Source: an uncultured delta proteobacterium
GTDB taxonomy: Bacteria > Myxococcota > Myxococcia > Myxococcales > Anaeromyxobacteraceae
Reading direction: 5' to 3'
DNA: 64,000 bases
NCBI GenBank assembly: GCA_963766715.1
Contig: CAVYBH010000013.1
Coordinates: 1-64,000, forward strand
Part shown: in pieces, positions 1 to 64,000 of the stretch
Numbering within the stretch: the first letter of the stretch is position 1
Layout of the letters: every line of letters starts with the position of its first letter
Notes under the pieces: generated by a model
Told to the model about the DNA's origin: nothing
The model's input: only the letters and a program-made list of their open reading frames with translations
Database searches by the model: none
Program-made: the position numbers and the translations under genes

Positions 1-1346
<1,346 letters not shown>

Positions 1347-1350
<4 letters not shown>

Positions 1351-2120
1351 GACTGACGCTCGAGATCTGGCGCCAGAAGGACGCCCAGGACGCTGGCCGC
1401 TTCGCCCGGTACGACCTGCCCGACGTGAGCGAGCACATGTCGTTCCTGGAGATGCTCGACGTCCTCAACCAGGAGCTGATCGCCAAGGGCGAGGAGCCGG
1501 TGGCGTTCGACAGCGACTGCCGCGAGGGCATCTGCGGCATGTGCGGGTTCGTGGTGAACGGGTACCCGCATGGCCCGCAGCCGCGCACCACCGTGTGCCA
1601 GCTGCACATGCGCTACTTCCACGACGGTGAGGTCCTGCGCCTCGAGCCCTTCCGGGCCAAGGCGTTCCCCATCATCAAGGACCTGGCGATCGACCGGAGC
1701 GCGCTCGACCGCGTCGTCATGGCGGGCGGGTACGTCTCCATCAACGCCGGCGGCCCCCGGGACGCGAACAGCATCCTCGTCGGCAAGAAGGAGTCGGATC
1801 TGTCGATGGACGCCGCCTCCTGCATCGGCTGCGGCGCCTGCGTGGCCGCCTGCCCGAACGCGTCGGCCTCCCTCTTCGCCGGCGGGAAGATCTCGCACCT
1901 CGGGCTCCTGCCCCAGGGCGAGCCGGAGCGGAAGACGCGCGCGCTCAACATGGTCGAGCGCCACGCCGAGGAGGGCTTCGGCGGCTGCACGGTCATCGGC
2001 GCCTGCGCCGAGGCCTGCCCGAAGGGGCTGAAGCTCGACTTCATCGCCCGGATGAACAAGGACTACCTCGCCGGGACGCTCACGTTCCGCGAGGAGGCAG
2101 CGGGAGGCGGAGCCGGCTAG
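1347..2120 (+). CDS. sdhB: Succinate dehydrogenase/fumarate reductase iron-sulfur subunit
   Basis: GTG start overlaps the sdh[14 protein letters not shown] (2Fe-2S), [12 protein letters not shown] and [12 protein letters not shown] motifs. Confidence 0.95.
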
Positions 2121-2180
2121 ACCGGCGCGCCAGCCTGCGGTAGGAGACGCCCGTGCGGAATCTCGCGCGGGCGTCTTCTT

Positions 2181-2435
2181 TTGCGGGCAGCCCTCCTCCT
2201 GGTCGGGGGAGGATTCATGGCGTGGCGCGCCTGGGAGACCCGGCAGGCCGCTCTCGTCCAGACCGGGGCGTCCCGGGTGCTGGGCGAGCGGCTCTCGCTG
2301 GTGATGGCGCTGGTGGCGGCGCTGGCGCTCCTCACCGCCGGGGTGGTGACCTGGCAGCTGCGGCGCCGCGAACGGCGCCACAGCCTCCACCTGCCGGGGA
2401 CTACGAGGCCGCCTCCTCCCAGCGATGATCCTTGA
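2181..2435 (+). CDS. Small hypothetical membrane protein (2 TM)
   Basis: Two hydrophobic segments followed by RRRERR; start uncertain, possibly GTG 2153 with a frameshift. Confidence 0.5.
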   Translation: MRAALLLVGGGFMAWRAWETRQAALVQTGASRVLGERLSLVMALVAALALLTAGVVTWQLRRRERRHSLHLPGTTRPPPPSDDP

Positions 2436-4026
2436 ACTGCTCGCGCAGGGCGGCCTTCATGAACTTGCCGGTCGCGTTGCGCGGGATGGCGTCCACGTAG
2501 AGGAAGGCGTCGGGTAGCCAGTAGCGCGCGAAGAGCGGCGTGAGGTACTCGCGGAGCTCGTGCGGGGTGGCCTTGGCCGCCTCCTTCAGGACCACGGCCG
2601 CCACGGGGCGCTCGCCCCAGCGCGGGTGCGGGACCGCCACCACCGCCGCCTCCTTCACCGCGGGGTGGGCCATCAGCGCGTTCTCGAGGTCCACCGAGCT
2701 GATCCACTCGCCGCCCGACTTGATGAGGTCCTTGGAGCGGTCGGTGATGCGGACGTAGCCCTCGGGGTCGACCGTGACGATGTCGCCCGTCCGGAACCAG
2801 CCGTCCATGGTGAACTTGTCGGCCTCGGCCGGGTTCTGGAAGTAGCTCTTCGCGACCCAGGGGCCGCGGACCTGGAGCTCGCCCATCGACTTGCCGTCCC
2901 AGGGCGTGGGCCCGTTCTCCCCGACCACCCGGGTGTCGACGAGCGGAACGGGGAGACCCTGCGCGGCGCGCATCGCGAGCCTGGCCTCTTCCGGGGCCGC
3001 CTCCAGGTGGGGCTTGAGCCGGCTCACCGTCCCGAGCGGCGTGGTCTCGGTCATGCCCCAGGCGTGGATCACCTTGAGGCCGTGCCGCTTCTCGAACCCC
3101 TCGATCATGAACTTCGGGGCCGCGGCCCCCCCGACGATCATCGCCTTCAGGGAGGAGGTGTCCCAGACGCCCGGATTGCGGTCCAGCTCGTCGAGGATCC
3201 CCAGCCAGACGGTGGGGACGCCGGCCGTGAAGGTCACCTTCTCCCGCTGGAAGAGGTCGAGGACGCTCTTGGCGTCGAGGTGCGGGCCGGGGAAGACCTG
3301 CTTCGCGCCCACCATGGCCGACGTGAACGGGAGTCCCCAGGCGTTCACGTGGAACATGGGAACCACCGGCAGCATCGCGTCGCCGAAGGAGAGCCCGAGC
3401 GCGTCGGGGAGCGCCGAGACGAGGGAGTGGAGCACGAGCGCGCGGTGGGAGTAGACGACGCCCTTCGGGCGGCCGGTGGTGCCGGAGGTGTAGCAGAGCC
3501 CCGCCGCCTGGTTCTCCTCGATCTTCGGGAAGGCGAAGGTGTTCATCTCGGGCTCGATCATCTGCTCGTAGTCGATGGCCCAGTCGGGCGCGACGTGGCC
3601 GTGGGTCCAGACCACGACGGCGTGCAGGTTCACGTCCTTGTGGTAGCGCTCGTAGACGGGGAGCAGCACGTCGTCCACGAGGAGGAACCGATCCCCGGCG
3701 TGGTTCATGATGTAGGCCAGGTCCTGGGGCGACAGGCGGGGGTTGAGCGTGTGGAGCACGCCGCCCGCCAGGGGGATCGCGAAGTAGGCCTCGAGGTGGC
3801 GTCCGTGGTTCCACGCGAGCGTCGCCACCCGATCGCCCGGCTGGAGCCCGAGCCGGACGAGCGCGTTCGCCAGCTTCTGCACCCGCTTGTGGAATTCGCC
3901 GTAGCTCGAGCGGTGGATCGACTTGTCGGGCCACCGGGAGACGATCTCGACGTCGGGGAAGTACTTGCCGACGCGCTCGAAGATGGGCAGCAGGGTCAGG
4001 TCGTAGTCCATCATCAGGCCGTTCAT
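2401..4026 (-). CDS. Medium/long-chain fatty-acid--CoA ligase (AlkK/DmdB-like AMP-binding enzyme)
   Basis: [19 protein letters not shown] and KSGGEWISS motifs. Confidence 0.92.
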
Positions 4027-4134
4027 GGAGCCTCCGATGCGATGTGGGGAAGTCGGGACAGGATCGGAAAGTTATCGGTTTCCGCGAGGCGCGGCCATCC
4101 CCCCGCGCTAAGCTTCCCGCACCGGGGGTTCGCC

Positions 4135-5853
4135 ATGGACACCGCTCGACTCGATTCCGACCTGTCCACGCTGGCCGCTCACGCGGACGAGTGGGCCCGG
4201 CTTCCGCTTCCCGAGAAGATCCGGATGCTCCGCGCCGTCCGGGAGGGCGTCGGGCGCGTGGCCGAGCGCTGGGTGGAGGCCGCCGTCCGGGCCAAGGGGA
4301 TTCCCCCCGGCTCGCCCTGGGCCGGCGAGGAATGGATGAGCGGCCCGTACTCGCTCCTCTTCGGGATCGCCGCGCTGGAGCGGACGCTCGAGCGCCTGGC
4401 CCGGGGCGAATCCCCCCTCCCCTCGCCGGGCGCGATCCGCACGCGCCCGGACGGCCAGGTGGTGGTCGACGTCTTCCCGGTCGACGCCTACGACCGGATC
4501 CTCCACTCCGGCGTGCGCGCCGAGGTCTGGATGGAGCCGGGCGTGACCGCCGGCGAGCTTCGCGACCACATGGCTTCCTTCTACCGGCGGGAGACGCCGG
4601 CGGGCCGGGTGGCGCTGGTGCTCGGAGCCGGGAACATCTCCTCCATCGCGCCGCTCGACCTCCTCCACGAGCTCTACGCCGAGGGAGCGGTGGCGGTGGT
4701 GAAGATGAACCCGGTGAACGCCTACCTGGAGCCGTTCTTCGCGGACGCCTTCGCGCCCTTCCTGGAGCGCGGCTTCGTGCGCTTCGCCTCCGGGGGCGCC
4801 GACGTGGGCGCCTTCCTGGCCGATCACCCGCTCGTCCAGGAGATCCACATCACGGGGAGCGACCGGACCCACGACGCCATCCGCTTCGGGACCGGCCCCG
4901 AGGGCGAGGAGCGAAAGCGCCGGGGCGAGCCCCTGAACCGGCGCCGCATCACCGCGGAGCTGGGGGGCGTCGGCCCCACCATCGTGGTCCCCGGCGCGTG
5001 GAGCCAGGCCGACCTGCGCTTCCACGCCGAGCACGTCGTCTCCCAGAAGATGCACAACGGCGGCTTCAACTGCATCGCGTCCCAGGTGCTCGTGCTGTCC
5101 CGCGACTGGCCGCAGCGCGAGGCGTTCCTGGAGGCCGTGCGGGAGACCTTCCATTCGGTCCCGGCGCGAACCCCCTACTACCCGGGAGCGGCCGACCGGC
5201 AGGCCAGGGCGGTCTCGGCCCACCCCACGGCGGAGCTGCTCGACGCGCCCGGGACGGCCCAGGTCCCCCGGACGCTCATCCCCGGGATCGACCCGGCCGA
5301 CCTGAACGCCCACGCCTTCCGGGAGGAGTTCTTCGGCGGCGTGCTCGCCGAGACCTCCCTTCCGGGGAGCGGGCCCGCCGGGTTCCTCGACCAGGCCGTG
5401 CGCTTCGCGAACGACCGGCTGCACGGGACCCTCGGCTCGAACCTCATCGTCGACCCGGCCACCGAGCGGGCGCTGGGACCGCAGATGGACGCCGCCATCG
5501 CCGCCCTGCGCTACGGCTCGGTGAGCGTGAATACCTGGGCGGGCGTGGCCTACTTCCTGCCCCAGGCCACCTGGGGCGCGTTCCCGGGGCATACCGACGC
5601 CGACATCCAGAGCGGCCGGGGCGTGGTCCACAACTCCCTGCTCTTCGACCGCCCGCAGAAGACGGTCGTCACGGGCCGGTTCCGGCCGTTTCCCCGGGCC
5701 TGGCTCTCCGGGGACCTCCACCTCGGGCCCAAGCCGCCCTGGTTCGTGACCCACCGGAGCGCGGACGAGGTCGGCCGGCTGCTCACCCGCTTCGCCGCGA
5801 AGCCCAGCCTGGGCCAGCTTCCGGCCATCGTCGCCACGGCGCTGAAGGGCTGA
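4135..5853 (+). CDS. Aldehyde dehydrogenase family protein (atypical long form)
   Basis: HITGS, ELGG, catalytic FNCIA and EEFFGG motifs; ATG 4135 lies within the 2560..5853 ORF. Confidence 0.85.
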   Translation: MDTARLDSDLSTLAAHADEWARLPLPEKIRMLRAVREGVGRVAERWVEAAVRAKGIPPGSPWAGEEWMSGPYSLLFGIAALERTLERLARGESPLPSPGAIRTRPDGQVVVDVFPVDAYDRILHSGVRAEVWMEPGVTAGELRDHMASFYRRETPAGRVALVLGAGNISSIAPLDLLHELYAEGAVAVVKMNPVNAYLEPFFADAFAPFLERGFVRFASGGADVGAFLADHPLVQEIHITGSDRTHDAIRFGTGPEGEERKRRGEPLNRRRITAELGGVGPTIVVPGAWSQADLRFHAEHVVSQKMHNGGFNCIASQVLVLSRDWPQREAFLEAVRETFHSVPARTPYYPGAADRQARAVSAHPTAELLDAPGTAQVPRTLIPGIDPADLNAHAFREEFFGGVLAETSLPGSGPAGFLDQAVRFANDRLHGTLGSNLIVDPATERALGPQMDAAIAALRYGSVSVNTWAGVAYFLPQATWGAFPGHTDADIQSGRGVVHNSLLFDRPQKTVVTGRFRPFPRAWLSGDLHLGPKPPWFVTHRSADEVGRLLTRFAAKPSLGQLPAIVATALKG

Positions 5854-5865
5854 GCGGAAGTCGCG

Positions 5866-7516
5866 TCAGTAGATGCGGGCCACGTCGGCCCCGGAGAAGT
5901 AGGCCCGGAGGATCTGGCGGTGGTCCTGTCCCGCGGCGGCCCGGCCGATCGCGCCCCACTGGCACATGCCCACCCCGTGCCCCCACCCTCCGCCTCGGAA
6001 CGCCCAGCCTTCCGCGTCGGGCGAGAGCAGGAACATGGACGACGGGAGGTCGCCGAGGAGGCGGCGGATGCGCAGCTCGCCGTGCACGGTGGCGCTTCCC
6101 CGCTCCCCGTCCACCCGGAGCGAGACGACGCGCCCCGAAGCGCCCCGGGCGACCACCGCGAGGTGGTCCACCGCGCCCACGCCGAGCGGGGCGAGCATCG
6201 CGTCGAGCCGGGACGAGGGGATGCGCCGCTCCCACCGGTAGCGATCCGGCCTCGCCCCGGGCGCGCGGGCGCACCAGGCGAGCCGGGGCATCGGCGAGGA
6301 ACGCGGCCACCCTCGGCTCCGTCCCGAGCCCGCCCGCCCACGGCGAGGCGTCCGGGGCATCCAGGTCGGGCCGGCCGCGCAGGCTCGAGCTGGGCGTCCC
6401 GCCCCACACCGCGTCGTTGTCCTCCCCGTGCCCTCCGCACATCGCCGAGTAGACCCCGTCGACCAGCCGCCCGTCGGAGAGGGCGAAGACCGCCTCCCCG
6501 GCGGTTGCCCGCACGGCGGCGTCGGTGGCGGCCACCTGCGCTCCCTCGCCCTTGTAGGCCTGGCAATGCACGTCGCTGCAGATCGACCAGGGGTCGCCGA
6601 GGTGCCGGGTGCCGATCTGCGCGAGGACGTTCGACCGGGCGGTCACGGCCTGGGCCCGGAGCGCCTCCTGTGGGGCCCCGGCGGGCATCTCGCTCGGGAC
6701 GAGGCCGCGCAGGAGCTCCTCCATGGGCAGCCCCAGCACGGCGGCCATCCGACCGCCCGCGTCGACCGTCAGGTACAGCCGGCCCCGGAAGGCGCGGTCG
6801 TCCAGCGTGAAGCCGTCGGCCCGGCCATCGAGCACGGCGACCCGATCGCCCGAGGCCAGCACCTCCCCTTTCGGCCCGAGGATCTCCACCTGGCCGGCCG
6901 GCCGCACCAGCACCTCGACGCTCGTCTCCGGCCGCTCGCCGAAGCGGCGCCAGGCGTCGGCGGAGAACGCCGCCGCGCTGGCCTCGTCGAAGGCGCCGTC
7001 GGCGAGCACCAGGGTTCGCCGGTTGTCGATCACGTGGCCGCCGATCCCGTAGACGCCACCGATGGCCTGGGTTCGGGTGGGAACGCCCCGGGCCTCCCAC
7101 AGCAATCGGGCCCGATCGACGCCGGCGCGATCCCGCGCCTCGAACTGGGCCAGGAGCGGGCGCAGGCTCACGGTCGCCGGCACCGCCCTGCGGACCCGGG
7201 CCCGGAGGCGCGTCCCGGCGGCGACCGGCAGCGGCGCTGCGCCACGCGGCTCCAGCCTGGACGGGCCCCGCGTCACCACCGTCACCTCGTCCCGGTCCTG
7301 GAGGAGGCGGATGTGGACGACCGGCGCGCCCGCCGAGAAGTCGAGCCGGTGCCCCCAGAGCAGCTCGATGGGATCCCCGGGAAGCGGCGTTCCCCCGTCG
7401 AGCGGCGCCTCGGCGGCGTGCGGGGGCGGCAGCGGAGGAGGAAGGTCGCCGGTGGCCCCGGCGGGGGCGAGCCCCGCGAGCGCCGCGAGGAGCGCGGCGA
7501 GGGGGCTCCCGATCAC
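5866..7516 (-). CDS. SpoIID/LytB-domain peptidoglycan lytic protein (frameshift near 6280)
   Basis: Signal peptide; LVPSEMP..EALRAQAVTARS and CQAYKG motifs; C-terminal GWGHGVGMCQWGA lies in the 5866..6360 frame. Confidence 0.88.
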
Positions 7517-8049
7517 GCGAACAGGCCGAGCCGCTGGCTCTTGCGGGAGGCGAGCACCTCGAGCCGCGTCGCGATCTCGTGTCCGCCGGCGAACTCACCG
7601 GCCCTGCGCAGCCGGTTGGCGGCATCGGCGAGGAGCGCGCGCTCCTCCGCCTCCTGCTCGCGGAGCCCCTCGACCATCAACGACACCTCGTCGGCGAGGT
7701 CGACGAGCAGGTCGCGGCGGCGAAGCGGGCGAGGCAGGGAGAGGTCTCCGGCCCCCACCCGGCGGCAGGCGTGGGCGAGCGCCACCGCCGGCCCGGCCAC
7801 GCGGTGGGTGAGGATGACCGACAGGACCAGCAGCCCCGGGACCGCGCCGGCGAGCGCCGCGCCCAGCAGGAGCCCGGGGCCGGCGTCCTGGCCCGCGGTC
7901 CAGACCATGACGGCCAGCCCGCTCCCGATGGCGGTCGCGACGACGAGCATGTAGCTCACGAGCCGCAGCTGGATGGCCGGGTCGACCAGGTAGTTCCGCA
8001 GCCGCCGCTTGCCCATTCCACCCGCGTCCCGCTGTCCGTCGCTGCTCAT
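7513..8049 (-). CDS. HAMP-domain membrane protein
   Basis: RRLRNYLVDPAIQLR, two TM helices, THRVAGP...GDL...LRRRD HAMP-like segment; stop overlaps the SpoIID start. Confidence 0.7.
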   Translation of the reverse strand: MSSDGQRDAGGMGKRRLRNYLVDPAIQLRLVSYMLVVATAIGSGLAVMVWTAGQDAGPGLLLGAALAGAVPGLLVLSVILTHRVAGPAVALAHACRRVGAGDLSLPRPLRRRDLLVDLADEVSLMVEGLREQEAEERALLADAANRLRRAGEFAGGHEIATRLEVLASRKSQRLGLFA

Positions 8050-8069
8050 GAGGACCTCCGGGGACGAAT

Positions 8070-9001
8070 CTACCCCCTGGGTGGCTTCGATCCAGGATTG
8101 TGCCCGCCCTCCGCCCTCTCCCGGAAGGCGCGGTGGATGCGCCAGGTCAGCGGCCCGGGGCGGCCGGACCCGATCGGGCGTTCCCCGACCCGGACGACGG
8201 GAAGGACCTCGCGCGCCGTGGAGGTGAGGAAGCACTCGTCGGCGGACCCCAGCGCGGCGAGCGGCAGCGGCCGTTCCTGGACGGGCAGGCCGAGGTTCCG
8301 GGCCAGGTCGAGGACGAGCGCACGGGTGACGCCGGCCAGGATGCCGGCCCCCAGGGGCGGCGTCTCCACGACGCCCTCCCGCACCGCGAAGACGTTGGAG
8401 CTCGCCCCCTCGGTGACGCAGCCCGCCCCGTCGACCAGGAGCGCCTCGTGCGCGCCGTGCGCCCGGGCCTCCCGCATGGCGAGGACGTGGAAGAGGTGCT
8501 CGCCGGTCTTCGCCGCCGGGTCGCCTCCGCGCCGGGGGGCGCCCGGTCCGCCGAAGGGCCACGCCGCGACCCCCTCCCGGTACGCCGCGTGCGGAGGGCC
8601 GCGGAGCGGCAGGGCGATGAGGACCACGGTGGGCGCGAGCGCCAGTCCCGGGATCCAGGCCGAGCTCGCCGGCGCCGCGGGTGACGATCAGCCGGACCGC
8701 TCGCTCGCCCACGTTCCAGGGCGCTGCCTCGGGGTCGAGCGTCGTCGCCCCCCAGCGAGGCCTCCACCACCTTCCGGAGCTCGCCGTCGAACCGCTCGGC
8801 CGTCCACGGCAACCGAAGGGCGATCCGCTCCGCGGACGAGGCCAGGCGGGCCAGGTGCGGCCCGACCTCGAACGGCGCGCGGTGGTAGGTGCGGATGACC
8901 TCGTAGACGCTGTCCCCGTAGAGGAATCCCCGGTCGAAGACCGAGACCCGGGCCTCCCCGGCAGGGACGAGCACGCCGTCGATGTTCACCGCGCCGTTCA
9001 T
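8070..9001 (-). CDS. Aminotransferase class IV (branched-chain/D-amino-acid aminotransferase or ADC lyase), frameshifted
   Basis: DRGFLYGDSVYE, EGASSNVF, ILAGVTR and DECFLTST motifs spread over three frames (shifts near 8725 and 8640). Confidence 0.88.
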
Positions 9002-9011
9002 GGTCGGAATC

Positions 9012-9040
9012 TTGACCTCGAGATCATGAACCGATATCAC
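9012..9040 (+). promoter_or_regulatory. Putative sigma70 promoter
   Basis: TTGACC-17 nt-TATCAC, 10 nt upstream of ATG 9051. Confidence 0.55.
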
Positions 9041-9050
9041 CAGATGACAA

Positions 9051-9398
9051 ATGGAATCGCTCGTCGAGTGCACGCAGTGCGGCGTCCTCATGACCAGCTG
9101 GAGCGCTGCCGGTTCCCCCACCCGCTACTACCAGTGCCCGTTCTGCAAGCGGACCCTGTGCTCGGCCTACGGCGAGGTCTTCGAGCGCGGGACGCTGGGG
9201 CGAAAGGTCGGCTCGCCCTCCCGCACCTCGGCGGGCGGCGACCCCTCGTCGTCGCTCACCCCGGACGACAAGCGCTGGCGCGAGCTGAAGGGGCGCGCGG
9301 CCCGGTGGTTCGCCCGCCTGGAGGCGGAGGGCCACCGCCGCGAGCCAGTCGCGCGCGTCGCGACCGTCGCCGTCGCTGCGAGCCGCGCCCGGGCCTGA
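9051..9398 (+). CDS. Small zinc-ribbon hypothetical protein
   Basis: CTQC...CPFC pair; has its own promoter-like element. Confidence 0.7.
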   Translation: MESLVECTQCGVLMTSWSAAGSPTRYYQCPFCKRTLCSAYGEVFERGTLGRKVGSPSRTSAGGDPSSSLTPDDKRWRELKGRAARWFARLEAEGHRREPVARVATVAVAASRARA

Positions 9399-9404
9399 CG
9401 GACC

Positions 9405-9912
9405 TCACGGCGGGGCGCCGGCCAGGTCGAGGCAGCCGCGCCAGCCGGACGCCTCCATGGCCTGGCGCATCAGCGCATACTCTCCGTAAAGCCTGGGATC
9501 GCCCTCCCGCACGCCCCACGCGTGCCCCAGCTCGTGGAAGATCACCGAGCGCTCGATGCAGTCGGCGCCGGCGAAGGGCTGCACGAGGATGAGCCGGTGC
9601 TGGGGGCAGGCCCAGCCGAAGTAGTCGATCCCGTCGACGACGTGCGTGACCGGCGCGCCGGCGACGTCGTGGTCGACGTGGGCGATCGGCTCGGTGCCGA
9701 ACTCGACCGTCCACCCTTCCGGCGCGCTCCCCAGCCCCCAGTACCTCGTGGCGATCGTCGAGGACGTGGTCGGCCCGGACCTGCGACACGGTGAGCCCGT
9801 CGCGCCCGATCCAGCAGACCCCGCCCGCCTCGACCCCTGCGCAGGGGACGGACCCGCCACAGGCGGTGAGCGCCAGGGCGGAGAGGAAGGCGATCGCGGC
9901 GATTCGGGACAT
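9405..9912 (-). CDS. Hypothetical lipoprotein with HExxH zinc-metalloprotease motif (frameshift near 9760)
   Basis: MSRIAAIAFLSALALTAC lipobox in one frame; continues as ...VIFHELGHAWG... in the 9405..10016 frame. Confidence 0.65.
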
Positions 9913-10061
9913 CTCGAGGTGGGGTATTGCCTGCGCCGTGCCTGGCCGGATCGCGCAACCAGGGCGGTTTTCCCCGGGTCGCGCTCGACCCGAGGACGTC
10001 CTCGCCGCTGCACCACGGGTGCGTGTCGGGCCGACGGGGGACTGGGGGGATGTGGGTGCGC

Positions 10062-11566
10062 TCAGGCGATGCGTCGCTGGCCGGGCGCGTGCCAGGCCGG
10101 GTTCCGTTCGTGCATCGCGGCCAGCAGGCCGACCATCCGGTCCATGACGCGGACCGGGCTCGAGCCTCCTCCGACCGCCTCGTAGATCCCTGCCGCCACC
10201 ACGTGTGCGGCGTAGGCCCCGGCCATGAGCTTCCCGGAGACCGCCGGCGTGACCCCGGCGCCCCGGGCCGCGGCGCCGCCGTCCCGGAGATCCTTTCGCA
10301 GGCCGGCGACGATCTCCTCGTCCCGGTTCCGCCAGTCCTGGATCTCGCCGAGGGCCCGTCCCTCCAGCGCCCCCAGCCTCGTCCGGACGATCGCCCGCGC
10401 CACCGTCGCCGCCGACGCCCGGGCCACCTTCGCGGTCACCGCCGTCTCTCCGAGCTGGATCTGCCCGAGGTCCCTGTCGGCCTCGGCCACGAGCCGGTCG
10501 GCCCATCGCGAGGCGCCGTCGAAGGACAGGAGCCTCACGGTCTCCGCGGCGAGGTAGGCGCGCGCGATGTCGGCCGGATGCGGGTCCTCCGGGCGCCCCG
10601 CGTTTCGCAAGGACGGCGTCCCGTTCCACGCGCCGTTGAGCGCGCGGAAGTAGCCGACGAGCCCGACGGCCGCGGCCGGACCCATGTTCAGGATCCCGAG
10701 GACGTCGGCGGCCGACTCGTCGATCCGCTCCGCCCAGTAGCCGGCGACGTCCTGGCCCATCCGTTCCTCCAGGAGCCGGTCCTTCACCGCCTGCGCGAGC
10801 TCGTCGCGGAGGCCGTCGTCGGCCGCGAGCACGTCGTGGCCCGCCGTCTCGTGCGCCAGGGCCGGCCAGGCGAGCAGGCCGCCCCGGGCATTGGCCGCGG
10901 GAAGGCTCACCACCGCCGCGCTCACGTCGTACGTCCCGGTGAGGGTGGCCGGCCAGGTGTACGGGCCCGCCTCGGCGCTTCCCCAGCGGACGAGGGGCGG
11001 CACCACGCCGTGATCCGGAGGCTTCACGCCGCGCCGGTCCTCGGCGGAGAGGAACCCGTCGTAGAGATCGCTCACGACCTCCTGGAAGGCGGCCGTCGCC
11101 CGCCCCTCGTAGCCCTCGGCCCGCTGCAGGAGCGCCTGGGAGACGTCGAGCAGGAGCCGCGCCTCCCCTTGCCGCCCCGGGTCCATCGCGAGGACCCGCG
11201 CGAATCCTCCGGGCCCCATGCCGTCGAGGGCCCGGAGCAGCGGCTCTCCCACGGCCAGGCGGTACGCGTCCGGAACCTTGGCGCAGGCCTTCTCGACGCG
11301 CCCGCGGAGCGTGGCGAAGAAGGTGGGATCCGGAGGCCCGTTCGCCGAGGACACGGCCGCGCCCATCGCCTCCTCGATGCAGGCCTGGAGCCCTGCGAGC
11401 GACAGGGGATTCGCGGCCGTGCGCTCCACGGGGCGGGCCAGCGCGACACCCGCGGCGCTGCTCGACGCGTCGCGACCCCGGGCCGGAGCTGGGCTCGGCT
11501 CGGGGTCGGGAAGACCGGCGTGCGGTTCGACGGAAGATGCGGCTGACGGACGGAGCTCGGGAACAA
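10062..11566 (-). CDS. Hypothetical protein with HExxGH metal-binding motif
   Basis: Protein-like frame containing LAHETAGHD, IDESAAD and DPHP; start uncertain (SD-linked TTG 11566 is out of frame; an internal ATG is also possible). Confidence 0.75.
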
Positions 11567-11599
11567 GTGAACCTCCTCGGACGTGGAGCCGGCCACACT

Positions 11600-11615
11600 T
11601 GCGACCGCCATGCCG
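11600..11615 (-). promoter_or_regulatory. Putative sigma54 -24/-12 promoter
   Basis: CGGCATGGCGGTCGCA = GG-N10-GC, upstream of a GAGGAGGT Shine-Dalgarno at 11571-11578. Confidence 0.45.
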
Positions 11616-11747
11616 AGCGGGAGCCACGACGCTCCTCGCGATCGAGGCGCCCTCGGCGCGGCCTGCAGCGGCCGCGCGCCGGACCGGCCCGACCTTCCGG
11701 TCCCGTGCCCCGGGATCCGGCTCCGGTGCTACCCTGACCGGATGCCG

Positions 11748-12899
11748 ATGAAGACCCACCGCGCCTCCTCGCCTCCGCTCTCGCGTCGCTGGCGGCTGCC
11801 TGCGGGGAATCCACCTTCACGATGCCCGCGGGAGGCACCTTCGCGGCCACGGGGAGCCTGGCGACCGCGCGCGTCCTGCATTCCGCGACGGTCCTCCCCG
11901 GCGGCAAGGTGCTCGTCGCGGCGGGGATGGGAATCCTGTCGCCTGCCCATCTCGCCAGCGCGGAGGTCTACGACCCTGCCGCGGGTACGTTCTCCGCGAC
12001 CGGGAGCCTGCTGACGGCGAGGGCCGCGCACACAGCGACGCTCCTGCCCGGCGGCAAGGTCCTGATCGCTGCAGGAACCGGGGAAGGGCCGGTCCTCGAG
12101 AGCGCGGAACTCTACGACCCGGCCACGGGGACGTTCGAGGCCACCGGGAGCCTGTCGGGAGCGCGCAGCGGGCACTCGGCGACGCTGCTGCCCGGCGGCA
12201 AGGTGCTCATCGTCGCGGGGGTCGGACCCTCGAGCAGCTCTCCCCTCGAGCCCCTCGCGAGCGCGGAACTCTACGACCCATCCACCGGGACGTTCACCGC
12301 CACGGGCAGCCTCACGACGGCGCGCCGCGATCACACCGCGACCTTGCTGCCGGACGGGAGGGTCCTCATCGCCGGGGGGAGCTCGAGTGACGGCGGGGTC
12401 CTCGGCCTCGGCGGAGCTGTACGACCCGGCCACGGGAACGTTCACCGCGACGGGGACGTTGAACCAGGCGCGGACCTACCACACGGCGACCCTCCTCCTG
12501 ACCGGCAAGGTGCTCGTCACCGGAGGGTTCGGCCCCTCGAGCCGCGACCTGGCGACCTCCGAGCTCTACGATCCCGCGACCGGCACCTTCACGCCGACCG
12601 GGAGCCTGCAGAACGCGAGGAACCGCCACACGGCGACGCTCTTGCCCAGCGGCCGGGTGCTGGTCGCGGGAGGCGGGACGATGAGCGGCGGCGTCTCCCT
12701 CGGATCCGCGGAGCTGTACGATCCCGTGATCGGAGCGTACGCACCCACCGGGAACCTGGTGCAGGCGCGCGCGATGCACACGGCGACGCTCCTCTCCGGC
12801 GGCAAGGTGCTCGTCACGGCCGGGAACCCGTCGCTCGCGACTGCCGAGCTGTTCGACCCCGCGGGAACCGTCCAGGACCCTTCGCCCCCGGCCAGCTAG
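11748..12899 (+). CDS. Kelch/galactose-oxidase-like 7-repeat beta-propeller lipoprotein (frameshifts near 11760 and 12390)
   Basis: Seven xTGxL..AR..HxATxL..GxVL repeats across ORFs 11822.. and 12387..; LAAAC lipobox upstream. Confidence 0.85.
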
Positions 12900-12925
12900 C
12901 CGCGTGAGCACGCCCGTGGAACCTC

Positions 12926-13270
12926 TCACGGCGTCGTGGGATCGTTCACAACCGTCACGGTCGTCTCGGCGGTGGCGATCCCTGCCGGGTTCGTCGCGGT
13001 CAGGGTGTAGGTCGTGGTTGCCGTGGGATTGACGATCACGCTCAGCCCCGAAACCGTTCCCACGCCCTGGTCGATGGACATGACCGTCGCGCCAGCCACG
13101 CTCCAATCCAGCGTGGATGCCTGGCCTGAGACGGTCGTCGAAGGCGTGGCCAGGAACCACGCGATCTCCGGGGCCCCCGGCGGCGGGTTCCCACCTCCGG
13201 AGTCGCCACCGCCGCAGCCCAGTGCGAGAGAGGCCGCGAGGAGCGCCACCCGGAAGCGTCCAACTCGCAT
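12926..13270 (-). CDS. Lipoprotein with a single Ig/PKD-like domain
   Basis: LALGC lipobox, Gly/Pro linker, STLDWSV...TTTYTLTATN beta-sandwich signature. Confidence 0.75.
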   Translation of the reverse strand: MRVGRFRVALLAASLALGCGGGDSGGGNPPPGAPEIAWFLATPSTTVSGQASTLDWSVAGATVMSIDQGVGTVSGLSVIVNPTATTTYTLTATNPAGIATAETTVTVVNDPTTP

Positions 13271-13465
13271 CGCCCGTCCCTCCTGGACACGCCGAACTGG
13301 AACGACACCGTCACCTTGCAGTTCGGGTTATAGACGCCGTCCTGGGCCCGGCAAGCAGGCAGTCCGCGCCAGGGCGAGTGCGGCGGTCTCGGCGTTACCC
13401 GCGGAACCGCCCGAAATGTCATGGTATGAAGCGATGCAAACGCAAGCAGGGCAACGAAACGATAC

Positions 13466-13538
13466 GAGGCGCTAGCTCAACTGGCAGAGCATCGGCCTTT
13501 TAAGCCGGTGGTTCCGGGTTCGATTCCCGGGCGCCTCA
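13466..13538 (+). tRNA. tRNA-Lys (anticodon UUU), CCA not encoded
   Basis: Acceptor GAGGCGC/GCGCCTC, D arm GCTC/GAGC, anticodon loop CT-TTT-AA, T arm CCGGG-TTCGATT-CCCGG. Confidence 0.97.
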
Positions 13539-13578
13539 CTCGCTCCCCTCCCACCGGAGAGGCGAGGCCGCTCCATCC

Positions 13579-14010
13579 CTACCGCGACGCCTTGAGCACG
13601 GCGCAGGACGCCTCGACGCCGCTCACGCAGGCCAGCTGCGCCTGCTCGAGGTCCCGGCACACGGCGGTCTCGGTGTACCCGTGGGCGGCCGAGAAGGCGT
13701 CCATCACGGCCACGCCGACGAGAACGATCCCGAGCGCGAGGTAGCTGATGGCGACGGGCTCCTGGATCCAGCAGGTGGTCCAGTCGCACCCGCTCAGGGC
13801 GGCGGCTCCGATCCCGACTCCGGCGCCGCCGAGCACCAGCGCGGCGGACCCGACCACGGTGTCCGCGACCGGCGCCGCCACCGACGTCGTGCACGCGAGC
13901 TTCTCGTTCTTCTCCACCGGCCCCTGCGGCGGCCTGGCCACGGTGATCCAGGAGCAGGCGGCCTGGGCGAGAAGGCAGGCCACGGCGGCGGCGGTGCGAA
14001 GCTTCGGCAT
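13579..14010 (-). CDS. Hypothetical Cys-rich membrane lipoprotein
   Basis: MPKLRTAAAVACLLAQAAC signal, two hydrophobic helices, several Cys. Confidence 0.65.
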   Translation of the reverse strand: MPKLRTAAAVACLLAQAACSWITVARPPQGPVEKNEKLACTTSVAAPVADTVVGSAALVLGGAGVGIGAAALSGCDWTTCWIQEPVAISYLALGIVLVGVAVMDAFSAAHGYTETAVCRDLEQAQLACVSGVEASCAVLKASR

Positions 14011-14191
14011 TCGGGTTTTCCTCCGGGAACCCGGCCATTCTCCCCTGCAAGGGAGGCCCGCCCCCGGGCCATCCGGGGCTCGACCCACGCGGTCGTCGCG
14101 CCCCTCGCCCACCTTGAATCCGGCAGCCGGCAGGCTAGACTGCCGCGCGTGCCCGGCGGGTACCGCGCGGGTCGTCCCAGGAGGCATCACC

Positions 14192-14830
14192 TTGAGCCGA
14201 ATCCTCGTCGCCGTCGCAGTCGCCCTCGCCATCTCCGGATGCAAGAAGAACGAGCCGGTCGTGGCCGCGCCCGTCGCCCCGCCTGTGGGAGGTGTACCTA
14301 CCCTCCCGCCGCAGCAGGGCATGCCGCCCCCCGCCATGCCGCCCGGCGGAGGAATGCCCGGCGCGCCTGGCCCGGAGCAGCGCATCGCCGTCGCCAAGCA
14401 GCTCGTGGCCCAGAATCCCAAGGACGTCCAGGCCTGGATCTCGCTCGGGAACGACTACTTCGACAGCCACCAGCACCAGGCGGCCATCGACGCCTACTCG
14501 AACGCCCTGGCGCTCGACCCCAAGAACCCCGACGTCCTCACCGACCAGGGCGTCATGTACCGGGAGATTGGCCAGTACGACAAGGCGGTCGCCAACTTCC
14601 TGAAGGCGAACCAGGTCGCTCCGACGCACATGCAGAGCCTCTTCAACGCCGGTGTCGTCTACGCCTACGACCTCAAGGACTACAAGCGGGCCGAGGACAC
14701 CTGGCTCAAGGTCATCGCCAACGACAAGTCGGGGCGCTTCGCCGCCCAGGCCGGCAACGCCATCGCCGAGCTGCGGCAGCGCAGCGCGGCGCCGGGTGCG
14801 CCGGCCCCGATGGCCCCCCCGGCGAAGTGA
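14192..14830 (+). CDS. TPR-repeat lipoprotein
   Basis: GGAGG SD then TTG; ISGC lipobox; Pro-rich linker; TPRs ([29 protein letters not shown]). Confidence 0.85.
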
Positions 14831-14876
14831 CCGCGCCGAAGCGAATCCCCGCCATCTCGACGAACGGAGGAACTCC

Positions 14877-16001
14877 ATGGCCCGCAAGATGAACTTCAAC
14901 GCCGGTCCCGCCGCCCTTCCCCTCCCCGCCCTGGAGCGGGCGCGCGAGGAGCTCCTCGACCTCGCCGGAAGCGGCATGTCGGTCATGGAGCACAGCCACC
15001 GCGGCAAGGAGTACGAGGCGGTCCACGACGAGGCCCTCTCCCTCCTGCGGGAGCTGCTCGGCGTGCCCGCCACGCACGAGATCCTCTTCCTGCAGGGCGG
15101 CGCGTCCGCCCTCTTCGCGCAGATCCCCATGAACCTCATGGAGAAGGGCAAGGCGGCGCAGTACCTGGTCACCGGCGCCTGGGGCGAGAAGGCGGTCGGG
15201 GAGGCCAAGGTCGTCGCCGCGCTGCTCGGCTCGAGCGTCTCCACCCAGACGACCGGGACGGGCGACGGCAAGGAGAAGAGCTACGTCCGCGTCCCGGCGC
15301 CCTCCGAGGTGAAGGTGGACCCGGGCGCGTCCTACCTGCACCTCACCTCGAACGAGACCATCCACGGGATCGAGTTCAACGTGGAACCGGCGCGCGCGTT
15401 CCCGGACACCGGCGCCGTCCCCCTCGTCGCCGACATGTCGAGCGACTTCCTCTGGCGTCCCATCGACGTCTCGCGATTCGGGATCGTCTACGCCGGGGCC
15501 CAGAAGAACATCGGCCCGTCGGGCATCGTGGTGGCCATCGTCTCGAAGGACCTGATCGAGAAGGGGCGCAAGGACATCCCCAAGATCTTCCAGTTCCGGA
15601 CCCACGCCGAGAACAAGTCCCTCTACAACACGCCGCCGACCTTCGGCGTCTACATGGTCCGGAACGTGCTCGCCTGGCTGAAGGGGCTGGGCGGACTCCC
15701 CGCCATGGAAGCCATGAACCGCAAGAAGGCGGCGCGGCTCTACGGCGCCATCGACGGCAACTCCTCGTTCTACCGGTCGCCGGTCGAGCGGGAGAGCCGC
15801 TCGGTCATGAACGTGGTCTTCCGTCTCCCCACCGAGGCGCTCGAGGAGCAGTTCGTCTCCGAGGCCAAGAAGCTCGGCATGGTGGGACTGAAGGGTCACC
15901 GCTCGGTGGGCGGCATCCGCGTCTCGACCTACAACGCCGTGCCGTACGAGTGGGTGGACGCGCTCGCCGGGTTCATGGCGGAGTTCTCGAAGGGCAAGTG
16001 A
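14877..16001 (+). CDS. serC: Phosphoserine aminotransferase
   Basis: NFNAGPA, SHRG, NETIHG, AGAQKN (PLP Lys) and GHRSVGGIR motifs. Confidence 0.97.
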
Positions 16002-16393
16002 GGACGGCCGTCGGGCTGGCCCTGGCGCTGCTGGTCTCGGTCGACGGCGCGATCATCGCGCTCACGCCGATCCTGGCTCGCGGCGAGGCGACCTTCTGGG
16101 GCGGGATGGTGCTCCAGATGGCCGTGTCGGCCGGGGCGGCCTTCCTGGCCGCCCGGCTCGCGCCCCGGGACAACCTCCGGGCGGGGATCTTCCTGGCCCT
16201 GCCGGCGGCGATTCTCTGGGTGGTCCACGACGTCGCCGCCGCGACGCCCGAGCCCGGCGCAGGGGGTCTCGGCCTCGCCGGGCACGCCGCCGTCGTGGCG
16301 GTGGCCCTCGGGCTCAACCTCGTCCTGTGCGGCGCCGGCGCCGCCGTGGGCGACTGGCAGCGTCACGGGGCGACGCAGCCCGACGCCCGCTAG
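15998..16393 (+). CDS. Hypothetical membrane protein (4 TM)
   Basis: GTG overlaps the serC TGA; four hydrophobic segments. Confidence 0.6.
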
Positions 16394-18063
16394 TACGTTC
16401 CGACGAGGAACAGGTTCGACGCGGTCCCGAAGGGGATCGACGCCTCCCCGCTCTCGAGCCCCGTCCGGACCATCACCGACGCCCGGAGCGAGAGCCAGTT
16501 CGTGAGCCCCACCGTGGCGTTCACGGTGATGCCGAGCTCGTCCAGCGCCGCGGCCGAGGTGACGCCGCCGATGGTCTCGGTGGTCTGGAACCAGGAGAGC
16601 CTCCCGGTGAGCCGGGTGTCGGGCGTAGGCGCCCACGCCACCTGCCCCCAGGCGCTCTGTCCGTCCACCCAGCCGAAGTCCTTCAGGTACCCGAAGGAGA
16701 GGCCGGCCAGGACCTTCGTGAAGGTGACCTCCGGACCGACGTACGAGTGGGACACGAAGGAGGTCAGGTCGTCGACCCAGCCGCCCAGGGCGGCGATCCG
16801 CAGCCAGGGAAGCGCGTCGACGCCGGCGCTCCCGTCGGCGCGTCGCGACGGTCCCGGGTAGGTCGCGATGGGCTCGTTCTCGGGCAGGAGCAGGCCCCAG
16901 TAGGAGAACCCGGCCGAGAGCCAGACGATGGGATCGGGCCGGACGGTGAGCGAGAGCCGGGCCGCGTCGATGTAGGCCGGGGCCCGAACGTCGCCGAACC
17001 CCATCCGGAGGTCTCCGCTCGCGCTGAAGATGCCGCCCGCCCAGTAGTTGAGCAGCAGCTCCCCCTCGTAGTGGCGCTCCACCGCCGGGTTCTGGACCAC
17101 GGCCAGGCGGGCGCTCCCGGTGAGCAGGGTCGAACCGATGGGGGCCTCGAAGTTGCCGTAGAGGCCGCCGGTGTACCGGTTGGTGGTGGGCTCGGTGGTC
17201 CACGGGTCGGGCACCAGGCCGCCGAAGACGCCGATCTCGTTCCGGCCCAGCCGGATGCCGCCCTGGGCGCCGTCGAACACGGACGAGCCCGGGACGAACC
17301 AGGGCTGGACCCGGCCGAACGCGGCGCTCCACTTGCGGTTCGGATCGCGCTGGGCGAGCTCGAGGTCGTAGACGAGGAGCTGGGTCGACGACCCGGGAAC
17401 GTAGGTGGCATCGCGCTGGGTCCACTGCATGAGCCGGGCGTCCGCGAAGACCTTGAACCCGGCGAAGGCATCGAGTCCGTTCACCTGGACGTCGAGCTGG
17501 AGCCGCTGCGAGTCGCCAGGACCTCCGGGGCTCGCCAGCCACACCGCGTAGCCCAGGTCGCCCTGGATCCGCGGAAGCTGGCCGATCGACACGGCTCGCG
17601 GCTGCACCTTGGCCTCGACGAGGGCGACCGGAGTGCCGGTCACCTGGGCGAGACGCGCCGCCTGCTCCTCGTCGGTCGGGATGGGAGGCATCGTGGCCAC
17701 GGCGGGGGCCCCGGGGATGGTGGTGTCCACGACGAATCGGTCGCCGGAACGGATCCCGGTGCCGACGCAGGTCGCCGAGTGGTCGGCGGTCTCCCGCACC
17801 GTGCAGGTCCCGGACGGCTGGCCGGCGCGGCTCAGGCGGATGACCTGGCCGACGCCCACGCCCTCGAGGGCCCCGGCGTCGATGTAGCCGGCGCTCGCCG
17901 TCGCGAAGGTCACCTTTCCCTCGACCCGCCGCGCCACCGTGGGAGCGGGGGCGCCCTGCGCGGTTGCCGCGGACGGCGTGGTGGGCGGCGCCTGCGGCGG
18001 AGGCTCGGCCTGGGCCACGGGCGAGGCCGCGAGCAGCAAGGCCAGGACGGAGAGCGCGCTCAT
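16390..18063 (-). CDS. Putative outer-membrane beta-barrel protein
   Basis: Signal peptide, small N-terminal beta domain, many amphipathic strands, terminal aromatic residue (LFLVGTY). Confidence 0.75.
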   Translation of the reverse strand: MSALSVLALLLAASPVAQAEPPPQAPPTTPSAATAQGAPAPTVARRVEGKVTFATASAGYIDAGALEGVGVGQVIRLSRAGQPSGTCTVRETADHSATCVGTGIRSGDRFVVDTTIPGAPAVATMPPIPTDEEQAARLAQVTGTPVALVEAKVQPRAVSIGQLPRIQGDLGYAVWLASPGGPGDSQRLQLDVQVNGLDAFAGFKVFADARLMQWTQRDATYVPGSSTQLLVYDLELAQRDPNRKWSAAFGRVQPWFVPGSSVFDGAQGGIRLGRNEIGVFGGLVPDPWTTEPTTNRYTGGLYGNFEAPIGSTLLTGSARLAVVQNPAVERHYEGELLLNYWAGGIFSASGDLRMGFGDVRAPAYIDAARLSLTVRPDPIVWLSAGFSYWGLLLPENEPIATYPGPSRRADGSAGVDALPWLRIAALGGWVDDLTSFVSHSYVGPEVTFTKVLAGLSFGYLKDFGWVDGQSAWGQVAWAPTPDTRLTGRLSWFQTTETIGGVTSAAALDELGITVNATVGLTNWLSLRASVMVRTGLESGEASIPFGTASNLFLVGTY

Positions 18064-18953
18064 GGCTTCACCTTCCGGAGCGGCCGGATGCTGTTCCCGC
18101 CGGCGTCACCCACCGTTCCTCGCGGGTGGCACTCGTAGCAGCGCTGGTCCAGGTTGACGCAGGAGAAGCCCGGGACGCTGGTGTGCTGGGGCTGGACCGT
18201 GCTGCAGGAGTGGCAGCGCGTGCAGGCGGGATACGGCACGCTGGAGCAGGAGCCGATCTGGAGCGGCTGCGGCAGCGTCACGTGGCACCGGGAGCAGGGG
18301 ATCCCGGCGTGGTTGCCCGAGTCGATGGGGAAGCACGATCCGTGGCCGCCGAAGGTGGCGGGGCTCCAGCGCCAGAAACCGTGGCAGCCCAGGCAGGCGA
18401 GCTGCGGGTAGCCGGGAAAGGCGGCGTGGTCCGTCCCCTTGACGCCGGCGGTCTGCAGATCGGCCTGGTGGCATTCCCAGCAGGCCACCGTGGGACGGGC
18501 GAAGGCGCGGTCGCGCCGGTCGCCGTGGCACTGCTCGCAGGGAAGCAGCGCATGGCGCCCCTGCAGCGGGAAGTTGGTGCGGCGGTGCGCATCGGCATCG
18601 AACCGGGACTTCCATCCCTCGGTGTCGTGGCAGGAGGCGCACTGGACGCCCGCGTACCCGCCGTGGACGTCCCGGTGGCAGGCCGAGCAGGCGCGACCGA
18701 GCGGCTCCTTGAAGTCGCCGACATGGCACTTGCGGCAGGTCACCTGGAGGTGCTTCCCGGTGAGCGGGAACCCGGTGCGCTCGTGGATGAACTTCACGTC
18801 GCCCCACCCCTCGGGCGTATGGCAGGCCGAGCACTTGGTGTCCCCGGGGCCGTGCGCGGCCGACGCCTTCGCCGCCGGCTCGGGGGCCGGCGCCTGCGAC
18901 TGGGGCGCCGCGGCCAGGAGGAGGAAGACCGCTGCGGTGGCGATGGTCGTCAC
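18060..18953 (-). CDS. Multiheme cytochrome c (10 CxxCH)
   Basis: Ten CxxCH counted; signal peptide after GTG 18953, which overlaps the upstream TGA. Confidence 0.93.
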   Translation of the reverse strand: MTTIATAAVFLLLAAAPQSQAPAPEPAAKASAAHGPGDTKCSACHTPEGWGDVKFIHERTGFPLTGKHLQVTCRKCHVGDFKEPLGRACSACHRDVHGGYAGVQCASCHDTEGWKSRFDADAHRRTNFPLQGRHALLPCEQCHGDRRDRAFARPTVACWECHQADLQTAGVKGTDHAAFPGYPQLACLGCHGFWRWSPATFGGHGSCFPIDSGNHAGIPCSRCHVTLPQPLQIGSCSSVPYPACTRCHSCSTVQPQHTSVPGFSCVNLDQRCYECHPRGTVGDAGGNSIRPLRKVKP

Positions 18954-20770
18954 GGCTCGTACCCCCGGAAGGCGCCCTTGTGGAAGTCGGCGTGGCATCC
19001 CTGGCAGTCACGCGGAACCGGCTTGTAGCGCTTGATGTCGAGCTTCCCGACCTTGGCGACCGGATGGCACTTGTCGCAGGCCAGCTTGGCGTGCTTCCCG
19101 GTCAGGGCGTAGGTCGTGAACGGCTCGGCGTGGACGAACTTGAGCTTCTTCCAGTCGTCCACCCCGTGGCACTGGGCGCACTCGGTGACCTTCTTCACCG
19201 CGAACTGGCCGGCGTGGGGATCGGCGTGGCACTTCGCGCAGGCGGTCGGGGCCCCCGCGTACTTCACGAAGGGCTTCCCGTCCTTGGCGGCCGCCGTCGC
19301 GTGGCAGGAGGCGCAGGCGGTCTTGCCGTGCTTCCCGTCGAGGCGGAATTTCGTGTCGACGGCGTGGTCGAACTTCGTCTTCGTGAAGCTGGCCTGGTCG
19401 TGACAGGCCGTGCAGCCGCCCTGCGCCATGCGCTTCTCGAACTGCCCCTGGTGGACGTCCCGGTGGCAGGCGGTGCACTTCTTCGCCTCCACCTTCTTCT
19501 CGATGGTGAACTCGCTCACCTTCACCGGGCGCCGTTCCCGCCTCGCCTCGGCGCGGACCGCCGCGGGGACACGCTCCGCGAGCTTGGGATCCTTCACGTG
19601 GCACCGGTCGCAGGCGACCGCCAGGTGCGCCCCCTCGAGCGGGTACTTCGACTTCTGGTGCTCGGCCAGGTCGAACCGGACCGGGACCCAGCCCTGGACG
19701 GCGTGGCACCGGTCGCAGGCCGCCTGCGGCGTCCCCTTCTTGCCCAGCTGGCCGACGTGGGCGTCGAGGTGGCAGTCGGTGCAGGCCGCGAAGGACATCT
19801 CCTTGTACCTGGCCCTCACCTGTCCCTCGAACGGTCCGTGACAGGCCTTGCAGGCCACCTGCACGTGAGCGCCGCGCAGCGGGTAGCGGGTCTTGTCGTG
19901 GAAGCTCGCCGCCTCGCCCTGCGGCTTGACCACCTTCCAGCCGTCGATGACGTGGCAGGTCGCGCAGAGCGGACCGAAGCGGTTCTGGTGCGGGTCCTTG
20001 TGGCAATCGGTGCAGGCGGCGAACGGGAGGGGCTTCAACTTCGCGTAGGTGGGCGAGACCGCCTGCGGGAAGTCGTGCTTGCCCTCGGGGTCGGTGATCG
20101 GCACGTGGCACTTGGCGCAGGGGACCTTCGCGTGCAGCCCGGTGAGCGGGTACCGGGTCCTGGCGTGATCGAAGCCCTTGGTGGCCGGCTTCCAGGCCGC
20201 GGCGTCGTGGCACTTCGCGCAGTCGGTCCCGACCTGGCCGCGGTGCTCGTCGAAGTGGCAGCCGGCGCAGGCGACCGGCATGCCCAGCATGGTCTTCCGC
20301 CCCTTCGCGACGGCCTCCTTCACGGCCCCGTCGGTGATGCGGCGCGGGTCGTGGCAATCGGCGCACTTCGCCTTGGCGTGCTTGCCCGAGAGCGCCCACC
20401 CGGTCTTCTGGTGGTCGAAGGACTTCTGCCCCGCGTCCCCCCAGTCGACGATCGCGTAGCCCCTCCCCTGGTGCTCGTGGTGACAGGCGGTGCAGTCCCG
20501 CTCCTGGAGGCGCCCGTGGAAGCCCTTGCCCGCCGCGATGCCGGCGCGGAGCTCCTTGTGGCATTCCAGGCACTTCTCCGGCGAGAGCTTCTGCCCCGCG
20601 GTGTGGCATTTCGTGCAGTTCTGGAGCCCCTCGAGCTTCTCGTGGGCCCGGGACAGCTCACCCGGCGACACCAGATCGGCGCGCGCCGGGAAGGCGGAGA
20701 GCGCAGCGAGGAAGAGGGCCACCGGGGCGAGGAGCGAGCCGATGGCGGCCCGGCCGAGTCGTGATCTCAT
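18950..20770 (-). CDS. Multiheme cytochrome c (20 CxxCH)
   Basis: Twenty CxxCH counted; signal peptide MRSRLG...PARA; repeated H..T.(Y/F/W).L.G.H modules. Confidence 0.95.
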   Translation of the reverse strand: MRSRLGRAAIGSLLAPVALFLAALSAFPARADLVSPGELSRAHEKLEGLQNCTKCHTAGQKLSPEKCLECHKELRAGIAAGKGFHGRLQERDCTACHHEHQGRGYAIVDWGDAGQKSFDHQKTGWALSGKHAKAKCADCHDPRRITDGAVKEAVAKGRKTMLGMPVACAGCHFDEHRGQVGTDCAKCHDAAAWKPATKGFDHARTRYPLTGLHAKVPCAKCHVPITDPEGKHDFPQAVSPTYAKLKPLPFAACTDCHKDPHQNRFGPLCATCHVIDGWKVVKPQGEAASFHDKTRYPLRGAHVQVACKACHGPFEGQVRARYKEMSFAACTDCHLDAHVGQLGKKGTPQAACDRCHAVQGWVPVRFDLAEHQKSKYPLEGAHLAVACDRCHVKDPKLAERVPAAVRAEARRERRPVKVSEFTIEKKVEAKKCTACHRDVHQGQFEKRMAQGGCTACHDQASFTKTKFDHAVDTKFRLDGKHGKTACASCHATAAAKDGKPFVKYAGAPTACAKCHADPHAGQFAVKKVTECAQCHGVDDWKKLKFVHAEPFTTYALTGKHAKLACDKCHPVAKVGKLDIKRYKPVPRDCQGCHADFHKGAFRGYEP

Positions 20771-23003
20771 AGGAGTCCGTAGCCGAGGTAGAGCGAGACG
20801 CCGATGTGCACCGCAATGGCGACGACGAGGAAGGCCGCGAGGGAGGCGTGGAACACCCGCCAGTTCCGCAGGAGTCCGCGCAGGCCGCCGTAGAAGGCGA
20901 ATCTGGAACCGGAGGCGGCGGAGCCGGAGGACCGAGATCTTGAAGCGCTGGTGGTAGGCCGCCGAGCCGAAGAGGCCTCGCACCGCCCAGAGGCGGAGCC
21001 GCAGGCGGGCGCCGGACAAGGGCTCGCGCACGATGGCGGCCACGAGGGATCCCGGAGGCACCTCGCCGGAGGCCGACTGGATGAGGCGGTCCAGCCGGGC
21101 CCTGTCCCGGGCCCCTTCCAGGACGGGCTCGAGCTGCGACCGCAGCCGCTCGAAGCGCGCCGCGATGAGCTCGAGCTCCTCGGCGTGCCCGGCCACGGAC
21201 GGGACGAGGCCGTAGATGAAGCGCCCGATGAGGCCGGTGGCCACGACCACCCCCAGGGCGCTCGCCGTGGCGGTGGCGAGGACGTTGTTCGAGCGGAAGG
21301 CGGCGTGGAAGGCGATGACGAGCGGGCTCATGAAGCCCACGAAGACGTGGAAGTTGAGCCAGTCGCGGATGTCCCACAGCCCGGTGAGGGCCCGGGTCCG
21401 CTTCCGGACCGGGTAGAGGAAGTTGGAGAGCATGAACGCCGTCGCCACGATCCCCACGCCGTGTCCCCAGGAGCCGGCCGGCTTGAAGGCCTTGTTCATC
21501 GGCGACCGCAGGCGGGCCGTCGGGGAGAGCTGGTAGTAGTCCCAGCCCCTGTAGGCGAGGTAGGCGACGATGACCGCCCCCAGGCACCCGTAGAGGAGCA
21601 GCGTCCGCCGGAGCCGCTTGCGGTCGGCGAGCTCCTGGTCGCTCAGGCGGTCCTCTCCGCCGATGCGCGCCCCGAGCTTCTCGCCGTGGTACCGGCGCAT
21701 CTCCACGCCGGCCTTCTTGAGGAACTCGGTGGGGGGCTCGCCGCCGATGTTGACGATGATGTCGTCGTTGGGAAGGCGCATCTCCTTGCCCTCCCACTCG
21801 ATGCGGACCTCCGACGGCGTGACGTACTTCACCTGCGATGCGAGCAGGAGGGTGAGCTGGCCGCTGTCCGAGAGCTCCTGGAGCCGCTTCCGGTTGGCCT
21901 CCCGGGCCCGCCCCAGCTCGGCGCCGCGGTACGACAGCACCACCTCGGCCGTGCCCAGCTCGGCGATCTGGATGGCGGCCTCGAGCGCCGAGTCGCCCCC
22001 TCCCACCACCAGGACCCTCCGCCCGGCGTACTGCTCGGCGTCGGTGAACCCGTACGTCACCTTCTCCAGATCCTCGCCGGGGACGCCCATGCGCCGCGGC
22101 GTGCCCCGCCGGCCGATGGCGAGGATGACCTTGCGGCACTCGATGAGCCCCTTGGAGGTGTGAACCGAGAAGGCGCCATCCTCGCCGGCGATCCCGACGA
22201 CCTGGACCCCTTCCTCGACCTTCACGTCGTTCTTCTGGAGCGCCTTTCCCCAGGTCTCGAGCAGCTCCTCCTTGGTGATGACGTTCTTGCCGATCTTCCC
22301 GAATCCCGGGATGGTGGCCGGCTCGGTCATCACCACCTTGCGGCGGGGGTAGTGGAACATGGTGCCGCCCCAGGTCCCCTGCTCGAGGATGCGGTGGCTG
22401 CGCCCGGCCTCCTGGAGCGCACAGGCCGCGGCCAGCCCGGCCGCGCCGGCCCCCACGATGACCACGTCCACCGGGCCGTCCGGACCGCGGCGACCGGCCG
22501 ATCCCTTCGGCAGGATGGCGTCGATCCGCTCGGCGGCCTGGAGCCCCTGCCGCACCGCGTTCCGCAGCAGGCCCATGCCCCCCAGCTCGCCGACGACGTG
22601 CACGCCCGGCTTGCTCGACTCGAAGAACTCGTCGATCTCGGGGAGGTCGATGCCTCGCTCCGAGGTGCCCATGACGAGCTTGATCGCCTGGACCGGGCAC
22701 TCGGCGGCGCAGCGCCCGTGGCCGATGCAGTGGTCGGCGTGCACCAGGCTCGCCGCCCCCTTCACGATGCCCAGGATGTCCCCCTCCGGACAGGCCTTCA
22801 GGCAGGAGAGGGATCCGATGCAGATGTCCGTGTCGATGACCGGGTGCAGCGACCGGGGGATGTGGAGGTTCGCCTCGGTCTTCTCCCGGAGCACCTGGGC
22901 GTCGCGCGCCTGGCGCCGGCGCCGATTGCGTCACGTGCCGGACGGCATAGGCGATGGCCACCAGGATGGAGACTCCCGCGATGGCGCTCGACAGCAGATC
23001 CAC
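20767..23003 (-). CDS. Membrane-anchored ferredoxin + FAD/NAD(P)H oxidoreductase + ferric-reductase-like di-heme TM domain (frameshifts near 22931 and 20900)
   Basis: N-terminal TM; CIGSLSCLKACP and CIGHGRCAAECP; GAGAAG and GGGDSA; two H-x13-H TM pairs; removing two bases gives one 744 aa frame ending in an ATGA overlap. Confidence 0.85.
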
Positions 23004-23126
23004 GCTTGAAACTCCCGCCCTTTCCGCCTCGTCTCCCGGGGTGCCGCATCATGGCATGCCCCTCCCCAGGAACGGCGCGCCCAGAGGGAGCGGACTTTTT
23101 AGTGGGAACCCCTTGGTTGTACCTCG

Positions 23127-23165
23127 AAAAAGGGACAGGGGGCCCGGCTCGCGCCGGACCCCCTG
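23127..23165 (-). terminator. Rho-independent terminator after secF
   Basis: CAGGGGGTCCGGC-GCGA-GCCGGGCCCCCTG hairpin followed by TCCCTTTTT on the minus strand. Confidence 0.65.
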
Positions 23166-23185
23166 CCGAATGAGGCAACTGTAAT

Positions 23186-24361
23186 CTACGCCGCCCGGGC
23201 GGGCGTCGCGCGCCGCTTCGCCTCGGCGCGCTCCTCGAGCCAGATGGTCATCGGAGCGGCGATGAACCAGGTCGAGTAGGTGCCCGACACGATGCCGATG
23301 AGCATCGCCATCGCGAAGTCGAAGATGGTGCCCACCCCGAAGATGAGGAGGCCGACGAGCGAGAGGGCGGTCGCGAACGAGGTGAGGATGGTGCGCCCCA
23401 GGGTCTCGTTGATCGAGATGTTCACGATGTCGCCGAGCTTCTTGCCCTTCAGCTTCCCCTGGTTCTCGCGGATCCGGTCGTAGACCACCACCGTGTCGTT
23501 CACCGAGTAGCCGACCACGGTGAGGATGACCGCCACCGAGGTCAGGTTGAACTCCCGTCCGGTGAAGGCGAAGTACCCCAGCGTGATGATGGCGTCGTGA
23601 AGGATGGCGATGATGACGCCGGGCGAGAACCGGAAGTCGAAGCGCAGGCCGACGTAGATCACGATCAGGGCCATGGCGTAGAGGATGGCCTTGAAGCCCT
23701 GGTTGCGGAGCTCGCGCCCCACGGCCGGGCCCACGTACTCGACGCGGAGCACCTGCGGCTTGGCGTCGGCGAACTTGGCGTTCAGCTCCTTCTCGAGCCG
23801 GTCCTGGATGCCCTGGGTGAGGACCGCCAGCGAGCGGGTGCCGGCGGTGAGGCCCGCCTCCTCCCGGATCTCGCGGACCTTGACGCCGGCCCCCTCGACC
23901 ACCGCCTGCAACTCGGTGGCGCTCGGGGTCACCTGGAACTCGAAGTCGATCTTGTCGCCCACCTCGGGGCTGAAGGCCGGCGTGCCCACCACCGGGAACT
24001 TCGCCTTCACGGCGGCGATGATGCGGGCGGCGTCCTCGGGCGTGAGGAGCGCCACGCGCCCCACCCGCACGAGGTATCCGTGCTCGCTCTCGGGTCCGTA
24101 GGTCTGGACCACGGCGTCGCGGAAGCCGATCGCCTCGATGTCCTTGCGGATCGCGCCCGGGTCGACGGCCTTGTCGAACTTCACCTGCATCTCGGTGCCG
24201 CCGGCGAAGTCCACGCCGTAGTCCAGGCCGTGGATCTGCGGAAGCGACCAGAGGATGACGGCCAGGTTGACGAGGGTCGACAGGATGAGCGCGATCTTCC
24301 GCTTCCCGACGAAGTCGAACTTGGTCCCGTGCGGGACGATGTCGAAGGTCTTGAATTGCAT
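23186..24361 (-). CDS. secF: Protein translocase subunit SecF
   Basis: GVDFAGG, VGPAVG and GYSVNDTVVVYDRIRE motifs. Confidence 0.97.
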   Translation of the reverse strand: MQFKTFDIVPHGTKFDFVGKRKIALILSTLVNLAVILWSLPQIHGLDYGVDFAGGTEMQVKFDKAVDPGAIRKDIEAIGFRDAVVQTYGPESEHGYLVRVGRVALLTPEDAARIIAAVKAKFPVVGTPAFSPEVGDKIDFEFQVTPSATELQAVVEGAGVKVREIREEAGLTAGTRSLAVLTQGIQDRLEKELNAKFADAKPQVLRVEYVGPAVGRELRNQGFKAILYAMALIVIYVGLRFDFRFSPGVIIAILHDAIITLGYFAFTGREFNLTSVAVILTVVGYSVNDTVVVYDRIRENQGKLKGKKLGDIVNISINETLGRTILTSFATALSLVGLLIFGVGTIFDFAMAMLIGIVSGTYSTWFIAAPMTIWLEERAEAKRRATPARAA

Positions 24362-26190
24362 CAGACGCTCAGCCGGGCGTTGTCGTGGCGCGTGGTCCAG
24401 TCGACGATCACGCGGGTCACGACGATGGAGGTGAACATCGACGCCAGCAGGCCGATGATCAGGGTGACGGCGAACCCGCGGACCGGGCCCGAGCCGTACT
24501 GCATGAGCACCACCGCGGCGACCAGCGCGGTGACGTGGCTGTCGACGATGGTCCAGAACACCTTGTCGTAGCCCTGGTCGACGGCCTGCCTCACGGTCTT
24601 GCCGGCGCGCAGCTCTTCCCGGATGCGCTCGTTGATGAGGACGTTGGCGTCGACCGCCATGCCCAGGGTGAGCACGAATCCGGCGATGCCGGGCAGCGTC
24701 AGCGTGGAGCCGAGCAGCGACATGATGGCGAGGACGAGCAGCGCGTTCTCCACCAGCGCGACGTCGGCGATGACGCCGCTCATCCGGTAGTAGAGGAGCA
24801 TGAAGAGCATGACCGCGCCCAGGCCGACCAGCGCGGCGATGGTGCCCTTGCGCACCAGCTCGGGCCCGAGGGTGGCGCCGACGCTGCGCTCCTCGAAGAT
24901 GGTCACCGGGGCCGGCAGCGCGCCGGCCTTGAGGACGAGGGAGATGTCGTTGGCTTCCTGGTACTTCTCCTGGTAGTTGCGCCCGGAGCCGAGCGTGATC
25001 TGCCCGTTGGTGGAGATCTTGCCCTGGATGTACGGGGCGCTCTCCACCTTGGAGTCGAGCACGATGGCCATGCGCCGGCCCAGGTTCTCGGTCGTGAGCC
25101 GGTCCATGAGGCGGCCGCCCTCGGCCGACATGGTGAACGCGACCACCGGCTCGCCGCCGCCCTTGGAGTTGTCCACCGAGGGGCGGGCGTCGGAGATGTA
25201 GTCGCCGGTCAGCTCGGTCTTCCCGCGGAGCAGGTAGGTCCGGTAGTAGCGCTCCTTCACGAGCCCCTGCCCGACGTTCACCTCTCCGATGCCGATGTCC
25301 TGCTCCCGGGCGATCCGGGGCCGGAGCACCTTCTCGATGGCGGCCTCGAGCTCGGTGCGCTTGCCGGCCACCACGTAGGTGGCCTGTCGCTGGACGCCGG
25401 TGGGGAGATCCACCCGCTCCACGAACCAGCAACCGGTCGCGGGCAGCGGCAGGGCGATCCCGGTGTCGGGACCCTGCGGGCAGACCGGGAGCTCGGTGCG
25501 GATGGCGTCGAGCGCGGCGGAGTCGTCGTCGACGATCTTGAACTCGAGCTGGGCGGTGCGGCCGAGCAGTTCCTTGGCCTTGCCCGGATCCTTGAAGCCG
25601 GGGAGCTGGATCTGGATCTGCGCGTTCTGCTTGCGCTTGATGTCCGGCTCGGTGACGCCCCACTTGTCGACGCGGTTGCGGATGGTCTTCTCCGCCTGCT
25701 CGACGGCCTTCTCCCGGAAGTTCTTGATGACCTCGGGGCGGAAGGCGAACCAGACGGCCCCTTCGGGCGCGCCCGACGGCGCCGACATCTCGGCGCCGTA
25801 GAAGTCCATGACCACCTGCTCGACCTGCTTGGGGTCGGTGGAGCGGACCTCCACGCGGGCCCCGTCGGCGGACGGGCCGGCCGAGGTCAGCGGCACGTTC
25901 TTGCCGCGCAGGAAGTCGGCGACCTCGTCGGCGCGCCGGACCACCTTCGCCTTCACGGCGCGGTCGACGTCGACGCCCATGGCCAGCAGGATGCCGCCCT
26001 GCAGGTCGAGGCCGAGGTTGAGGTGCTTCTTCGCGTCCGGCGCCCACTTCGGGACCGACTCGTCGTAGGCGGCGCCGTTCCGCTCGGACGGCGGGAGGGC
26101 GAAGTAGTGCCAGGTCGGCACCAGCTGCCAGACCGACCAGAAGAGGACGGCGAGGACGAGCCCCAGCCGCCAGAACCAGGTGCGCTCCAT
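24361..26190 (-). CDS. secD: Protein translocase subunit SecD
   Basis: LGLDLQGG, GMAVDANVLINERIREE and GPVRGFA motifs. Confidence 0.97.
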   Translation of the reverse strand: MERTWFWRLGLVLAVLFWSVWQLVPTWHYFALPPSERNGAAYDESVPKWAPDAKKHLNLGLDLQGGILLAMGVDVDRAVKAKVVRRADEVADFLRGKNVPLTSAGPSADGARVEVRSTDPKQVEQVVMDFYGAEMSAPSGAPEGAVWFAFRPEVIKNFREKAVEQAEKTIRNRVDKWGVTEPDIKRKQNAQIQIQLPGFKDPGKAKELLGRTAQLEFKIVDDDSAALDAIRTELPVCPQGPDTGIALPLPATGCWFVERVDLPTGVQRQATYVVAGKRTELEAAIEKVLRPRIAREQDIGIGEVNVGQGLVKERYYRTYLLRGKTELTGDYISDARPSVDNSKGGGEPVVAFTMSAEGGRLMDRLTTENLGRRMAIVLDSKVESAPYIQGKISTNGQITLGSGRNYQEKYQEANDISLVLKAGALPAPVTIFEERSVGATLGPELVRKGTIAALVGLGAVMLFMLLYYRMSGVIADVALVENALLVLAIMSLLGSTLTLPGIAGFVLTLGMAVDANVLINERIREELRAGKTVRQAVDQGYDKVFWTIVDSHVTALVAAVVLMQYGSGPVRGFAVTLIIGLLASMFTSIVVTRVIVDWTTRHDNARLSV

Positions 26191-26538
26191 CTACTTCTTC
26201 TCCTTGGCGTCCTTCTCCGAGGAACCCGTCGCGTCGGACCACGCCCCGGCGACCTGCCCCTTCACGAAGCGCACCTTGTTGCCACCCCCGAGGTCGAGGG
26301 TGACGGTCTTGTCGTCGACCTGGAACACCTTCCCGATGATGCCGCCCTGCGTGACGACTTCCGCGCCCTTCTGCAGCTCGGCCACGAACTGCTGGTGCTT
26401 CTTCGCCTGCTTCTGCTGGGGTCGGAAGAACACCAGGTAGAAGACCACGGCGATGAGGACGAAGGGGACGAGCTGCATCAGGGGGTTCGGCGCGTCCGGC
26501 GCGGTCTGCGCCAGGAAGGCCGTGAGGATCGAATGCAT
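26191..26538 (-). CDS. yajC: Preprotein translocase subunit YajC
   Basis: FYLVFFRPQQK and VVTQGGIIG motifs; position in the tgt-yajC-secD cluster; alternative start 26553. Confidence 0.95.
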   Translation of the reverse strand: MHSILTAFLAQTAPDAPNPLMQLVPFVLIAVVFYLVFFRPQQKQAKKHQQFVAELQKGAEVVTQGGIIGKVFQVDDKTVTLDLGGGNKVRFVKGQVAGAWSDATGSSEKDAKEKK

Positions 26539-26640
26539 GAATGCTCCGGTCATTGGAAAAAGCGTCGTGTTTTAGCCACATTTTGTCCCGGCAAGCAACC
26601 CCGAAACGGTGCGGAGGGCGCCCCGCGGCCCCGCCTGCCC

Positions 26641-27786
26641 CTACCCGTCGAGCCCGCGCCGGTACGCCTCGAGCCGATCCCGGCGGAAGGCGTCGAACCG
26701 CCCCGCCACGATGGCCTCCCGGGCCCCCTCCATCAGCCGGAGGTAGTGGTGGACGTTGTGCACGGTGTTCAGGTGAAGGGCCAGGATCTCGCCGGCCCGG
26801 AAGAGGTGGCGCAGGTAGGCCCGGCTGAAGGTCCGGCAGGTGTAGCAGGTGCATCCCGGGTCGAGCGGCCCCTCGTCGTCGGCGAACCGCGCGTTCTTCA
26901 CGTTCAGCCGGCCCCGGCTCGTGAAGAGCAGCCCGTTGCGGGCGGTCCGGGTGGGGAGGACGCAGTCGAACATGTCGACGCCCGCCGCGATGCCGGCGAG
27001 GAGGTCCTCCGGGGTGCCCACGCCCATCAGGTACCGGGGCTTCTCCCGGGGCAGCTCCGGGGCGTGGCGGGCCACCCCCTCCCACATCTCCTCGGGCTCC
27101 TCCCCGACGGCGTAGCCGCCCAGGGCGTAGCCGGGGAGGTCCAGGGCCGCGGCGTCCTCGATGGCCCGCCGGCGGAGGTCCGGGAAGAGCCCGCCCTGGG
27201 CGATGCCGAAGAGCGCCGGGCGCTCCCCGTAGGGGGGCTCGGCTGCGAGCCAGGCGTCGCGCGACCGGACCAGCCAGCGCTGCGTGCGGGCCAGCGAGTC
27301 CTCGTGGTAGCGCCGCTCCGCCTTCGAGGGCGGGCACTCGTCGAAGGCCATGATCACGTCGGCGCCGAGGTCGATCTGGATGCCGATCGACCTCTCCGGC
27401 GACAGGAAGTGGCGGGAGCCGTCGAGGTGGCTGCGGAAGGTCACGCCGTCCTCGGCGATGCGGACGAGCGACTCCTTGCCGGCGCCCTGGAGGCTGTAGA
27501 CCTGGAAGCCGCCCGAGTCGGTGAGCATGGCCCCGTTCCAGGAGATGAAGCGGTGCAGCCCTCCGAGCCGCCGCACCCGCTCGTGCCCGGGGCGAAGGTA
27601 CAGGTGGTAGGTGTTGCCGAGGATGATCCCGGCGCCGAGCTCCTCGAGGTCGCGCGGCGAGAGGGTCTTCACGCTCCCGGCAGTGCCCACGGGCATGAAG
27701 ACCGGCGTCTCGAGGACGCCGCGCGGGGTCTCGAGGCGGCCGCGGCGCGCGGCCCCGTCCTCGGCGAGCAGGTGGTAGCGGATCAC
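26641..27786 (-). CDS. tgt: Queuine tRNA-ribosyltransferase
   Basis: TPVFMPVGT, TDSGGFQ, DMFDCV and CTCYTC motifs. Confidence 0.97.
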   Translation of the reverse strand: MIRYHLLAEDGAARRGRLETPRGVLETPVFMPVGTAGSVKTLSPRDLEELGAGIILGNTYHLYLRPGHERVRRLGGLHRFISWNGAMLTDSGGFQVYSLQGAGKESLVRIAEDGVTFRSHLDGSRHFLSPERSIGIQIDLGADVIMAFDECPPSKAERRYHEDSLARTQRWLVRSRDAWLAAEPPYGERPALFGIAQGGLFPDLRRRAIEDAAALDLPGYALGGYAVGEEPEEMWEGVARHAPELPREKPRYLMGVGTPEDLLAGIAAGVDMFDCVLPTRTARNGLLFTSRGRLNVKNARFADDEGPLDPGCTCYTCRTFSRAYLRHLFRAGEILALHLNTVHNVHHYLRLMEGAREAIVAGRFDAFRRDRLEAYRRGLDG

Positions 27787-27845
27787 GGCCCCGTTTCGCC
27801 CGGGGAGCGGGTGGTGTCAAGGGGCGCCCCGGTGGGCGTCTCCCG

Positions 27846-28466
27846 TCAGACCGTCCGGGCGCGCGACCGGGAGGCGTCGGCGACCAGCGCCCGCCAGGCC
27901 CGGCCTCCCCGGCCTTCCGACACGATCCGCACCCCAATCAGCTTGTCCGGGGCGCCGTTCGAGTTCCAGCACACGACCGCCTCGGCGGAGGGCGCGAGGA
28001 AACCCGAGTCGAGGCGGAGGACCAGGGCCTCCCCGGGGGTCGGGGGATCGGAGCCCGGCCAGGCGATGCAGCAGCCCCCCTCGGAGAGCGTGATCGTCCG
28101 GGCCTCCACCCTGGAGCGCCCGGTGGACACGTGGACCCTCCGCTCCACCGCGTAGCGGGGCGCCCGGACCTGGAACGTGACCGGCTCCCCGCTGGCCACG
28201 AGCGCCAGGTACCGCGCGGCGGGAACGCTGGCGGGATCGAGGTAGACCTCGACCCCGGGCGGGAGCGAGGGGCGCCCGATGCGACGCACCATGGCCACCT
28301 TCCCGTAGACCGTCGCCCGGACCGCCTGGCCGAAGAGCCCGATCCGCACCACCACCTGCTCGCCCACCCGGGAGTCGGAGAGTGCGGGCAGGAACAGGGC
28401 TCCCGCCTCCGGTCTCCAGCCGGTGAGGAACTGCTGGGGTTCGAGGTTGAGGGCGACGTGGTTCAT
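27846..28466 (-). CDS. PilZ-domain protein (degenerate motifs)
   Basis: VRAPRY...TLSEGG C-terminal PilZ-like domain after a PilZ-like N-terminal half. Confidence 0.7.
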   Translation of the reverse strand: MNHVALNLEPQQFLTGWRPEAGALFLPALSDSRVGEQVVVRIGLFGQAVRATVYGKVAMVRRIGRPSLPPGVEVYLDPASVPAARYLALVASGEPVTFQVRAPRYAVERRVHVSTGRSRVEARTITLSEGGCCIAWPGSDPPTPGEALVLRLDSGFLAPSAEAVVCWNSNGAPDKLIGVRIVSEGRGGRAWRALVADASRSRARTV

Positions 28467-28533
28467 CGGTGCGGCGCTCCGCCCGGCTATCTTAACCAGA
28501 CAGCCGGACGCTTCACCGAACGGACCGCCCAGG

Positions 28534-29575
28534 TCAGAGAATCGCCATGGCGTCGCCGTAGCTGAAGAAGCGATATCGGGCCTGGATGGCCACCCGGTAC
28601 GCCTCCAGGACGGGGGCGGTCCCCCCGAAGGCGCAGACGAGCGCCAGCAGGGTGGAGCGAGGAAGGTGGAAGTTCGTCACCAGGGCGTCCACCGCCTGGA
28701 AGACGTGGCCGGGCCGGATGAAGATCTCGGTCCGCCCGGGGCCCGGACGGAGCCCGCCGCCGGAAGCGGCGCTCTCCAGCGTCCGGACGGCGGTGGTGCC
28801 CACGGCCACCACTCGCCCGCCGCGCGCCCGGGCGGCGGCGAAGGCGGCGGCCGTGCCTGCCGGGACGTCGTACCGCTCCGCGTGCATCCGGTGATCCTCG
28901 AGGCGGCTGGCCCGCACCGGCAGGAAGGTCCCGGGCCCCACGTGGAGCGTCACGGTCGCTCGCTCGATGCCGCGGGCGTCGAGGCGCGCCAGGAGCTCCG
29001 GGCGTGAAGTGGAGCCCGGCGGTCGGGGCGGCGACGCTCCCCGGCTCGCGGGCGACGACGGTCTGGTAGCGGTCGCGGTCGGCGGCGCCCGCGGTCCCGG
29101 CGGATGTACGGGGGCAGGGGCACGCGGCCGACCCGCTCCAGCTCGGCCGCCAGGCCCGCGTCGTCGAGGTCGAAGCGGACGTCGTAGAATCCCTCCCCGG
29201 CGACTCCCTCCACCCGGCCGCCAGGCCGTCGAAGTCGAGCCGCGCGCCGATCCGGATGGGCTTCGACGCCTGCGCCATCGCGCGCCACCGCACCGGGGCG
29301 CCGGGCCCTCCTCCAGTCAGTGGCTCCACGAGCAGGACCTCGATCCGCCCGCCGCTCTCCTTCCGGCCGAGGAGGCGCGCCGGGATCACCCGGCTGTCGT
29401 TCAGGACGAGCAGATCGCCCGGGGAGAGCAGGTCGGGCAGGTCGGCGAAGCGCTGGTGGCGAGGCGCGCCGCCCCCGCGCGGGAGCACGAGCAGCCGGGA
29501 GGCGTCGCGGGGCTCGACCGGCTCCTGCGCGATGAGCTCCTCGGGGAGGTCGAAGTCCAGGTCGGAGACGTGCAT
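28534..29575 (-). CDS. queA: S-adenosylmethionine:tRNA ribosyltransferase-isomerase (several frameshifts)
   Basis: [37 protein letters not shown] and YRFFSYGDA motifs across frames. Confidence 0.93.
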
Positions 29576-29590
29576 CGGCGCTCTTCCGTC

Positions 29591-30703
29591 CTAGTACATG
29601 CGAACCAGCTCGGCCCCGGGATAGTAGCGGGAGAGGATGTCCCGGTACCCCTGGCCGGCCCGGGCGAAGCCCGCCGCGCCCCACTGGCACATCCCCGCCC
29701 CGTGCCCCCTGCCCTGGCCGGAGAACACGAAGGCGCCGCCCGAGGCCCGCACGGAGAAGGCCAGGGAGGGCAGCCGCTCGTAGCCGAGCCGCCGTCGGAA
29801 CTCGACCCCGTCGAGGACGACCTTCTCGCCGCCGCCCTCGACGGCCACGCGCGCCGCGCGGCCGGTGGAGGTGGTGCGGACGATCCGGACGCCGGTCGCC
29901 GGACGCCGCAGGCCGGCCGCCGTGCCCATCTCGGCCGCCGGGATCCTCGCCGTCCAGCGCCAGGAGGGGGAGCCCTGGCAGCGATCGCAGCGCACCGACG
30001 GGAGGTACGGGAGGTCCCGCCCGAGCGCATCGGCGCCGCGCTCGGTGCGCCCGCCGCAGGCGGAGTGGAAGAAGGCCTCGATGGGCCGGTGGTCCTTCAC
30101 CAGGACCTCGCCGGCCGTGGCCTCGGCGGCGGCGCGGGCGCGGGGATCGGCGCCCCCGGCGCCGTTGTAGACCTGGTCGAGCACCGTGGAGCCGAGATCG
30201 AAGTCGAGCGCCTGCTCGCGGGCCTCGAGCTTCTTGCCCACCGCGAAGGTCCGGGCGGCCACGGCCTGGGCCTTCAGCGCCTCGGGCGGGAACGAGGGCG
30301 GCATCTCCCCCCCGACGACGGCCGCCACGTAGGCCTCCATGGGCAGCACGTCGATGACGCCGAGGCCGCCGGGATCCCGGCGCACCTCCACCTCGCCCGA
30401 GAGGGCGCGGCCGGCGTGCCGGATCGGTCCACTGGCCGTGAACACGACCCCGGCCCCGTCCACCGGCTTGCCGTCGAGGAGCAGCACGTCGCCGTCGAGC
30501 CGGAGGCGCGCCTTTCCGCCCGGCACGGGGCGCGTCCCGGCCCCTTCCCGCAGCGGCTCGGCGACGAGCCCGGGACCGGAGACCTCGACCTCGGCGGCCG
30601 AACGGGTCACCGAGATGCGCACCACCTCGACGGCGCGGGCATCCGGGGCGGCGACGAGCAGCCCCGCGGCGAGGAGGAGGGCGGCGCCCCGACCGACGTT
30701 CAC
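29591..30703 (-). CDS. SpoIID/LytB-domain protein
   Basis: Signal peptide from GTG 30703; GEMP..EALKAQAVAART and GHGAGMCQWGA motifs. Confidence 0.9.
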   Translation of the reverse strand: MNVGRGAALLLAAGLLVAAPDARAVEVVRISVTRSAAEVEVSGPGLVAEPLREGAGTRPVPGGKARLRLDGDVLLLDGKPVDGAGVVFTASGPIRHAGRALSGEVEVRRDPGGLGVIDVLPMEAYVAAVVGGEMPPSFPPEALKAQAVAARTFAVGKKLEAREQALDFDLGSTVLDQVYNGAGGADPRARAAAEATAGEVLVKDHRPIEAFFHSACGGRTERGADALGRDLPYLPSVRCDRCQGSPSWRWTARIPAAEMGTAAGLRRPATGVRIVRTTSTGRAARVAVEGGGEKVVLDGVEFRRRLGYERLPSLAFSVRASGGAFVFSGQGRGHGAGMCQWGAAGFARAGQGYRDILSRYYPGAELVRMY

Positions 30704-30711
30704 GGATGGTC

Positions 30712-31360
30712 CTAGGACGGAAGCGCCTGCGGCCGGGCCGCGAGCCGAGCGGAGCTTGTGCCACACGAAGGCGATCACCGCGAGGACGATGACCACGCCG
30801 ATGGCCAGGTCGAAGCGGTGGAAGGCCGCCTTGAGCCGCGGATCGTCGTTCCACTTCTCGCCGAGCTTCATCCCCACCCAGGCGAGCCCCAGGCACCACG
30901 GGAACGAGCCGACGAAGGTGTAGACCACGAACTTGGTCATGTTCATCCGCGCCACGCCCGCCGGGAAGGCGATGAAGGTCCGGATGACCGGCAGGAGCCG
31001 CGCCCAGAAGACCACCGCCGCTCCGTGCTTGTCGAAGAGCCGGTCGGCGAGGTCGAGCTCGTGGTGCGAGAGCAGCACGTACTTCCCGTACTTCTCGATG
31101 ATGGGGCGGCCGCCGTACATGCCCAGGTAGTAGGCGGGGATCGACCCGACCACGCAGCCCACCGCGCCCCAGAACCCGGCGCCGAGCAGCGTGAACTGGC
31201 CCTGGTACACCAGGTACCCGGCGAAGGGCATGATGATCTCGGACGGGAGCGGGATGCAGGCGCTCTCGATGCCCATGAGGAGCACCACGCCTCCGTAGCC
31301 CATGGCCGAGATCACCGACGTGGTGAACACGGCGAGCACCTCGATGATCCTGGCTATCAC
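30712..31360 (-). CDS. DedA family membrane protein
   Basis: ESACIPLPSEIIMP and RLLPVIRTFIAFPAG motifs; as sequenced it reads in frame into SpoIID, with an out-of-frame TAG at 30712-30714. Confidence 0.9.
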
Positions 31361-32595
31361 CCGGCTCCTCCTTGCCTGCGTGCGGCGGGTCCCTCGTAGA
31401 AGACCTCGTCGTAGGGGCAGGTGCAATCGATCCCGGACGGCTCCGGGTAGAAGACCGGGCGCCCTCGCCAGGAACGGAGCCAGTGGCCGCGCGCCCGGCC
31501 CGGCGCGGAGACCCCGCCGTTCGTCCCGGCAGGCGGCGGCGCCGCCGCGTCGCCGGGCCCGAGCAGCCAGCCCGGCTGCAAGGTGACCTTCCCCGCGCCG
31601 CCGGGCAGGTCCACGGCCAGGTGCGGGACCGCGAGCCCGCTCGTGTGGCCGCGCAGGCCCTCGAGGATCTCGAGCCCGGTGGCGAGCGGGGTTCGAAGGT
31701 GCCCGGTCCCCTCGGCCAGGTCGCCCTGGTGCAGGTAGTAGGGACGCACCCGCCAGGCCAGCAACCGGTGGTTCAGGTCGGCGATGGTGCGGGCCGTCGA
31801 GTTCACTCGCCGCAGGAGCACGGTCTGGTTCTCGACCGGGACGCCGTGGTCGACCAGCCGCTCGCAGGCGGCGCGCGCCTCGGCGGTGCACTCCTTGGGG
31901 TGGTTGAAGTGGGTGACGACGAAGAGGGGCGCCAGCCGGCGCAGGAAGGCCGCCAGCGCGTCGGTCACCCGCATCGGGTTCACGACGGGTGCGCGAGTGG
32001 CGAGGCGGAGGATCTCGACGTGGGGAATGGCCCGCAGCGCCTCGAGCAGCCAGCCGATGCGCTCGTCGGAGAGGGCGAGCGGGTCGCCGCCGGAGACCAC
32101 GACGTCCCGCACCTCGGGGTGGGCCCGCACGTAGGCGATCCCCTCCAGGGCCGAGTCGCGGTCGAAGGCTCCCTCCTCCCCGCCGGTGATGCGCCGCCGG
32201 GTGCAGTGCCGGCAGTAGACGGCGCAGTGGTCCGCGGCGAGGAAGAGGACGCGGTCCGGGTACTTGTGCACCACGGCCCGGACCGGGCGCCGGCCGTCCT
32301 CGCCCAGCGGGTCGCGGAGGTCGCCGGGGGACTCGTCGACCTCGGCCGCCACCGGGATGACCTGCATCCGCACGGGACAGCCGGGGTGGTGAGGGTCCAT
32401 CAGCGACGCGTAGTAGGGCGTGGCGCCGACGCGGAACCGGCCCGCCGATCCCGCCAGCCCGCGGCGCTCCTCGGGCGTGAGGTCGACGAGGGTCTCCAGG
32501 TCGGCGGCGGTGCGGAGCATGTGGCGCTGCTGCCAGCGCCAGTCGCCCCAGTCCGCGTCGGAGACGCCGGGGAATGAGTTCCGGGATCCGGTCAT
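31357..32595 (-). CDS. KamA-family radical SAM protein (lysine 2,3-aminomutase-like), paralogue 2
   Basis: HKYPDR, CAVYCRHC, SGGDP, HQGD and VDLPGGAGK motifs. Confidence 0.92.
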   Translation of the reverse strand: MTGSRNSFPGVSDADWGDWRWQQRHMLRTAADLETLVDLTPEERRGLAGSAGRFRVGATPYYASLMDPHHPGCPVRMQVIPVAAEVDESPGDLRDPLGEDGRRPVRAVVHKYPDRVLFLAADHCAVYCRHCTRRRITGGEEGAFDRDSALEGIAYVRAHPEVRDVVVSGGDPLALSDERIGWLLEALRAIPHVEILRLATRAPVVNPMRVTDALAAFLRRLAPLFVVTHFNHPKECTAEARAACERLVDHGVPVENQTVLLRRVNSTARTIADLNHRLLAWRVRPYYLHQGDLAEGTGHLRTPLATGLEILEGLRGHTSGLAVPHLAVDLPGGAGKVTLQPGWLLGPGDAAAPPPAGTNGGVSAPGRARGHWLRSWRGRPVFYPEPSGIDCTCPYDEVFYEGPAARRQGGAG

Positions 32596-32622
32596 GGGGT
32601 CCGCGAGCCACGCGGCGGGCGG

Positions 32623-32652
32623 AAGCTAACCGGCGTTCCCGTCCCAAGTCAA
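32623..32652 (-). promoter_or_regulatory. Putative sigma70 promoter of kamA paralogue 2
   Basis: TTGACT-18 nt-TAGCTT. Confidence 0.5.
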
Positions 32653-32764
32653 ACCTCGCCTCCCGCGCGGCGCTGCGTATCATCCGGCGCCGGGGAGCCG
32701 TGTGGCGCGCCGGCGCCCGCGTTAGGAGAAGGGCAGCGGCCCGGGGGCCGCGGAGGAGTCGCGA

Positions 32765-33946
32765 ATGGCCACGCTTCCCATGATGCAGGACGATCCGAGC
32801 GCGCCCGATCCGCGACCGCCGGCTGCGGTGACGGGGCGCTTCCCGGTCGGGCCGCGCTCGGCCTGGAAGGACGTGCCGGACGCCCAGTGGAACGACTGGC
32901 ACTGGCAGCAGCGGGAACGGGTCACCCGCCTCGACCAGCTCGAGAAGGTGATCCGCATCACCGAGGACGAGCGCCGCGCCGCCGTGGAGACCGAGAAGGA
33001 CTTCCACATGGGCATCACGCCCTACTACGCGGCTCTCATGGACCCGGACGACCCGCACTGCCCCATCCGGCTCCAGTCGGTCCCGACCATGGGCGAGACC
33101 ATCGTGGCGGCGGCGGACCTCGACGACCCGCTCGCCGAGGAGCGGGACATGCCGGTTCCCGGCATCACCCACCGCTACCCGGACCGCGTGCTCTTCTACA
33201 TCACGCACAACTGCCCGGTGTACTGCCGCCACTGCACCCGGAAGCGGAAGGTGGCCGACCCCACCTCCGCGGCGGCGAAGAAGCAGGTGGAGGACGGCCT
33301 CGACTACATCGCGCTCCACCCCGAGATCCGCGACGTGGTCATCTCCGGCGGGGACCCGCTCTCCCTCTCCGACGACCGCCTCGACTACATCCTGGGACGG
33401 CTGCGCGCCATCCCGCACGTGGAGATCTTCCGCCTGGGGACGCGCAACCTCGTCACCCTCCCCCAGCGCGTGACCGACGACTTCGTGCGGATGCTCCGCA
33501 AGCACCAGCCGGTCTACGTGAACACCCACTTCAACCACCCCAAGGAGTGCACGGCGGAGGCCTTCGAGGCCGCCCGCCGGCTCGCCGACGGCGGATGCGT
33601 CATCGGCAACCAGATGGTGCTGCTGAAGGGCGTCAACGACGACCCGAAGACGGTGATGGAGCTGAACCACAAGCTCCTGCTCATGCGCATCCGGCCCTAC
33701 TACATCTACCAGTGCGACCTGGCGAAGGGCATCAGCCACTTCCGCACCACGGTGGAGGCGGGAAGGAAGATCATCCGCTCCCTGCGCGGCTTCACGAGCG
33801 GGCTGGCGGTCCCGCACTTCGTGGTGGACGCGCCCCAGGGCGGCGGGAAGATCCCGGTCAACCCCGACTACGTGACCCGTCACGAGGGGAAGAAATGGGT
33901 CTTCCGGAACTTCCAGGGCAAGGACTTCACCTACTTCGAGCCCTAG
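32765..33946 (+). CDS. kamA: Lysine 2,3-aminomutase (KamA family), paralogue 1
   Basis: THRYPDR, CPVYCRHC, YQCD and VDAPQGGGK motifs; GGAGGAG SD. Confidence 0.93.
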   Translation: MATLPMMQDDPSAPDPRPPAAVTGRFPVGPRSAWKDVPDAQWNDWHWQQRERVTRLDQLEKVIRITEDERRAAVETEKDFHMGITPYYAALMDPDDPHCPIRLQSVPTMGETIVAAADLDDPLAEERDMPVPGITHRYPDRVLFYITHNCPVYCRHCTRKRKVADPTSAAAKKQVEDGLDYIALHPEIRDVVISGGDPLSLSDDRLDYILGRLRAIPHVEIFRLGTRNLVTLPQRVTDDFVRMLRKHQPVYVNTHFNHPKECTAEAFEAARRLADGGCVIGNQMVLLKGVNDDPKTVMELNHKLLLMRIRPYYIYQCDLAKGISHFRTTVEAGRKIIRSLRGFTSGLAVPHFVVDAPQGGGKIPVNPDYVTRHEGKKWVFRNFQGKDFTYFEP

Positions 33947-33959
33947 CCGATCCGGCCGG

Positions 33960-34523
33960 TCAGGTCCCGGAGGTCACCACCGCCAGCATCCGCGCGGGAG
34001 CGCTTCCCAGCCCGCGGAAGAGGTGCGGCCGCGTGGCGTCGAGGTAGGCGCTGTCCCCGGGCCCGAGCACGCAGCGCTTGCCGTCGTGGGTGAGCTCGAT
34101 GGAGCCCTCCAGCACGAAGACGAACTCCTGCCCGTCGTGGGCCAGCGGGCGCGCGTCGGTGACGGCCGGATCGAAGGTGAGCAGGAAGGGCTCCATCTGG
34201 TGCCCCGGCGTCCCTGGACGCGTCAGGCTGCGGAAGGTGTAGCCCTGGTCGGTGTCGCCCTGGTCGAGCCCGGGCCGGCTCTCGCTGGCCCGGGTCACGG
34301 TCAGCGCCTCGGAGGCGAAGCCGCCCCCGTGGAGCAGCCCCCCCACCTTGGAGCCCAGCACCCGCGACAGCTTGATGACCACGCCGATGGAGGGCACCTC
34401 GTTGCCCTCCTCGAAGGCGGCCAGCCGGTCCGGGGACAGGCCCGCCATGCGGCACACGTCTTCCCGCGTCAGGTCCTGGGCCTCGCGCATCTTGCGGATC
34501 CGGATTCCGATGTCGGTCTGCAT
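33960..34523 (-). CDS. XRE-family HTH regulator with cupin domain
   Basis: N-terminal HTH (IGIRIRKMRE...), MEPFLL and HDGQEFVFVLEG motifs; alternative start 34526. Confidence 0.9.
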   Translation of the reverse strand: MQTDIGIRIRKMREAQDLTREDVCRMAGLSPDRLAAFEEGNEVPSIGVVIKLSRVLGSKVGGLLHGGGFASEALTVTRASESRPGLDQGDTDQGYTFRSLTRPGTPGHQMEPFLLTFDPAVTDARPLAHDGQEFVFVLEGSIELTHDGKRCVLGPGDSAYLDATRPHLFRGLGSAPARMLAVVTSGT

Positions 34524-34542
34524 CACGTCCTCCCGGGCTGCC

Positions 34543-35469
34543 TCAGGATTCGCGCCTGGCCGGCACGATGCGCCCGCTTCGCTGGCGCAGGTCCCGCCAG
34601 TTGTGCTCGATGGCGGGGCGCAGGTCCGCGGCGCCGATCTCCGACTTCTGGAAGCGGCGCTGGAGCGACAGGTAGAGCTCGAGCGCCTCCTCGGAGAAGT
34701 CCGGCTCGACGTTGATGGTCAGCCGGGTCCCGTCCACGACCTCCACCACCGGGAAGAGCCCGGAGCGCACCGCCAGCCGCACCAGCTCGATCCCGAGCGC
34801 CGGCTCCGACTTCCAGCCGGTGGGACAGGGCGCCAGCACGTGGAGGAAGCGGAAGCCCTTCAGGTCGAGGGCCTTTCGCATCTTCCGGATGGCGTCCTGC
34901 GGGTGGGCCAGCGAGAGGGTGGCCGCGTAGGGAACGCGGTGGGCCGCCACGATCGCGAGCACGTCCTTCTTCTGCTCGGCCTTCCCGCGCAGGGTGTTGG
35001 TGGTGGCCGCCCCCGCCGGCGTGGCCGACGACCGCTGACCCCCGGTGTTCCCGTAGATCTCGTTGTCGTAGCAGACGTAGAGGATGTCCTCGTTGCGCTC
35101 GGCCGCCCCGGACAGGCTCGCCATGCCGATGTCGTAGGTGCCTCCGTCGCCGGCCCAGCAGACCACCCGGGTGTCCTCCCCGTTCAGCCGGGCCACCTGG
35201 CTCATCCCGGTGGCCACCGCGGCGGCCGAGCCGAAGGTGGAGAGGATGACCGGGACGCCCACCGCGGAGTACGGGAACGGCCCCACCGTGATGGCCCCGC
35301 AGCTGGCCGGGATGACGATCTGCAGCCGGCGGTCGTCCATGGCGCGCCCGAGGAACTGGAGCGCCGTGGACATGCCGCACCCGCCGCAGTTGCCGTTCCC
35401 CGGGCGGAGCAGCGGGTCGGCCGTGGGGCAGGTGGCGCCGGTGAGGGCGGTCAGGACCGATTCGCTCAT
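34543..35469 (-). CDS. 2-oxoacid:acceptor oxidoreductase beta (TPP-binding) subunit
   Basis: CGGCG, GDGG...DNEIYGNTGGQ and PCPTGW motifs. Confidence 0.93.
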   Translation of the reverse strand: MSESVLTALTGATCPTADPLLRPGNGNCGGCGMSTALQFLGRAMDDRRLQIVIPASCGAITVGPFPYSAVGVPVILSTFGSAAAVATGMSQVARLNGEDTRVVCWAGDGGTYDIGMASLSGAAERNEDILYVCYDNEIYGNTGGQRSSATPAGAATTNTLRGKAEQKKDVLAIVAAHRVPYAATLSLAHPQDAIRKMRKALDLKGFRFLHVLAPCPTGWKSEPALGIELVRLAVRSGLFPVVEVVDGTRLTINVEPDFSEEALELYLSLQRRFQKSEIGAADLRPAIEHNWRDLRQRSGRIVPARRES

Positions 35470-36629
35470 GTTCCCGCCTCCAGCAGCACCGGCGCGCCGG
35501 CCGCGGCGCGCGATGCGACGTCCTCGGCGATGGACAGGACGTGCGACGGCCGCACGTCGCCGCCGCCGACGCCGATCATGTAGCCCTGGACGACCGCGCC
35601 GGGGTCGGCGAGCCCGCGCGCCTCGCCCCAGAGGACTCCGCCGAAGCCCAGGCTGATGTTGCGGTCGATGACCGCGATCCGGCTCCGCCCCCGGAACGCG
35701 GCGGCGAGCTGCGCCGACGGGAACGGGCGGAACGTCCGGACCCGGAGCCCGCCCATCCGGATCCCCTTCTCGCGGGCCTCGTCCACGGCCCGCTCGACGG
35801 TGGAGGCGATGGTGCCCATCGACACCACCAGCACGTCGGCGTCGTCGACCCGGTAGGGGACGATCGGGTCGGCCGGGCGCCTTCCGAACTCGGCCTCGAA
35901 CGCGTCCTGCACCTCCCGGTAGACGTCCCAGACGCGGTCCATGGCCTGCTGGTGCTGGGCGCGGTGGACCTCGGTGGTGTGCGGGACGGTCACCCCGCCG
36001 ATGACCCGGGGGGTGCCGTCCATCCGGTCCGGGAGGTCGAGGGGCGGCAGGAAGCGATCCACCTTCTCCTGGGCCGGCACGTCGGTCCCCACCATGGTGT
36101 GGGAGAGGACGAAGGCCTCCTGGCACACCAGCACGGGGAGCTGGATGCGCCGGTCCTCGCCGAGCCGGTAGGCGCAGAGCACGCTGTCGAGCACCTCCTG
36201 GTTGTCGGCGCAGTAGAGCTGGATCCACCCGGAGTCGCGCAGCATCAGGGTGTCGCCGTGGTCGGCCCAGACGTTCCAGGGCGGACCCAGCGTGCGGTTG
36301 GCCGCGACCATCACCACCGGCAGCCGCAGGAGCGCCGCGGCCACCAGGTTCTCGGCCATGTAGGCGATGCCGTTCGACGACGAGGTGGTGAAGGTGCGCG
36401 CCCCGCTCGCCGAGGCCCCGATGCAGACCGCCATGGCGCTGTGCTCGCTCTCCACCCGGACGACGTGCCCCTTCTCGATCTCCTGGTTGCAGAGGAGCTC
36501 CATGCACTCGGTGGAGGGCGTGATCGGGTACACGCCGCTGCAGAAGCCGCGTCCCACGCGGTTGGCACGTCCGGCCAGGGCGGCGCCCAGGGCGGCTGCG
36601 TGGTTCGCGCTGAGCAGCTGTCCGGCCAT
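35466..36629 (-). CDS. 2-oxoacid:acceptor oxidoreductase alpha subunit
   Basis: YPITPS, ESEHSA, ANRTL and FRPFP motifs. Confidence 0.93.
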   Translation of the reverse strand: MAGQLLSANHAAALGAALAGRANRVGRGFCSGVYPITPSTECMELLCNQEIEKGHVVRVESEHSAMAVCIGASASGARTFTTSSSNGIAYMAENLVAAALLRLPVVMVAANRTLGPPWNVWADHGDTLMLRDSGWIQLYCADNQEVLDSVLCAYRLGEDRRIQLPVLVCQEAFVLSHTMVGTDVPAQEKVDRFLPPLDLPDRMDGTPRVIGGVTVPHTTEVHRAQHQQAMDRVWDVYREVQDAFEAEFGRRPADPIVPYRVDDADVLVVSMGTIASTVERAVDEAREKGIRMGGLRVRTFRPFPSAQLAAAFRGRSRIAVIDRNISLGFGGVLWGEARGLADPGAVVQGYMIGVGGGDVRPSHVLSIAEDVASRAAAGAPVLLEAGT

Positions 36630-36633
36630 TCGA

Positions 36634-38905
36634 TCACCTCGCCGAGGCTTCCGGCACCATCTCCATGGCGCGCCGCGGACACTCCGCGACGCACATCCCG
36701 CACCCCTTGCAGTAGGCCTCGTCCACCCGGTAGCCGTCGCCCACGCGCCGGATGACCCCCTCCGGGCAGTAGAGGAGGCAGGTGTCGCAGTGGGTGCAGG
36801 TGCCGCAGGAGAAGCAGCGGTGCGCCTCCTCCGGCCCCGCGAGGCCGAGCGAGACCTCGTCGAAGCTCGCGGTGCGGCGCTCCATCGGGAGGTGCCGCTC
36901 CGCGTGGGGCGGCTCCACCTCGAAGTGCGTGAAGCGCACGTGCCCGGGCGTCACCCGATCGTCGGGGGAGGCCGCCTCGACCGCCGGATCGGGCTGGCCG
37001 GCCAGCGCCGCCAGCACCCGGGCCGCCGTCCGGCGCCCGCTGCCCAGGGCGTGGGTCACCGTGCCGTCGCCGGTGGCCATGTCTCCCGCCAGCCAGACGT
37101 TGGTGGGGCCGGCGGGGGAGACGGCGCGCCCGTCGCGCGCGGTCGTGCCCGGGGGCAGGAGCGAGAGATCGGCGCCCTGGCCCAGGGCGAGGAGCACCCG
37201 GTCGCAGGGAATCGTGCTCGTCCGGTCGGTCACGACCGGCCGCCGGCGCCCGCTGGCGTCGGGCTCGCCGAGCTCGACCTCGGCCACCTGCATCGCGGCG
37301 ACGCACCCCGTTCCGAGGATGCCCACCGGCTGCCGATGGGCGAGGAGCCGGACGCCCTCGGCCAGCGCCTCGTCGATCTCCGGCGCGATGGCCGGCATCT
37401 CCTTGCGCCCGCGCCGATAGACGAGCGTGACCGAGCCGGCGCCGAGGCGCAGCGCCGTTCGCGCACAGTCGATGGCGGTGTTGCCGCCCCCCACGACGAC
37501 GACGTGGCCGGAGAGGCGGGCCGCGCCGTCCCGCTTCGCCGCGTCGAGGAAGCGGATGCCCTGCACCACGCCCGGCAGGTCGATTCCCGGCACGTCGAGC
37601 CCGGTCAGCCGTGGAAGCCCCGCGGCGAGGATCACGGCATCGCTCTCCGCGGCGAGCCGGGCGACCCCGGCCGGCTCGAGGAAGGTCCCGGTCCGGGTCT
37701 TCACGCCGAGGGCCTGGACCCGGTCGAGGTCGCGGTCGAGCGCCTCGTCGGGGAGCCGGTAGGCGGGGATGCCGGTCCGCAGGACGCCGCCCAGCCGCGT
37801 CTCGCCCTCGTGGAGCGTGACGTCGTGGCCGGCCAGCGCCAGCGCCCAGGCCGCGCCCAGTCCGGCGGGCCCGCTCCCCACCACGGAGACCCTGCGCCGG
37901 ACGCCCTCGGGCGCGGGCGCCACCGGGCTCACCGTGGCGTGATCGCCAATCCAGCGCTCCAGGCCCCGGATGTCCACGGCGCCGTCGTAGGCGCCCCGGT
38001 TGCAGGCGGCCATGCAGGGCGCGGGGCAGACGCGACCGCACACGGAGGGGATCGGCTGGGTCCGGAAGAGGACGTGGGCGGCGGCCTCGACCCCCTCCTC
38101 CTTCAGCGCCTGGACGAAGCCGACCACGTCGTTCCCGGCCGGACACCCGGCGTTGCACGGCGCCTGGTGCGACCGGTAGATCGGCGCCTGGGTGCGCCAC
38201 GAGCCGGTCTGCAGCGGCGTGGGCAGGTCGCGAAGGTGCTCGGTGATGCCGACCACCGGGAGCGCCGTCGCCCCCGAGCGCGCCGAGGTCCCCCCGGCCG
38301 GCTCGTCGTCGGCCTCGCGGGCCTCGACCGAGTCCCAGGCCTCCCGGGCAGCGGCGAGATCGCGGGCCAGTCCCTGGGCGGCGAAGGCCCGCTCCACCGC
38401 GTCCCAGGGAAGTCCCACGGCGCGGGCGTAGGCCCCGGCCAGCGTGGTGTTGATGATGACCACCGCGCTCGTGCCGATGCCGTGGCGCCGCGCGATCTCG
38501 GTGGCGTCCACCGCGGACAGCCGGAAGTGACCGTGGGTGCCGGCGAAGGGCGCCAGTCCGCGCGCCGTGTTGAGGAGGACCACCGAGCCCGCACCCGCCC
38601 CGCCGAGCACGTCGTCGGCCAGGCAGGGCCGCGTCGAGCACGAGCAGGTGGTGCGGCTCGTACACCTTGTTCCGGTTGACGATGGGTGCGGTGTCGACGC
38701 GGGTGAAGGCGCGGATGGGGGCGCCGGTCCGCTCGGAGCCGTAGTCCCCGAACGTCTGCACGTGGAGGCCGAGCTCGGCGTAGATGGAGGCGACGATCTT
38801 GGCGCAGGTCACGCCGCCCTGCCCGCCGCGGCCGTGGACGCGGACCTCCAGGGGGAGCGGGATCTCCCGGGGGAAGCCAGCCGGAACCGTCGCCTTCTCG
38901 CCCAC
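36634..38905 (-). CDS. 2-oxoacid oxidoreductase gamma subunit fused to a GltD/SudA-like FAD-NADPH domain and a delta-like ferredoxin (frameshift near 38625)
   Basis: HGRGGQGGVT and YGSERTGAP (gamma); PCNAGCP, CGRVCPAPC, GSGPAG, GGGNTA, YRR (GltD); CTHCDTCLLYCP and CKGCGMCVAECP (ferredoxin). Confidence 0.88.
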
Positions 38906-38948
38906 CGAACCCTCCTCCTCCGAGGGGCCAGCGTAGCGCAAACCGGGG

Positions 38949-39473
38949 CTAGCGGCGTCCCTTCTTCGGCGCCGGCTTCCGCCCGGCCGGAGCCGGCTTC
39001 GTCCGCCCGGCCTTCGCGCCCGGCTTCGCCTTCGCCTTGGCCTTGACCTTCACCTTGCGGGGCGCCGCCGCCGGCCGGGGGTGCTTCACGGCGTGGACCT
39101 CGACCTCGATCCGCGCGCCCTTGGGCAGCCCCGCCACCTGGATGGTGGATCGCGCCGGGAACGCCTCCTGGAAGCGGCGCGCGTAGACCTCGTTCATGGC
39201 GGCGAAATCGGCCAGGTCGACGAGGAACACGGTGGTCTTCACCACGTCGGCGAATTCCATCTCCGCGTGCTCCAGCACCGCCGCGATGTTCTCCATCACC
39301 CGCTCGGCCTGGGCGGTGATGTCGCCGGGGACGAGGTCGCCGGTGGCCGGGTCGATGGGGATCTGCCCGGCCGCGTGGAGCATCTGGACGCCGGGGAGGT
39401 GGTGGGTGACGACGGCCTGGCTGTAGGGGCCGATGGCCTTCGGGGCCTTGGGGCTGGCGATGGTCCTTCTCAC
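38949..39473 (-). CDS. ridA: RidA family enamine deaminase with basic C-terminal tail
   Basis: APKAIGPYSQA, GQIP, PARS and LPKGARIEVE motifs. Confidence 0.92.
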   Translation of the reverse strand: MRRTIASPKAPKAIGPYSQAVVTHHLPGVQMLHAAGQIPIDPATGDLVPGDITAQAERVMENIAAVLEHAEMEFADVVKTTVFLVDLADFAAMNEVYARRFQEAFPARSTIQVAGLPKGARIEVEVHAVKHPRPAAAPRKVKVKAKAKAKPGAKAGRTKPAPAGRKPAPKKGRR

Positions 39474-39496
39474 GGCGTCCTCCTGCTGCGGGGGTG

Positions 39497-41666
39497 TCAG
39501 ACGCGCTCCACGGAGTGGACTCCGTCCACCTTCTCCAGGCTGCGCATCACCGAGGTGAGCTGCTTCAGGTCCTGCACCGAGACCTCGAAGGAGAGCACGG
39601 CGCGCTCGGTGCCGGCGCGCACGTCGGCCTGGGCGATGTTCACCCCGGCCTCGCTGAAGATTTGGGAGACGCGGGCGAGCATGCCCGGCCGGTCGTCGCT
39701 CACCACCCGGACCGAGACCAGCCGCTTGAGGTCGCCCTTCACGTCCCAGGAGACGTCGACCCGCCGGAGCGGGTCCATGGCCAGCCCCTTCTCGCAGCGG
39801 GCGGTGTGCACCGTCACGCCGCGCCCCCGGGTGATGAACCCCACGATGGGATCCCCGGGCACCGGGTTGCAGCACTTGCCGTAGCGGACGAGGACGTCCT
39901 CGATCCCGCTGATGCGGACCCCGCCGGCCGGCCGCCGGGCCACCTTGCGGAAGAGCTCGGTGAGCCGGCTGGTCACGCCGGGCTCGGCGGGCGTGGCCAG
40001 CTTCTCCTCGGGAACGAGGAGCCGCACCACCTGATCGGGCGACACCTTGCCGTAGCCCATGGCCACGAGCAGGTCGTCCCCGATGCGATAGCCCAGCGCC
40101 GCGGCGGCCTTGTCGAGCGACCCGTCCTTCGCCGATCGCGAGAGCGACACGCCGTAGCGGCGCAGCTCGCGCTCGGCCACCTCCTTGCCGATCTCCAGCG
40201 ACCGCCTGTGCTCCGCCTGCCGGATGAACTGGCGGATGCGGGCCTGGGCGCGGCTGGTCCGGACGAAGGTGAGCCAGTCCTTGGAGGGCTGGGCGTGGGG
40301 CGAGGTGAGGATCTCGACGGTGTCGCCGTTCTTGAGCCGGTAGCGAAGCGGGACGATCTTGCCGTTCACCTTGGCGCCCACGCAGCTGTGGCCGATCTCG
40401 GAGTGGACCGAGTAGGCGAAGTCGAGCGGGGTCGCGCCGCGGGGCAGGCTCTTCACGTGCCCCTTGGGCGTGAAGACGAAGACCTCGTCGGCGAAGAGGT
40501 CGACCTTCACCGTCTCCAGGAACTCGGTGGGGTCGGAGAGCTCCTTCTGCCACTCGAGGAGCTGCCGGAGCCAGCCGTACTGCTCGGCGTCGCTGGCCCG
40601 GATCCGCTCCTTCCCCTTCCCGTCCCGGGGCGTCTCCTTGTACTTCCAGTGCGCGGCCACGCCCTGCTCCGCCACCTGGTGCATCTCCTCGGTCCGGATT
40701 TGGATCTCGATCCGCTCCGCCCGGGGGCCCGACCACGGTGGTGTGGAGCGACTGGTACAGGTTGGGCTTGGGGATGGCGATGTAGTCCTTGAATCGGCCC
40801 GGGACCGGCTTCCACAGCGAGTGGATGAGGCCGAGGGCCTCGTAGCACTGGGCCACCGACCCCACGATCACCCGGAACGCCACCAGGTCGTGGATCTGCT
40901 CGAAGGGCAGGTCCCCCTCGTGCATCTTCCGCCAGATGGAGTAGAGGTGCTTGACCCGGCCGTAGACCTTGCCCTGGATGCCGTTCTCGGCGAGCCGCGA
41001 CTGGATGACGTCGACCACCTCGAGGACGAACCGGTCGCGCTCCTTGGCCTTGCTCGCCACCCGCTCCTGGAGCTCGGCGTGCTCGGACGGCCGGAGGTAG
41101 CGGAAGGAGAGGTCCTCGAGCTCGGTCTTGACCGACTGCATGCCCAGCCGGTTGGAGAGCGGCGCGTAGATGTCGAGGGTCTCCTGGGCGATGCGCTCCT
41201 GCTTGTCCGGGCGCATGTGCTCGAGGGTCCGCATGTTGTGGATGCGGTCGGCCAGCTTGACGAGGAGGACGCGGATGTCCTTCGCCATGGCCACGACCAT
41301 CTTGCGGAAGTTCTCGGCCTGCTTCTCCTCCTTGGTGTTGCCGGCGGAGAACTGGGAGAGCTTGGTCACCCCGTCGACGAGGTCGGCCACCTCCTCGCCG
41401 AAGAGCTCGGCGATCTCCTCGCGCGTGGCGAGGGTGTCCTCGATGGTGTCGTGGAGCAGCCCGGTGACGATGGACGCCTCGTCCAGCCGGAGCTCGGCGA
41501 GGATCCCGGCCACCTCCAGCGGGTGGACGAGGTACGGCTCCCCCGACTTGCGGATTTGTCCCTGGTGGACCTTCGCCGAGTAGACGTAGGCCTTCTTGAT
41601 GACGTCGAGGTCCGCGGCGGCGTGGTAGGCGGCGACCTTGTCCAGGATGTCGTTGAGCCGCAGCAA
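39497..41666 (-). CDS. rel: Bifunctional (p)ppGpp synthetase/hydrolase (frameshift near 40725)
   Basis: HDTIED, RFKDYIA and YQSLHT motifs; TGS, CC and ACT domains in the 39497..40684 frame. Confidence 0.95.
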
Positions 41667-41812
41667 GTGAGCCTTTCAGCCTAGCCTCCCGTGCCGCATC
41701 GCGGCAAGGACGCCGAGGCCTCATGGGGCCCCTAACCGGGCGATCCTCGCGCCGCCAGCCACGGCCCGAAAGGCGACCGCCGGGGCGGGTCGACGGCAGA
41801 TACACTCGCGCC

Positions 41813-42831
41813 ATGCCCCCCAGGCGCCTCCTCGCCCCGCTGGCGGCCCTGACCGTCACCGTGGTGGTCGGCACGGTCGGCTACTGGGTGCTGGGGGCGG
41901 CCGGTGGCCGCTCTTCACCTGCGCGTACATGACCGTCACCACCGTCTCCACGGTGGGCTTCGGCGAGCTGCTCCCGGTCGGCGAGGTGCCGTTCGGGCGG
42001 CCCTTCACCATGCTGCTCGTGATCACGGGCACGCTCAACCTGTGGTGGTTCATGGCCAGCGTCACCGCCTTCCTCGTCGAGGGCGAGATGCTCGGGATCG
42101 GCCGGAGGCGTCGAATGTCGACGCAGCTCGAGAAGATGCGGGACCACGTGGTGGTCTGCGGGGCGGGCTCCACCGGCATCCACGCGGTCCGGGAGCTCTC
42201 CCAGCTGGGCACCCCGTTCGTGATCGTGGACCGGGACGCGACCGTGGCCGGCGACGCCGCCCGGCTCCACGGGGGCGCCGCGGTGGTGGGCGACGCCACC
42301 CACGACGAGGTGCTCGAGCAGGCCGGAATCGGCCGGGCCCGGGGGGTCATCTCGGCGCTCACCGACGACAAGGACAACCTCTACGTCACGGTGACGGCGC
42401 GCGCGCTCAACCCGGGGCTGCGCATCGTGGCCAAGGCCATCGACGTCAAGGCCGAGCCCAAGCTGCGCCGGGCCGGGGCCGACAGCGTCGTGTCGCCGAA
42501 CGCGATGGGCGGCCTCCGCATGGTCTCCGAGATGCTGCGGCCCGAGGTGACCACCTTCCTCGACACCATGCTCCGCAACAAGGAGCAGCCCCTGCGCATC
42601 GCCGAGATCGCGGTCCCGGCCCGATCCCCCTGGGCGGGCCGGCCGCTCGCCGACCTCGACCTGGGGAGCCGCGGACTCCTCCTGCTGGCGTCGCGCAGCC
42701 CGGCAACCGAGGGTGGGCATTTCACCTACAGCCCTCCCGAGGACTCGATCGTGGCGGGAGGCTCGGTGCTCATCGTCCTCGGGCCTCCAGGAGACGTCGG
42801 AACGTTGAGCACGGAGGTCGCCCCGGGGTAG
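41813..42831 (+). CDS. Potassium channel with TrkA-N/TrkA-C (RCK) domains (frameshift near 41900)
   Basis: TVGFG selectivity filter, CGAGSTG and GDAT motifs, C-terminal RCK_C. Confidence 0.9.
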
Positions 42832-42852
42832 AAAGTCCCTGGAGGGTTCCCC

Positions 42853-44008
42853 TTGCTCCAGTGCTTCCACTGCGGGTCGCCGCTGGACGCGGCCCTGTCC
42901 GAGTGCCCGGCCTGCGGGGCCGAGATTGAGGTATCCCGGCTGACCGGGGTGCTGGGCAGCGTCTGTCGCGGCTGCGACGCCTTCAACGAGCCCGGCTCCT
43001 CGATCTGCGTCTCCTGCGGACAGCCGCTCCTGGCCGGCGCCCCGATCCCGATGGTCGAGGCCGACCTCCTCGATGCGGAGCCGGACGGCGGCGCTCCGTC
43101 GCCCCACGAGCTCCCTCCCATCGACTTCGAGGCCGTCCTGGTCCCCGAGCCGGAGCCGGGGCCCTGGCTCGCCGCGGACCCGCTCGACCCCATCGACCTC
43201 ATCGACCCGGTGGCGACCCCCACGCCGCGCGACGCCCTGGCGCAGCCGCTCCCGGCCGCTCGCCCGGCCCCGCTCCCCTTCGAGTCGCTCGAGCTCGAGC
43301 CCGACCCCGCCACGACGTCCCTGCCCCTCTCCGGATCTGGCAGGCCCGTGCCAGCTGCGGGTGGAGCGCGGAGACGGCCTGGAGGGCTCGGCCTTCCCGG
43401 TCGGCTCGGAGGAGGTCTCGGTGGGAAGCAGCGAAGGGACGATCGCCTTCGCCTCCGACCCCAGCCTCGCTCCCCGGCACGCGACCTTCTTCGTTCGCGG
43501 CGGGCGCATGCAAGTGCGCGACGAGGGCTCCTCCGGGGGGACGTTCCTCCGGCTTCGCGGCCTCACCGTGCCGCTGCGACCCGGCGACGCGTTCGCCGTC
43601 GGCGACCGGCTCCTCCGCTTCGGGGGTCCCCTCCCCGCCGCCGCCCCGCCCGCGCCGGACGGCACCCGGCGACTCGGCTCGCCCCGGCCCACCGGACACG
43701 CCGTCCTGCTCGAGGAGCGGTTGGCGGGCGGCGTCACCGGACGCGTCTGGCTGCGCGCCGGCTCCTCCGTGTCGCTCGGCCGCGCCGGGTGCTCGGTGAA
43801 CCTGGGCGACGACCCCTTCCTTTCGCAGGCGCACGCCGAGGTGATCCTCGAGGGAGACGGAACGGCGCGGCTGCGGGACCTGGGCTCCGCCAACGGGACG
43901 TTCCTCCGCCTCCCTCCCCGCTCCGAGCGCGAGCTCCAGGACGGAGACCTCGTCCGGGTCGGCCGCCAGGTGCTCCGGGTGTCCGTCCCGTCCGAGAGGG
44001 GAGCCTGA
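42853..44008 (+). CDS. Zinc-ribbon + tandem FHA domain protein (frameshift near 43330)
   Basis: Four CxxC pairs, acidic Pro-rich linker, GR..S..HA..SANGT FHA motifs. Confidence 0.82.
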
Positions 44009-44010
44009 CC

Positions 44011-44373
44011 ATGGCCGTCGTCTTCGTCACCATCGCCCCGCTGGGCACCGCCACCCCCAGCCTGTCGCGCTACGTCGCCGGCGTGGAGCGCATCCTCCGG
44101 AAGAGCGGCCTCGTCCACCAGCTCACCGCCATGGGAACCATCATCGAGGGCGACCTCGACCGGATCCTGTCGGTCGTCCGCGAGATGCACGAGGCGCCGT
44201 TCGGCGAGGGGGCGGTCCGGGTGTCGACGCTCGTGAAGATCGACGACCGGCGGGACAAGGAGCACACCATCGCGCGCAAGATGCGCTCGGTGGAGGAGAA
44301 GCTGCGGGCGGCCGAGGAGCCGGTCAGCCGACCACGAACACGGCGCACGACCGCGCGCCGTGCGCGCCGATGA
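44011..44373 (+). CDS. MTH1187/YkoF thiamine-binding family protein
   Basis: PLGT..SLSRYVA, LTAMGTIIEG and KIDDRRDK motifs. Confidence 0.88.
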   Translation: MAVVFVTIAPLGTATPSLSRYVAGVERILRKSGLVHQLTAMGTIIEGDLDRILSVVREMHEAPFGEGAVRVSTLVKIDDRRDKEHTIARKMRSVEEKLRAAEEPVSRPRTRRTTARRARR

Positions 44374-44911
44374 CGAGCGACTGCTCGATGTCGGCGGTCT
44401 TGGACGGCCCCGAGATGAAGAGGCCGTAGCCCGGGCGCGGCAGCGTGATGCGCCCGTAGGCCTCCTGCATGTCGTTCACAACGTCCTCGGCGCGGACCAC
44501 GAGCACCAGGTGCTCGGGGATGACGAAGACCGCGCGGTGGGGCCCGAGGCTCTCCCCCTTCACCCAGACCGCGCCGTTCTCGGCCACGCCCACCTCGCCC
44601 GGGATGGCGGCCACGTCCAGGTCGGCCAGCTCGTGGGGATCCGCGACGGCGGCCAGGTCCACGGTCGCGCCCGCGAGCCCGGACACGAGCGAGACCCGGC
44701 GCGGCGACGACCAGACCGGAAGGCGCCCCACCTCCGCGGCGAGCGCGGCGGCGTCGGCCACGCGGTACGGATGGCCTCCGACCCCCTTCACCGACTCGAG
44801 GAAGCGGACGACCGGGTCCCCCTGCTTCACCGGCGCGGGGTGCTTCGGCGCCGGGATCGGACTGGCCCCGGAGGCGCGCAGCGCCTGGAGGATGGCCTCG
44901 CGGGCGGTCAC
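44324..44911 (-). CDS. lutC: Lactate utilisation protein C (LUD domain)
   Basis: GVAENG and ISGPSKTADIEQSLVIGAHG motifs. Confidence 0.92.
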   Translation of the reverse strand: MTAREAILQALRASGASPIPAPKHPAPVKQGDPVVRFLESVKGVGGHPYRVADAAALAAEVGRLPVWSSPRRVSLVSGLAGATVDLAAVADPHELADLDVAAIPGEVGVAENGAVWVKGESLGPHRAVFVIPEHLVLVVRAEDVVNDMQEAYGRITLPRPGYGLFISGPSKTADIEQSLVIGAHGARSCAVFVVG

Positions 44912-46296
44912 GTCCCGGCCCCCGGCTTCCCCGCCTCTTCGCGGTCGTAGAGATCGGCGAAGGACTCCTTCGGCGCCACCGGGAGCTCGCGGCCGCGCGC
45001 CCAGATGGCCATCGGGCCGACCTTGGCGAGCCCCGGGGCGACCCGGAGCAGCCAGCGCGCCATCCGTCCGCCGGTCCGGAAGAGGGCGGGGCGCGCCATG
45101 GCGAAGGAGGCGGCCTTCATCCCCAGCCGCTTCCCCAGCGGCACGAGCTTCTCCTCCCCGGCCTCCTGCCGGAGGACGAGCAACTGGTGGTGGAGGTCCA
45201 CCTTGACCGGGCAGACGTCGGTGCACGAGCCGCAGAGGCTCGACGCGAAGGGCAGGCTGGCGTGCGCGCCCAGATCCCGGTGGGCCCCGAGCACCGAGCC
45301 GATGGGGCCGGGGATGAGGTAGCTGTAGCTGTATCCGCCGCTCCGCCGGTACACCGGGCAGGTGTTGAGGCAGGCCCCGCAGCGGATGCAGGCGAGCGCC
45401 TTTCGCCGGTGCTCCTCGGCGAGCATCTTGCTCCGCCCGTTGTCGACGATGACGACGTGGGTCTCGCCCCCGGGGAGCGGCGCGTGGAAGTGGGTGGTGT
45501 AGGAGGAGACCGGCTGGCCCGTGGCGCTCCTCGCCAGCAGCCGCAGGAAGATCCCCAGGTCGGCGAGCCGCGGGATGACCTTCTCCACCCCCATCGAGGC
45601 GATGTGCACGGGCGGCAGCGTCGTCCCCATGTCGGCGTTGCCCTCGTTCGTCACCACCACGAAGCCGCCGGTCTCCGCGATGGCGAAGTTCACCCCGGTG
45701 AGGCCGGCCTGGGCGCCCAGGAACTTCTCGCGGAGGTGGCCGCGCGCCTTCTCGGTGAGCAAGGTGGGATCGGAGAGGCCCTTCGGCGTCCCCAGCTTCT
45801 CGTGGAAGAGCTCGCCGATCTCCTCCTTCTTGCGGTGGATGGCGGGCATGACGATGTGCGACGGGGGCTCGCCGGCCAGCTGGACGATCCGCTCGCCCAG
45901 GTCGGTGTCCACCACCTCGATGCCCCGGGCCTCGAGGAACGGGTTCAGGTGGCACTCCTCGGTGAGCATCGACTTCGACTTCACCATCCGCGTGACGCCG
46001 TGCCGCTCCAGGATCCCGTGGACGATCCGGTTGTGCTCCTCGCCGTCGCGGGCCCAGTGCACCTGCATGCCATTGGCCTTCGCGTTGCGCTCGAACTCCT
46101 CGAGGTACTCGGCGAGGCGGGAGAGGGTGTGCTCCTTGATGCCCGACGCGGTCTCCCGGAGGGCCTCCCACTCCGGGACGGTGGCCGCGCCCCGATCGCG
46201 CTTCACCCGGACGAACCAGAGCGCCTTGTCGTGCCAGTGGGCGCGCTCGTCGTCGAGCACGAAGGCACGGGCCTTCTCTGGGTGGTGGTGGATCAC
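44908..46296 (-). CDS. lutB: Lactate utilisation protein B (Fe-S)
   Basis: KSKSMLTEE, TDLGE, PSHIVMPAIH and CIRCGACLNTCP motifs. Confidence 0.95.
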   Translation of the reverse strand: MIHHHPEKARAFVLDDERAHWHDKALWFVRVKRDRGAATVPEWEALRETASGIKEHTLSRLAEYLEEFERNAKANGMQVHWARDGEEHNRIVHGILERHGVTRMVKSKSMLTEECHLNPFLEARGIEVVDTDLGERIVQLAGEPPSHIVMPAIHRKKEEIGELFHEKLGTPKGLSDPTLLTEKARGHLREKFLGAQAGLTGVNFAIAETGGFVVVTNEGNADMGTTLPPVHIASMGVEKVIPRLADLGIFLRLLARSATGQPVSSYTTHFHAPLPGGETHVVIVDNGRSKMLAEEHRRKALACIRCGACLNTCPVYRRSGGYSYSYLIPGPIGSVLGAHRDLGAHASLPFASSLCGSCTDVCPVKVDLHHQLLVLRQEAGEEKLVPLGKRLGMKAASFAMARPALFRTGGRMARWLLRVAPGLAKVGPMAIWARGRELPVAPKESFADLYDREEAGKPGAGT

Positions 46297-47045
46297 CGGG
46301 AGAGCCTCGCCTTCTCGAGCATCTCGGCCACGTGCACCACCGGGAGCCGGGTGCCGTCCCGGCGCGCCAGCGCGTCGAGGTGCATGAGGCAGGACATGTC
46401 GTAGCCGGCGATCACCTCGGCCCCGGCACGGACGTGGTCGGCGATCCGGTCGCGCCCCATCATGCAGGAGACCGCGTCCTCGGTGACCGCGAAGGTCCCG
46501 CCGAAGCCGCAGCACTCGTCGGGGCGCTCCAGGTCGACGAGCTCGATGCCCCGCAGCTGGCCGATGAGCTGGCGCGTCTTGTCGAACGGGGCGTCCATCC
46601 GCTCGCTCGAGCTGGACTCGCGCAGCTCCCGGATGCCGTGGCAGCTGCGGTGCAGCCCCACCTTGTGGCGGTACTCGCCGTCCACCCGGGCAACCTTCAC
46701 CACGTCGACCAGGTACTCGGAGAGATCGAAGGTTCGCCCGGTGAGCTCCCGGACCTCCGCGGTGTCGCCGAGGAGATCCGGGTAGTGGAGCTTCACCATC
46801 GAGACGCAGCTGGCCGAGGGCGCGACCACGGCCTCGTATCCCGCGAAGAGGCGGAGGAAGCGCTCGGCGAGCGGCCGCGCCTCGCGCGAGCAGCCCGTGT
46901 TGTACATGGGCTGCCCGCAGCAGGTCTGGTCCCGGGGGTACTCGACCTCGAGGCCGAGCCCCCGCAGGACCCGCAGCGTCGCCAGTCCCACCCGGGGGAA
47001 GAACTGGTCGACGTAGCAGGGGATGAAGAGCCCGACCTTCGACAT
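46293..47045 (-). CDS. lutA: Lactate utilisation protein A (CCG domains)
   Basis: QTCCGQP and ECCGFGGTF motifs. Confidence 0.95.
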   Translation of the reverse strand: MSKVGLFIPCYVDQFFPRVGLATLRVLRGLGLEVEYPRDQTCCGQPMYNTGCSREARPLAERFLRLFAGYEAVVAPSASCVSMVKLHYPDLLGDTAEVRELTGRTFDLSEYLVDVVKVARVDGEYRHKVGLHRSCHGIRELRESSSSERMDAPFDKTRQLIGQLRGIELVDLERPDECCGFGGTFAVTEDAVSCMMGRDRIADHVRAGAEVIAGYDMSCLMHLDALARRDGTRLPVVHVAEMLEKARLSR

Positions 47046-47055
47046 TCCGCCTCGC

Positions 47056-48692
47056 CTAGTGGGGGATCATCCACTGGAAGTAGTTGTGCTGCAGGAAGAC
47101 GAGCACGCCCACCAGGCAGGCGAGCACGAGGCTGTGCCAGAAGACGTAGCGCAGGATCTCGCCCTCCTTGCCGTGCTCCCCGGTGGCGACCGCCGCCACC
47201 ACGATGGACTGGGCGTCGATCATCTTGCCCATGACGCCGCCGGAGCTGTTCGACGCCGCGGCGAGGATGGGCGACATCCCCAGCTTCTCGGCCGACACCA
47301 CCTGGAGGTTCCCGAAGAGGACGTTCGACGAGGTGTCCGACCCGGTCAGCGCCACGCCCAGCCAGCCGAGCAGCGGCGAGAAGAACGGGAAGAGGGCGCC
47401 GGTCGAGGCGAAGGCGAGGCCCATCGTCGAGTCGGAGCCGGAGAAGCGGGTCACGAAGCCGAGGGCCAGCATGGCCGCGATGGTGAGCAGCGAGAACCGG
47501 ACCCGCTTCAGCGTGGACAGGTAGGTCTTCACCAGGTCGCCGAGGCCCATCTTCAGCCACAGGCCGGAGACCAGCCCGGTGAGCAGGAGGCTCGTGCCGG
47601 TGGCCGAGAGGATGTTGAAGACGTACTTGGCGTCCTCGAGGGCGGGCTTCTTGGCGACGGGCGGGACCTTCTGCACGAGCTTGTGGAGGCCGGTCATCTC
47701 GAAGGCCGGCGCGAAGATGCCGTTCAGCCAGGTCTTCACCACCGGCTGGCCCCAGATGAACACGAAGACGGTGAGGACGATCCAGGGCATCCAGGCCATG
47801 AAGGCCTCGCCGCCCGAGTGCTTCTTGATGACGGCGTGGGCGGCTCCTCGCGCTCCTCGGGGAAGCGCCAGATGTGCTTCGGCTGCCAGAACTTGAGGAG
47901 CGTGTAGGTGGCGCCGATGGAGACGATGGCGGCCACGATGTCGACGAGCGACGGACCGAAGTAGTTGGAGACGATGAACTGGGGGATGGCGAAGAAGACG
48001 CCGGCCACCAGGCAGGCCGGCCAGACCTCGACCATTCCCTTGAACCCGGACATGGCCCAGACCAGCCAGAAGGGCACGATGACCGAGAAGAAGGGCAGCT
48101 GGCGGCCCGCCATCGCGGAGAGCTGCATCTCGGAGAGCCCCGTCACCTTGGCGAGCGTGATGATGGGCGTGCCGAGCGCGCCGTAGGCCACCGGCGCGGT
48201 GTTCCCGATGAGGGCCAGGCCGGCGGCGGCGAGCGGCTTGAAGCCGAGGCCGATGAGCATGGCGGCCGAGATGGCCACCGGCGTGCCGAAGCCGGCCGCG
48301 CCCTCGATGAAGGCGCCGAAGGCGAAGCCGATGAGGAGCACCTGGATGCGCCGGTCGGCCGCGATGCCCGCGATGGTGTCCTTCACCACCTCGAACTTCC
48401 CGGTCTTCACGCTGATGTCGTAGACGAAGATGGCGTTCAGGATGATCCAGCCGATGGGCATCAGGCCGAAGAGCGCGCCGTTCACCGCCGACATCGTGGC
48501 CATCCCGGCCGGCATCCCGTAGACGAAGACCGCCACGGCCCAGGCGGAGGCGAGACCCAGCACGGCGGCCCAGTGCGCCTTCACGTGGAAGAAGGCCAGC
48601 GCCCCGAGGAGCAGGATGACGGGGATCGCCGCCACCAGCGCGGAGATGAAGAGGTTGTTCGCTACCGGTGAATATACCTGCGTCCAGGTCAT
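47056..48692 (-). CDS. lctP: L-lactate permease (frameshift near 47840)
   Basis: [17 protein letters not shown] and GKMIDAQS motifs. Confidence 0.95.
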
Positions 48693-48780
48693 CGGTGTTC
48701 CCTCCCAGGGGTGCGCGAATTGAACCTTGCCAGGGGTCCTCGACTCAAGGGGTCCGGTACGATTTCTTCGACACGCTGCG

Positions 48781-51637
48781 TCAGTCCATCCGGGATGCGG
48801 CCCGGTCGGCCAGGTGGACGATGGAACGGTACGGGATCCCGCCGTGCAGGCTGAGGCCGATCTCGCAGGTCCGGCTGTTCGACACGCCCTCCGTGCACCC
48901 CTTCACGCCTGCCGCCAGCTCGGACAGCGCGGCTGCGTTCAGCTCGGGGTGGGTGAAGCCGCGGTCGCCGGCGAACCCGCAGCACCCGACGCGGGGCGGC
49001 ACGACCACCTCGGCGGCGCAGGCGCGCGCCACCGCCTCGAGCTTCGGGCCGAGCCCCATCTTGGTGGAGCTGCAGGTGACGTGGACCGCCACCTTCCCCG
49101 GCAGCCGGGAGAAGCGCAGCTTGTCGAGGAGGTGGTCGTGGATGAACTCGGCCGGCTCGAGGAGCACGAGCCTGGGGTCCATCTTCTTCCGCATGCGCTG
49201 CAGGCACGGGCTGGTGTCGCAGAGGATCGCGATGCGTCCGTCGTCGCTGGCGGCGAAGAGCGCCCGCTCGAGCTCGTGGAGCTTGGCGTCGGCGATGTCG
49301 CGGAAGCCCTTGGAGTCGAAGGACAGCCCGCAGCACAGCGAGTCGAGGGCGGCCGGGAAGAGGACGTCGTAGTCGGCCTTTCCCAGGAGCGACAGCGTGG
49401 AGTCGAAGACGGCGCGCGGGTCGTCGTCGTTCCGGGCCGGCCCCATGGTCCGGGCGATGCACGACGGGAAGTAGACGACCTCGCGCCCCTTCCCCCGGTA
49501 GACGTTCTGCAGCGCGCCGGGCCGGGCGGGACGGGGCATGGCCTCGTTCCAGGCCGGGAGCCGCTCGCCCGTCAGGCCGCGGGCGCCGCGGGAGAGCGCC
49601 CCCATGAGCCGGGTCCCGAGCACGGCGTGGGCGGCGTCGGCCACCGCGAGCCCGCGCCGGGCCCAGGCCTCGGTCGCGGGGAAGTCGTCGGCCAGGCCGC
49701 GGGCCCGGTCCCGGGCCTTCTCCGACCAGGCCGCGCTTCGCAGCTGCTTCACGAACTCGCCGGTGTCGATGGAGACGGGGCAGGCCGTGGCGCAGAGGCC
49801 GTCGGTCGCGCAGGTCTCCTCCCCCTGGTAGGCGAAGTCCTCGGCGAGCCGGGCCCGGCGCTCGGGGTCCTCGCCGGTGCGGCCGAGGCGGGCCATCTCC
49901 CGCTGGACCGTGATGCGCTGGCGGGGCGTGGTCGTCAGGGGGCGCGAGGGGCACTTGGGCTCGCAGAAGCCGCACTCGATGCACTTGTCGACGAGCGGAT
50001 CGACCTGGGGCAGCGGCTTCAGGTTCTCGAGGTAGGCCTTCGGGTTGTCGTTGAGGATCACGCCGGGATTCAGGATGCCCTTCGGGATCGAGCAGGGCCT
50101 TCACCCGCTTCATGATCCGGTAGGCCTTCTCGCCCCACTCCAGCTCGACGAAGGGCGCCATGTTGCGGCCGGTGCCGTGCTCCCCCTTGAGCGAGCCGTC
50201 GAAGCGGCGCACCACCACGTCGCAGACCTCCTCCATGAGGGCCTGGTAGCGCGCGACCTCGGCCGGGATGGCGAAGTCCTGGGTGAAGGTGAAGTGGAGG
50301 TTCCCGTCGAGGGCGTGGCCGAAGATGATTCCCTCGGCGTAGCCGTGCTGGCGCATCGCCTTCTCGAGGAAGACCGTGCCGGCCGCCAGGTGCTCGATGG
50401 GAAAGGCCACGTCCTCGATGACCACCGTGGTGCCGATCTTGCGAGCGCCCCCGACCGCGGGGAAGAGCCCCTTGCGGACGTCCCAGAGCCGCTCCTGCTC
50501 GGCCTTCCCGTCGGTGAACCTCACCGGGTGGAGCTTGCGCACCTCCTCGATGAGCCGTTCGGCCTCCTCGGCCTGGCGCAGGAGCTCGGCCCGCTCGGCG
50601 GCCCGCGTCTCCACGAGGAGCGCGCACGCACTGGGGCCGAGCTCGGCCAGGTGGGCCGGCATGCCGGGCTTGTCCTGTACCGATCGGATCGAGGCCCGAT
50701 CCATGAGCTCGACCGCCGACACCGGCCCGCCCCGGAGGCGCTGGGTGGCGATGGCGGCCTGCTCGATGTCCGGGAAGAGGACGAGCGCGCTCGCCTTGTG
50801 CGGATGGTCGACGACGGTCCGCAGCGTCACCTCGGAGATGAAGGCGAGCGTGCCCTCGGAGCCCACCATGAGGTGCAGGAGGATGTCGACGGGGTCCCGG
50901 TGGTCGACGAAGGAGTTGAGGGCGTAGCCGGTGGTGTTCTTGATCCGGTACTTCTCGCGGATCCGGCGGGAGAGGGTCTCGTCGGCCGCGATCTCGTCCC
51001 GCAGCGCCGCGAGCCCCTCGAGCAGCGGGCCGTGGGAGGCGGCCAGCCGGGCGCGCGCGGCGGGATCCGAGGTGTCGACCTCGGTGCCGTCCGCCAGCAC
51101 GAGGCGCATGCTCTCCACGGTCTCGTAGCTGTTGAGCGCGGTGCCGCAGCACATGCCGGCCGCGTTGTTGGCCACGATCCCGCCGATCATGCAGGCGTTG
51201 ATCGAGGCCGGGTCGGGCCCGATCTTGCGCCCCAGCGGCGCCAGGAAGGCGTTGGCCTCGGCGCCGATGACGCCCGGCTCGAGGACGATGCGGTCGCCGC
51301 CTCCCTCGATCCTCCAGCCGCGCCAGCCGCCGGCGAGGACGATCAGCACCGAGTCGGAGATGGCCTGGCCCGAGAGGCTCGTGCCGGCGGCGCGGAAGGT
51401 GACGTGGACGCCGAGGCGGCCGGCCAGGGCGACGAGGCGGGCGACCTCCTCGCGGGAGAAGGCCTTCACGACGATCTTCGGCACGAGCCGGTAGAAGCTG
51501 GCGTCGGTCCCGAAGGCGAGGGTCCGGAACGGGTCGCACATCATGCAATCCGGCGGGAGGAACGCCGCGGCCTCGTCCCAGAAGCGGCGGTGGGCGGGCG
51601 GGAGCGACTGGTGGTCCGAACGAGCGGCTCGACCCAT
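48781..51637 (-). CDS. FAD-linked Fe-S D-lactate dehydrogenase (Dld-II type; frameshift near 50075)
   Basis: FRAAGTSLSGQ, GPDPAS, GSEGTL, GEHGTG, CIECGFCE and CCG motifs. Confidence 0.9.
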
Positions 51638-51725
51638 GGGCGCCAACCTCCGTGAGGCCTGTGCAGGGCGCGCATTGTAGCACCGGCGCAGGTTTGACCC
51701 ATGGGCATCCCCGGGATAGAGGTGG

Positions 51726-52625
51726 ATGACCATGGCGCCTGCGCCGACCTGTCCGCGCTGCGGTCGCGAGAACGACCCGGCCTTCGCCTTCTGCCACGAC
51801 TGCGGTCACGGACTCCGCCCCGAGGTCGAGCGGACCTGCGCCCGCTGCGGGGCGAAGCTGCCGGGCTCCTTCCGCTTCTGCGGGCACTGCGGGCAGGCGG
51901 CCGAGGCCGCTCCCCCTCCCCGGCCCACCACGCCCTCCTCCCCGCGGCTCGACGCCCCCTCGCCCGTCACCCACGCCGTGGCCCCGCCCGGACCCGGTGC
52001 GCCGGCGCGCCTGGTCCTCGTCCGGCACGACGGGCTCCCAGGGGCTGCACACTCCCTGGACAGGGAGGTGACGATCTGCGGACGGCGGGAGGGAGACGTG
52101 CTCCTCCCCGACGACGGCTCGGTCTCCCCGCGCCACGCCGCCTTCACCGTCCGCGACGGACGGATCCGCGTCGAGGACCTGGGCAGCACCTCGGGGACCT
52201 TCCTGCGGCTGCGCTCGCCGCGATCGCTCACCTTCGGCGACGAGATCCGGCTCGGCCGCCAGCTCCTCCGGCTCGAGCCCATGCCGCGCCCCGGCACGGC
52301 GGCGGTGGGGGCCCTGCCCTGGGGATCGACCGACCCGGGCTACCGGGCCCGCCTGGTCCAGCTCCTCGAGGGCGGAGGCCTCGGCGAGGTCATCCCCCTC
52401 CGGGCCGGCGCCAACGGAGTGGGGCGCGAGGCCGGGGAGGTGAGCTTCCCGGGGGACCGCTACGTCTCCGGCCGCCACGCGCGCATCGACGTGGGGGAGG
52501 CGGCGGTGACGCTCACCGACCTCGGCAGCTCGAACGGCACGTTCCTGCGCGTGTCAGGGCCGACGGAGATCGCCGCCGGGGACCAGGTGCTCCTGGGAAT
52601 GCAGCTGCTCCGGATCGAGGCCTGA
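51726..52625 (+). CDS. Double zinc-ribbon + tandem FHA domain protein
   Basis: CPRC/CHDC/CARC/CGHC; two GR..S.RHA..GTF FHA domains. Confidence 0.9.
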   Translation: MTMAPAPTCPRCGRENDPAFAFCHDCGHGLRPEVERTCARCGAKLPGSFRFCGHCGQAAEAAPPPRPTTPSSPRLDAPSPVTHAVAPPGPGAPARLVLVRHDGLPGAAHSLDREVTICGRREGDVLLPDDGSVSPRHAAFTVRDGRIRVEDLGSTSGTFLRLRSPRSLTFGDEIRLGRQLLRLEPMPRPGTAAVGALPWGSTDPGYRARLVQLLEGGGLGEVIPLRAGANGVGREAGEVSFPGDRYVSGRHARIDVGEAAVTLTDLGSSNGTFLRVSGPTEIAAGDQVLLGMQLLRIEA

Positions 52626-52647
52626 CGGCCGCGCCCCGCCGGGGCGG

Positions 52648-53010
52648 CTACCCGAAGCTCTTCTCGGCCTGCTCCTGCTCTTCCTTGCAGCGGATGCAGA
52701 GCGTGGTCACGGGGCGGGCCTCGAGCCGCTTCGGGGAGATCTCCTCCTCGCAGCGCTCGCAGATCCCGAAGTTCCCGGTCTCGATGCGCCCGAGCGCCTT
52801 GTCGATCTTCGCGAGGAGGAACTTCTCGCGGTCCCGGAGGCGGAAGATCATCGACTGCTGGTACTCGCTGGAGGCCTGGTCGATCTCGTCGGGGAGCTCG
52901 TTGGTGTCGAAGCTCGACTCCTCCGAGAGGGTCTTCTTCGCCGAGGCGAGGAGCTGCCGCTTCGACTCCTCGAGCATCGTCTTGAACCGCTTCAGGTCCT
53001 TCTTGTTCAA
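52648..53010 (-). CDS. dksA: RNA polymerase-binding protein DksA
   Basis: DEIDQA coiled-coil tip, CERC...CIRC zinc finger; TTG start. Confidence 0.92.
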   Translation of the reverse strand: MNKKDLKRFKTMLEESKRQLLASAKKTLSEESSFDTNELPDEIDQASSEYQQSMIFRLRDREKFLLAKIDKALGRIETGNFGICERCEEEISPKRLEARPVTTLCIRCKEEQEQAEKSFG

Positions 53011-53071
53011 GCCGCCACCCCTGTCGACCGCCCGGCGCCTGCCGGGGATCGGTTCGGAAAAAGGAACGGGG

Positions 53072-53100
53072 AGGCTAGTCGCGCCCCCCCGCACTGTCAA
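53072..53100 (-). promoter_or_regulatory. sigma70 promoter of dksA
   Basis: TTGACA-17 nt-TAGCCT. Confidence 0.7.
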
Positions 53101-53154
53101 GGAGGACCCGGGGGCGTTGTGGACAACCCCCCCGTCCTCGTCTAGACCCGTTCC

Positions 53155-54036
53155 ATGGCCGACGGGCGGATCGAGCGAGCGTTCGTGAAGACGGCACTGG
53201 CGCTGGCCTCGCGCCCCGAGGTGGACCGGCTCATCTACGTGGCCGACACCCCCCTCGCGACGAGCGACCTGCGCGGGCGCCCCATCAAGCGCAAGCTGGT
53301 GTACGCGGTGACCACCGAGTCGCTCGCCCAGCAGCTGACGGACCGCAAGTTCGCCGCCGTGGTCATCCCCCCATTCGGCTACTCCCGGGTCGAGAAGGTC
53401 CGGGTGGCGGTCGTCGCCTGCCAGAGCGAGGGGCTCCTGAAGGAGGGGGACACGGTGCTGGCGCTGGCCGGGCACGACCGGAGCCTGGACACGCTCGTCC
53501 GCATCCGGATCGGCGCGGACGACGAAGAGGACCGGGTGCAGGTGAACGCCCTCGACCTGCCGTCGACGCACAGCGCCCAGGTGATGGAGCAGGTGATCCA
53601 CGTCGCGCTGGAGGTGGGCGCCCAGGGGTACGAGGGGCACCCGGTGGGCACCATCTTCATCGTCGGCGCGTCTCACCGGGTGATGGAGCAGAGCCGCCAG
53701 ATCACCCTCAATCCCTTCCAGGGCATGAGCGAGTCGGAGCGGAACGTGATGGACCCGACCATCCGCGAGGCGCTCAAGACCTTCGCCGTGCTCGACGGCG
53801 CCTTCGTGATCCGCGAGGACGGGACCGTCCTCGCCGCCGGCCGGTACCTCCAGGCCGGCAAGAACGAGGCCCGGCTTCCCGCGGGACTGGGCGCCCGCCA
53901 TCGCTCCGCCGCCGCCGTGACCGCCACCATCCCGGGCGCCATCGCCGTCACCGTCTCGCAGACCACGGGCGCCGTCCGGGTCTTCAAGGATGGCGAGATC
54001 GCCCTCGAGCTGCGGCAGACCGCTCGCCGCCTCTGA
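53155..54036 (+). CDS. Diadenylate cyclase (DisA_N/DAC domain, DacZ-like N-terminus)
   Basis: DGAF and GARHRSAA catalytic motifs, VSQTTG. Confidence 0.9.
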   Translation: MADGRIERAFVKTALALASRPEVDRLIYVADTPLATSDLRGRPIKRKLVYAVTTESLAQQLTDRKFAAVVIPPFGYSRVEKVRVAVVACQSEGLLKEGDTVLALAGHDRSLDTLVRIRIGADDEEDRVQVNALDLPSTHSAQVMEQVIHVALEVGAQGYEGHPVGTIFIVGASHRVMEQSRQITLNPFQGMSESERNVMDPTIREALKTFAVLDGAFVIREDGTVLAAGRYLQAGKNEARLPAGLGARHRSAAAVTATIPGAIAVTVSQTTGAVRVFKDGEIALELRQTARRL

Positions 54037-54058
54037 TCTCCGCCCCCCGGGACCTCCC

Positions 54059-55537
54059 TTGATCGATTCCGCCATCGCCCAGGGCCGCCGCTGGTCGGAC
54101 GAGACCCTGGCCGCCCTGCTCGTCGCCTTCTCCACGCTGCTGCACGTCGCCTACGCAGGGTTCGTTCCCCTCTCCCCGCAGGACGCCTACTACTGGCAGT
54201 ACGCCCGCCACCCGGCCCTCTCCTACTTCGACCACCCGCCGGCGGCCGCCTGGACCATCCGGGCGTTCACGCTCCTGCTGGGCGACTCGGAGCGCGTCGT
54301 GCGGCTGGCGGCGGCGGGGTGGTCGGCGGTCTTCTGCCTCTTCTTCTTCCTGGCAGGGCGCAGGCTGCTGGGGAGCCGGGGGGCCCTCGCCGCCACGGCG
54401 ATGATGCTCGTCACCCCCTTCTTCTCGCTGGGGCAGACCATCGTCACGCCCGACGGCCCGCTCGTGGCCGGCTGGATCGCCGCGTTCTACTTCACCGTCC
54501 GCGCGCTCCAGGACGATCGGCCGGCCTGGCTGCTCGCCGCCGGCCTGTCGGCGGGCGTGGCCTCGCTCGGCAAGTACACGGGCTTCCTCCTGCTGCCCCA
54601 GATCTTCCTGGCGCTGCTCCTCGACCGGCGGGGGCGCCGGATGCTCGCCACCCCGTACCCCTGGGCCGGGGCGGCCCTCGCGCTCGCCGTCTTCTCCCCG
54701 GTGGTGATCTGGAACGCCACCCACGGCTGGGCGAGCTTCGGGTTCCAGTTCGGCAAGCGCGGTCACGAGATGCAGCTCGAGCCGGTGCTGGTGGGGCGCT
54801 TCTTCGGCCTCCAGGCGCTCGTGGTCTCGCCCCTGCTCTTCCTCGTGCTCCTCGCCGCCATGGCCGTCTCGGTGCGGCGCTGGCGGGACGAGACCCTGCG
54901 CCTGTGCGCCCTCTTCTCCGTGCCCATGATGGCGCTCTGGATCGTCGTCTCCCCCTTTCACTGGGTGAAGATGAACTGGGCGGTGCCGGTGTACCCGACG
55001 GCCCTGCTCGCCGCGGTGGCCCTCTACGCGGCCCGTCCGGCGCGGTGGCGCGTCCTGCTCGTCGCCACGGTGTCGGTCGCCGCCTTCTCCACGCTCTTCC
55101 TCACGCTCATGCCGCTCGTCCCCGCCCTCCCCTTCCCGGCGCGCGACGACACCATGGCCGGCTGGAAGGAGCTGGCGGCGAGGGTCGCGCAGGAGCGCGG
55201 CCCGGACGGCCCGCTGCCCGTGATCGGGTGCTTCTACCGGACGGCCAGCACGCTGGCCTTCAACCTGCCCGGGCGCCCGGAGACCTTCTCGTCGAACGCC
55301 TTCGGGCGTCCCGGCCTGGCGTACGACTTCTGGACCGACCCGCGCACGCTGACCGGGCGCGAGGTCCTGGTGGTGGAGGACGACCGGGACCGGGGCTGGT
55401 GCGCGGCGCGCGCCACCCGTTGCGCACCGCTCGTCCCGCTCGAGCCGCTCGAGGTGAAGCGCGCGGGGAACCGGGTCACGACCTTCCGGCTCTGGCGCTG
55501 CGGCTACCTCGGACCGCCGGACGCCCCGGTGCCCTGA
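54059..55537 (+). CDS. Glycosyltransferase family 39/ArnT-like membrane protein
   Basis: DAYYW, YFDHPP, TPD and GKY motifs; many TM helices; start uncertain. Confidence 0.88.
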   Translation: MIDSAIAQGRRWSDETLAALLVAFSTLLHVAYAGFVPLSPQDAYYWQYARHPALSYFDHPPAAAWTIRAFTLLLGDSERVVRLAAAGWSAVFCLFFFLAGRRLLGSRGALAATAMMLVTPFFSLGQTIVTPDGPLVAGWIAAFYFTVRALQDDRPAWLLAAGLSAGVASLGKYTGFLLLPQIFLALLLDRRGRRMLATPYPWAGAALALAVFSPVVIWNATHGWASFGFQFGKRGHEMQLEPVLVGRFFGLQALVVSPLLFLVLLAAMAVSVRRWRDETLRLCALFSVPMMALWIVVSPFHWVKMNWAVPVYPTALLAAVALYAARPARWRVLLVATVSVAAFSTLFLTLMPLVPALPFPARDDTMAGWKELAARVAQERGPDGPLPVIGCFYRTASTLAFNLPGRPETFSSNAFGRPGLAYDFWTDPRTLTGREVLVVEDDRDRGWCAARATRCAPLVPLEPLEVKRAGNRVTTFRLWRCGYLGPPDAPVP

Positions 55538-56429
55538 CCGCTCCGGCCTCGCAGCCCTCGGCGAGGCGGCAGGTCGCGCAGCGCTCCGGGAGGCGGCGGG
55601 GCGGACAGTGCCCGCTCATCCCCAGGTGGCAGAGCGCGAAGTCGAAGCGGACCGGATCGGCGGGATCCGCCACCCGCAGCGCGGCCGTCACCTCCTCGGC
55701 GGTACGCCAGGAGAGGTCGCGACGCCGGGTCAGGCCGAGGCGACGCGCGACCCGGGCGACGTGGGTGTCGAGCGGCACGACGAGCGCGGAGGTGGGCACG
55801 CCCTTCCACAGGCCGAGGTCGACGCCGTCCGGACCTCGCACCATCCATCTCAGGTAGAGGTTCCACCGCTTGGCCGCGCCGCCGGCGCCCGGGTCGGGAC
55901 AGAGGTGGCGGATTCCCCGTCCCCCGCGGGCGCCGAGCAGGGCGAGGGCGGGGGGCGCCTCCCGCACCTCCGCGGCGAAGCGCGTGAGGGCCTCGCGCAG
56001 GGGCGCCGCGGGCCGTTCGGCCTTCGCCCGCTCGAGGAGCGAGGCGAAGCGCGCGCCCAGGGACCCGTGCCGTCCTCGCACCCAGCCGGCCGCGGCCAGG
56101 AGCGCGGCCACGTCCTCGCCGGTGTTGAACCGGTAGCGGAAGCCGGAGAGCGGGCTCGCGTCGGGGTCGCGGGAGAGCCGGTCCGCGAAGGCCGCCGGCG
56201 ACGGCGAGGCGATCCGGAGCACCCATTCGATCTTCGGCTTGAAGAGGTCGGCGCGGCCGTAGGCCAGGCAGGCGGCGAGCAGCCCGGCCACCTCCGCGTC
56301 GGCGGGGTCCGCGTAGCGGCGCGGGAACTCGACCGGATCGGCGGTCAGGCGCGCGGTGACGTCGAAGCCGCGCTGGAACTGGTCCAGGATCGGCGCCAGC
56401 CGGCCGGCACGCACGCCCCGCCGGCTCAA
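55476..56429 (-). CDS. TIGR02757/DUF2400 family protein
   Basis: DPVEFPRRY, LAYG, KRWNLYLRWMVR, PLDTHV and DPVRFDFAL motifs. Confidence 0.9.
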   Translation of the reverse strand: MSRRGVRAGRLAPILDQFQRGFDVTARLTADPVEFPRRYADPADAEVAGLLAACLAYGRADLFKPKIEWVLRIASPSPAAFADRLSRDPDASPLSGFRYRFNTGEDVAALLAAAGWVRGRHGSLGARFASLLERAKAERPAAPLREALTRFAAEVREAPPALALLGARGGRGIRHLCPDPGAGGAAKRWNLYLRWMVRGPDGVDLGLWKGVPTSALVVPLDTHVARVARRLGLTRRRDLSWRTAEEVTAALRVADPADPVRFDFALCHLGMSGHCPPRRLPERCATCRLAEGCEAGAVRAPGRPAVRGSRSARAGRS

Positions 56430-56432
56430 CGG

Positions 56433-56957
56433 TCAACCCTTGCCGGGGGCCGGGGCGTGCTTCGCGAGCTCGAAGACCACGTGCCCCAGCTCCGGCCCGA
56501 TGAGCTGCTCCCAGGCCAGCCGGACGGCCGCCGTCGATCCGGGAACCGAGAAGATCACCATTCCCTCCCAGGTTCCCGCCACCGCGCGGGAGAGCATGGC
56601 CGCGCTGCCGATCTCCTGGAAGGAGAGCGAGCGGAAGATCTCGCCGAAGCCGTCGAGCCGCTTCTCCAGGAGCCCGGCCACGGCCTCGTAGGTCCGGTCG
56701 CGCGCGGAGATCCCGGTGCCCCCGTTCACCACCACCGCCTCGGCCCCGGCCGCCGCCGCGGCGGCCAGCGCCGCCCGCACCTCGTCCGGCTCGTCCCGCA
56801 CCACGCGGTAGCCGGCCAGCACGTGACCCGCCGAGGCGAGCACCGACTTCAGGTAGGACCCGCTCGCGTCCTCGGCCTCCCCGCGGGAATCGGAGGCGGT
56901 GAGGACGAAGACCCGGACCGGCCGGGCGCCCTTTCGACGGTGCTCCTCGTGGCCCAC
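56433..56957 (-). CDS. moaB: Molybdenum cofactor biosynthesis protein MoaB/MogA
   Basis: TASDSR, GGTGISARD, GFGEIFR and SRAVAG motifs. Confidence 0.92.
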   Translation of the reverse strand: MGHEEHRRKGARPVRVFVLTASDSRGEAEDASGSYLKSVLASAGHVLAGYRVVRDEPDEVRAALAAAAAAGAEAVVVNGGTGISARDRTYEAVAGLLEKRLDGFGEIFRSLSFQEIGSAAMLSRAVAGTWEGMVIFSVPGSTAAVRLAWEQLIGPELGHVVFELAKHAPAPGKG

Positions 56958-56968
56958 GGGTGCCTCCG

Positions 56969-57593
56969 TCACTCCAGCTCGAGCTTGGGCTGGGTCATGG
57001 GGATGTCCTTCCGTGCGCTGGCGATCGACTGCTCGACGGCCTTCCGGTCGGGCGCGTCGGGCGCCATCGTCACGTAGATGCTGAACTCCTGGATGGCCCG
57101 GTTGCGGTCCCCGAGCCGGCGATAGGCCTCGCCCGCGACCTTGTGGGCCTGGGGGGAGTCGCCCGCCGCGAGCGACGCCTGGGCGAACGCGAGGGCCTCC
57201 CTGGGCCGGTCGGCCCGGAGGAGCGCAAACGCCGCCTGGACGAGGCCGACGGGCTCTCCGGAGGCGAGCAGGCGCTGGGAGCCGAACCCCACCGGCCGCA
57301 GGACCAGGTCGACCCGGCTGCCCGCCAGCTTCGCGCCCGACAGCCGGATCTCGGCCGGCTCGAAGCCGGGGGCCGTCGCCCGGATCAGGTAGCTGCCCTC
57401 CTCGTCGGGGACCGGGAGGGAGAGCGGCGCCTTGCCGATCTCGACGCCGTTCGAGGTCGACCAGGGCGCCGGGCGGCAGGGTCTCCACGTAGACCTCGGG
57501 CGGGACGGCCTGCTTCCAGGTGACGGGCTGCGCGGAAGCACAGGCGACCAGCAGTCCTGCGAGAGTCACGGCGGCGATCGTTCGCGGCGTCAT
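56969..57593 (-). CDS. PEGA + TPR lipoprotein (frameshift near 57455)
   Basis: LLVAC lipobox, TLPPGALV..NGVEIGKAP PEGA motif, C-terminal TPR. Confidence 0.78.
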
Positions 57594-57621
57594 GTCTGGG
57601 ACCAGGGTTATACACCCGGGG

Positions 57622-59347
57622 ATGGCCGACAAGATCGCCGTGGCCCGGGCCCTCCGGGAGCTGGGGATGCTGCTCGAGGTGAAGGGGGAGAACCCCTTCA
57701 AGGTCCGCGCCTACGAGAACGGCGCGCGCACGCTCGAGGAGCTTCCCGGCAGCCTGGACGAGGTGATCGCGGCCGGCACCCTCACCGAGCTTCCCGGAAT
57801 CGGCGAGGCGCTGGCGAAGAAGATCGACGAGCTGGCCCGGACCGGGAGGCTCCCGCTCCTCGACAAGGTCCGGGCGGAGCTGCCGGCGGGCATCGGCGAC
57901 CTGCTCCGGATCCCGGACCTCGGCCCGAAGAAGATCGCCGCCCTCCTCGCCGCGCTCGGGATCGGGAGCGTGGCGGAGCTGGAGGCCGCCTGCCGGGACG
58001 GGCGGGTCCGCGAGGTGAAGGGCTTCGGGGAGAAGACCGAGAAGAAGATCCTGGAGGGCATCCACCGGATGCGGACCGCGTCGACCCGGGTCCTTCTCTC
58101 CGACGCCCGGGAGATCGGCAACCACCTCGTCCGCTACCTCCGGGCCACCGGCGCCGCCGAGCGCGTGGAGCTGGCCGGCTCGGCCCGCCGGTGGAAGGAG
58201 ACGGTGGGCGACCTCGACGTCGTGGCCGGGTCGCGCCATCCGGAGGTCCTCTCCGACGCCCTCGTCGCCTTCCCGGGCGTCGAGTCGGTGGTCGCGAAGG
58301 GCGACACGAAGACCACCATCCACCTCGCGGGCGGCCTCTCGGTGGACCTGCGCGTGGTGCCCCCGGAGGAGTTCCCCAGCCTCCTGCAGCACATGACGGG
58401 CTCGAAGGAGCACAACGTCCGGCTGCGCGGGCTGGCCCGCGACCGGGGGCTCACGCTCTCCGAGTGGGGGCTGGAGCGGCTGGACGGCGGGGGCAAGGTC
58501 CCGCTCTCCACGGAGGACGACGTCTACCGCGCCCTGGGCATGCAGCCCGTGCCTCCCGAGCTTCGCCAGGACACCGGCGAGATCGACGCCGCGCTGGGCG
58601 GACGCCTCCCCGCGGACCTCATCCAGCTCGAGGACGTGAAGGGGATGGTCCACGTCCACACCACCTGGTCGGACGGGCGCGCCTCCCTCGAGGAGATGGC
58701 GCGGGCGGCCCAGGAGATGGGGATGGAGTACCTGACCATCACCGACCACAGCCGGAGCGCCGCCTACGCCGGCGGGCTCGACGTGGAGCGGCTGAAGGCG
58801 CAGTGGGACGAGATGGCCCAGGTCCAGGAGCGGGTGAAGATCCGGCTCCTGCGGGGCACCGAGGCCGACATCCTGGACGGCGGGCTCCTCGACTGGCCCG
58901 ACGCGGTGCTGGAGCAGCTCGACGTGGTCATCGCCAGCGTCCATTCGCGCATGAAGATGGACGCGGAGCAGATGACCCAGCGGCTCGTCCGCACCATGGA
59001 GCTGCCCTTCTTCAAGATTCTGGGGTCACGCCACCGGCCGGCTCCTGCTCGAGCGGGATCCCTACGGGCTCGACATGGAGAAGGTGCTCGACGCCGCGGC
59101 CGCCTCCCGGGTCGCGGTCGAGGTGAACGGCGACCCGCACCGGCTCGACATGGAGCCGCGCCACCTGCGCATGGCGCGGGAGCGCGGGATTCCCATCGTC
59201 CTCTGCACCGACGCGCACTCGGTGGCCGGGCTCGGGAACCTCCCCTACGCCGTGATGACGGCCCGGCGGGCCTGGGTCACGAAGGGAGAGGTGCTGAACA
59301 CCTTGCCCGCGGCCGGGTTCGCCGCGCGGGTGCGCCCTTCCCCATGA
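57622..59347 (+). CDS. polX: DNA polymerase X / PHP exonuclease (frameshift near 59020)
   Basis: GENPFKVRAY, HhH motifs, GDLD, TGSKEHN, HVHTTWSDG and TDAH motifs. Confidence 0.95.
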
Positions 59348-59364
59348 AGAGGTGGGTCCCCTCC

Positions 59365-59382
59365 AGTTCAACCGGTTGAACT
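59365..59382. promoter_or_regulatory. Perfect 18-bp palindrome, candidate operator
   Basis: AGTTCAACCGGTTGAACT is its own reverse complement. Confidence 0.6.
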
Positions 59383-59480
59383 TCGAGCGGGCGTCGCCCG
59401 CGCGGATGCGCCCTTCGGCGTGAGGAGGATCCCCTCCATTTCCTTCGCCGCCTCCGGCGCGCGGGGTACATTCCGCGGCG

Positions 59481-60806
59481 ATGTCGACCCTGCGAAGCCG
59501 CCGCGTCCAGTTCGCCGGCCTGCTCATGCTCTCCTCGGGCATGCCGCTCGGCTTCGTCATGAACACCCTCCAGGTGTTCCTGCGAGGCGCCGGCGTGAGC
59601 CTGAAGACCATCGGGCTCCTGCAGGTCGTGTCGGTGCCCTGGTCCTTCAAGTTCCTCTGGGCGCCGCTCGTCGACCGCTTCTCCTTGCCCTGGCTGGGCC
59701 GGAGGCGGGGCTGGATCGCCGCCATGCAGCTCTCGCTCACCGCGGCGCTCGGCGGGCTGGCCGCCTACGTCGCCCGTCACCTCGTTCCCGGCCCCTCCGG
59801 ACGCGAGGTCCTGACGGCCGGCGCGGCCACGGGCGTGGCGCTCTTCGCGCTCGGCATCGCCTTCCTGTCGGCCACCCAGGACATCGCGCTCGACGCCTAC
59901 ACGGTCGAGGTCCTCGACAAGGACGAGGTGGGACCGGCCAGCGGCCTGCGCATCATGTGGTACCGCATCGGCATGCTGGTGGCCGGCGCGCTCTCCATCT
60001 TCGCGTCGGAGTGGGTGCCCTGGCCGTGGGTCTTCGCCTCCCTCGGCGCGGTCTTCGCGCTGCTCGTGCTGCTCACGCTGGCCGCCCCGGAGCCCCGGGT
60101 GGTCGCGGCGGCGCCCCGCACCTTCCAGGAGGCGGTGGTCGAGCCGTTCCGGAACTTCTTCCAGCGGCGGCGCGCCGTCGAGGTCGCCCTCTTCCTGGTC
60201 TTCTACAAGTTCGGCGACAACCTGGGCGGGTCGATGGTGAACCCGTTCCTGAAGGACCTCTGCTTCTCCAACGCCGAGATCGGGCTGATGGTGAAGACCA
60301 TCGGCACCGCGGCCACCATCGCCGGCGCCGGCGCCGGCGCCGCGCTCATGACCCGGCTGGGCATCGCCCGGGCGCTCTGGGTGTTCGGCTTCGCCCAGGC
60401 CGGGGGCAACCTCCTCTACGCGCTGGCGGCGGCCACCCATCCCGGCGCCACCGACGTGCTGCTCTGCGGGGGCGCGTCGGTCTCGGCGGCCACGCGCGCC
60501 GCCACCTACCTGGCCATCGCCGGCGAGTACGCCTCGCAGGGCATGGCCACCTCGGCCCTGCTCGCCTACATCACGCGGCTCTGCGACCGGCGCTACAGCG
60601 CCACGCAGTACGCGCTCCTCTCCAGCCTGTTCGGCCTGGGACGCACGCTCTCCGGGCCTCCCAGCGGCTGGATGGCCGAGCGGCTGGGCTACGAGTGGTT
60701 CTTCCTGTCGGCGGCCCTGCTGGCGGTGCCCGGCTTCCTGTTCCTGCAGCGGGTCGCGCCCATCCAGCAGCGCGAGCTGCCGGCGGGCGAGCTTCCCGGC
60801 GCCTGA
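59481..60806 (+). CDS. ampG: AmpG family muropeptide MFS transporter
   Basis: SSGMP, KFLWAPLVD, SATQDIALDAY and ATQYALLSS motifs. Confidence 0.92.
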   Translation: MSTLRSRRVQFAGLLMLSSGMPLGFVMNTLQVFLRGAGVSLKTIGLLQVVSVPWSFKFLWAPLVDRFSLPWLGRRRGWIAAMQLSLTAALGGLAAYVARHLVPGPSGREVLTAGAATGVALFALGIAFLSATQDIALDAYTVEVLDKDEVGPASGLRIMWYRIGMLVAGALSIFASEWVPWPWVFASLGAVFALLVLLTLAAPEPRVVAAAPRTFQEAVVEPFRNFFQRRRAVEVALFLVFYKFGDNLGGSMVNPFLKDLCFSNAEIGLMVKTIGTAATIAGAGAGAALMTRLGIARALWVFGFAQAGGNLLYALAAATHPGATDVLLCGGASVSAATRAATYLAIAGEYASQGMATSALLAYITRLCDRRYSATQYALLSSLFGLGRTLSGPPSGWMAERLGYEWFFLSAALLAVPGFLFLQRVAPIQQRELPAGELPGA

Positions 60807-60836
60807 CAGGCGTCCCGGTCTACGGCGTCTCCGGCG

Positions 60837-61539
60837 CTACTTGCGCTCGCCGCGGGCCCGCGCCTCGGCGGCCAGCTCGCGCACCGAGAACCCGGGGGTC
60901 TGGCTGAACTCGTCGCCCGAGTCCTGGCCGAAGGGACGGGCCGCGGCGCGGTCGAGCTTCAGGGCCGCGTCGGTCAGCTTCGAGGGGCGGACCAGCCACG
61001 GGTCCTTCTCGTAGGAGACCGGCGGCCCGCGGAGCAGCCGCTTCTCGTCGTAGATCTGACCCTTCGCGCGTGTAGGTCGGCGGGGGGTGGTCGCCGGTGT
61101 CCATGCGGATGGCGTCCTTGGGGCACGCCTCCACGCAGAAGCCGCAGACCACGCAGCGCAGCTCGTCGATCACGAATTTCTTCGGATACTTCTCGATGGG
61201 GTCGCCCTCGACCTCGGCGGCCTCGATGTAGATGCACTGCGCCGGGCAGGCGGTGGCGCACATGAAGCAGGCCACGCAGCGGGGGCTGCCGTCCGGCCGG
61301 GGAACCAGCCGGTGCAGCCCGCGGTAGCCGGCCGGGTACGCCGCCTTCTCCTCCGGGTACATGAGCGTGGTGACCCGGTTCTGGGCGCGGTCGCGCTCGA
61401 GGATGTCCGGGTTGGTGTCGCGGGAGAAGAAGGCGTTGCGCCAGAAGGTCTTCACCACGAGCCCGATGGCCCGGAAGATCTCCGGGAAGTACAGGCTCTC
61501 GCGGACGTTGGCGGGCTGGTTCTCGAGCTGGTAGGCCAT
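60837..61539 (-). CDS. nuoI: NADH-quinone oxidoreductase subunit I (frameshift near 61060)
   Basis: [16 protein letters not shown] and [12 protein letters not shown] motifs; corrected frame ends at TAG 60837. Confidence 0.93.
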
Positions 61540-61543
61540 GGCG

Positions 61544-62872
61544 TCAGTGTCCCGCGGCGGGGGCGGCGTGTCCGTGCGCGTCGCCGTGTTCGTGTCCGTG
61601 CCCGGCCTGCTCCGGCTTGCTCACCGCCATCGTGATCCCGAAGATGACGGCGATCTCGGCGACGCCGATCCAGGCCAGCAGCTGCAGCGTGGGATCGAGG
61701 AGCACCGCGGCGCCGGTCACGAAGACGTTCACGATGGCGCCGGGGAGCAGGAGCTTCCAGCACAGGCCCTGGATCTGGTCGTAGCGGAAGCGGGGCAGCA
61801 GCCAGCGGATGACGAGCTGGATCCAGGTGAGCAGGATCACCTTGGCGAGGAAGGAGGCCGCGCAGATCGCGGCGAAGAGCACCGGATCGAGGTTGGCCTT
61901 CATCCAGCCCTCGAAGAAGATCGGGTGCCACCCGCCCAGGAAGACCGCGGCGGTCAGGGCGGCCAGGATCACCACCTCGACGAACTCGGCCAGGAAGAGC
62001 AGGCCGAACTTCATGCCGGAGTACTCGAGGAAGTAGCCGACGATCTCGCTCTCGCCCTCGGGCAGGTCGAACGGGGCGCGCTTGGTCTCGGCGAAGGAGC
62101 TGGTGAAGAAGACGAGGAACCCGAGCGGCTGGAGGAGGAGCCCCAGCGCCGGGACGGGGCCGAGCACGTCGGCGCCCTGGGCGATGGCCATCTGCTGCAG
62201 GCTCACCGTCCGGTAGGCGATCATCACGCCCACCAGCGAGAGGCCGAGGGAGACCTCGTAGCTGATCATCTGGGCGCTGGCGCGCACCGCGCCGAGCAGG
62301 CCCATGCGGTTGTTGGAGGCCCAGCCGGCCAGCGTCGTCCCGTAGACCGAGAGCCCGGCGAGCGCGAAGATCCAGAGCAGGCCGGCGTCGGGGTTCGCGA
62401 CCCACATCCCCACGTTCTGGCCGAGGACCCGGGCCTCCGGACCGACCGGGATCACGGCGAAGAGCGCGAAGGTGGGGGAGAAGGCCAGCACCGGCGCCAG
62501 CTCGAAGAGGAACTTGGAGCGGGCCGCCGGGAGGATCGCCTCCTTGGTGAGCATCTTGAGGGCGTCGGCGAGCAGGTAGGGCACGCCGCCCAGGGCCGTT
62601 CCGAAGACCTTGATGCGGTTGGCGCCGACGCGGTCCTGCATGGCGGCCGACCACTTGCGCTCGGCCACCGTGAGGAGCGCCGCCACCGTCATGAGCGTCA
62701 CCGCCATGAGCGTGATGGCGTTCACGATCGAGCTGCCGAAGAAGCCCGGCAGGCCCAGCGCCACCGCGCCCTGCGCGCCCAGGGCCGCCAGCAGGTAGAA
62801 GGCGTAGAAGAGGCCGACCAGGCCGACCAGGACGGCGCCGATGACCGCCCACATCCCCACGAATCGCTTCAC
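61544..62872 (-). CDS. nuoH: NADH-quinone oxidoreductase subunit H
   Basis: ERK..QDRVG, ADALK, AQMISYE, PFDLPE and PRFRYDQ motifs. Confidence 0.95.
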
Positions 62873-64000
62873 GGCGTCTCCTCCTGGGAGGCGGGCAGCC
62901 GGTCCCACTCGACGTTTCCGTCCCCGTCGAGCGGCATGCGCTCGCGGTGGCCGGGAAGGCGTCCGTCCACGGTGCCGGCGGCGAGCGGGATGAGCCCCTT
63001 GCGCCGGTCGACCGACGGCAGCGAGTTCCACTGGTACCCGGCCAGCTGATCGGCCACGCGCCGTCCCAGGTCCTCGAAGACGAGCCTGGCGCTGCCCCAG
63101 CGCGAGGTGAGCCCGAGCGCTCCGCCGATCTCGGCGGCCAGGCCCCAGTGGGGCAGCGACTCGCCCCGCGGCCAGTAGGCCAGCTCGAAGCGCTGCGCGC
63201 GCCCCTCGAAGTTCACGAAGGTCCCGTCGGACTCGGGCGTCGCCGAGGCGGGCAGGAGCACGGTGGCGGCCGCCGAGAGGGGCCCCTCGTTGGTGGCCTG
63301 GACGACCAGCACCTCGGCGCGTCCGAGGGACGCCGCCAGCTCGGGCGCGGGCAGCTCGGCCCCCACGGCCCAGATCCCCTTCACCTTCCCCGACGCCACC
63401 GCGGCGGCGAGGTCTGAGGCCGGCTTCATCGAGAGTCGCAAAGGCCTTGGCGACCCGCTCCAGCCCGGCGCGGTTGGGGTTCTGGTCGGCGCGGCGCAGG
63501 AAGTCGTCCTGCCAGCCGTCGGGCCGGCCCCCCACGTACACGTCGGAGAGCTTGAGGCCGTCGCGGGCCACCAGCGCGGCGGCGAGCAGGTCCTCGAGCG
63601 AGGCCGTGGGCGACGCCAGGAAGGCCAGCGTCCCCTGCCCGGACTGGGCGCGGAGCACCCGCGCCGCCTCGGCGATGGCCTGGGCCCGCGTGGCCCGGGA
63701 CTTCCCGATGCGGGCCTCGAGGACGCGGCCGTCGTTGAAGGCCTTGTAGGAGAGCCGCCCCTCGTCGCACATCCACTCCTGGTTGACGAGGTCGTTCTCG
63801 CGGGGCCGGTAGCGGTAGGTGGCGTCCCGCATGTAGTCGAGGAACACGTCGCAGCCGCGGGCGCAGCCGGTGCACAGCGACCGGGCGCTGGAGAGGAACC
63901 AGACCCGTCCGCGGAAGCGGAAGTCGGTGGAGGTGAGCGCGCCCACCGGGCAGAGGTCGACCACGTTGCCCGAGTAGCGGTCGTCGAGCGGCTGGCCGGG
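62869..64000 (-). CDS. nuoG: NADH-quinone oxidoreductase subunit G (5' truncated by window; frameshift near 63435)
   Basis: DLCPVGALT, CTGCARGC, MCDEGR and GTFVNFEGRAQ motifs. Confidence 0.92.
   Translation of the reverse strand, partial: PASRSTTATRATWSTSARWARSPPPTSASADGSGSSPAPGRCAPAAPAAATCSSTTCGTPPTATGPARTTSSTRSGCATRGGSPTRPSTTAASSRPASGSPGPRGPRPSPRRRGCSAPSPGRGRWPSWRRPRPRSRTCSPPRWWPATASSSPTCTWGAGPTAGRTTSCAAPTRTPTAPGWSGSPRPLRLSMKPASDLAAAVASGKVKGIWAVGAELPAPELAASLGRAEVLVVQATNEGPLSAAATVLLPASATPESDGTFVNFEGRAQRFELAYWPRGESLPHWGLAAEIGGALGLTSRWGSARLVFEDLGRRVADQLAGYQWNSLPSVDRRKGLIPLAAGTVDGRLPGHRERMPLDGDGNVEWDRLPASQEETP

Follow-up and report, generated by a model that had tools for sequence, protein, structure and literature searches.

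The cluster occupies positions 16390..23003 of the window (the whole 64,000-nucleotide stretch of DNA that was analysed) and consists of four genes, here called A to D, all on the minus strand. An earlier note had reported stop-start overlaps at the three gene junctions, and ATGA (A/B, 20767-20770), GTGA (B/C, 18950-18953) and ATGA (C/D, 18060-18063) are present at exactly these coordinates. The upstream gene is secF (Pfam SecD_SecF_C, E 4.4e-64), and a terminator had been claimed between it and the cluster; a hairpin and T-run are present there on the minus strand (23167-23134), a type of site found twice in the 7.5-kb region versus 2.3 times expected from shuffles. The features are as follows:

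23134..23167, minus strand: terminator-like hairpin of 15 pairs (12 G-C) with a T-run, 3' of secF and 5' of gene A
22923..23003, minus strand: gene A, piece 1, residues 1-27 of the homologue P0001; GTG start, N-terminal membrane anchor; 93% identity
22928..22929, minus strand: first single-base insertion in gene A (+1 frame change), context ACGCAATCGG
20897..22927, minus strand: gene A, piece 2, residues 26-702; Fe-S, FAD and NAD(P)H-type motifs and the first four membrane-domain helices
20900, minus strand: second single-base insertion in gene A (+1 frame change), context CAGATTCGCC
20767..20904, minus strand: gene A, piece 3, residues 700-744; last membrane helix and second W-x3-H-x13-H; 93% identity to P0001
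18950..20770, minus strand: gene B, exported 606-aa cytochrome c with 20 CxxCH (30.3 aa per heme)
18060..18953, minus strand: gene C, exported 297-aa decaheme cytochrome c with 10 CxxCH (29.7 aa per heme)
16390..18063, minus strand: gene D, exported 557-aa protein with a signal peptide, an N-terminal beta domain, a linker helix and a barrel

The four-gene cluster described in the earlier note is real, but gene A (20767-23003) runs through three frames and is not a single ORF. Its length of 2237 nt is 2 mod 3, which already precludes one ORF, and the 744-aa homologue P0001 (95% identical) maps onto it in three frames, indicating two single-base insertions. At the first (22928/22929), contigs of runs X1, X2 and X4, the three of four runs of related strains that cover the site, have one base fewer. 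At the second (20900), which lies outside the coverage of X3 and X4, one contig each of X1 and X2 has one base fewer. Past this second insertion the main frame of A reads into gene B, giving a 1314-aa ORF (18950-22894), and the TGA stop of piece 3 overlaps the gene B ATG.

Because this entry gene is frameshifted in the assembly, the system may be inactive in this organism. A decaying locus, with gene A a pseudogene carrying two inactivating frameshifts in this genome only, is given a probability somewhat short of even. The two insertions fall within 2.2 kb of gene A, the second predicted to remove a helix with two of the four heme-ligand histidines, and contigs of related strains from three other runs are without the extra bases. 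About 8 kb of rpoB and rpoC in the same assembly are intact, with no frame break, so the breaks in gene A may be real. However, no break is seen in B, C or D, each of which aligns to its homologues in one piece, and the genome is only 84.6% complete despite comprising just 18 contigs, which suggests that it was assembled from long reads and carries indel errors. In another assembly of the genus (G060, locus L021) gene A likewise changes frame, elsewhere in the gene, and a sequencing-error frameshift has been reported in the porin of a PCC3 cluster (vide infra) by He et al. (PMC5566968). Decay of the locus would be compatible with every mechanism proposed for the cluster.

The flavoprotein and membrane halves of gene A

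The product of gene A had been described as an Fe-S/FAD/NAD(P)H protein with histidine pairs, and its two ferredoxin-type motifs, Pyr_redox_3 domain and conserved membrane-domain histidine pairs agree with that description. In homologues, the N-terminal anchor is followed by an Arg-rich stretch on the cytoplasmic side. The ferredoxin-type motifs (CIGSLSCLKACP and CIGHGRCAAECP) contain three cysteines each, with serine or histidine at the fourth position, and the cluster type is therefore uncertain. Pfam detects Fer4_10 and Pyr_redox_3 (the latter with E 4.2e-45). The FAD motif is GAGAAG and the NAD(P)H-type motif GGGDSA, and GAG(A/P)AG and GGGDSA are kept in the window's A and in all seven separate flavoproteins examined from other lineages. 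Among solved structures, the flavodomain comes closest to YpdA/Bdr (7a76, 7a7b), thioredoxin reductases and ferredoxin-NADP reductases of the thioredoxin reductase type. Beyond the Fe-S motifs, no conserved redox cysteine was found in A among 28 fused proteins.

The C-terminal domain carries W-x3-H-x13-H twice together with TGxxG (S/T-G-x-x-G); piece 2 contains one of these histidine motifs, the TGxxG and a cytoplasmic helical insert. H552, H566, H718 and H732 are invariant in the 28 fused proteins, and their four counterparts do not vary across 76 sequences, stand-alone forms among them. The model of this domain is a confident one, with a pLDDT of 92.6 and a pTM of 0.82. Foldseek returned no match for it at E <= 1e-3, and in VIA the best Z score, 9.8, belongs to unrelated helical bundles, with the di-heme CybB (5oc0_A) at 7.8. 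Pfam DUF4405 (PF14358, 16.9-22.5 bits vs a cut-off of 26.7), Ferric_reduct (PF01794, 16.4 bits vs 28) and Ni_hydr_CYTB all remain below their cut-offs. According to 10.1101/2024.03.13.584918, a purified DUF4405 protein binds heme b, with a six-transmembrane, four-histidine model.

Cytochromes, barrel and synteny

The counts of 20 and 10 CxxCH given in the earlier note for two exported cytochromes agree with those in genes B and C. Gene B is built from c7/c3-type repeats and is a candidate for a periplasm-spanning wire. Its full-length homologues, at 32-41% identity (one outlier at 28%), lie next to stand-alone inner-membrane proteins. Gene C, which starts with GTG at 18953, is a candidate for a cytochrome inserted in the barrel, and 62 of its 64 homologues from related loci have 10 CxxCH.

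The last gene, on whose barrel nature the earlier note had let its proposal depend, encodes an outer-membrane barrel by prediction. Gene D contains no CxxCH and has no Pfam match. A small N-terminal beta domain with two invariant cysteines (C87 and C99) precedes a modelled 22-strand beta-barrel (residues 165-556), and the C-terminal residue is tyrosine. Foldseek gave 315 matches at E <= 1e-3, with barrels throughout the matches listed, and in VIA barrels make up 50 of the 50 matches listed, with Z up to 16.3. The top fold matches are outer-membrane or mitochondrial barrels; MtrB (6r2q_B) ranks 36th with Z 12.4 and is no closer than ordinary porins and transporters.

The four genes are found together well beyond the window. 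In the co-occurrence survey that had been suggested, B, C and D lie downstream of A in 48 of the 52 informative loci, namely those with at least 6.5 kb of DNA downstream of A, and all eight regions from genomes of the family have A, B, C and D in order. The D profile is present in at least 80 of 301 sampled Myxococcota genomes and 41 of 126 genera, a lower bound that counts one unpublished genome (G239); by sequence-record names, the carriers include Anaeromyxobacteraceae, Myxococcus and Archangium. A-type proteins have no strict need of B, C and D, since no cytochrome gene neighbours the four paralogous copies L048, L066, L088 and L101 of A.

D directly neighbours C in 40 of 59 loci; between them in the remaining 19 lies only a multiheme cytochrome, mostly with a lipobox. 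Many relatives encode this outer lipoprotein cytochrome between C and D, but it is absent from the window's genus, and a single query for an E-like gene found none in the window's genome (84.6% complete). Together with the fold of D, which is no closer to MtrB than to ordinary porins, these absences would fit a purely periplasmic function, in which NAD(P)H would drive a reductase chain of A, B and C that serves, for instance, in detoxification or in the reduction of metals or oxyanions, and D would be a substrate porin that houses no cytochrome. This is most unlikely. C and D are translationally coupled by the ATGA overlap, nothing but a multiheme cytochrome separates them in the 59 loci, and in other lineages a large cytochrome always precedes the D homologue. 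MtoAB and PioAB are two-component porin-decaheme systems without an outer cytochrome (PMC4245776).

Relation to PCC3 and other electron conduits

PCC3 clusters are bioinformatically defined porin-cytochrome c clusters in which a porin accompanies a conserved inner-membrane protein and a periplasmic cytochrome with some 21 hemes (He, Barco, Emerson & Roden 2017, PMC5566968). The PCC3 and PCC4 inner-membrane protein has two W-x3-H-x13-H motifs and an S/T-GxxG motif (PMC5566968). PCC3 also appears in a Gallionellaceae pangenome preprint (PMC9900912), and was labelled 'functionally unverified' in 2025 (10.1101/2025.02.27.639646). The earlier note had recognised no characterised equivalent of the cluster; no experimentally characterised match was found, but the cluster does fit this published class. 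Both have the inner-membrane module with its two histidine motifs and S/T-GxxG, a periplasmic cytochrome of about 20-21 hemes at about 30 aa per heme, and a barrel gene, and an extracellular multiheme cytochrome is encoded by many relatives here (the 19 of 59 myxobacterial loci). Both halves of A, and likewise B and D, are homologous to genes of metagenome clusters that answer to the description of PCC3, and the assignment is based on these loci and on the published description.

Several differences are evident. The inner-membrane protein is here fused to a Fer4/FAD/NAD(P)H flavoprotein, whereas the PCC3 main text (PMC5566968) mentions no FAD, ferredoxin, pyridine nucleotide or 4Fe-4S, and 8 text files of its supplement no FAD, ferredoxin, oxidoreductase or thioredoxin. 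Instead of the giant extracellular cytochrome there is a separate decaheme, C, and the outer cytochrome is missing from the window's genus. The host belongs to the Myxococcota, whereas PCC3 is listed for Alpha-, Beta- and Gammaproteobacteria.

The metagenome loci also bear on the origin of the electrons. In 33 of them the inner-membrane protein stands alone and its gene is followed by at least 2 kb of DNA; 32 of these 33 have a B homologue and 22 a separate Fer4/flavoprotein gene, which lies directly downstream on the same strand in 18 of the 22. Both separate flavoproteins tested with Pfam have Fer4_10 and Pyr_redox_3. The order in L128, L153, L164, L140 and L129 is inner-membrane protein, flavoprotein, 20-heme cytochrome, 22- to 49-heme cytochrome and a barrel of about 535 aa, and hhalign relates the D family to the barrels of these loci with a probability of 99.3% (E 4.7e-20). 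Fusion of the flavoprotein to the membrane protein in Myxococcota favours direct feeding of the wire by NAD(P)H, a suggestion strengthened by the occurrence of the flavoprotein as a separate neighbouring gene in other lineages.

Quinones are frequent electron-exchange partners of di-heme b proteins of this general type. It is possible, though unlikely, that the di-heme b domain trades electrons with the menaquinone pool and that quinones are not bypassed, in which case the flavoprotein might feed electrons in much as an NAD(P)H:quinone reductase does, or serve in regulation or repair. Some stand-alone members weakly resemble the quinone-reactive Ni_hydr_CYTB family, the flavoprotein gene was not seen within the DNA examined at 11 of the 33 stand-alone loci, Gallionellaceae PCC3 is described in the literature as four genes only, without a flavoprotein, and quinone exchange was proposed for the PCC3 inner-membrane protein by He et al. 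(PMC5566968). However, a fused or neighbouring membrane-anchored FeS-flavoprotein would provide a complete cytoplasmic donor path without quinone, and a non-rigorous look identified no quinone-site motif.

Other systems share parts of this design. In the NOX/FRE proteins, transmembrane NAD(P)H oxidoreductases of the ferric reductase domain superfamily, electrons pass from cytoplasmic NAD(P)H through flavin to two stacked b hemes held by two histidine pairs on two helices. In the Hmc/Tmc-type transmembrane redox complexes of sulfate reducers, a membrane cytochrome b connects a periplasmic multiheme cytochrome with an Fe-S protein in the cytoplasm. The working principle of NOX/FRE/STEAP, delivery of electrons to the outer membrane face (also summarised in PMC5566968), is the same as that proposed for A. 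However, the flavodomain of A has a two-dinucleotide-binding TrxR/YpdA-type fold instead of the FNR type and precedes the membrane domain in the chain, two Fe-S clusters would be interposed, the ferric reductase domain is matched only below cut-off, and the acceptor would be a multiheme cytochrome chain rather than O2 or Fe(III) directly. B matches HmcA weakly and below threshold (41.4 bits vs a cut-off of 400), but Hmc and Tmc are multi-subunit complexes with unrelated membrane subunits, no flavoprotein/NAD(P)H module and no outer-membrane barrel, and their proposed electron direction is from periplasm to cytoplasm.

In MtrCAB, MtoAB and PioAB, too, the gene for a decaheme periplasmic cytochrome is translationally coupled to that for an outer-membrane barrel, with an optional outer lipoprotein cytochrome and the same trans-outer-membrane electron-transfer logic. 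However, C scores only 28.1 bits on the DmsE/MtrA-family model TIGR03508 (cut-off 192.2), D with its 22 predicted strands aligns to MtrB no better than to unrelated barrels, and no CymA-type quinol oxidase serves as the inner-membrane partner. Finally, the DUF4405, MsrQ-like and PepSY-like families are also multi-pass membrane proteins with four central histidines; 10.1101/2024.03.13.584918 proposes them as electron carriers over the cytoplasmic membrane and gives heme b binding as shown for DUF4405 and FezC. Those families have flavinylated (ApbE) proteins as partners, whereas the membrane domain here is paired with c-type multiheme cytochromes and an NAD(P)H flavoprotein of the cytoplasm, and A matches PF14358 below threshold only.

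Proposed electron path

In the preferred reading, an inner-membrane anchor would hold A so that its N-terminal half lies in the cytoplasm, where NAD(P)H would reduce FAD in the YpdA/thioredoxin-reductase-like domain. The two ferredoxin-type Fe-S clusters would relay single electrons from FAD, and two b-type hemes, with the two H-x13-H pairs of two C-terminal-domain helices as ligands, would carry them through the membrane. The 20-heme B, which is of sufficient length for a periplasmic wire, would take them up on the periplasmic side, the decaheme C, in or at the 22-strand barrel D, would receive them from B, and they would then leave the cell for an acceptor outside it, for example Fe(III), Mn(IV), humics or an electrode.

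Multiheme wires are reversible in principle, and the same wire might instead gather electrons outside the cell, from Fe(II), minerals or a cathode, and deliver them to the inner membrane or cytoplasm. This direction is highly unlikely, although Fe(II) oxidisers are the organisms in which PCC3 was defined, with a model in which it takes electrons up (PMC5566968). On established bioenergetics, inward electron movement would oppose the inside-negative membrane potential. Reduction of NAD(P)+ by donors at the level of Fe(II) is strongly uphill, and Anaeromyxobacteraceae, Myxococcus and Archangium are organotrophs and metal reducers that are not known to be lithotrophic iron oxidisers.

The outward path draws directly on domain content, motifs, heme counts, barrel prediction, synteny, fusion, and homology of both halves of A, of B and of D; from these we infer cofactor binding, topology, carrier order, the NAD(P)H donor, the outward direction and quinone independence. 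The anatomy of a conduit from cytoplasm to cell surface, as the earlier note had sketched it, is backed by the domain content, heme motifs, barrel prediction and synteny. The cluster resembles a wire made of 30 c-type hemes leading from an inner-membrane flavoprotein/two-heme protein to an outer-membrane barrel, and is probably a myxobacterial variant of the PCC3-type trans-envelope multiheme conduit, fed by NAD(P)H via a fused flavoprotein.

Layout of the cluster and the reading frame of gene A

The cluster lies on the minus strand of a contig from an assembly of 4.2 Mb (18 contigs, 84.6% complete), in a window with a G+C content of about 70%. Its four genes encode an Fe-S/FAD/NAD(P)H flavoprotein fused to a di-heme-type membrane domain (A), two multiheme cytochromes (B and C) and a barrel (D). 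The relevant features, with residues of A numbered as in P0001 (a 744-residue homologue of A from a metagenome), are as follows:

23186-27816, minus strand: tgt, yajC, secD and secF, an ordinary block directly upstream of the cluster
23167-23134, minus strand: hairpin of 15 pairs with a T-run, after tgt-yajC-secD-secF
23003 to 16390, minus strand: the four-gene cluster
22923-23003, minus strand: piece of gene A, residues 1-27 of P0001
20897-22927, minus strand: piece of gene A, residues 26-702 of P0001
20770-20904, minus strand: piece of gene A, residues 700-744 of P0001
about 22640-22830: both ferredoxin-type motifs of A, residues 61-103 of P0001
20767-70, 18950-53 and 18060-63, minus strand: stop-start overlaps ATGA, GTGA and ATGA
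about 17725-17925: N-terminal beta domain of D, residues 46-113, with two invariant cysteines (C87 and C99)
downstream of the cluster: a class-V aminotransferase gene and a TPR gene, converging on the cluster

The tgt-yajC-secD-secF neighbourhood is not kept in relatives; one related locus (L017) has a cysteine-synthase-like gene in that place, as read from its translation. Two sequencing runs labelled as RNA, X19 (marked 'probably DNA') and X20, share 0.05-0.06 of words.

What the earlier note described in this stretch has been confirmed overall: the ATGA, GTGA and ATGA overlaps are present at the three sites where it placed them, the two cytochromes have the 20 and 10 CxxCH motifs that it counted, and the last gene is barrel-like. 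The part that did not stand is the first gene, which is broken by frameshifts. The span of gene A (20767-23003) is 2237 nt, or 2 modulo 3, and P0001, which is 95% identical, maps onto it in three frames; gene A therefore contains two single-base insertions, with the minus-strand contexts ACGCAATCGG and CAGATTCGCC. The first severs the N-terminal membrane anchor, and the second severs the last membrane helix, which bears two of the four conserved histidines. The second insertion also opens the main frame into gene B, producing an ORF of 1314 aa (18950-22894, minus strand) that consists of the flavoprotein without its last heme-binding helix, an arginine-rich linker of about 45 aa and the 20-heme cytochrome. 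This ORF is probably an accident of the insertion rather than a real fusion.

Contigs from four other public sequencing runs (X1-X4) were aligned to gene A, with X3 covering neither frameshift site. At 22928/22929 X1, X2 and X4 have one base fewer, and at 20900 so do a single contig of X1 and a single contig of X2; in close relatives gene A is therefore in frame. In rpoB and rpoC of this assembly the reading frame is unbroken. The two breaks may be real mutations, or else consensus errors. In L021 (G060:C12), a locus of the same genus in an assembly of 20 contigs, the A gene has one frame change near residues 300-306 (about 13990-14015), at a site that differs from both breaks in the window.

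Architecture of the fused flavoprotein

The architecture of A was read from intact homologues. The 8000 candidates richest in common words were scored, yielding 7978 with E <= 0.001; the best 120 are mostly 730-780 aa long, and those with names come from Anaeromyxobacteraceae and Myxococcus. From the N-terminus, these proteins contain a membrane helix, an arginine-rich stretch, two ferredoxin-type motifs, a Pyr_redox_3 domain and a membrane domain of about 275 aa. The flavodomain (Pyr_redox_3, E 4.2e-45 in Pfam) has as its nearest solved relatives YpdA/Bdr (7a76, 7a7b), thioredoxin reductases and ferredoxin-NADP reductases of the TrxR type, and its GAGAAG and GGGDSA motifs are those of a flavoprotein that binds two dinucleotides. 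The GAG(A/P)AG (FAD) and GGGDSA (NAD(P)H-type) motifs are kept in the window and in all seven separate flavoproteins from other lineages. A falls short of the YpdA equivalog model (TIGR04018; 149 bits, cut-off 339.9), and no conserved redox-active cysteine pair is found in its flavodomain in an alignment of 28 fused proteins.

The two ferredoxin-type motifs, C-x2-S-x2-C-x3-CP and C-x2-H-x2-C-x3-CP, contain three cysteines each. In the first, the usual second cysteine is a serine (a cysteine in some other lineages); in the second it is an invariant histidine, shared by the window and all seven of the separate flavoproteins from other lineages. The clusters that these motifs bind may be 3Fe-4S, or 4Fe-4S with a histidine or serine ligand.

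The C-terminal membrane domain features W548-x3-H552-x13-H566, T589-G-x-x-G593 and W714-x3-H718-x13-H732 (P0001 numbering), with the two W-x3-H-x13-H motifs on two helices and T-G-x-x-G on the helix between them. H552, H566, H718 and H732 are invariant in the 28 fused proteins, and the four equivalent histidines are invariant in 76 sequences including forms that are not fused to a flavoprotein (stand-alone forms, below). Each pair has one histidine near each membrane face, as would be expected if two b hemes were stacked between them, and the positive-inside rule would place the flavodomain in the cytoplasm. In one complete genome (L018, G049:C1, 13759-15696), the A homologue matches residues 1-607 and 706-743 with about 16 nt between; the greater part of the cytoplasmic helical insert appears to be either absent from the membrane domain there or too altered to recognise.

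The AF2 model of the membrane domain is confident (pLDDT 92.6, pTM 0.82). Foldseek finds no match to it in the PDB at E <= 1e-3, and the best hits in a wide VIA search (helical sensor domains at Z 9.8, CybB 5oc0_A at Z 7.8) lie below the level that is meaningful for helical bundles with this tool, so that these searches speak neither for nor against an FRD- or b561-like fold. The Pfam families DUF4405, Ferric_reduct and Ni_hydr_CYTB all stay below cut-off on this domain. For DUF4405 (PF14358, cut-off 26.7 bits) the scores are 16.9 for P0001 and 14.5-22.5 for the stand-alone forms, and the domain can be read as a putative distant relative of that family, of which a purified member binds heme b (preprint 10.1101/2024.03.13.584918). 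A shares with the NOX/FRE enzymes the pattern of two histidine pairs. Ferric_reduct (PF01794) reaches 16.4 bits against a cut-off of 28, and in the protein P0080 only. Pfam detects no C-terminal FNR-type domain of the NOX/FRE kind, A having instead Pyr_redox_3/Pyr_redox_2 N-terminal of the membrane domain.

The cytochromes, the barrel and their conservation

Gene B encodes 606 aa with 20 CxxCH motifs (30.3 aa per heme) and gene C, starting from a GTG at 18953, encodes 297 aa with 10. Both match Pfam families of the cytochrome c7/c3 type. Sequence searches of the PDB return nothing for B at E <= 0.01 and a sole match, NrfB (E 0.0035), for C. Ten CxxCH motifs are preserved in 62 of 64 C homologues. 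With respect to MtrAB, MtoAB and PioAB, C and B score 28.1 and 45.7 bits in the DmsE/MtrA family (TIGR03508), against a cut-off of 192.2.

Because the best tblastn matches of C fall at the N-termini of the giant cytochromes of other lineages, C was considered as a counterpart of an N-terminal, barrel-threading module in those proteins. The idea of an N-terminal-specific module was dropped, as hhalign gives E 3e-44 for the N-terminal 290 residues and 9.3e-40 for a control segment (residues 291-580). By these alignments, C is a homologue of the repeat module of the giant cytochromes in general. In a set of metagenome loci (L105-L184, for example L112, L135 and L153), the large cytochromes encoded after the 20-heme gene contain 16 to 73 CxxCH motifs and are made of such C-like repeats, as judged from the same two 290-residue segments.

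D, of 557 aa, has no CxxCH motif and a C-terminal tyrosine, and neither Pfam nor NCBIfam gives a match at E <= 0.01. Its AF2 model (pLDDT 70.6 overall, about 80-87 across most of the barrel) contains, in order, a signal peptide, a small beta domain (46-113), a helix and 22 antiparallel strands (165-556), and the period-2 hydrophobicity of residues 170-548 is 0.87, compared to 0.63 ± 0.045 in shuffles. Foldseek returns 315 matches at E <= 1e-3, every listed one an outer-membrane barrel, and VIA likewise lists barrels in 50 of 50 entries, led by OpdQ (Z 16.3), a SusC (Z 16.2, 368 residues aligned) and BtuB (Z 15.3). The barrel-only matches and the model together argue that D is a large outer-membrane barrel, as the earlier note had suspected from sequence. 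It is not detectably of the MtrB family: MtrB (6r2q_B) ranks 36th, below many unrelated barrels (Z 12.4, rmsd 8.3, 331 aligned). In the ESM Atlas the nearest named clusters score 0.85-0.88 and are leads only; the other clusters are unnamed. The N-terminal beta domain of D is kept in the distant barrels of low-G+C clusters, the hhalign alignment beginning at D residue 46, and cytochrome docking is a possibility for it.

The close family of D is narrow, with 74 proteins in the protein collection. Among 92 genomes of the taxonomic family, 62 have D, and its profile detects it in at least 80 of 301 sampled Myxococcota genomes and 41 of 126 genera, a tally that includes one unpublished genome (G239). 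Named carriers include Anaeromyxobacter oryzae, Myxococcus sp., Archangium, Archangiaceae and Myxococcaceae. Co-occurrence of the four genes, which the earlier note had proposed as a check, is seen: A-B-C-D occur in this order in all 8 regions around D from genomes of the family, and among the 80 loci from an alignment search with A, 52 have at least 6.5 kb downstream, of which 48 contain B, C and D and 4 contain none of the three. These four look like paralogous copies of A. In L048, L066, L088 and L101, neither a multiheme cytochrome gene nor a D-like gene lies within 7 kb of a full-length A-type fused protein, and in two of these cases the same-named genome also carries a copy with the full cluster. 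ORF listings of the neighbours of the four cytochrome-less paralogues reveal no common partner; A-type proteins may have other acceptors.

C abuts D in 40 of 59 loci, and in the other 19 a single gene lies between them. This gene encodes a multiheme cytochrome in every case (19/19; 7-26 CxxCH), mostly with a lipobox, and together with C and D it makes up the classic arrangement in which a periplasmic cytochrome and a porin are joined by an outer lipoprotein cytochrome. The genus of the window has the four-gene form, and one query found no gene for such an outer cytochrome elsewhere in the source genome, which is 84.6% complete. The Pcc reported for Anaeromyxobacter (Shi et al. 2014, PMC4245776) consists of two genes, and its cytochrome has 12 hemes and 338-344 aa. 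Neither C, with 10 hemes and 297 aa, nor the five-gene layout agrees with that description, and the Pcc appears to be a different locus.

Relation to PCC3 and the proposed electron path

Mtr and Pcc conduits studied so far are fed by quinol oxidases, which ties extracellular electron transfer to the quinone pool. The class to which the present cluster conforms is PCC3, a porin-cytochrome class predicted by He et al. 2017 (PMC5566968). A PCC3 cluster pairs a porin with two multiheme cytochromes, one extracellular (median 34 hemes) and one periplasmic (median 21 hemes, 22-39 aa per heme). Its fourth member is a conserved protein of the inner membrane, about 300 aa long, whose five helices carry two W-x3-H-x13-H motifs, with SGxxG on the intervening helix; this protein was proposed to interact with the quinone pool. 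The membrane domain of A has both W-x3-H-x13-H motifs, with TGxxG; B, with its 20 hemes at 30.3 aa each, falls within the range of the periplasmic cytochrome; and D corresponds to the porin in its 22-strand model, its barrel-only fold matches and its alignment to the barrels of PCC3-like loci (hhalign 99.3%, below). Two differences stand out. There is no PCC3-type extracellular multiheme cytochrome in the window, where C overlaps D, and the inner-membrane module is a domain of a protein of 744 aa (P0001), whereas its stand-alone relatives, with the same motifs, have about 290 aa.

A search with the membrane domain among 1.84 billion representatives returned 1720 clusters at E <= 1e-3, many of them stand-alone proteins of about 290 aa. 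Ten of these stand-alone proteins were used to scan metagenome contigs, a 44-sequence alignment being too diverse for the purpose, and the resulting 80 loci represent a single branch of that family. PCC3, whose reference proteins are those of Sideroxydans and Leptothrix, is linked to the present cluster through its published account and through unnamed metagenome loci in keeping with that account. A full-length B homologue is present in 32 of 33 stand-alone loci with at least 2 kb downstream (32-41% identity, with one outlier at 28%), and has 20 CxxCH motifs wherever the ORF is complete. In 22 of the 33, a separate gene is homologous to the N-terminal half of A (37-45% identity), and in 18 of these 22 it lies directly downstream on the same strand. 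These separate flavoproteins begin with a membrane helix, and Pfam confirms Fer4_10 and Pyr_redox_3 in both of the two that were tested. In five long loci (L128, L153, L164, L140 and L129), the inner-membrane protein is followed in turn by a flavoprotein, a cytochrome of 20 hemes, one of 22 to 49 hemes and a protein of about 535 aa with a C-terminal phenylalanine. Eight such end proteins align with the D family at 99.3% (hhalign, E 4.7e-20, 329 columns including the N-terminal domain). In L134, the flavoprotein gene is separated from that of the multiheme cytochrome by an extra gene of 288 aa (11194-12060).

Homologues of both halves of A, of B, of the C repeat and of D are thus found in PCC3-like loci, so that all modules of the window have counterparts there. 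In Myxococcota the flavoprotein and the inner-membrane protein have merged into one polypeptide. The cluster is a variant of PCC3, a class that is known but experimentally untested, with a fused entry module, a separate decaheme cytochrome and a myxococcotal host. The earlier note's interpretation of an NAD(P)H-fed conduit that bypasses quinones is partly supported; its statement that no equivalent could be recognised does not hold, as the cluster fits this known kind.

The main text of He et al. does not mention FAD, ferredoxin, pyridine nucleotide, thioredoxin reductase or 4Fe-4S, and its eight supplement files in text form contain no mention of Anaeromyxobacter, Myxococc-, oxidoreductase, thioredoxin, FAD or ferredoxin (PMC5566968). 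PCC3 is a set of four genes in a preprint on the Gallionellaceae pangenome (PMC9900912) and in another on Sideroxydans CL21, where it is called 'functionally unverified' (10.1101/2025.02.27.639646). No description of the flavoprotein partner or of the myxobacterial cluster was found in the literature searched, outside subscription journals, and the papers that a search on Myxococcota and multiheme cytochromes returned have nothing on this cluster in their titles and abstract openings.

The best-supported reading of the cluster is an outward path fed by NAD(P)H. Electrons would pass from NAD(P)H to FAD, through two Fe-S clusters to two b hemes, and from there via B to C, in or at D, and to the outside. 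Both the fusion and the conserved neighbourhood speak for a joint action of flavoprotein and di-heme protein, which as a pair would need no quinone. Against such a quinone-free path, 11 of the 33 stand-alone loci have no flavoprotein gene in the sequence covered, and four A paralogues have no cytochrome neighbours; related di-heme proteins, moreover, often react with quinones, as the searched literature assumes for PCC3's inner-membrane protein. If the path does run outward from NAD(P)H, established bioenergetics suggests that it would dissipate membrane potential and build none, and the system therefore looks like an electron outlet, not a coupling site, with use in redox balancing, in metal or humic reduction or in reductive iron acquisition.

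A broader proposal, tentative and rated somewhat short of an even chance, is that fused A is a bacterial counterpart of NOX/FRE, carrying electrons from NAD(P)H through FAD, two unusual three-cysteine Fe-S clusters and two b hemes to a 30-heme wire across the periplasm and the outer membrane, with no quinone, and that the fusion is a Rosetta stone marking all PCC3 as an NAD(P)H-fed, energy-dissipating outlet. PCC3 is widespread over many phyla yet experimentally untested, and the main value of the present cluster is that its fusion, together with the neighbouring flavoprotein gene elsewhere, makes the model directly testable for the whole class in a single polypeptide that would lead from NAD(P)H to a heme wire. 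If the model is correct, PCC3 genes in metagenomes would be read as an electron outlet rather than as a marker of iron oxidation, the predicted energetics would shift from building membrane potential to dissipating it, and a compact entry module for engineering electron export would be available. The cluster is also present in aerobic soil myxobacteria (Myxococcus and Archangium, as named), for which no described role of extracellular electron transfer is known; in aerobic Myxococcaceae and Archangiaceae, such an outlet might be used for redox balancing or for acquiring iron reductively, not for respiration.
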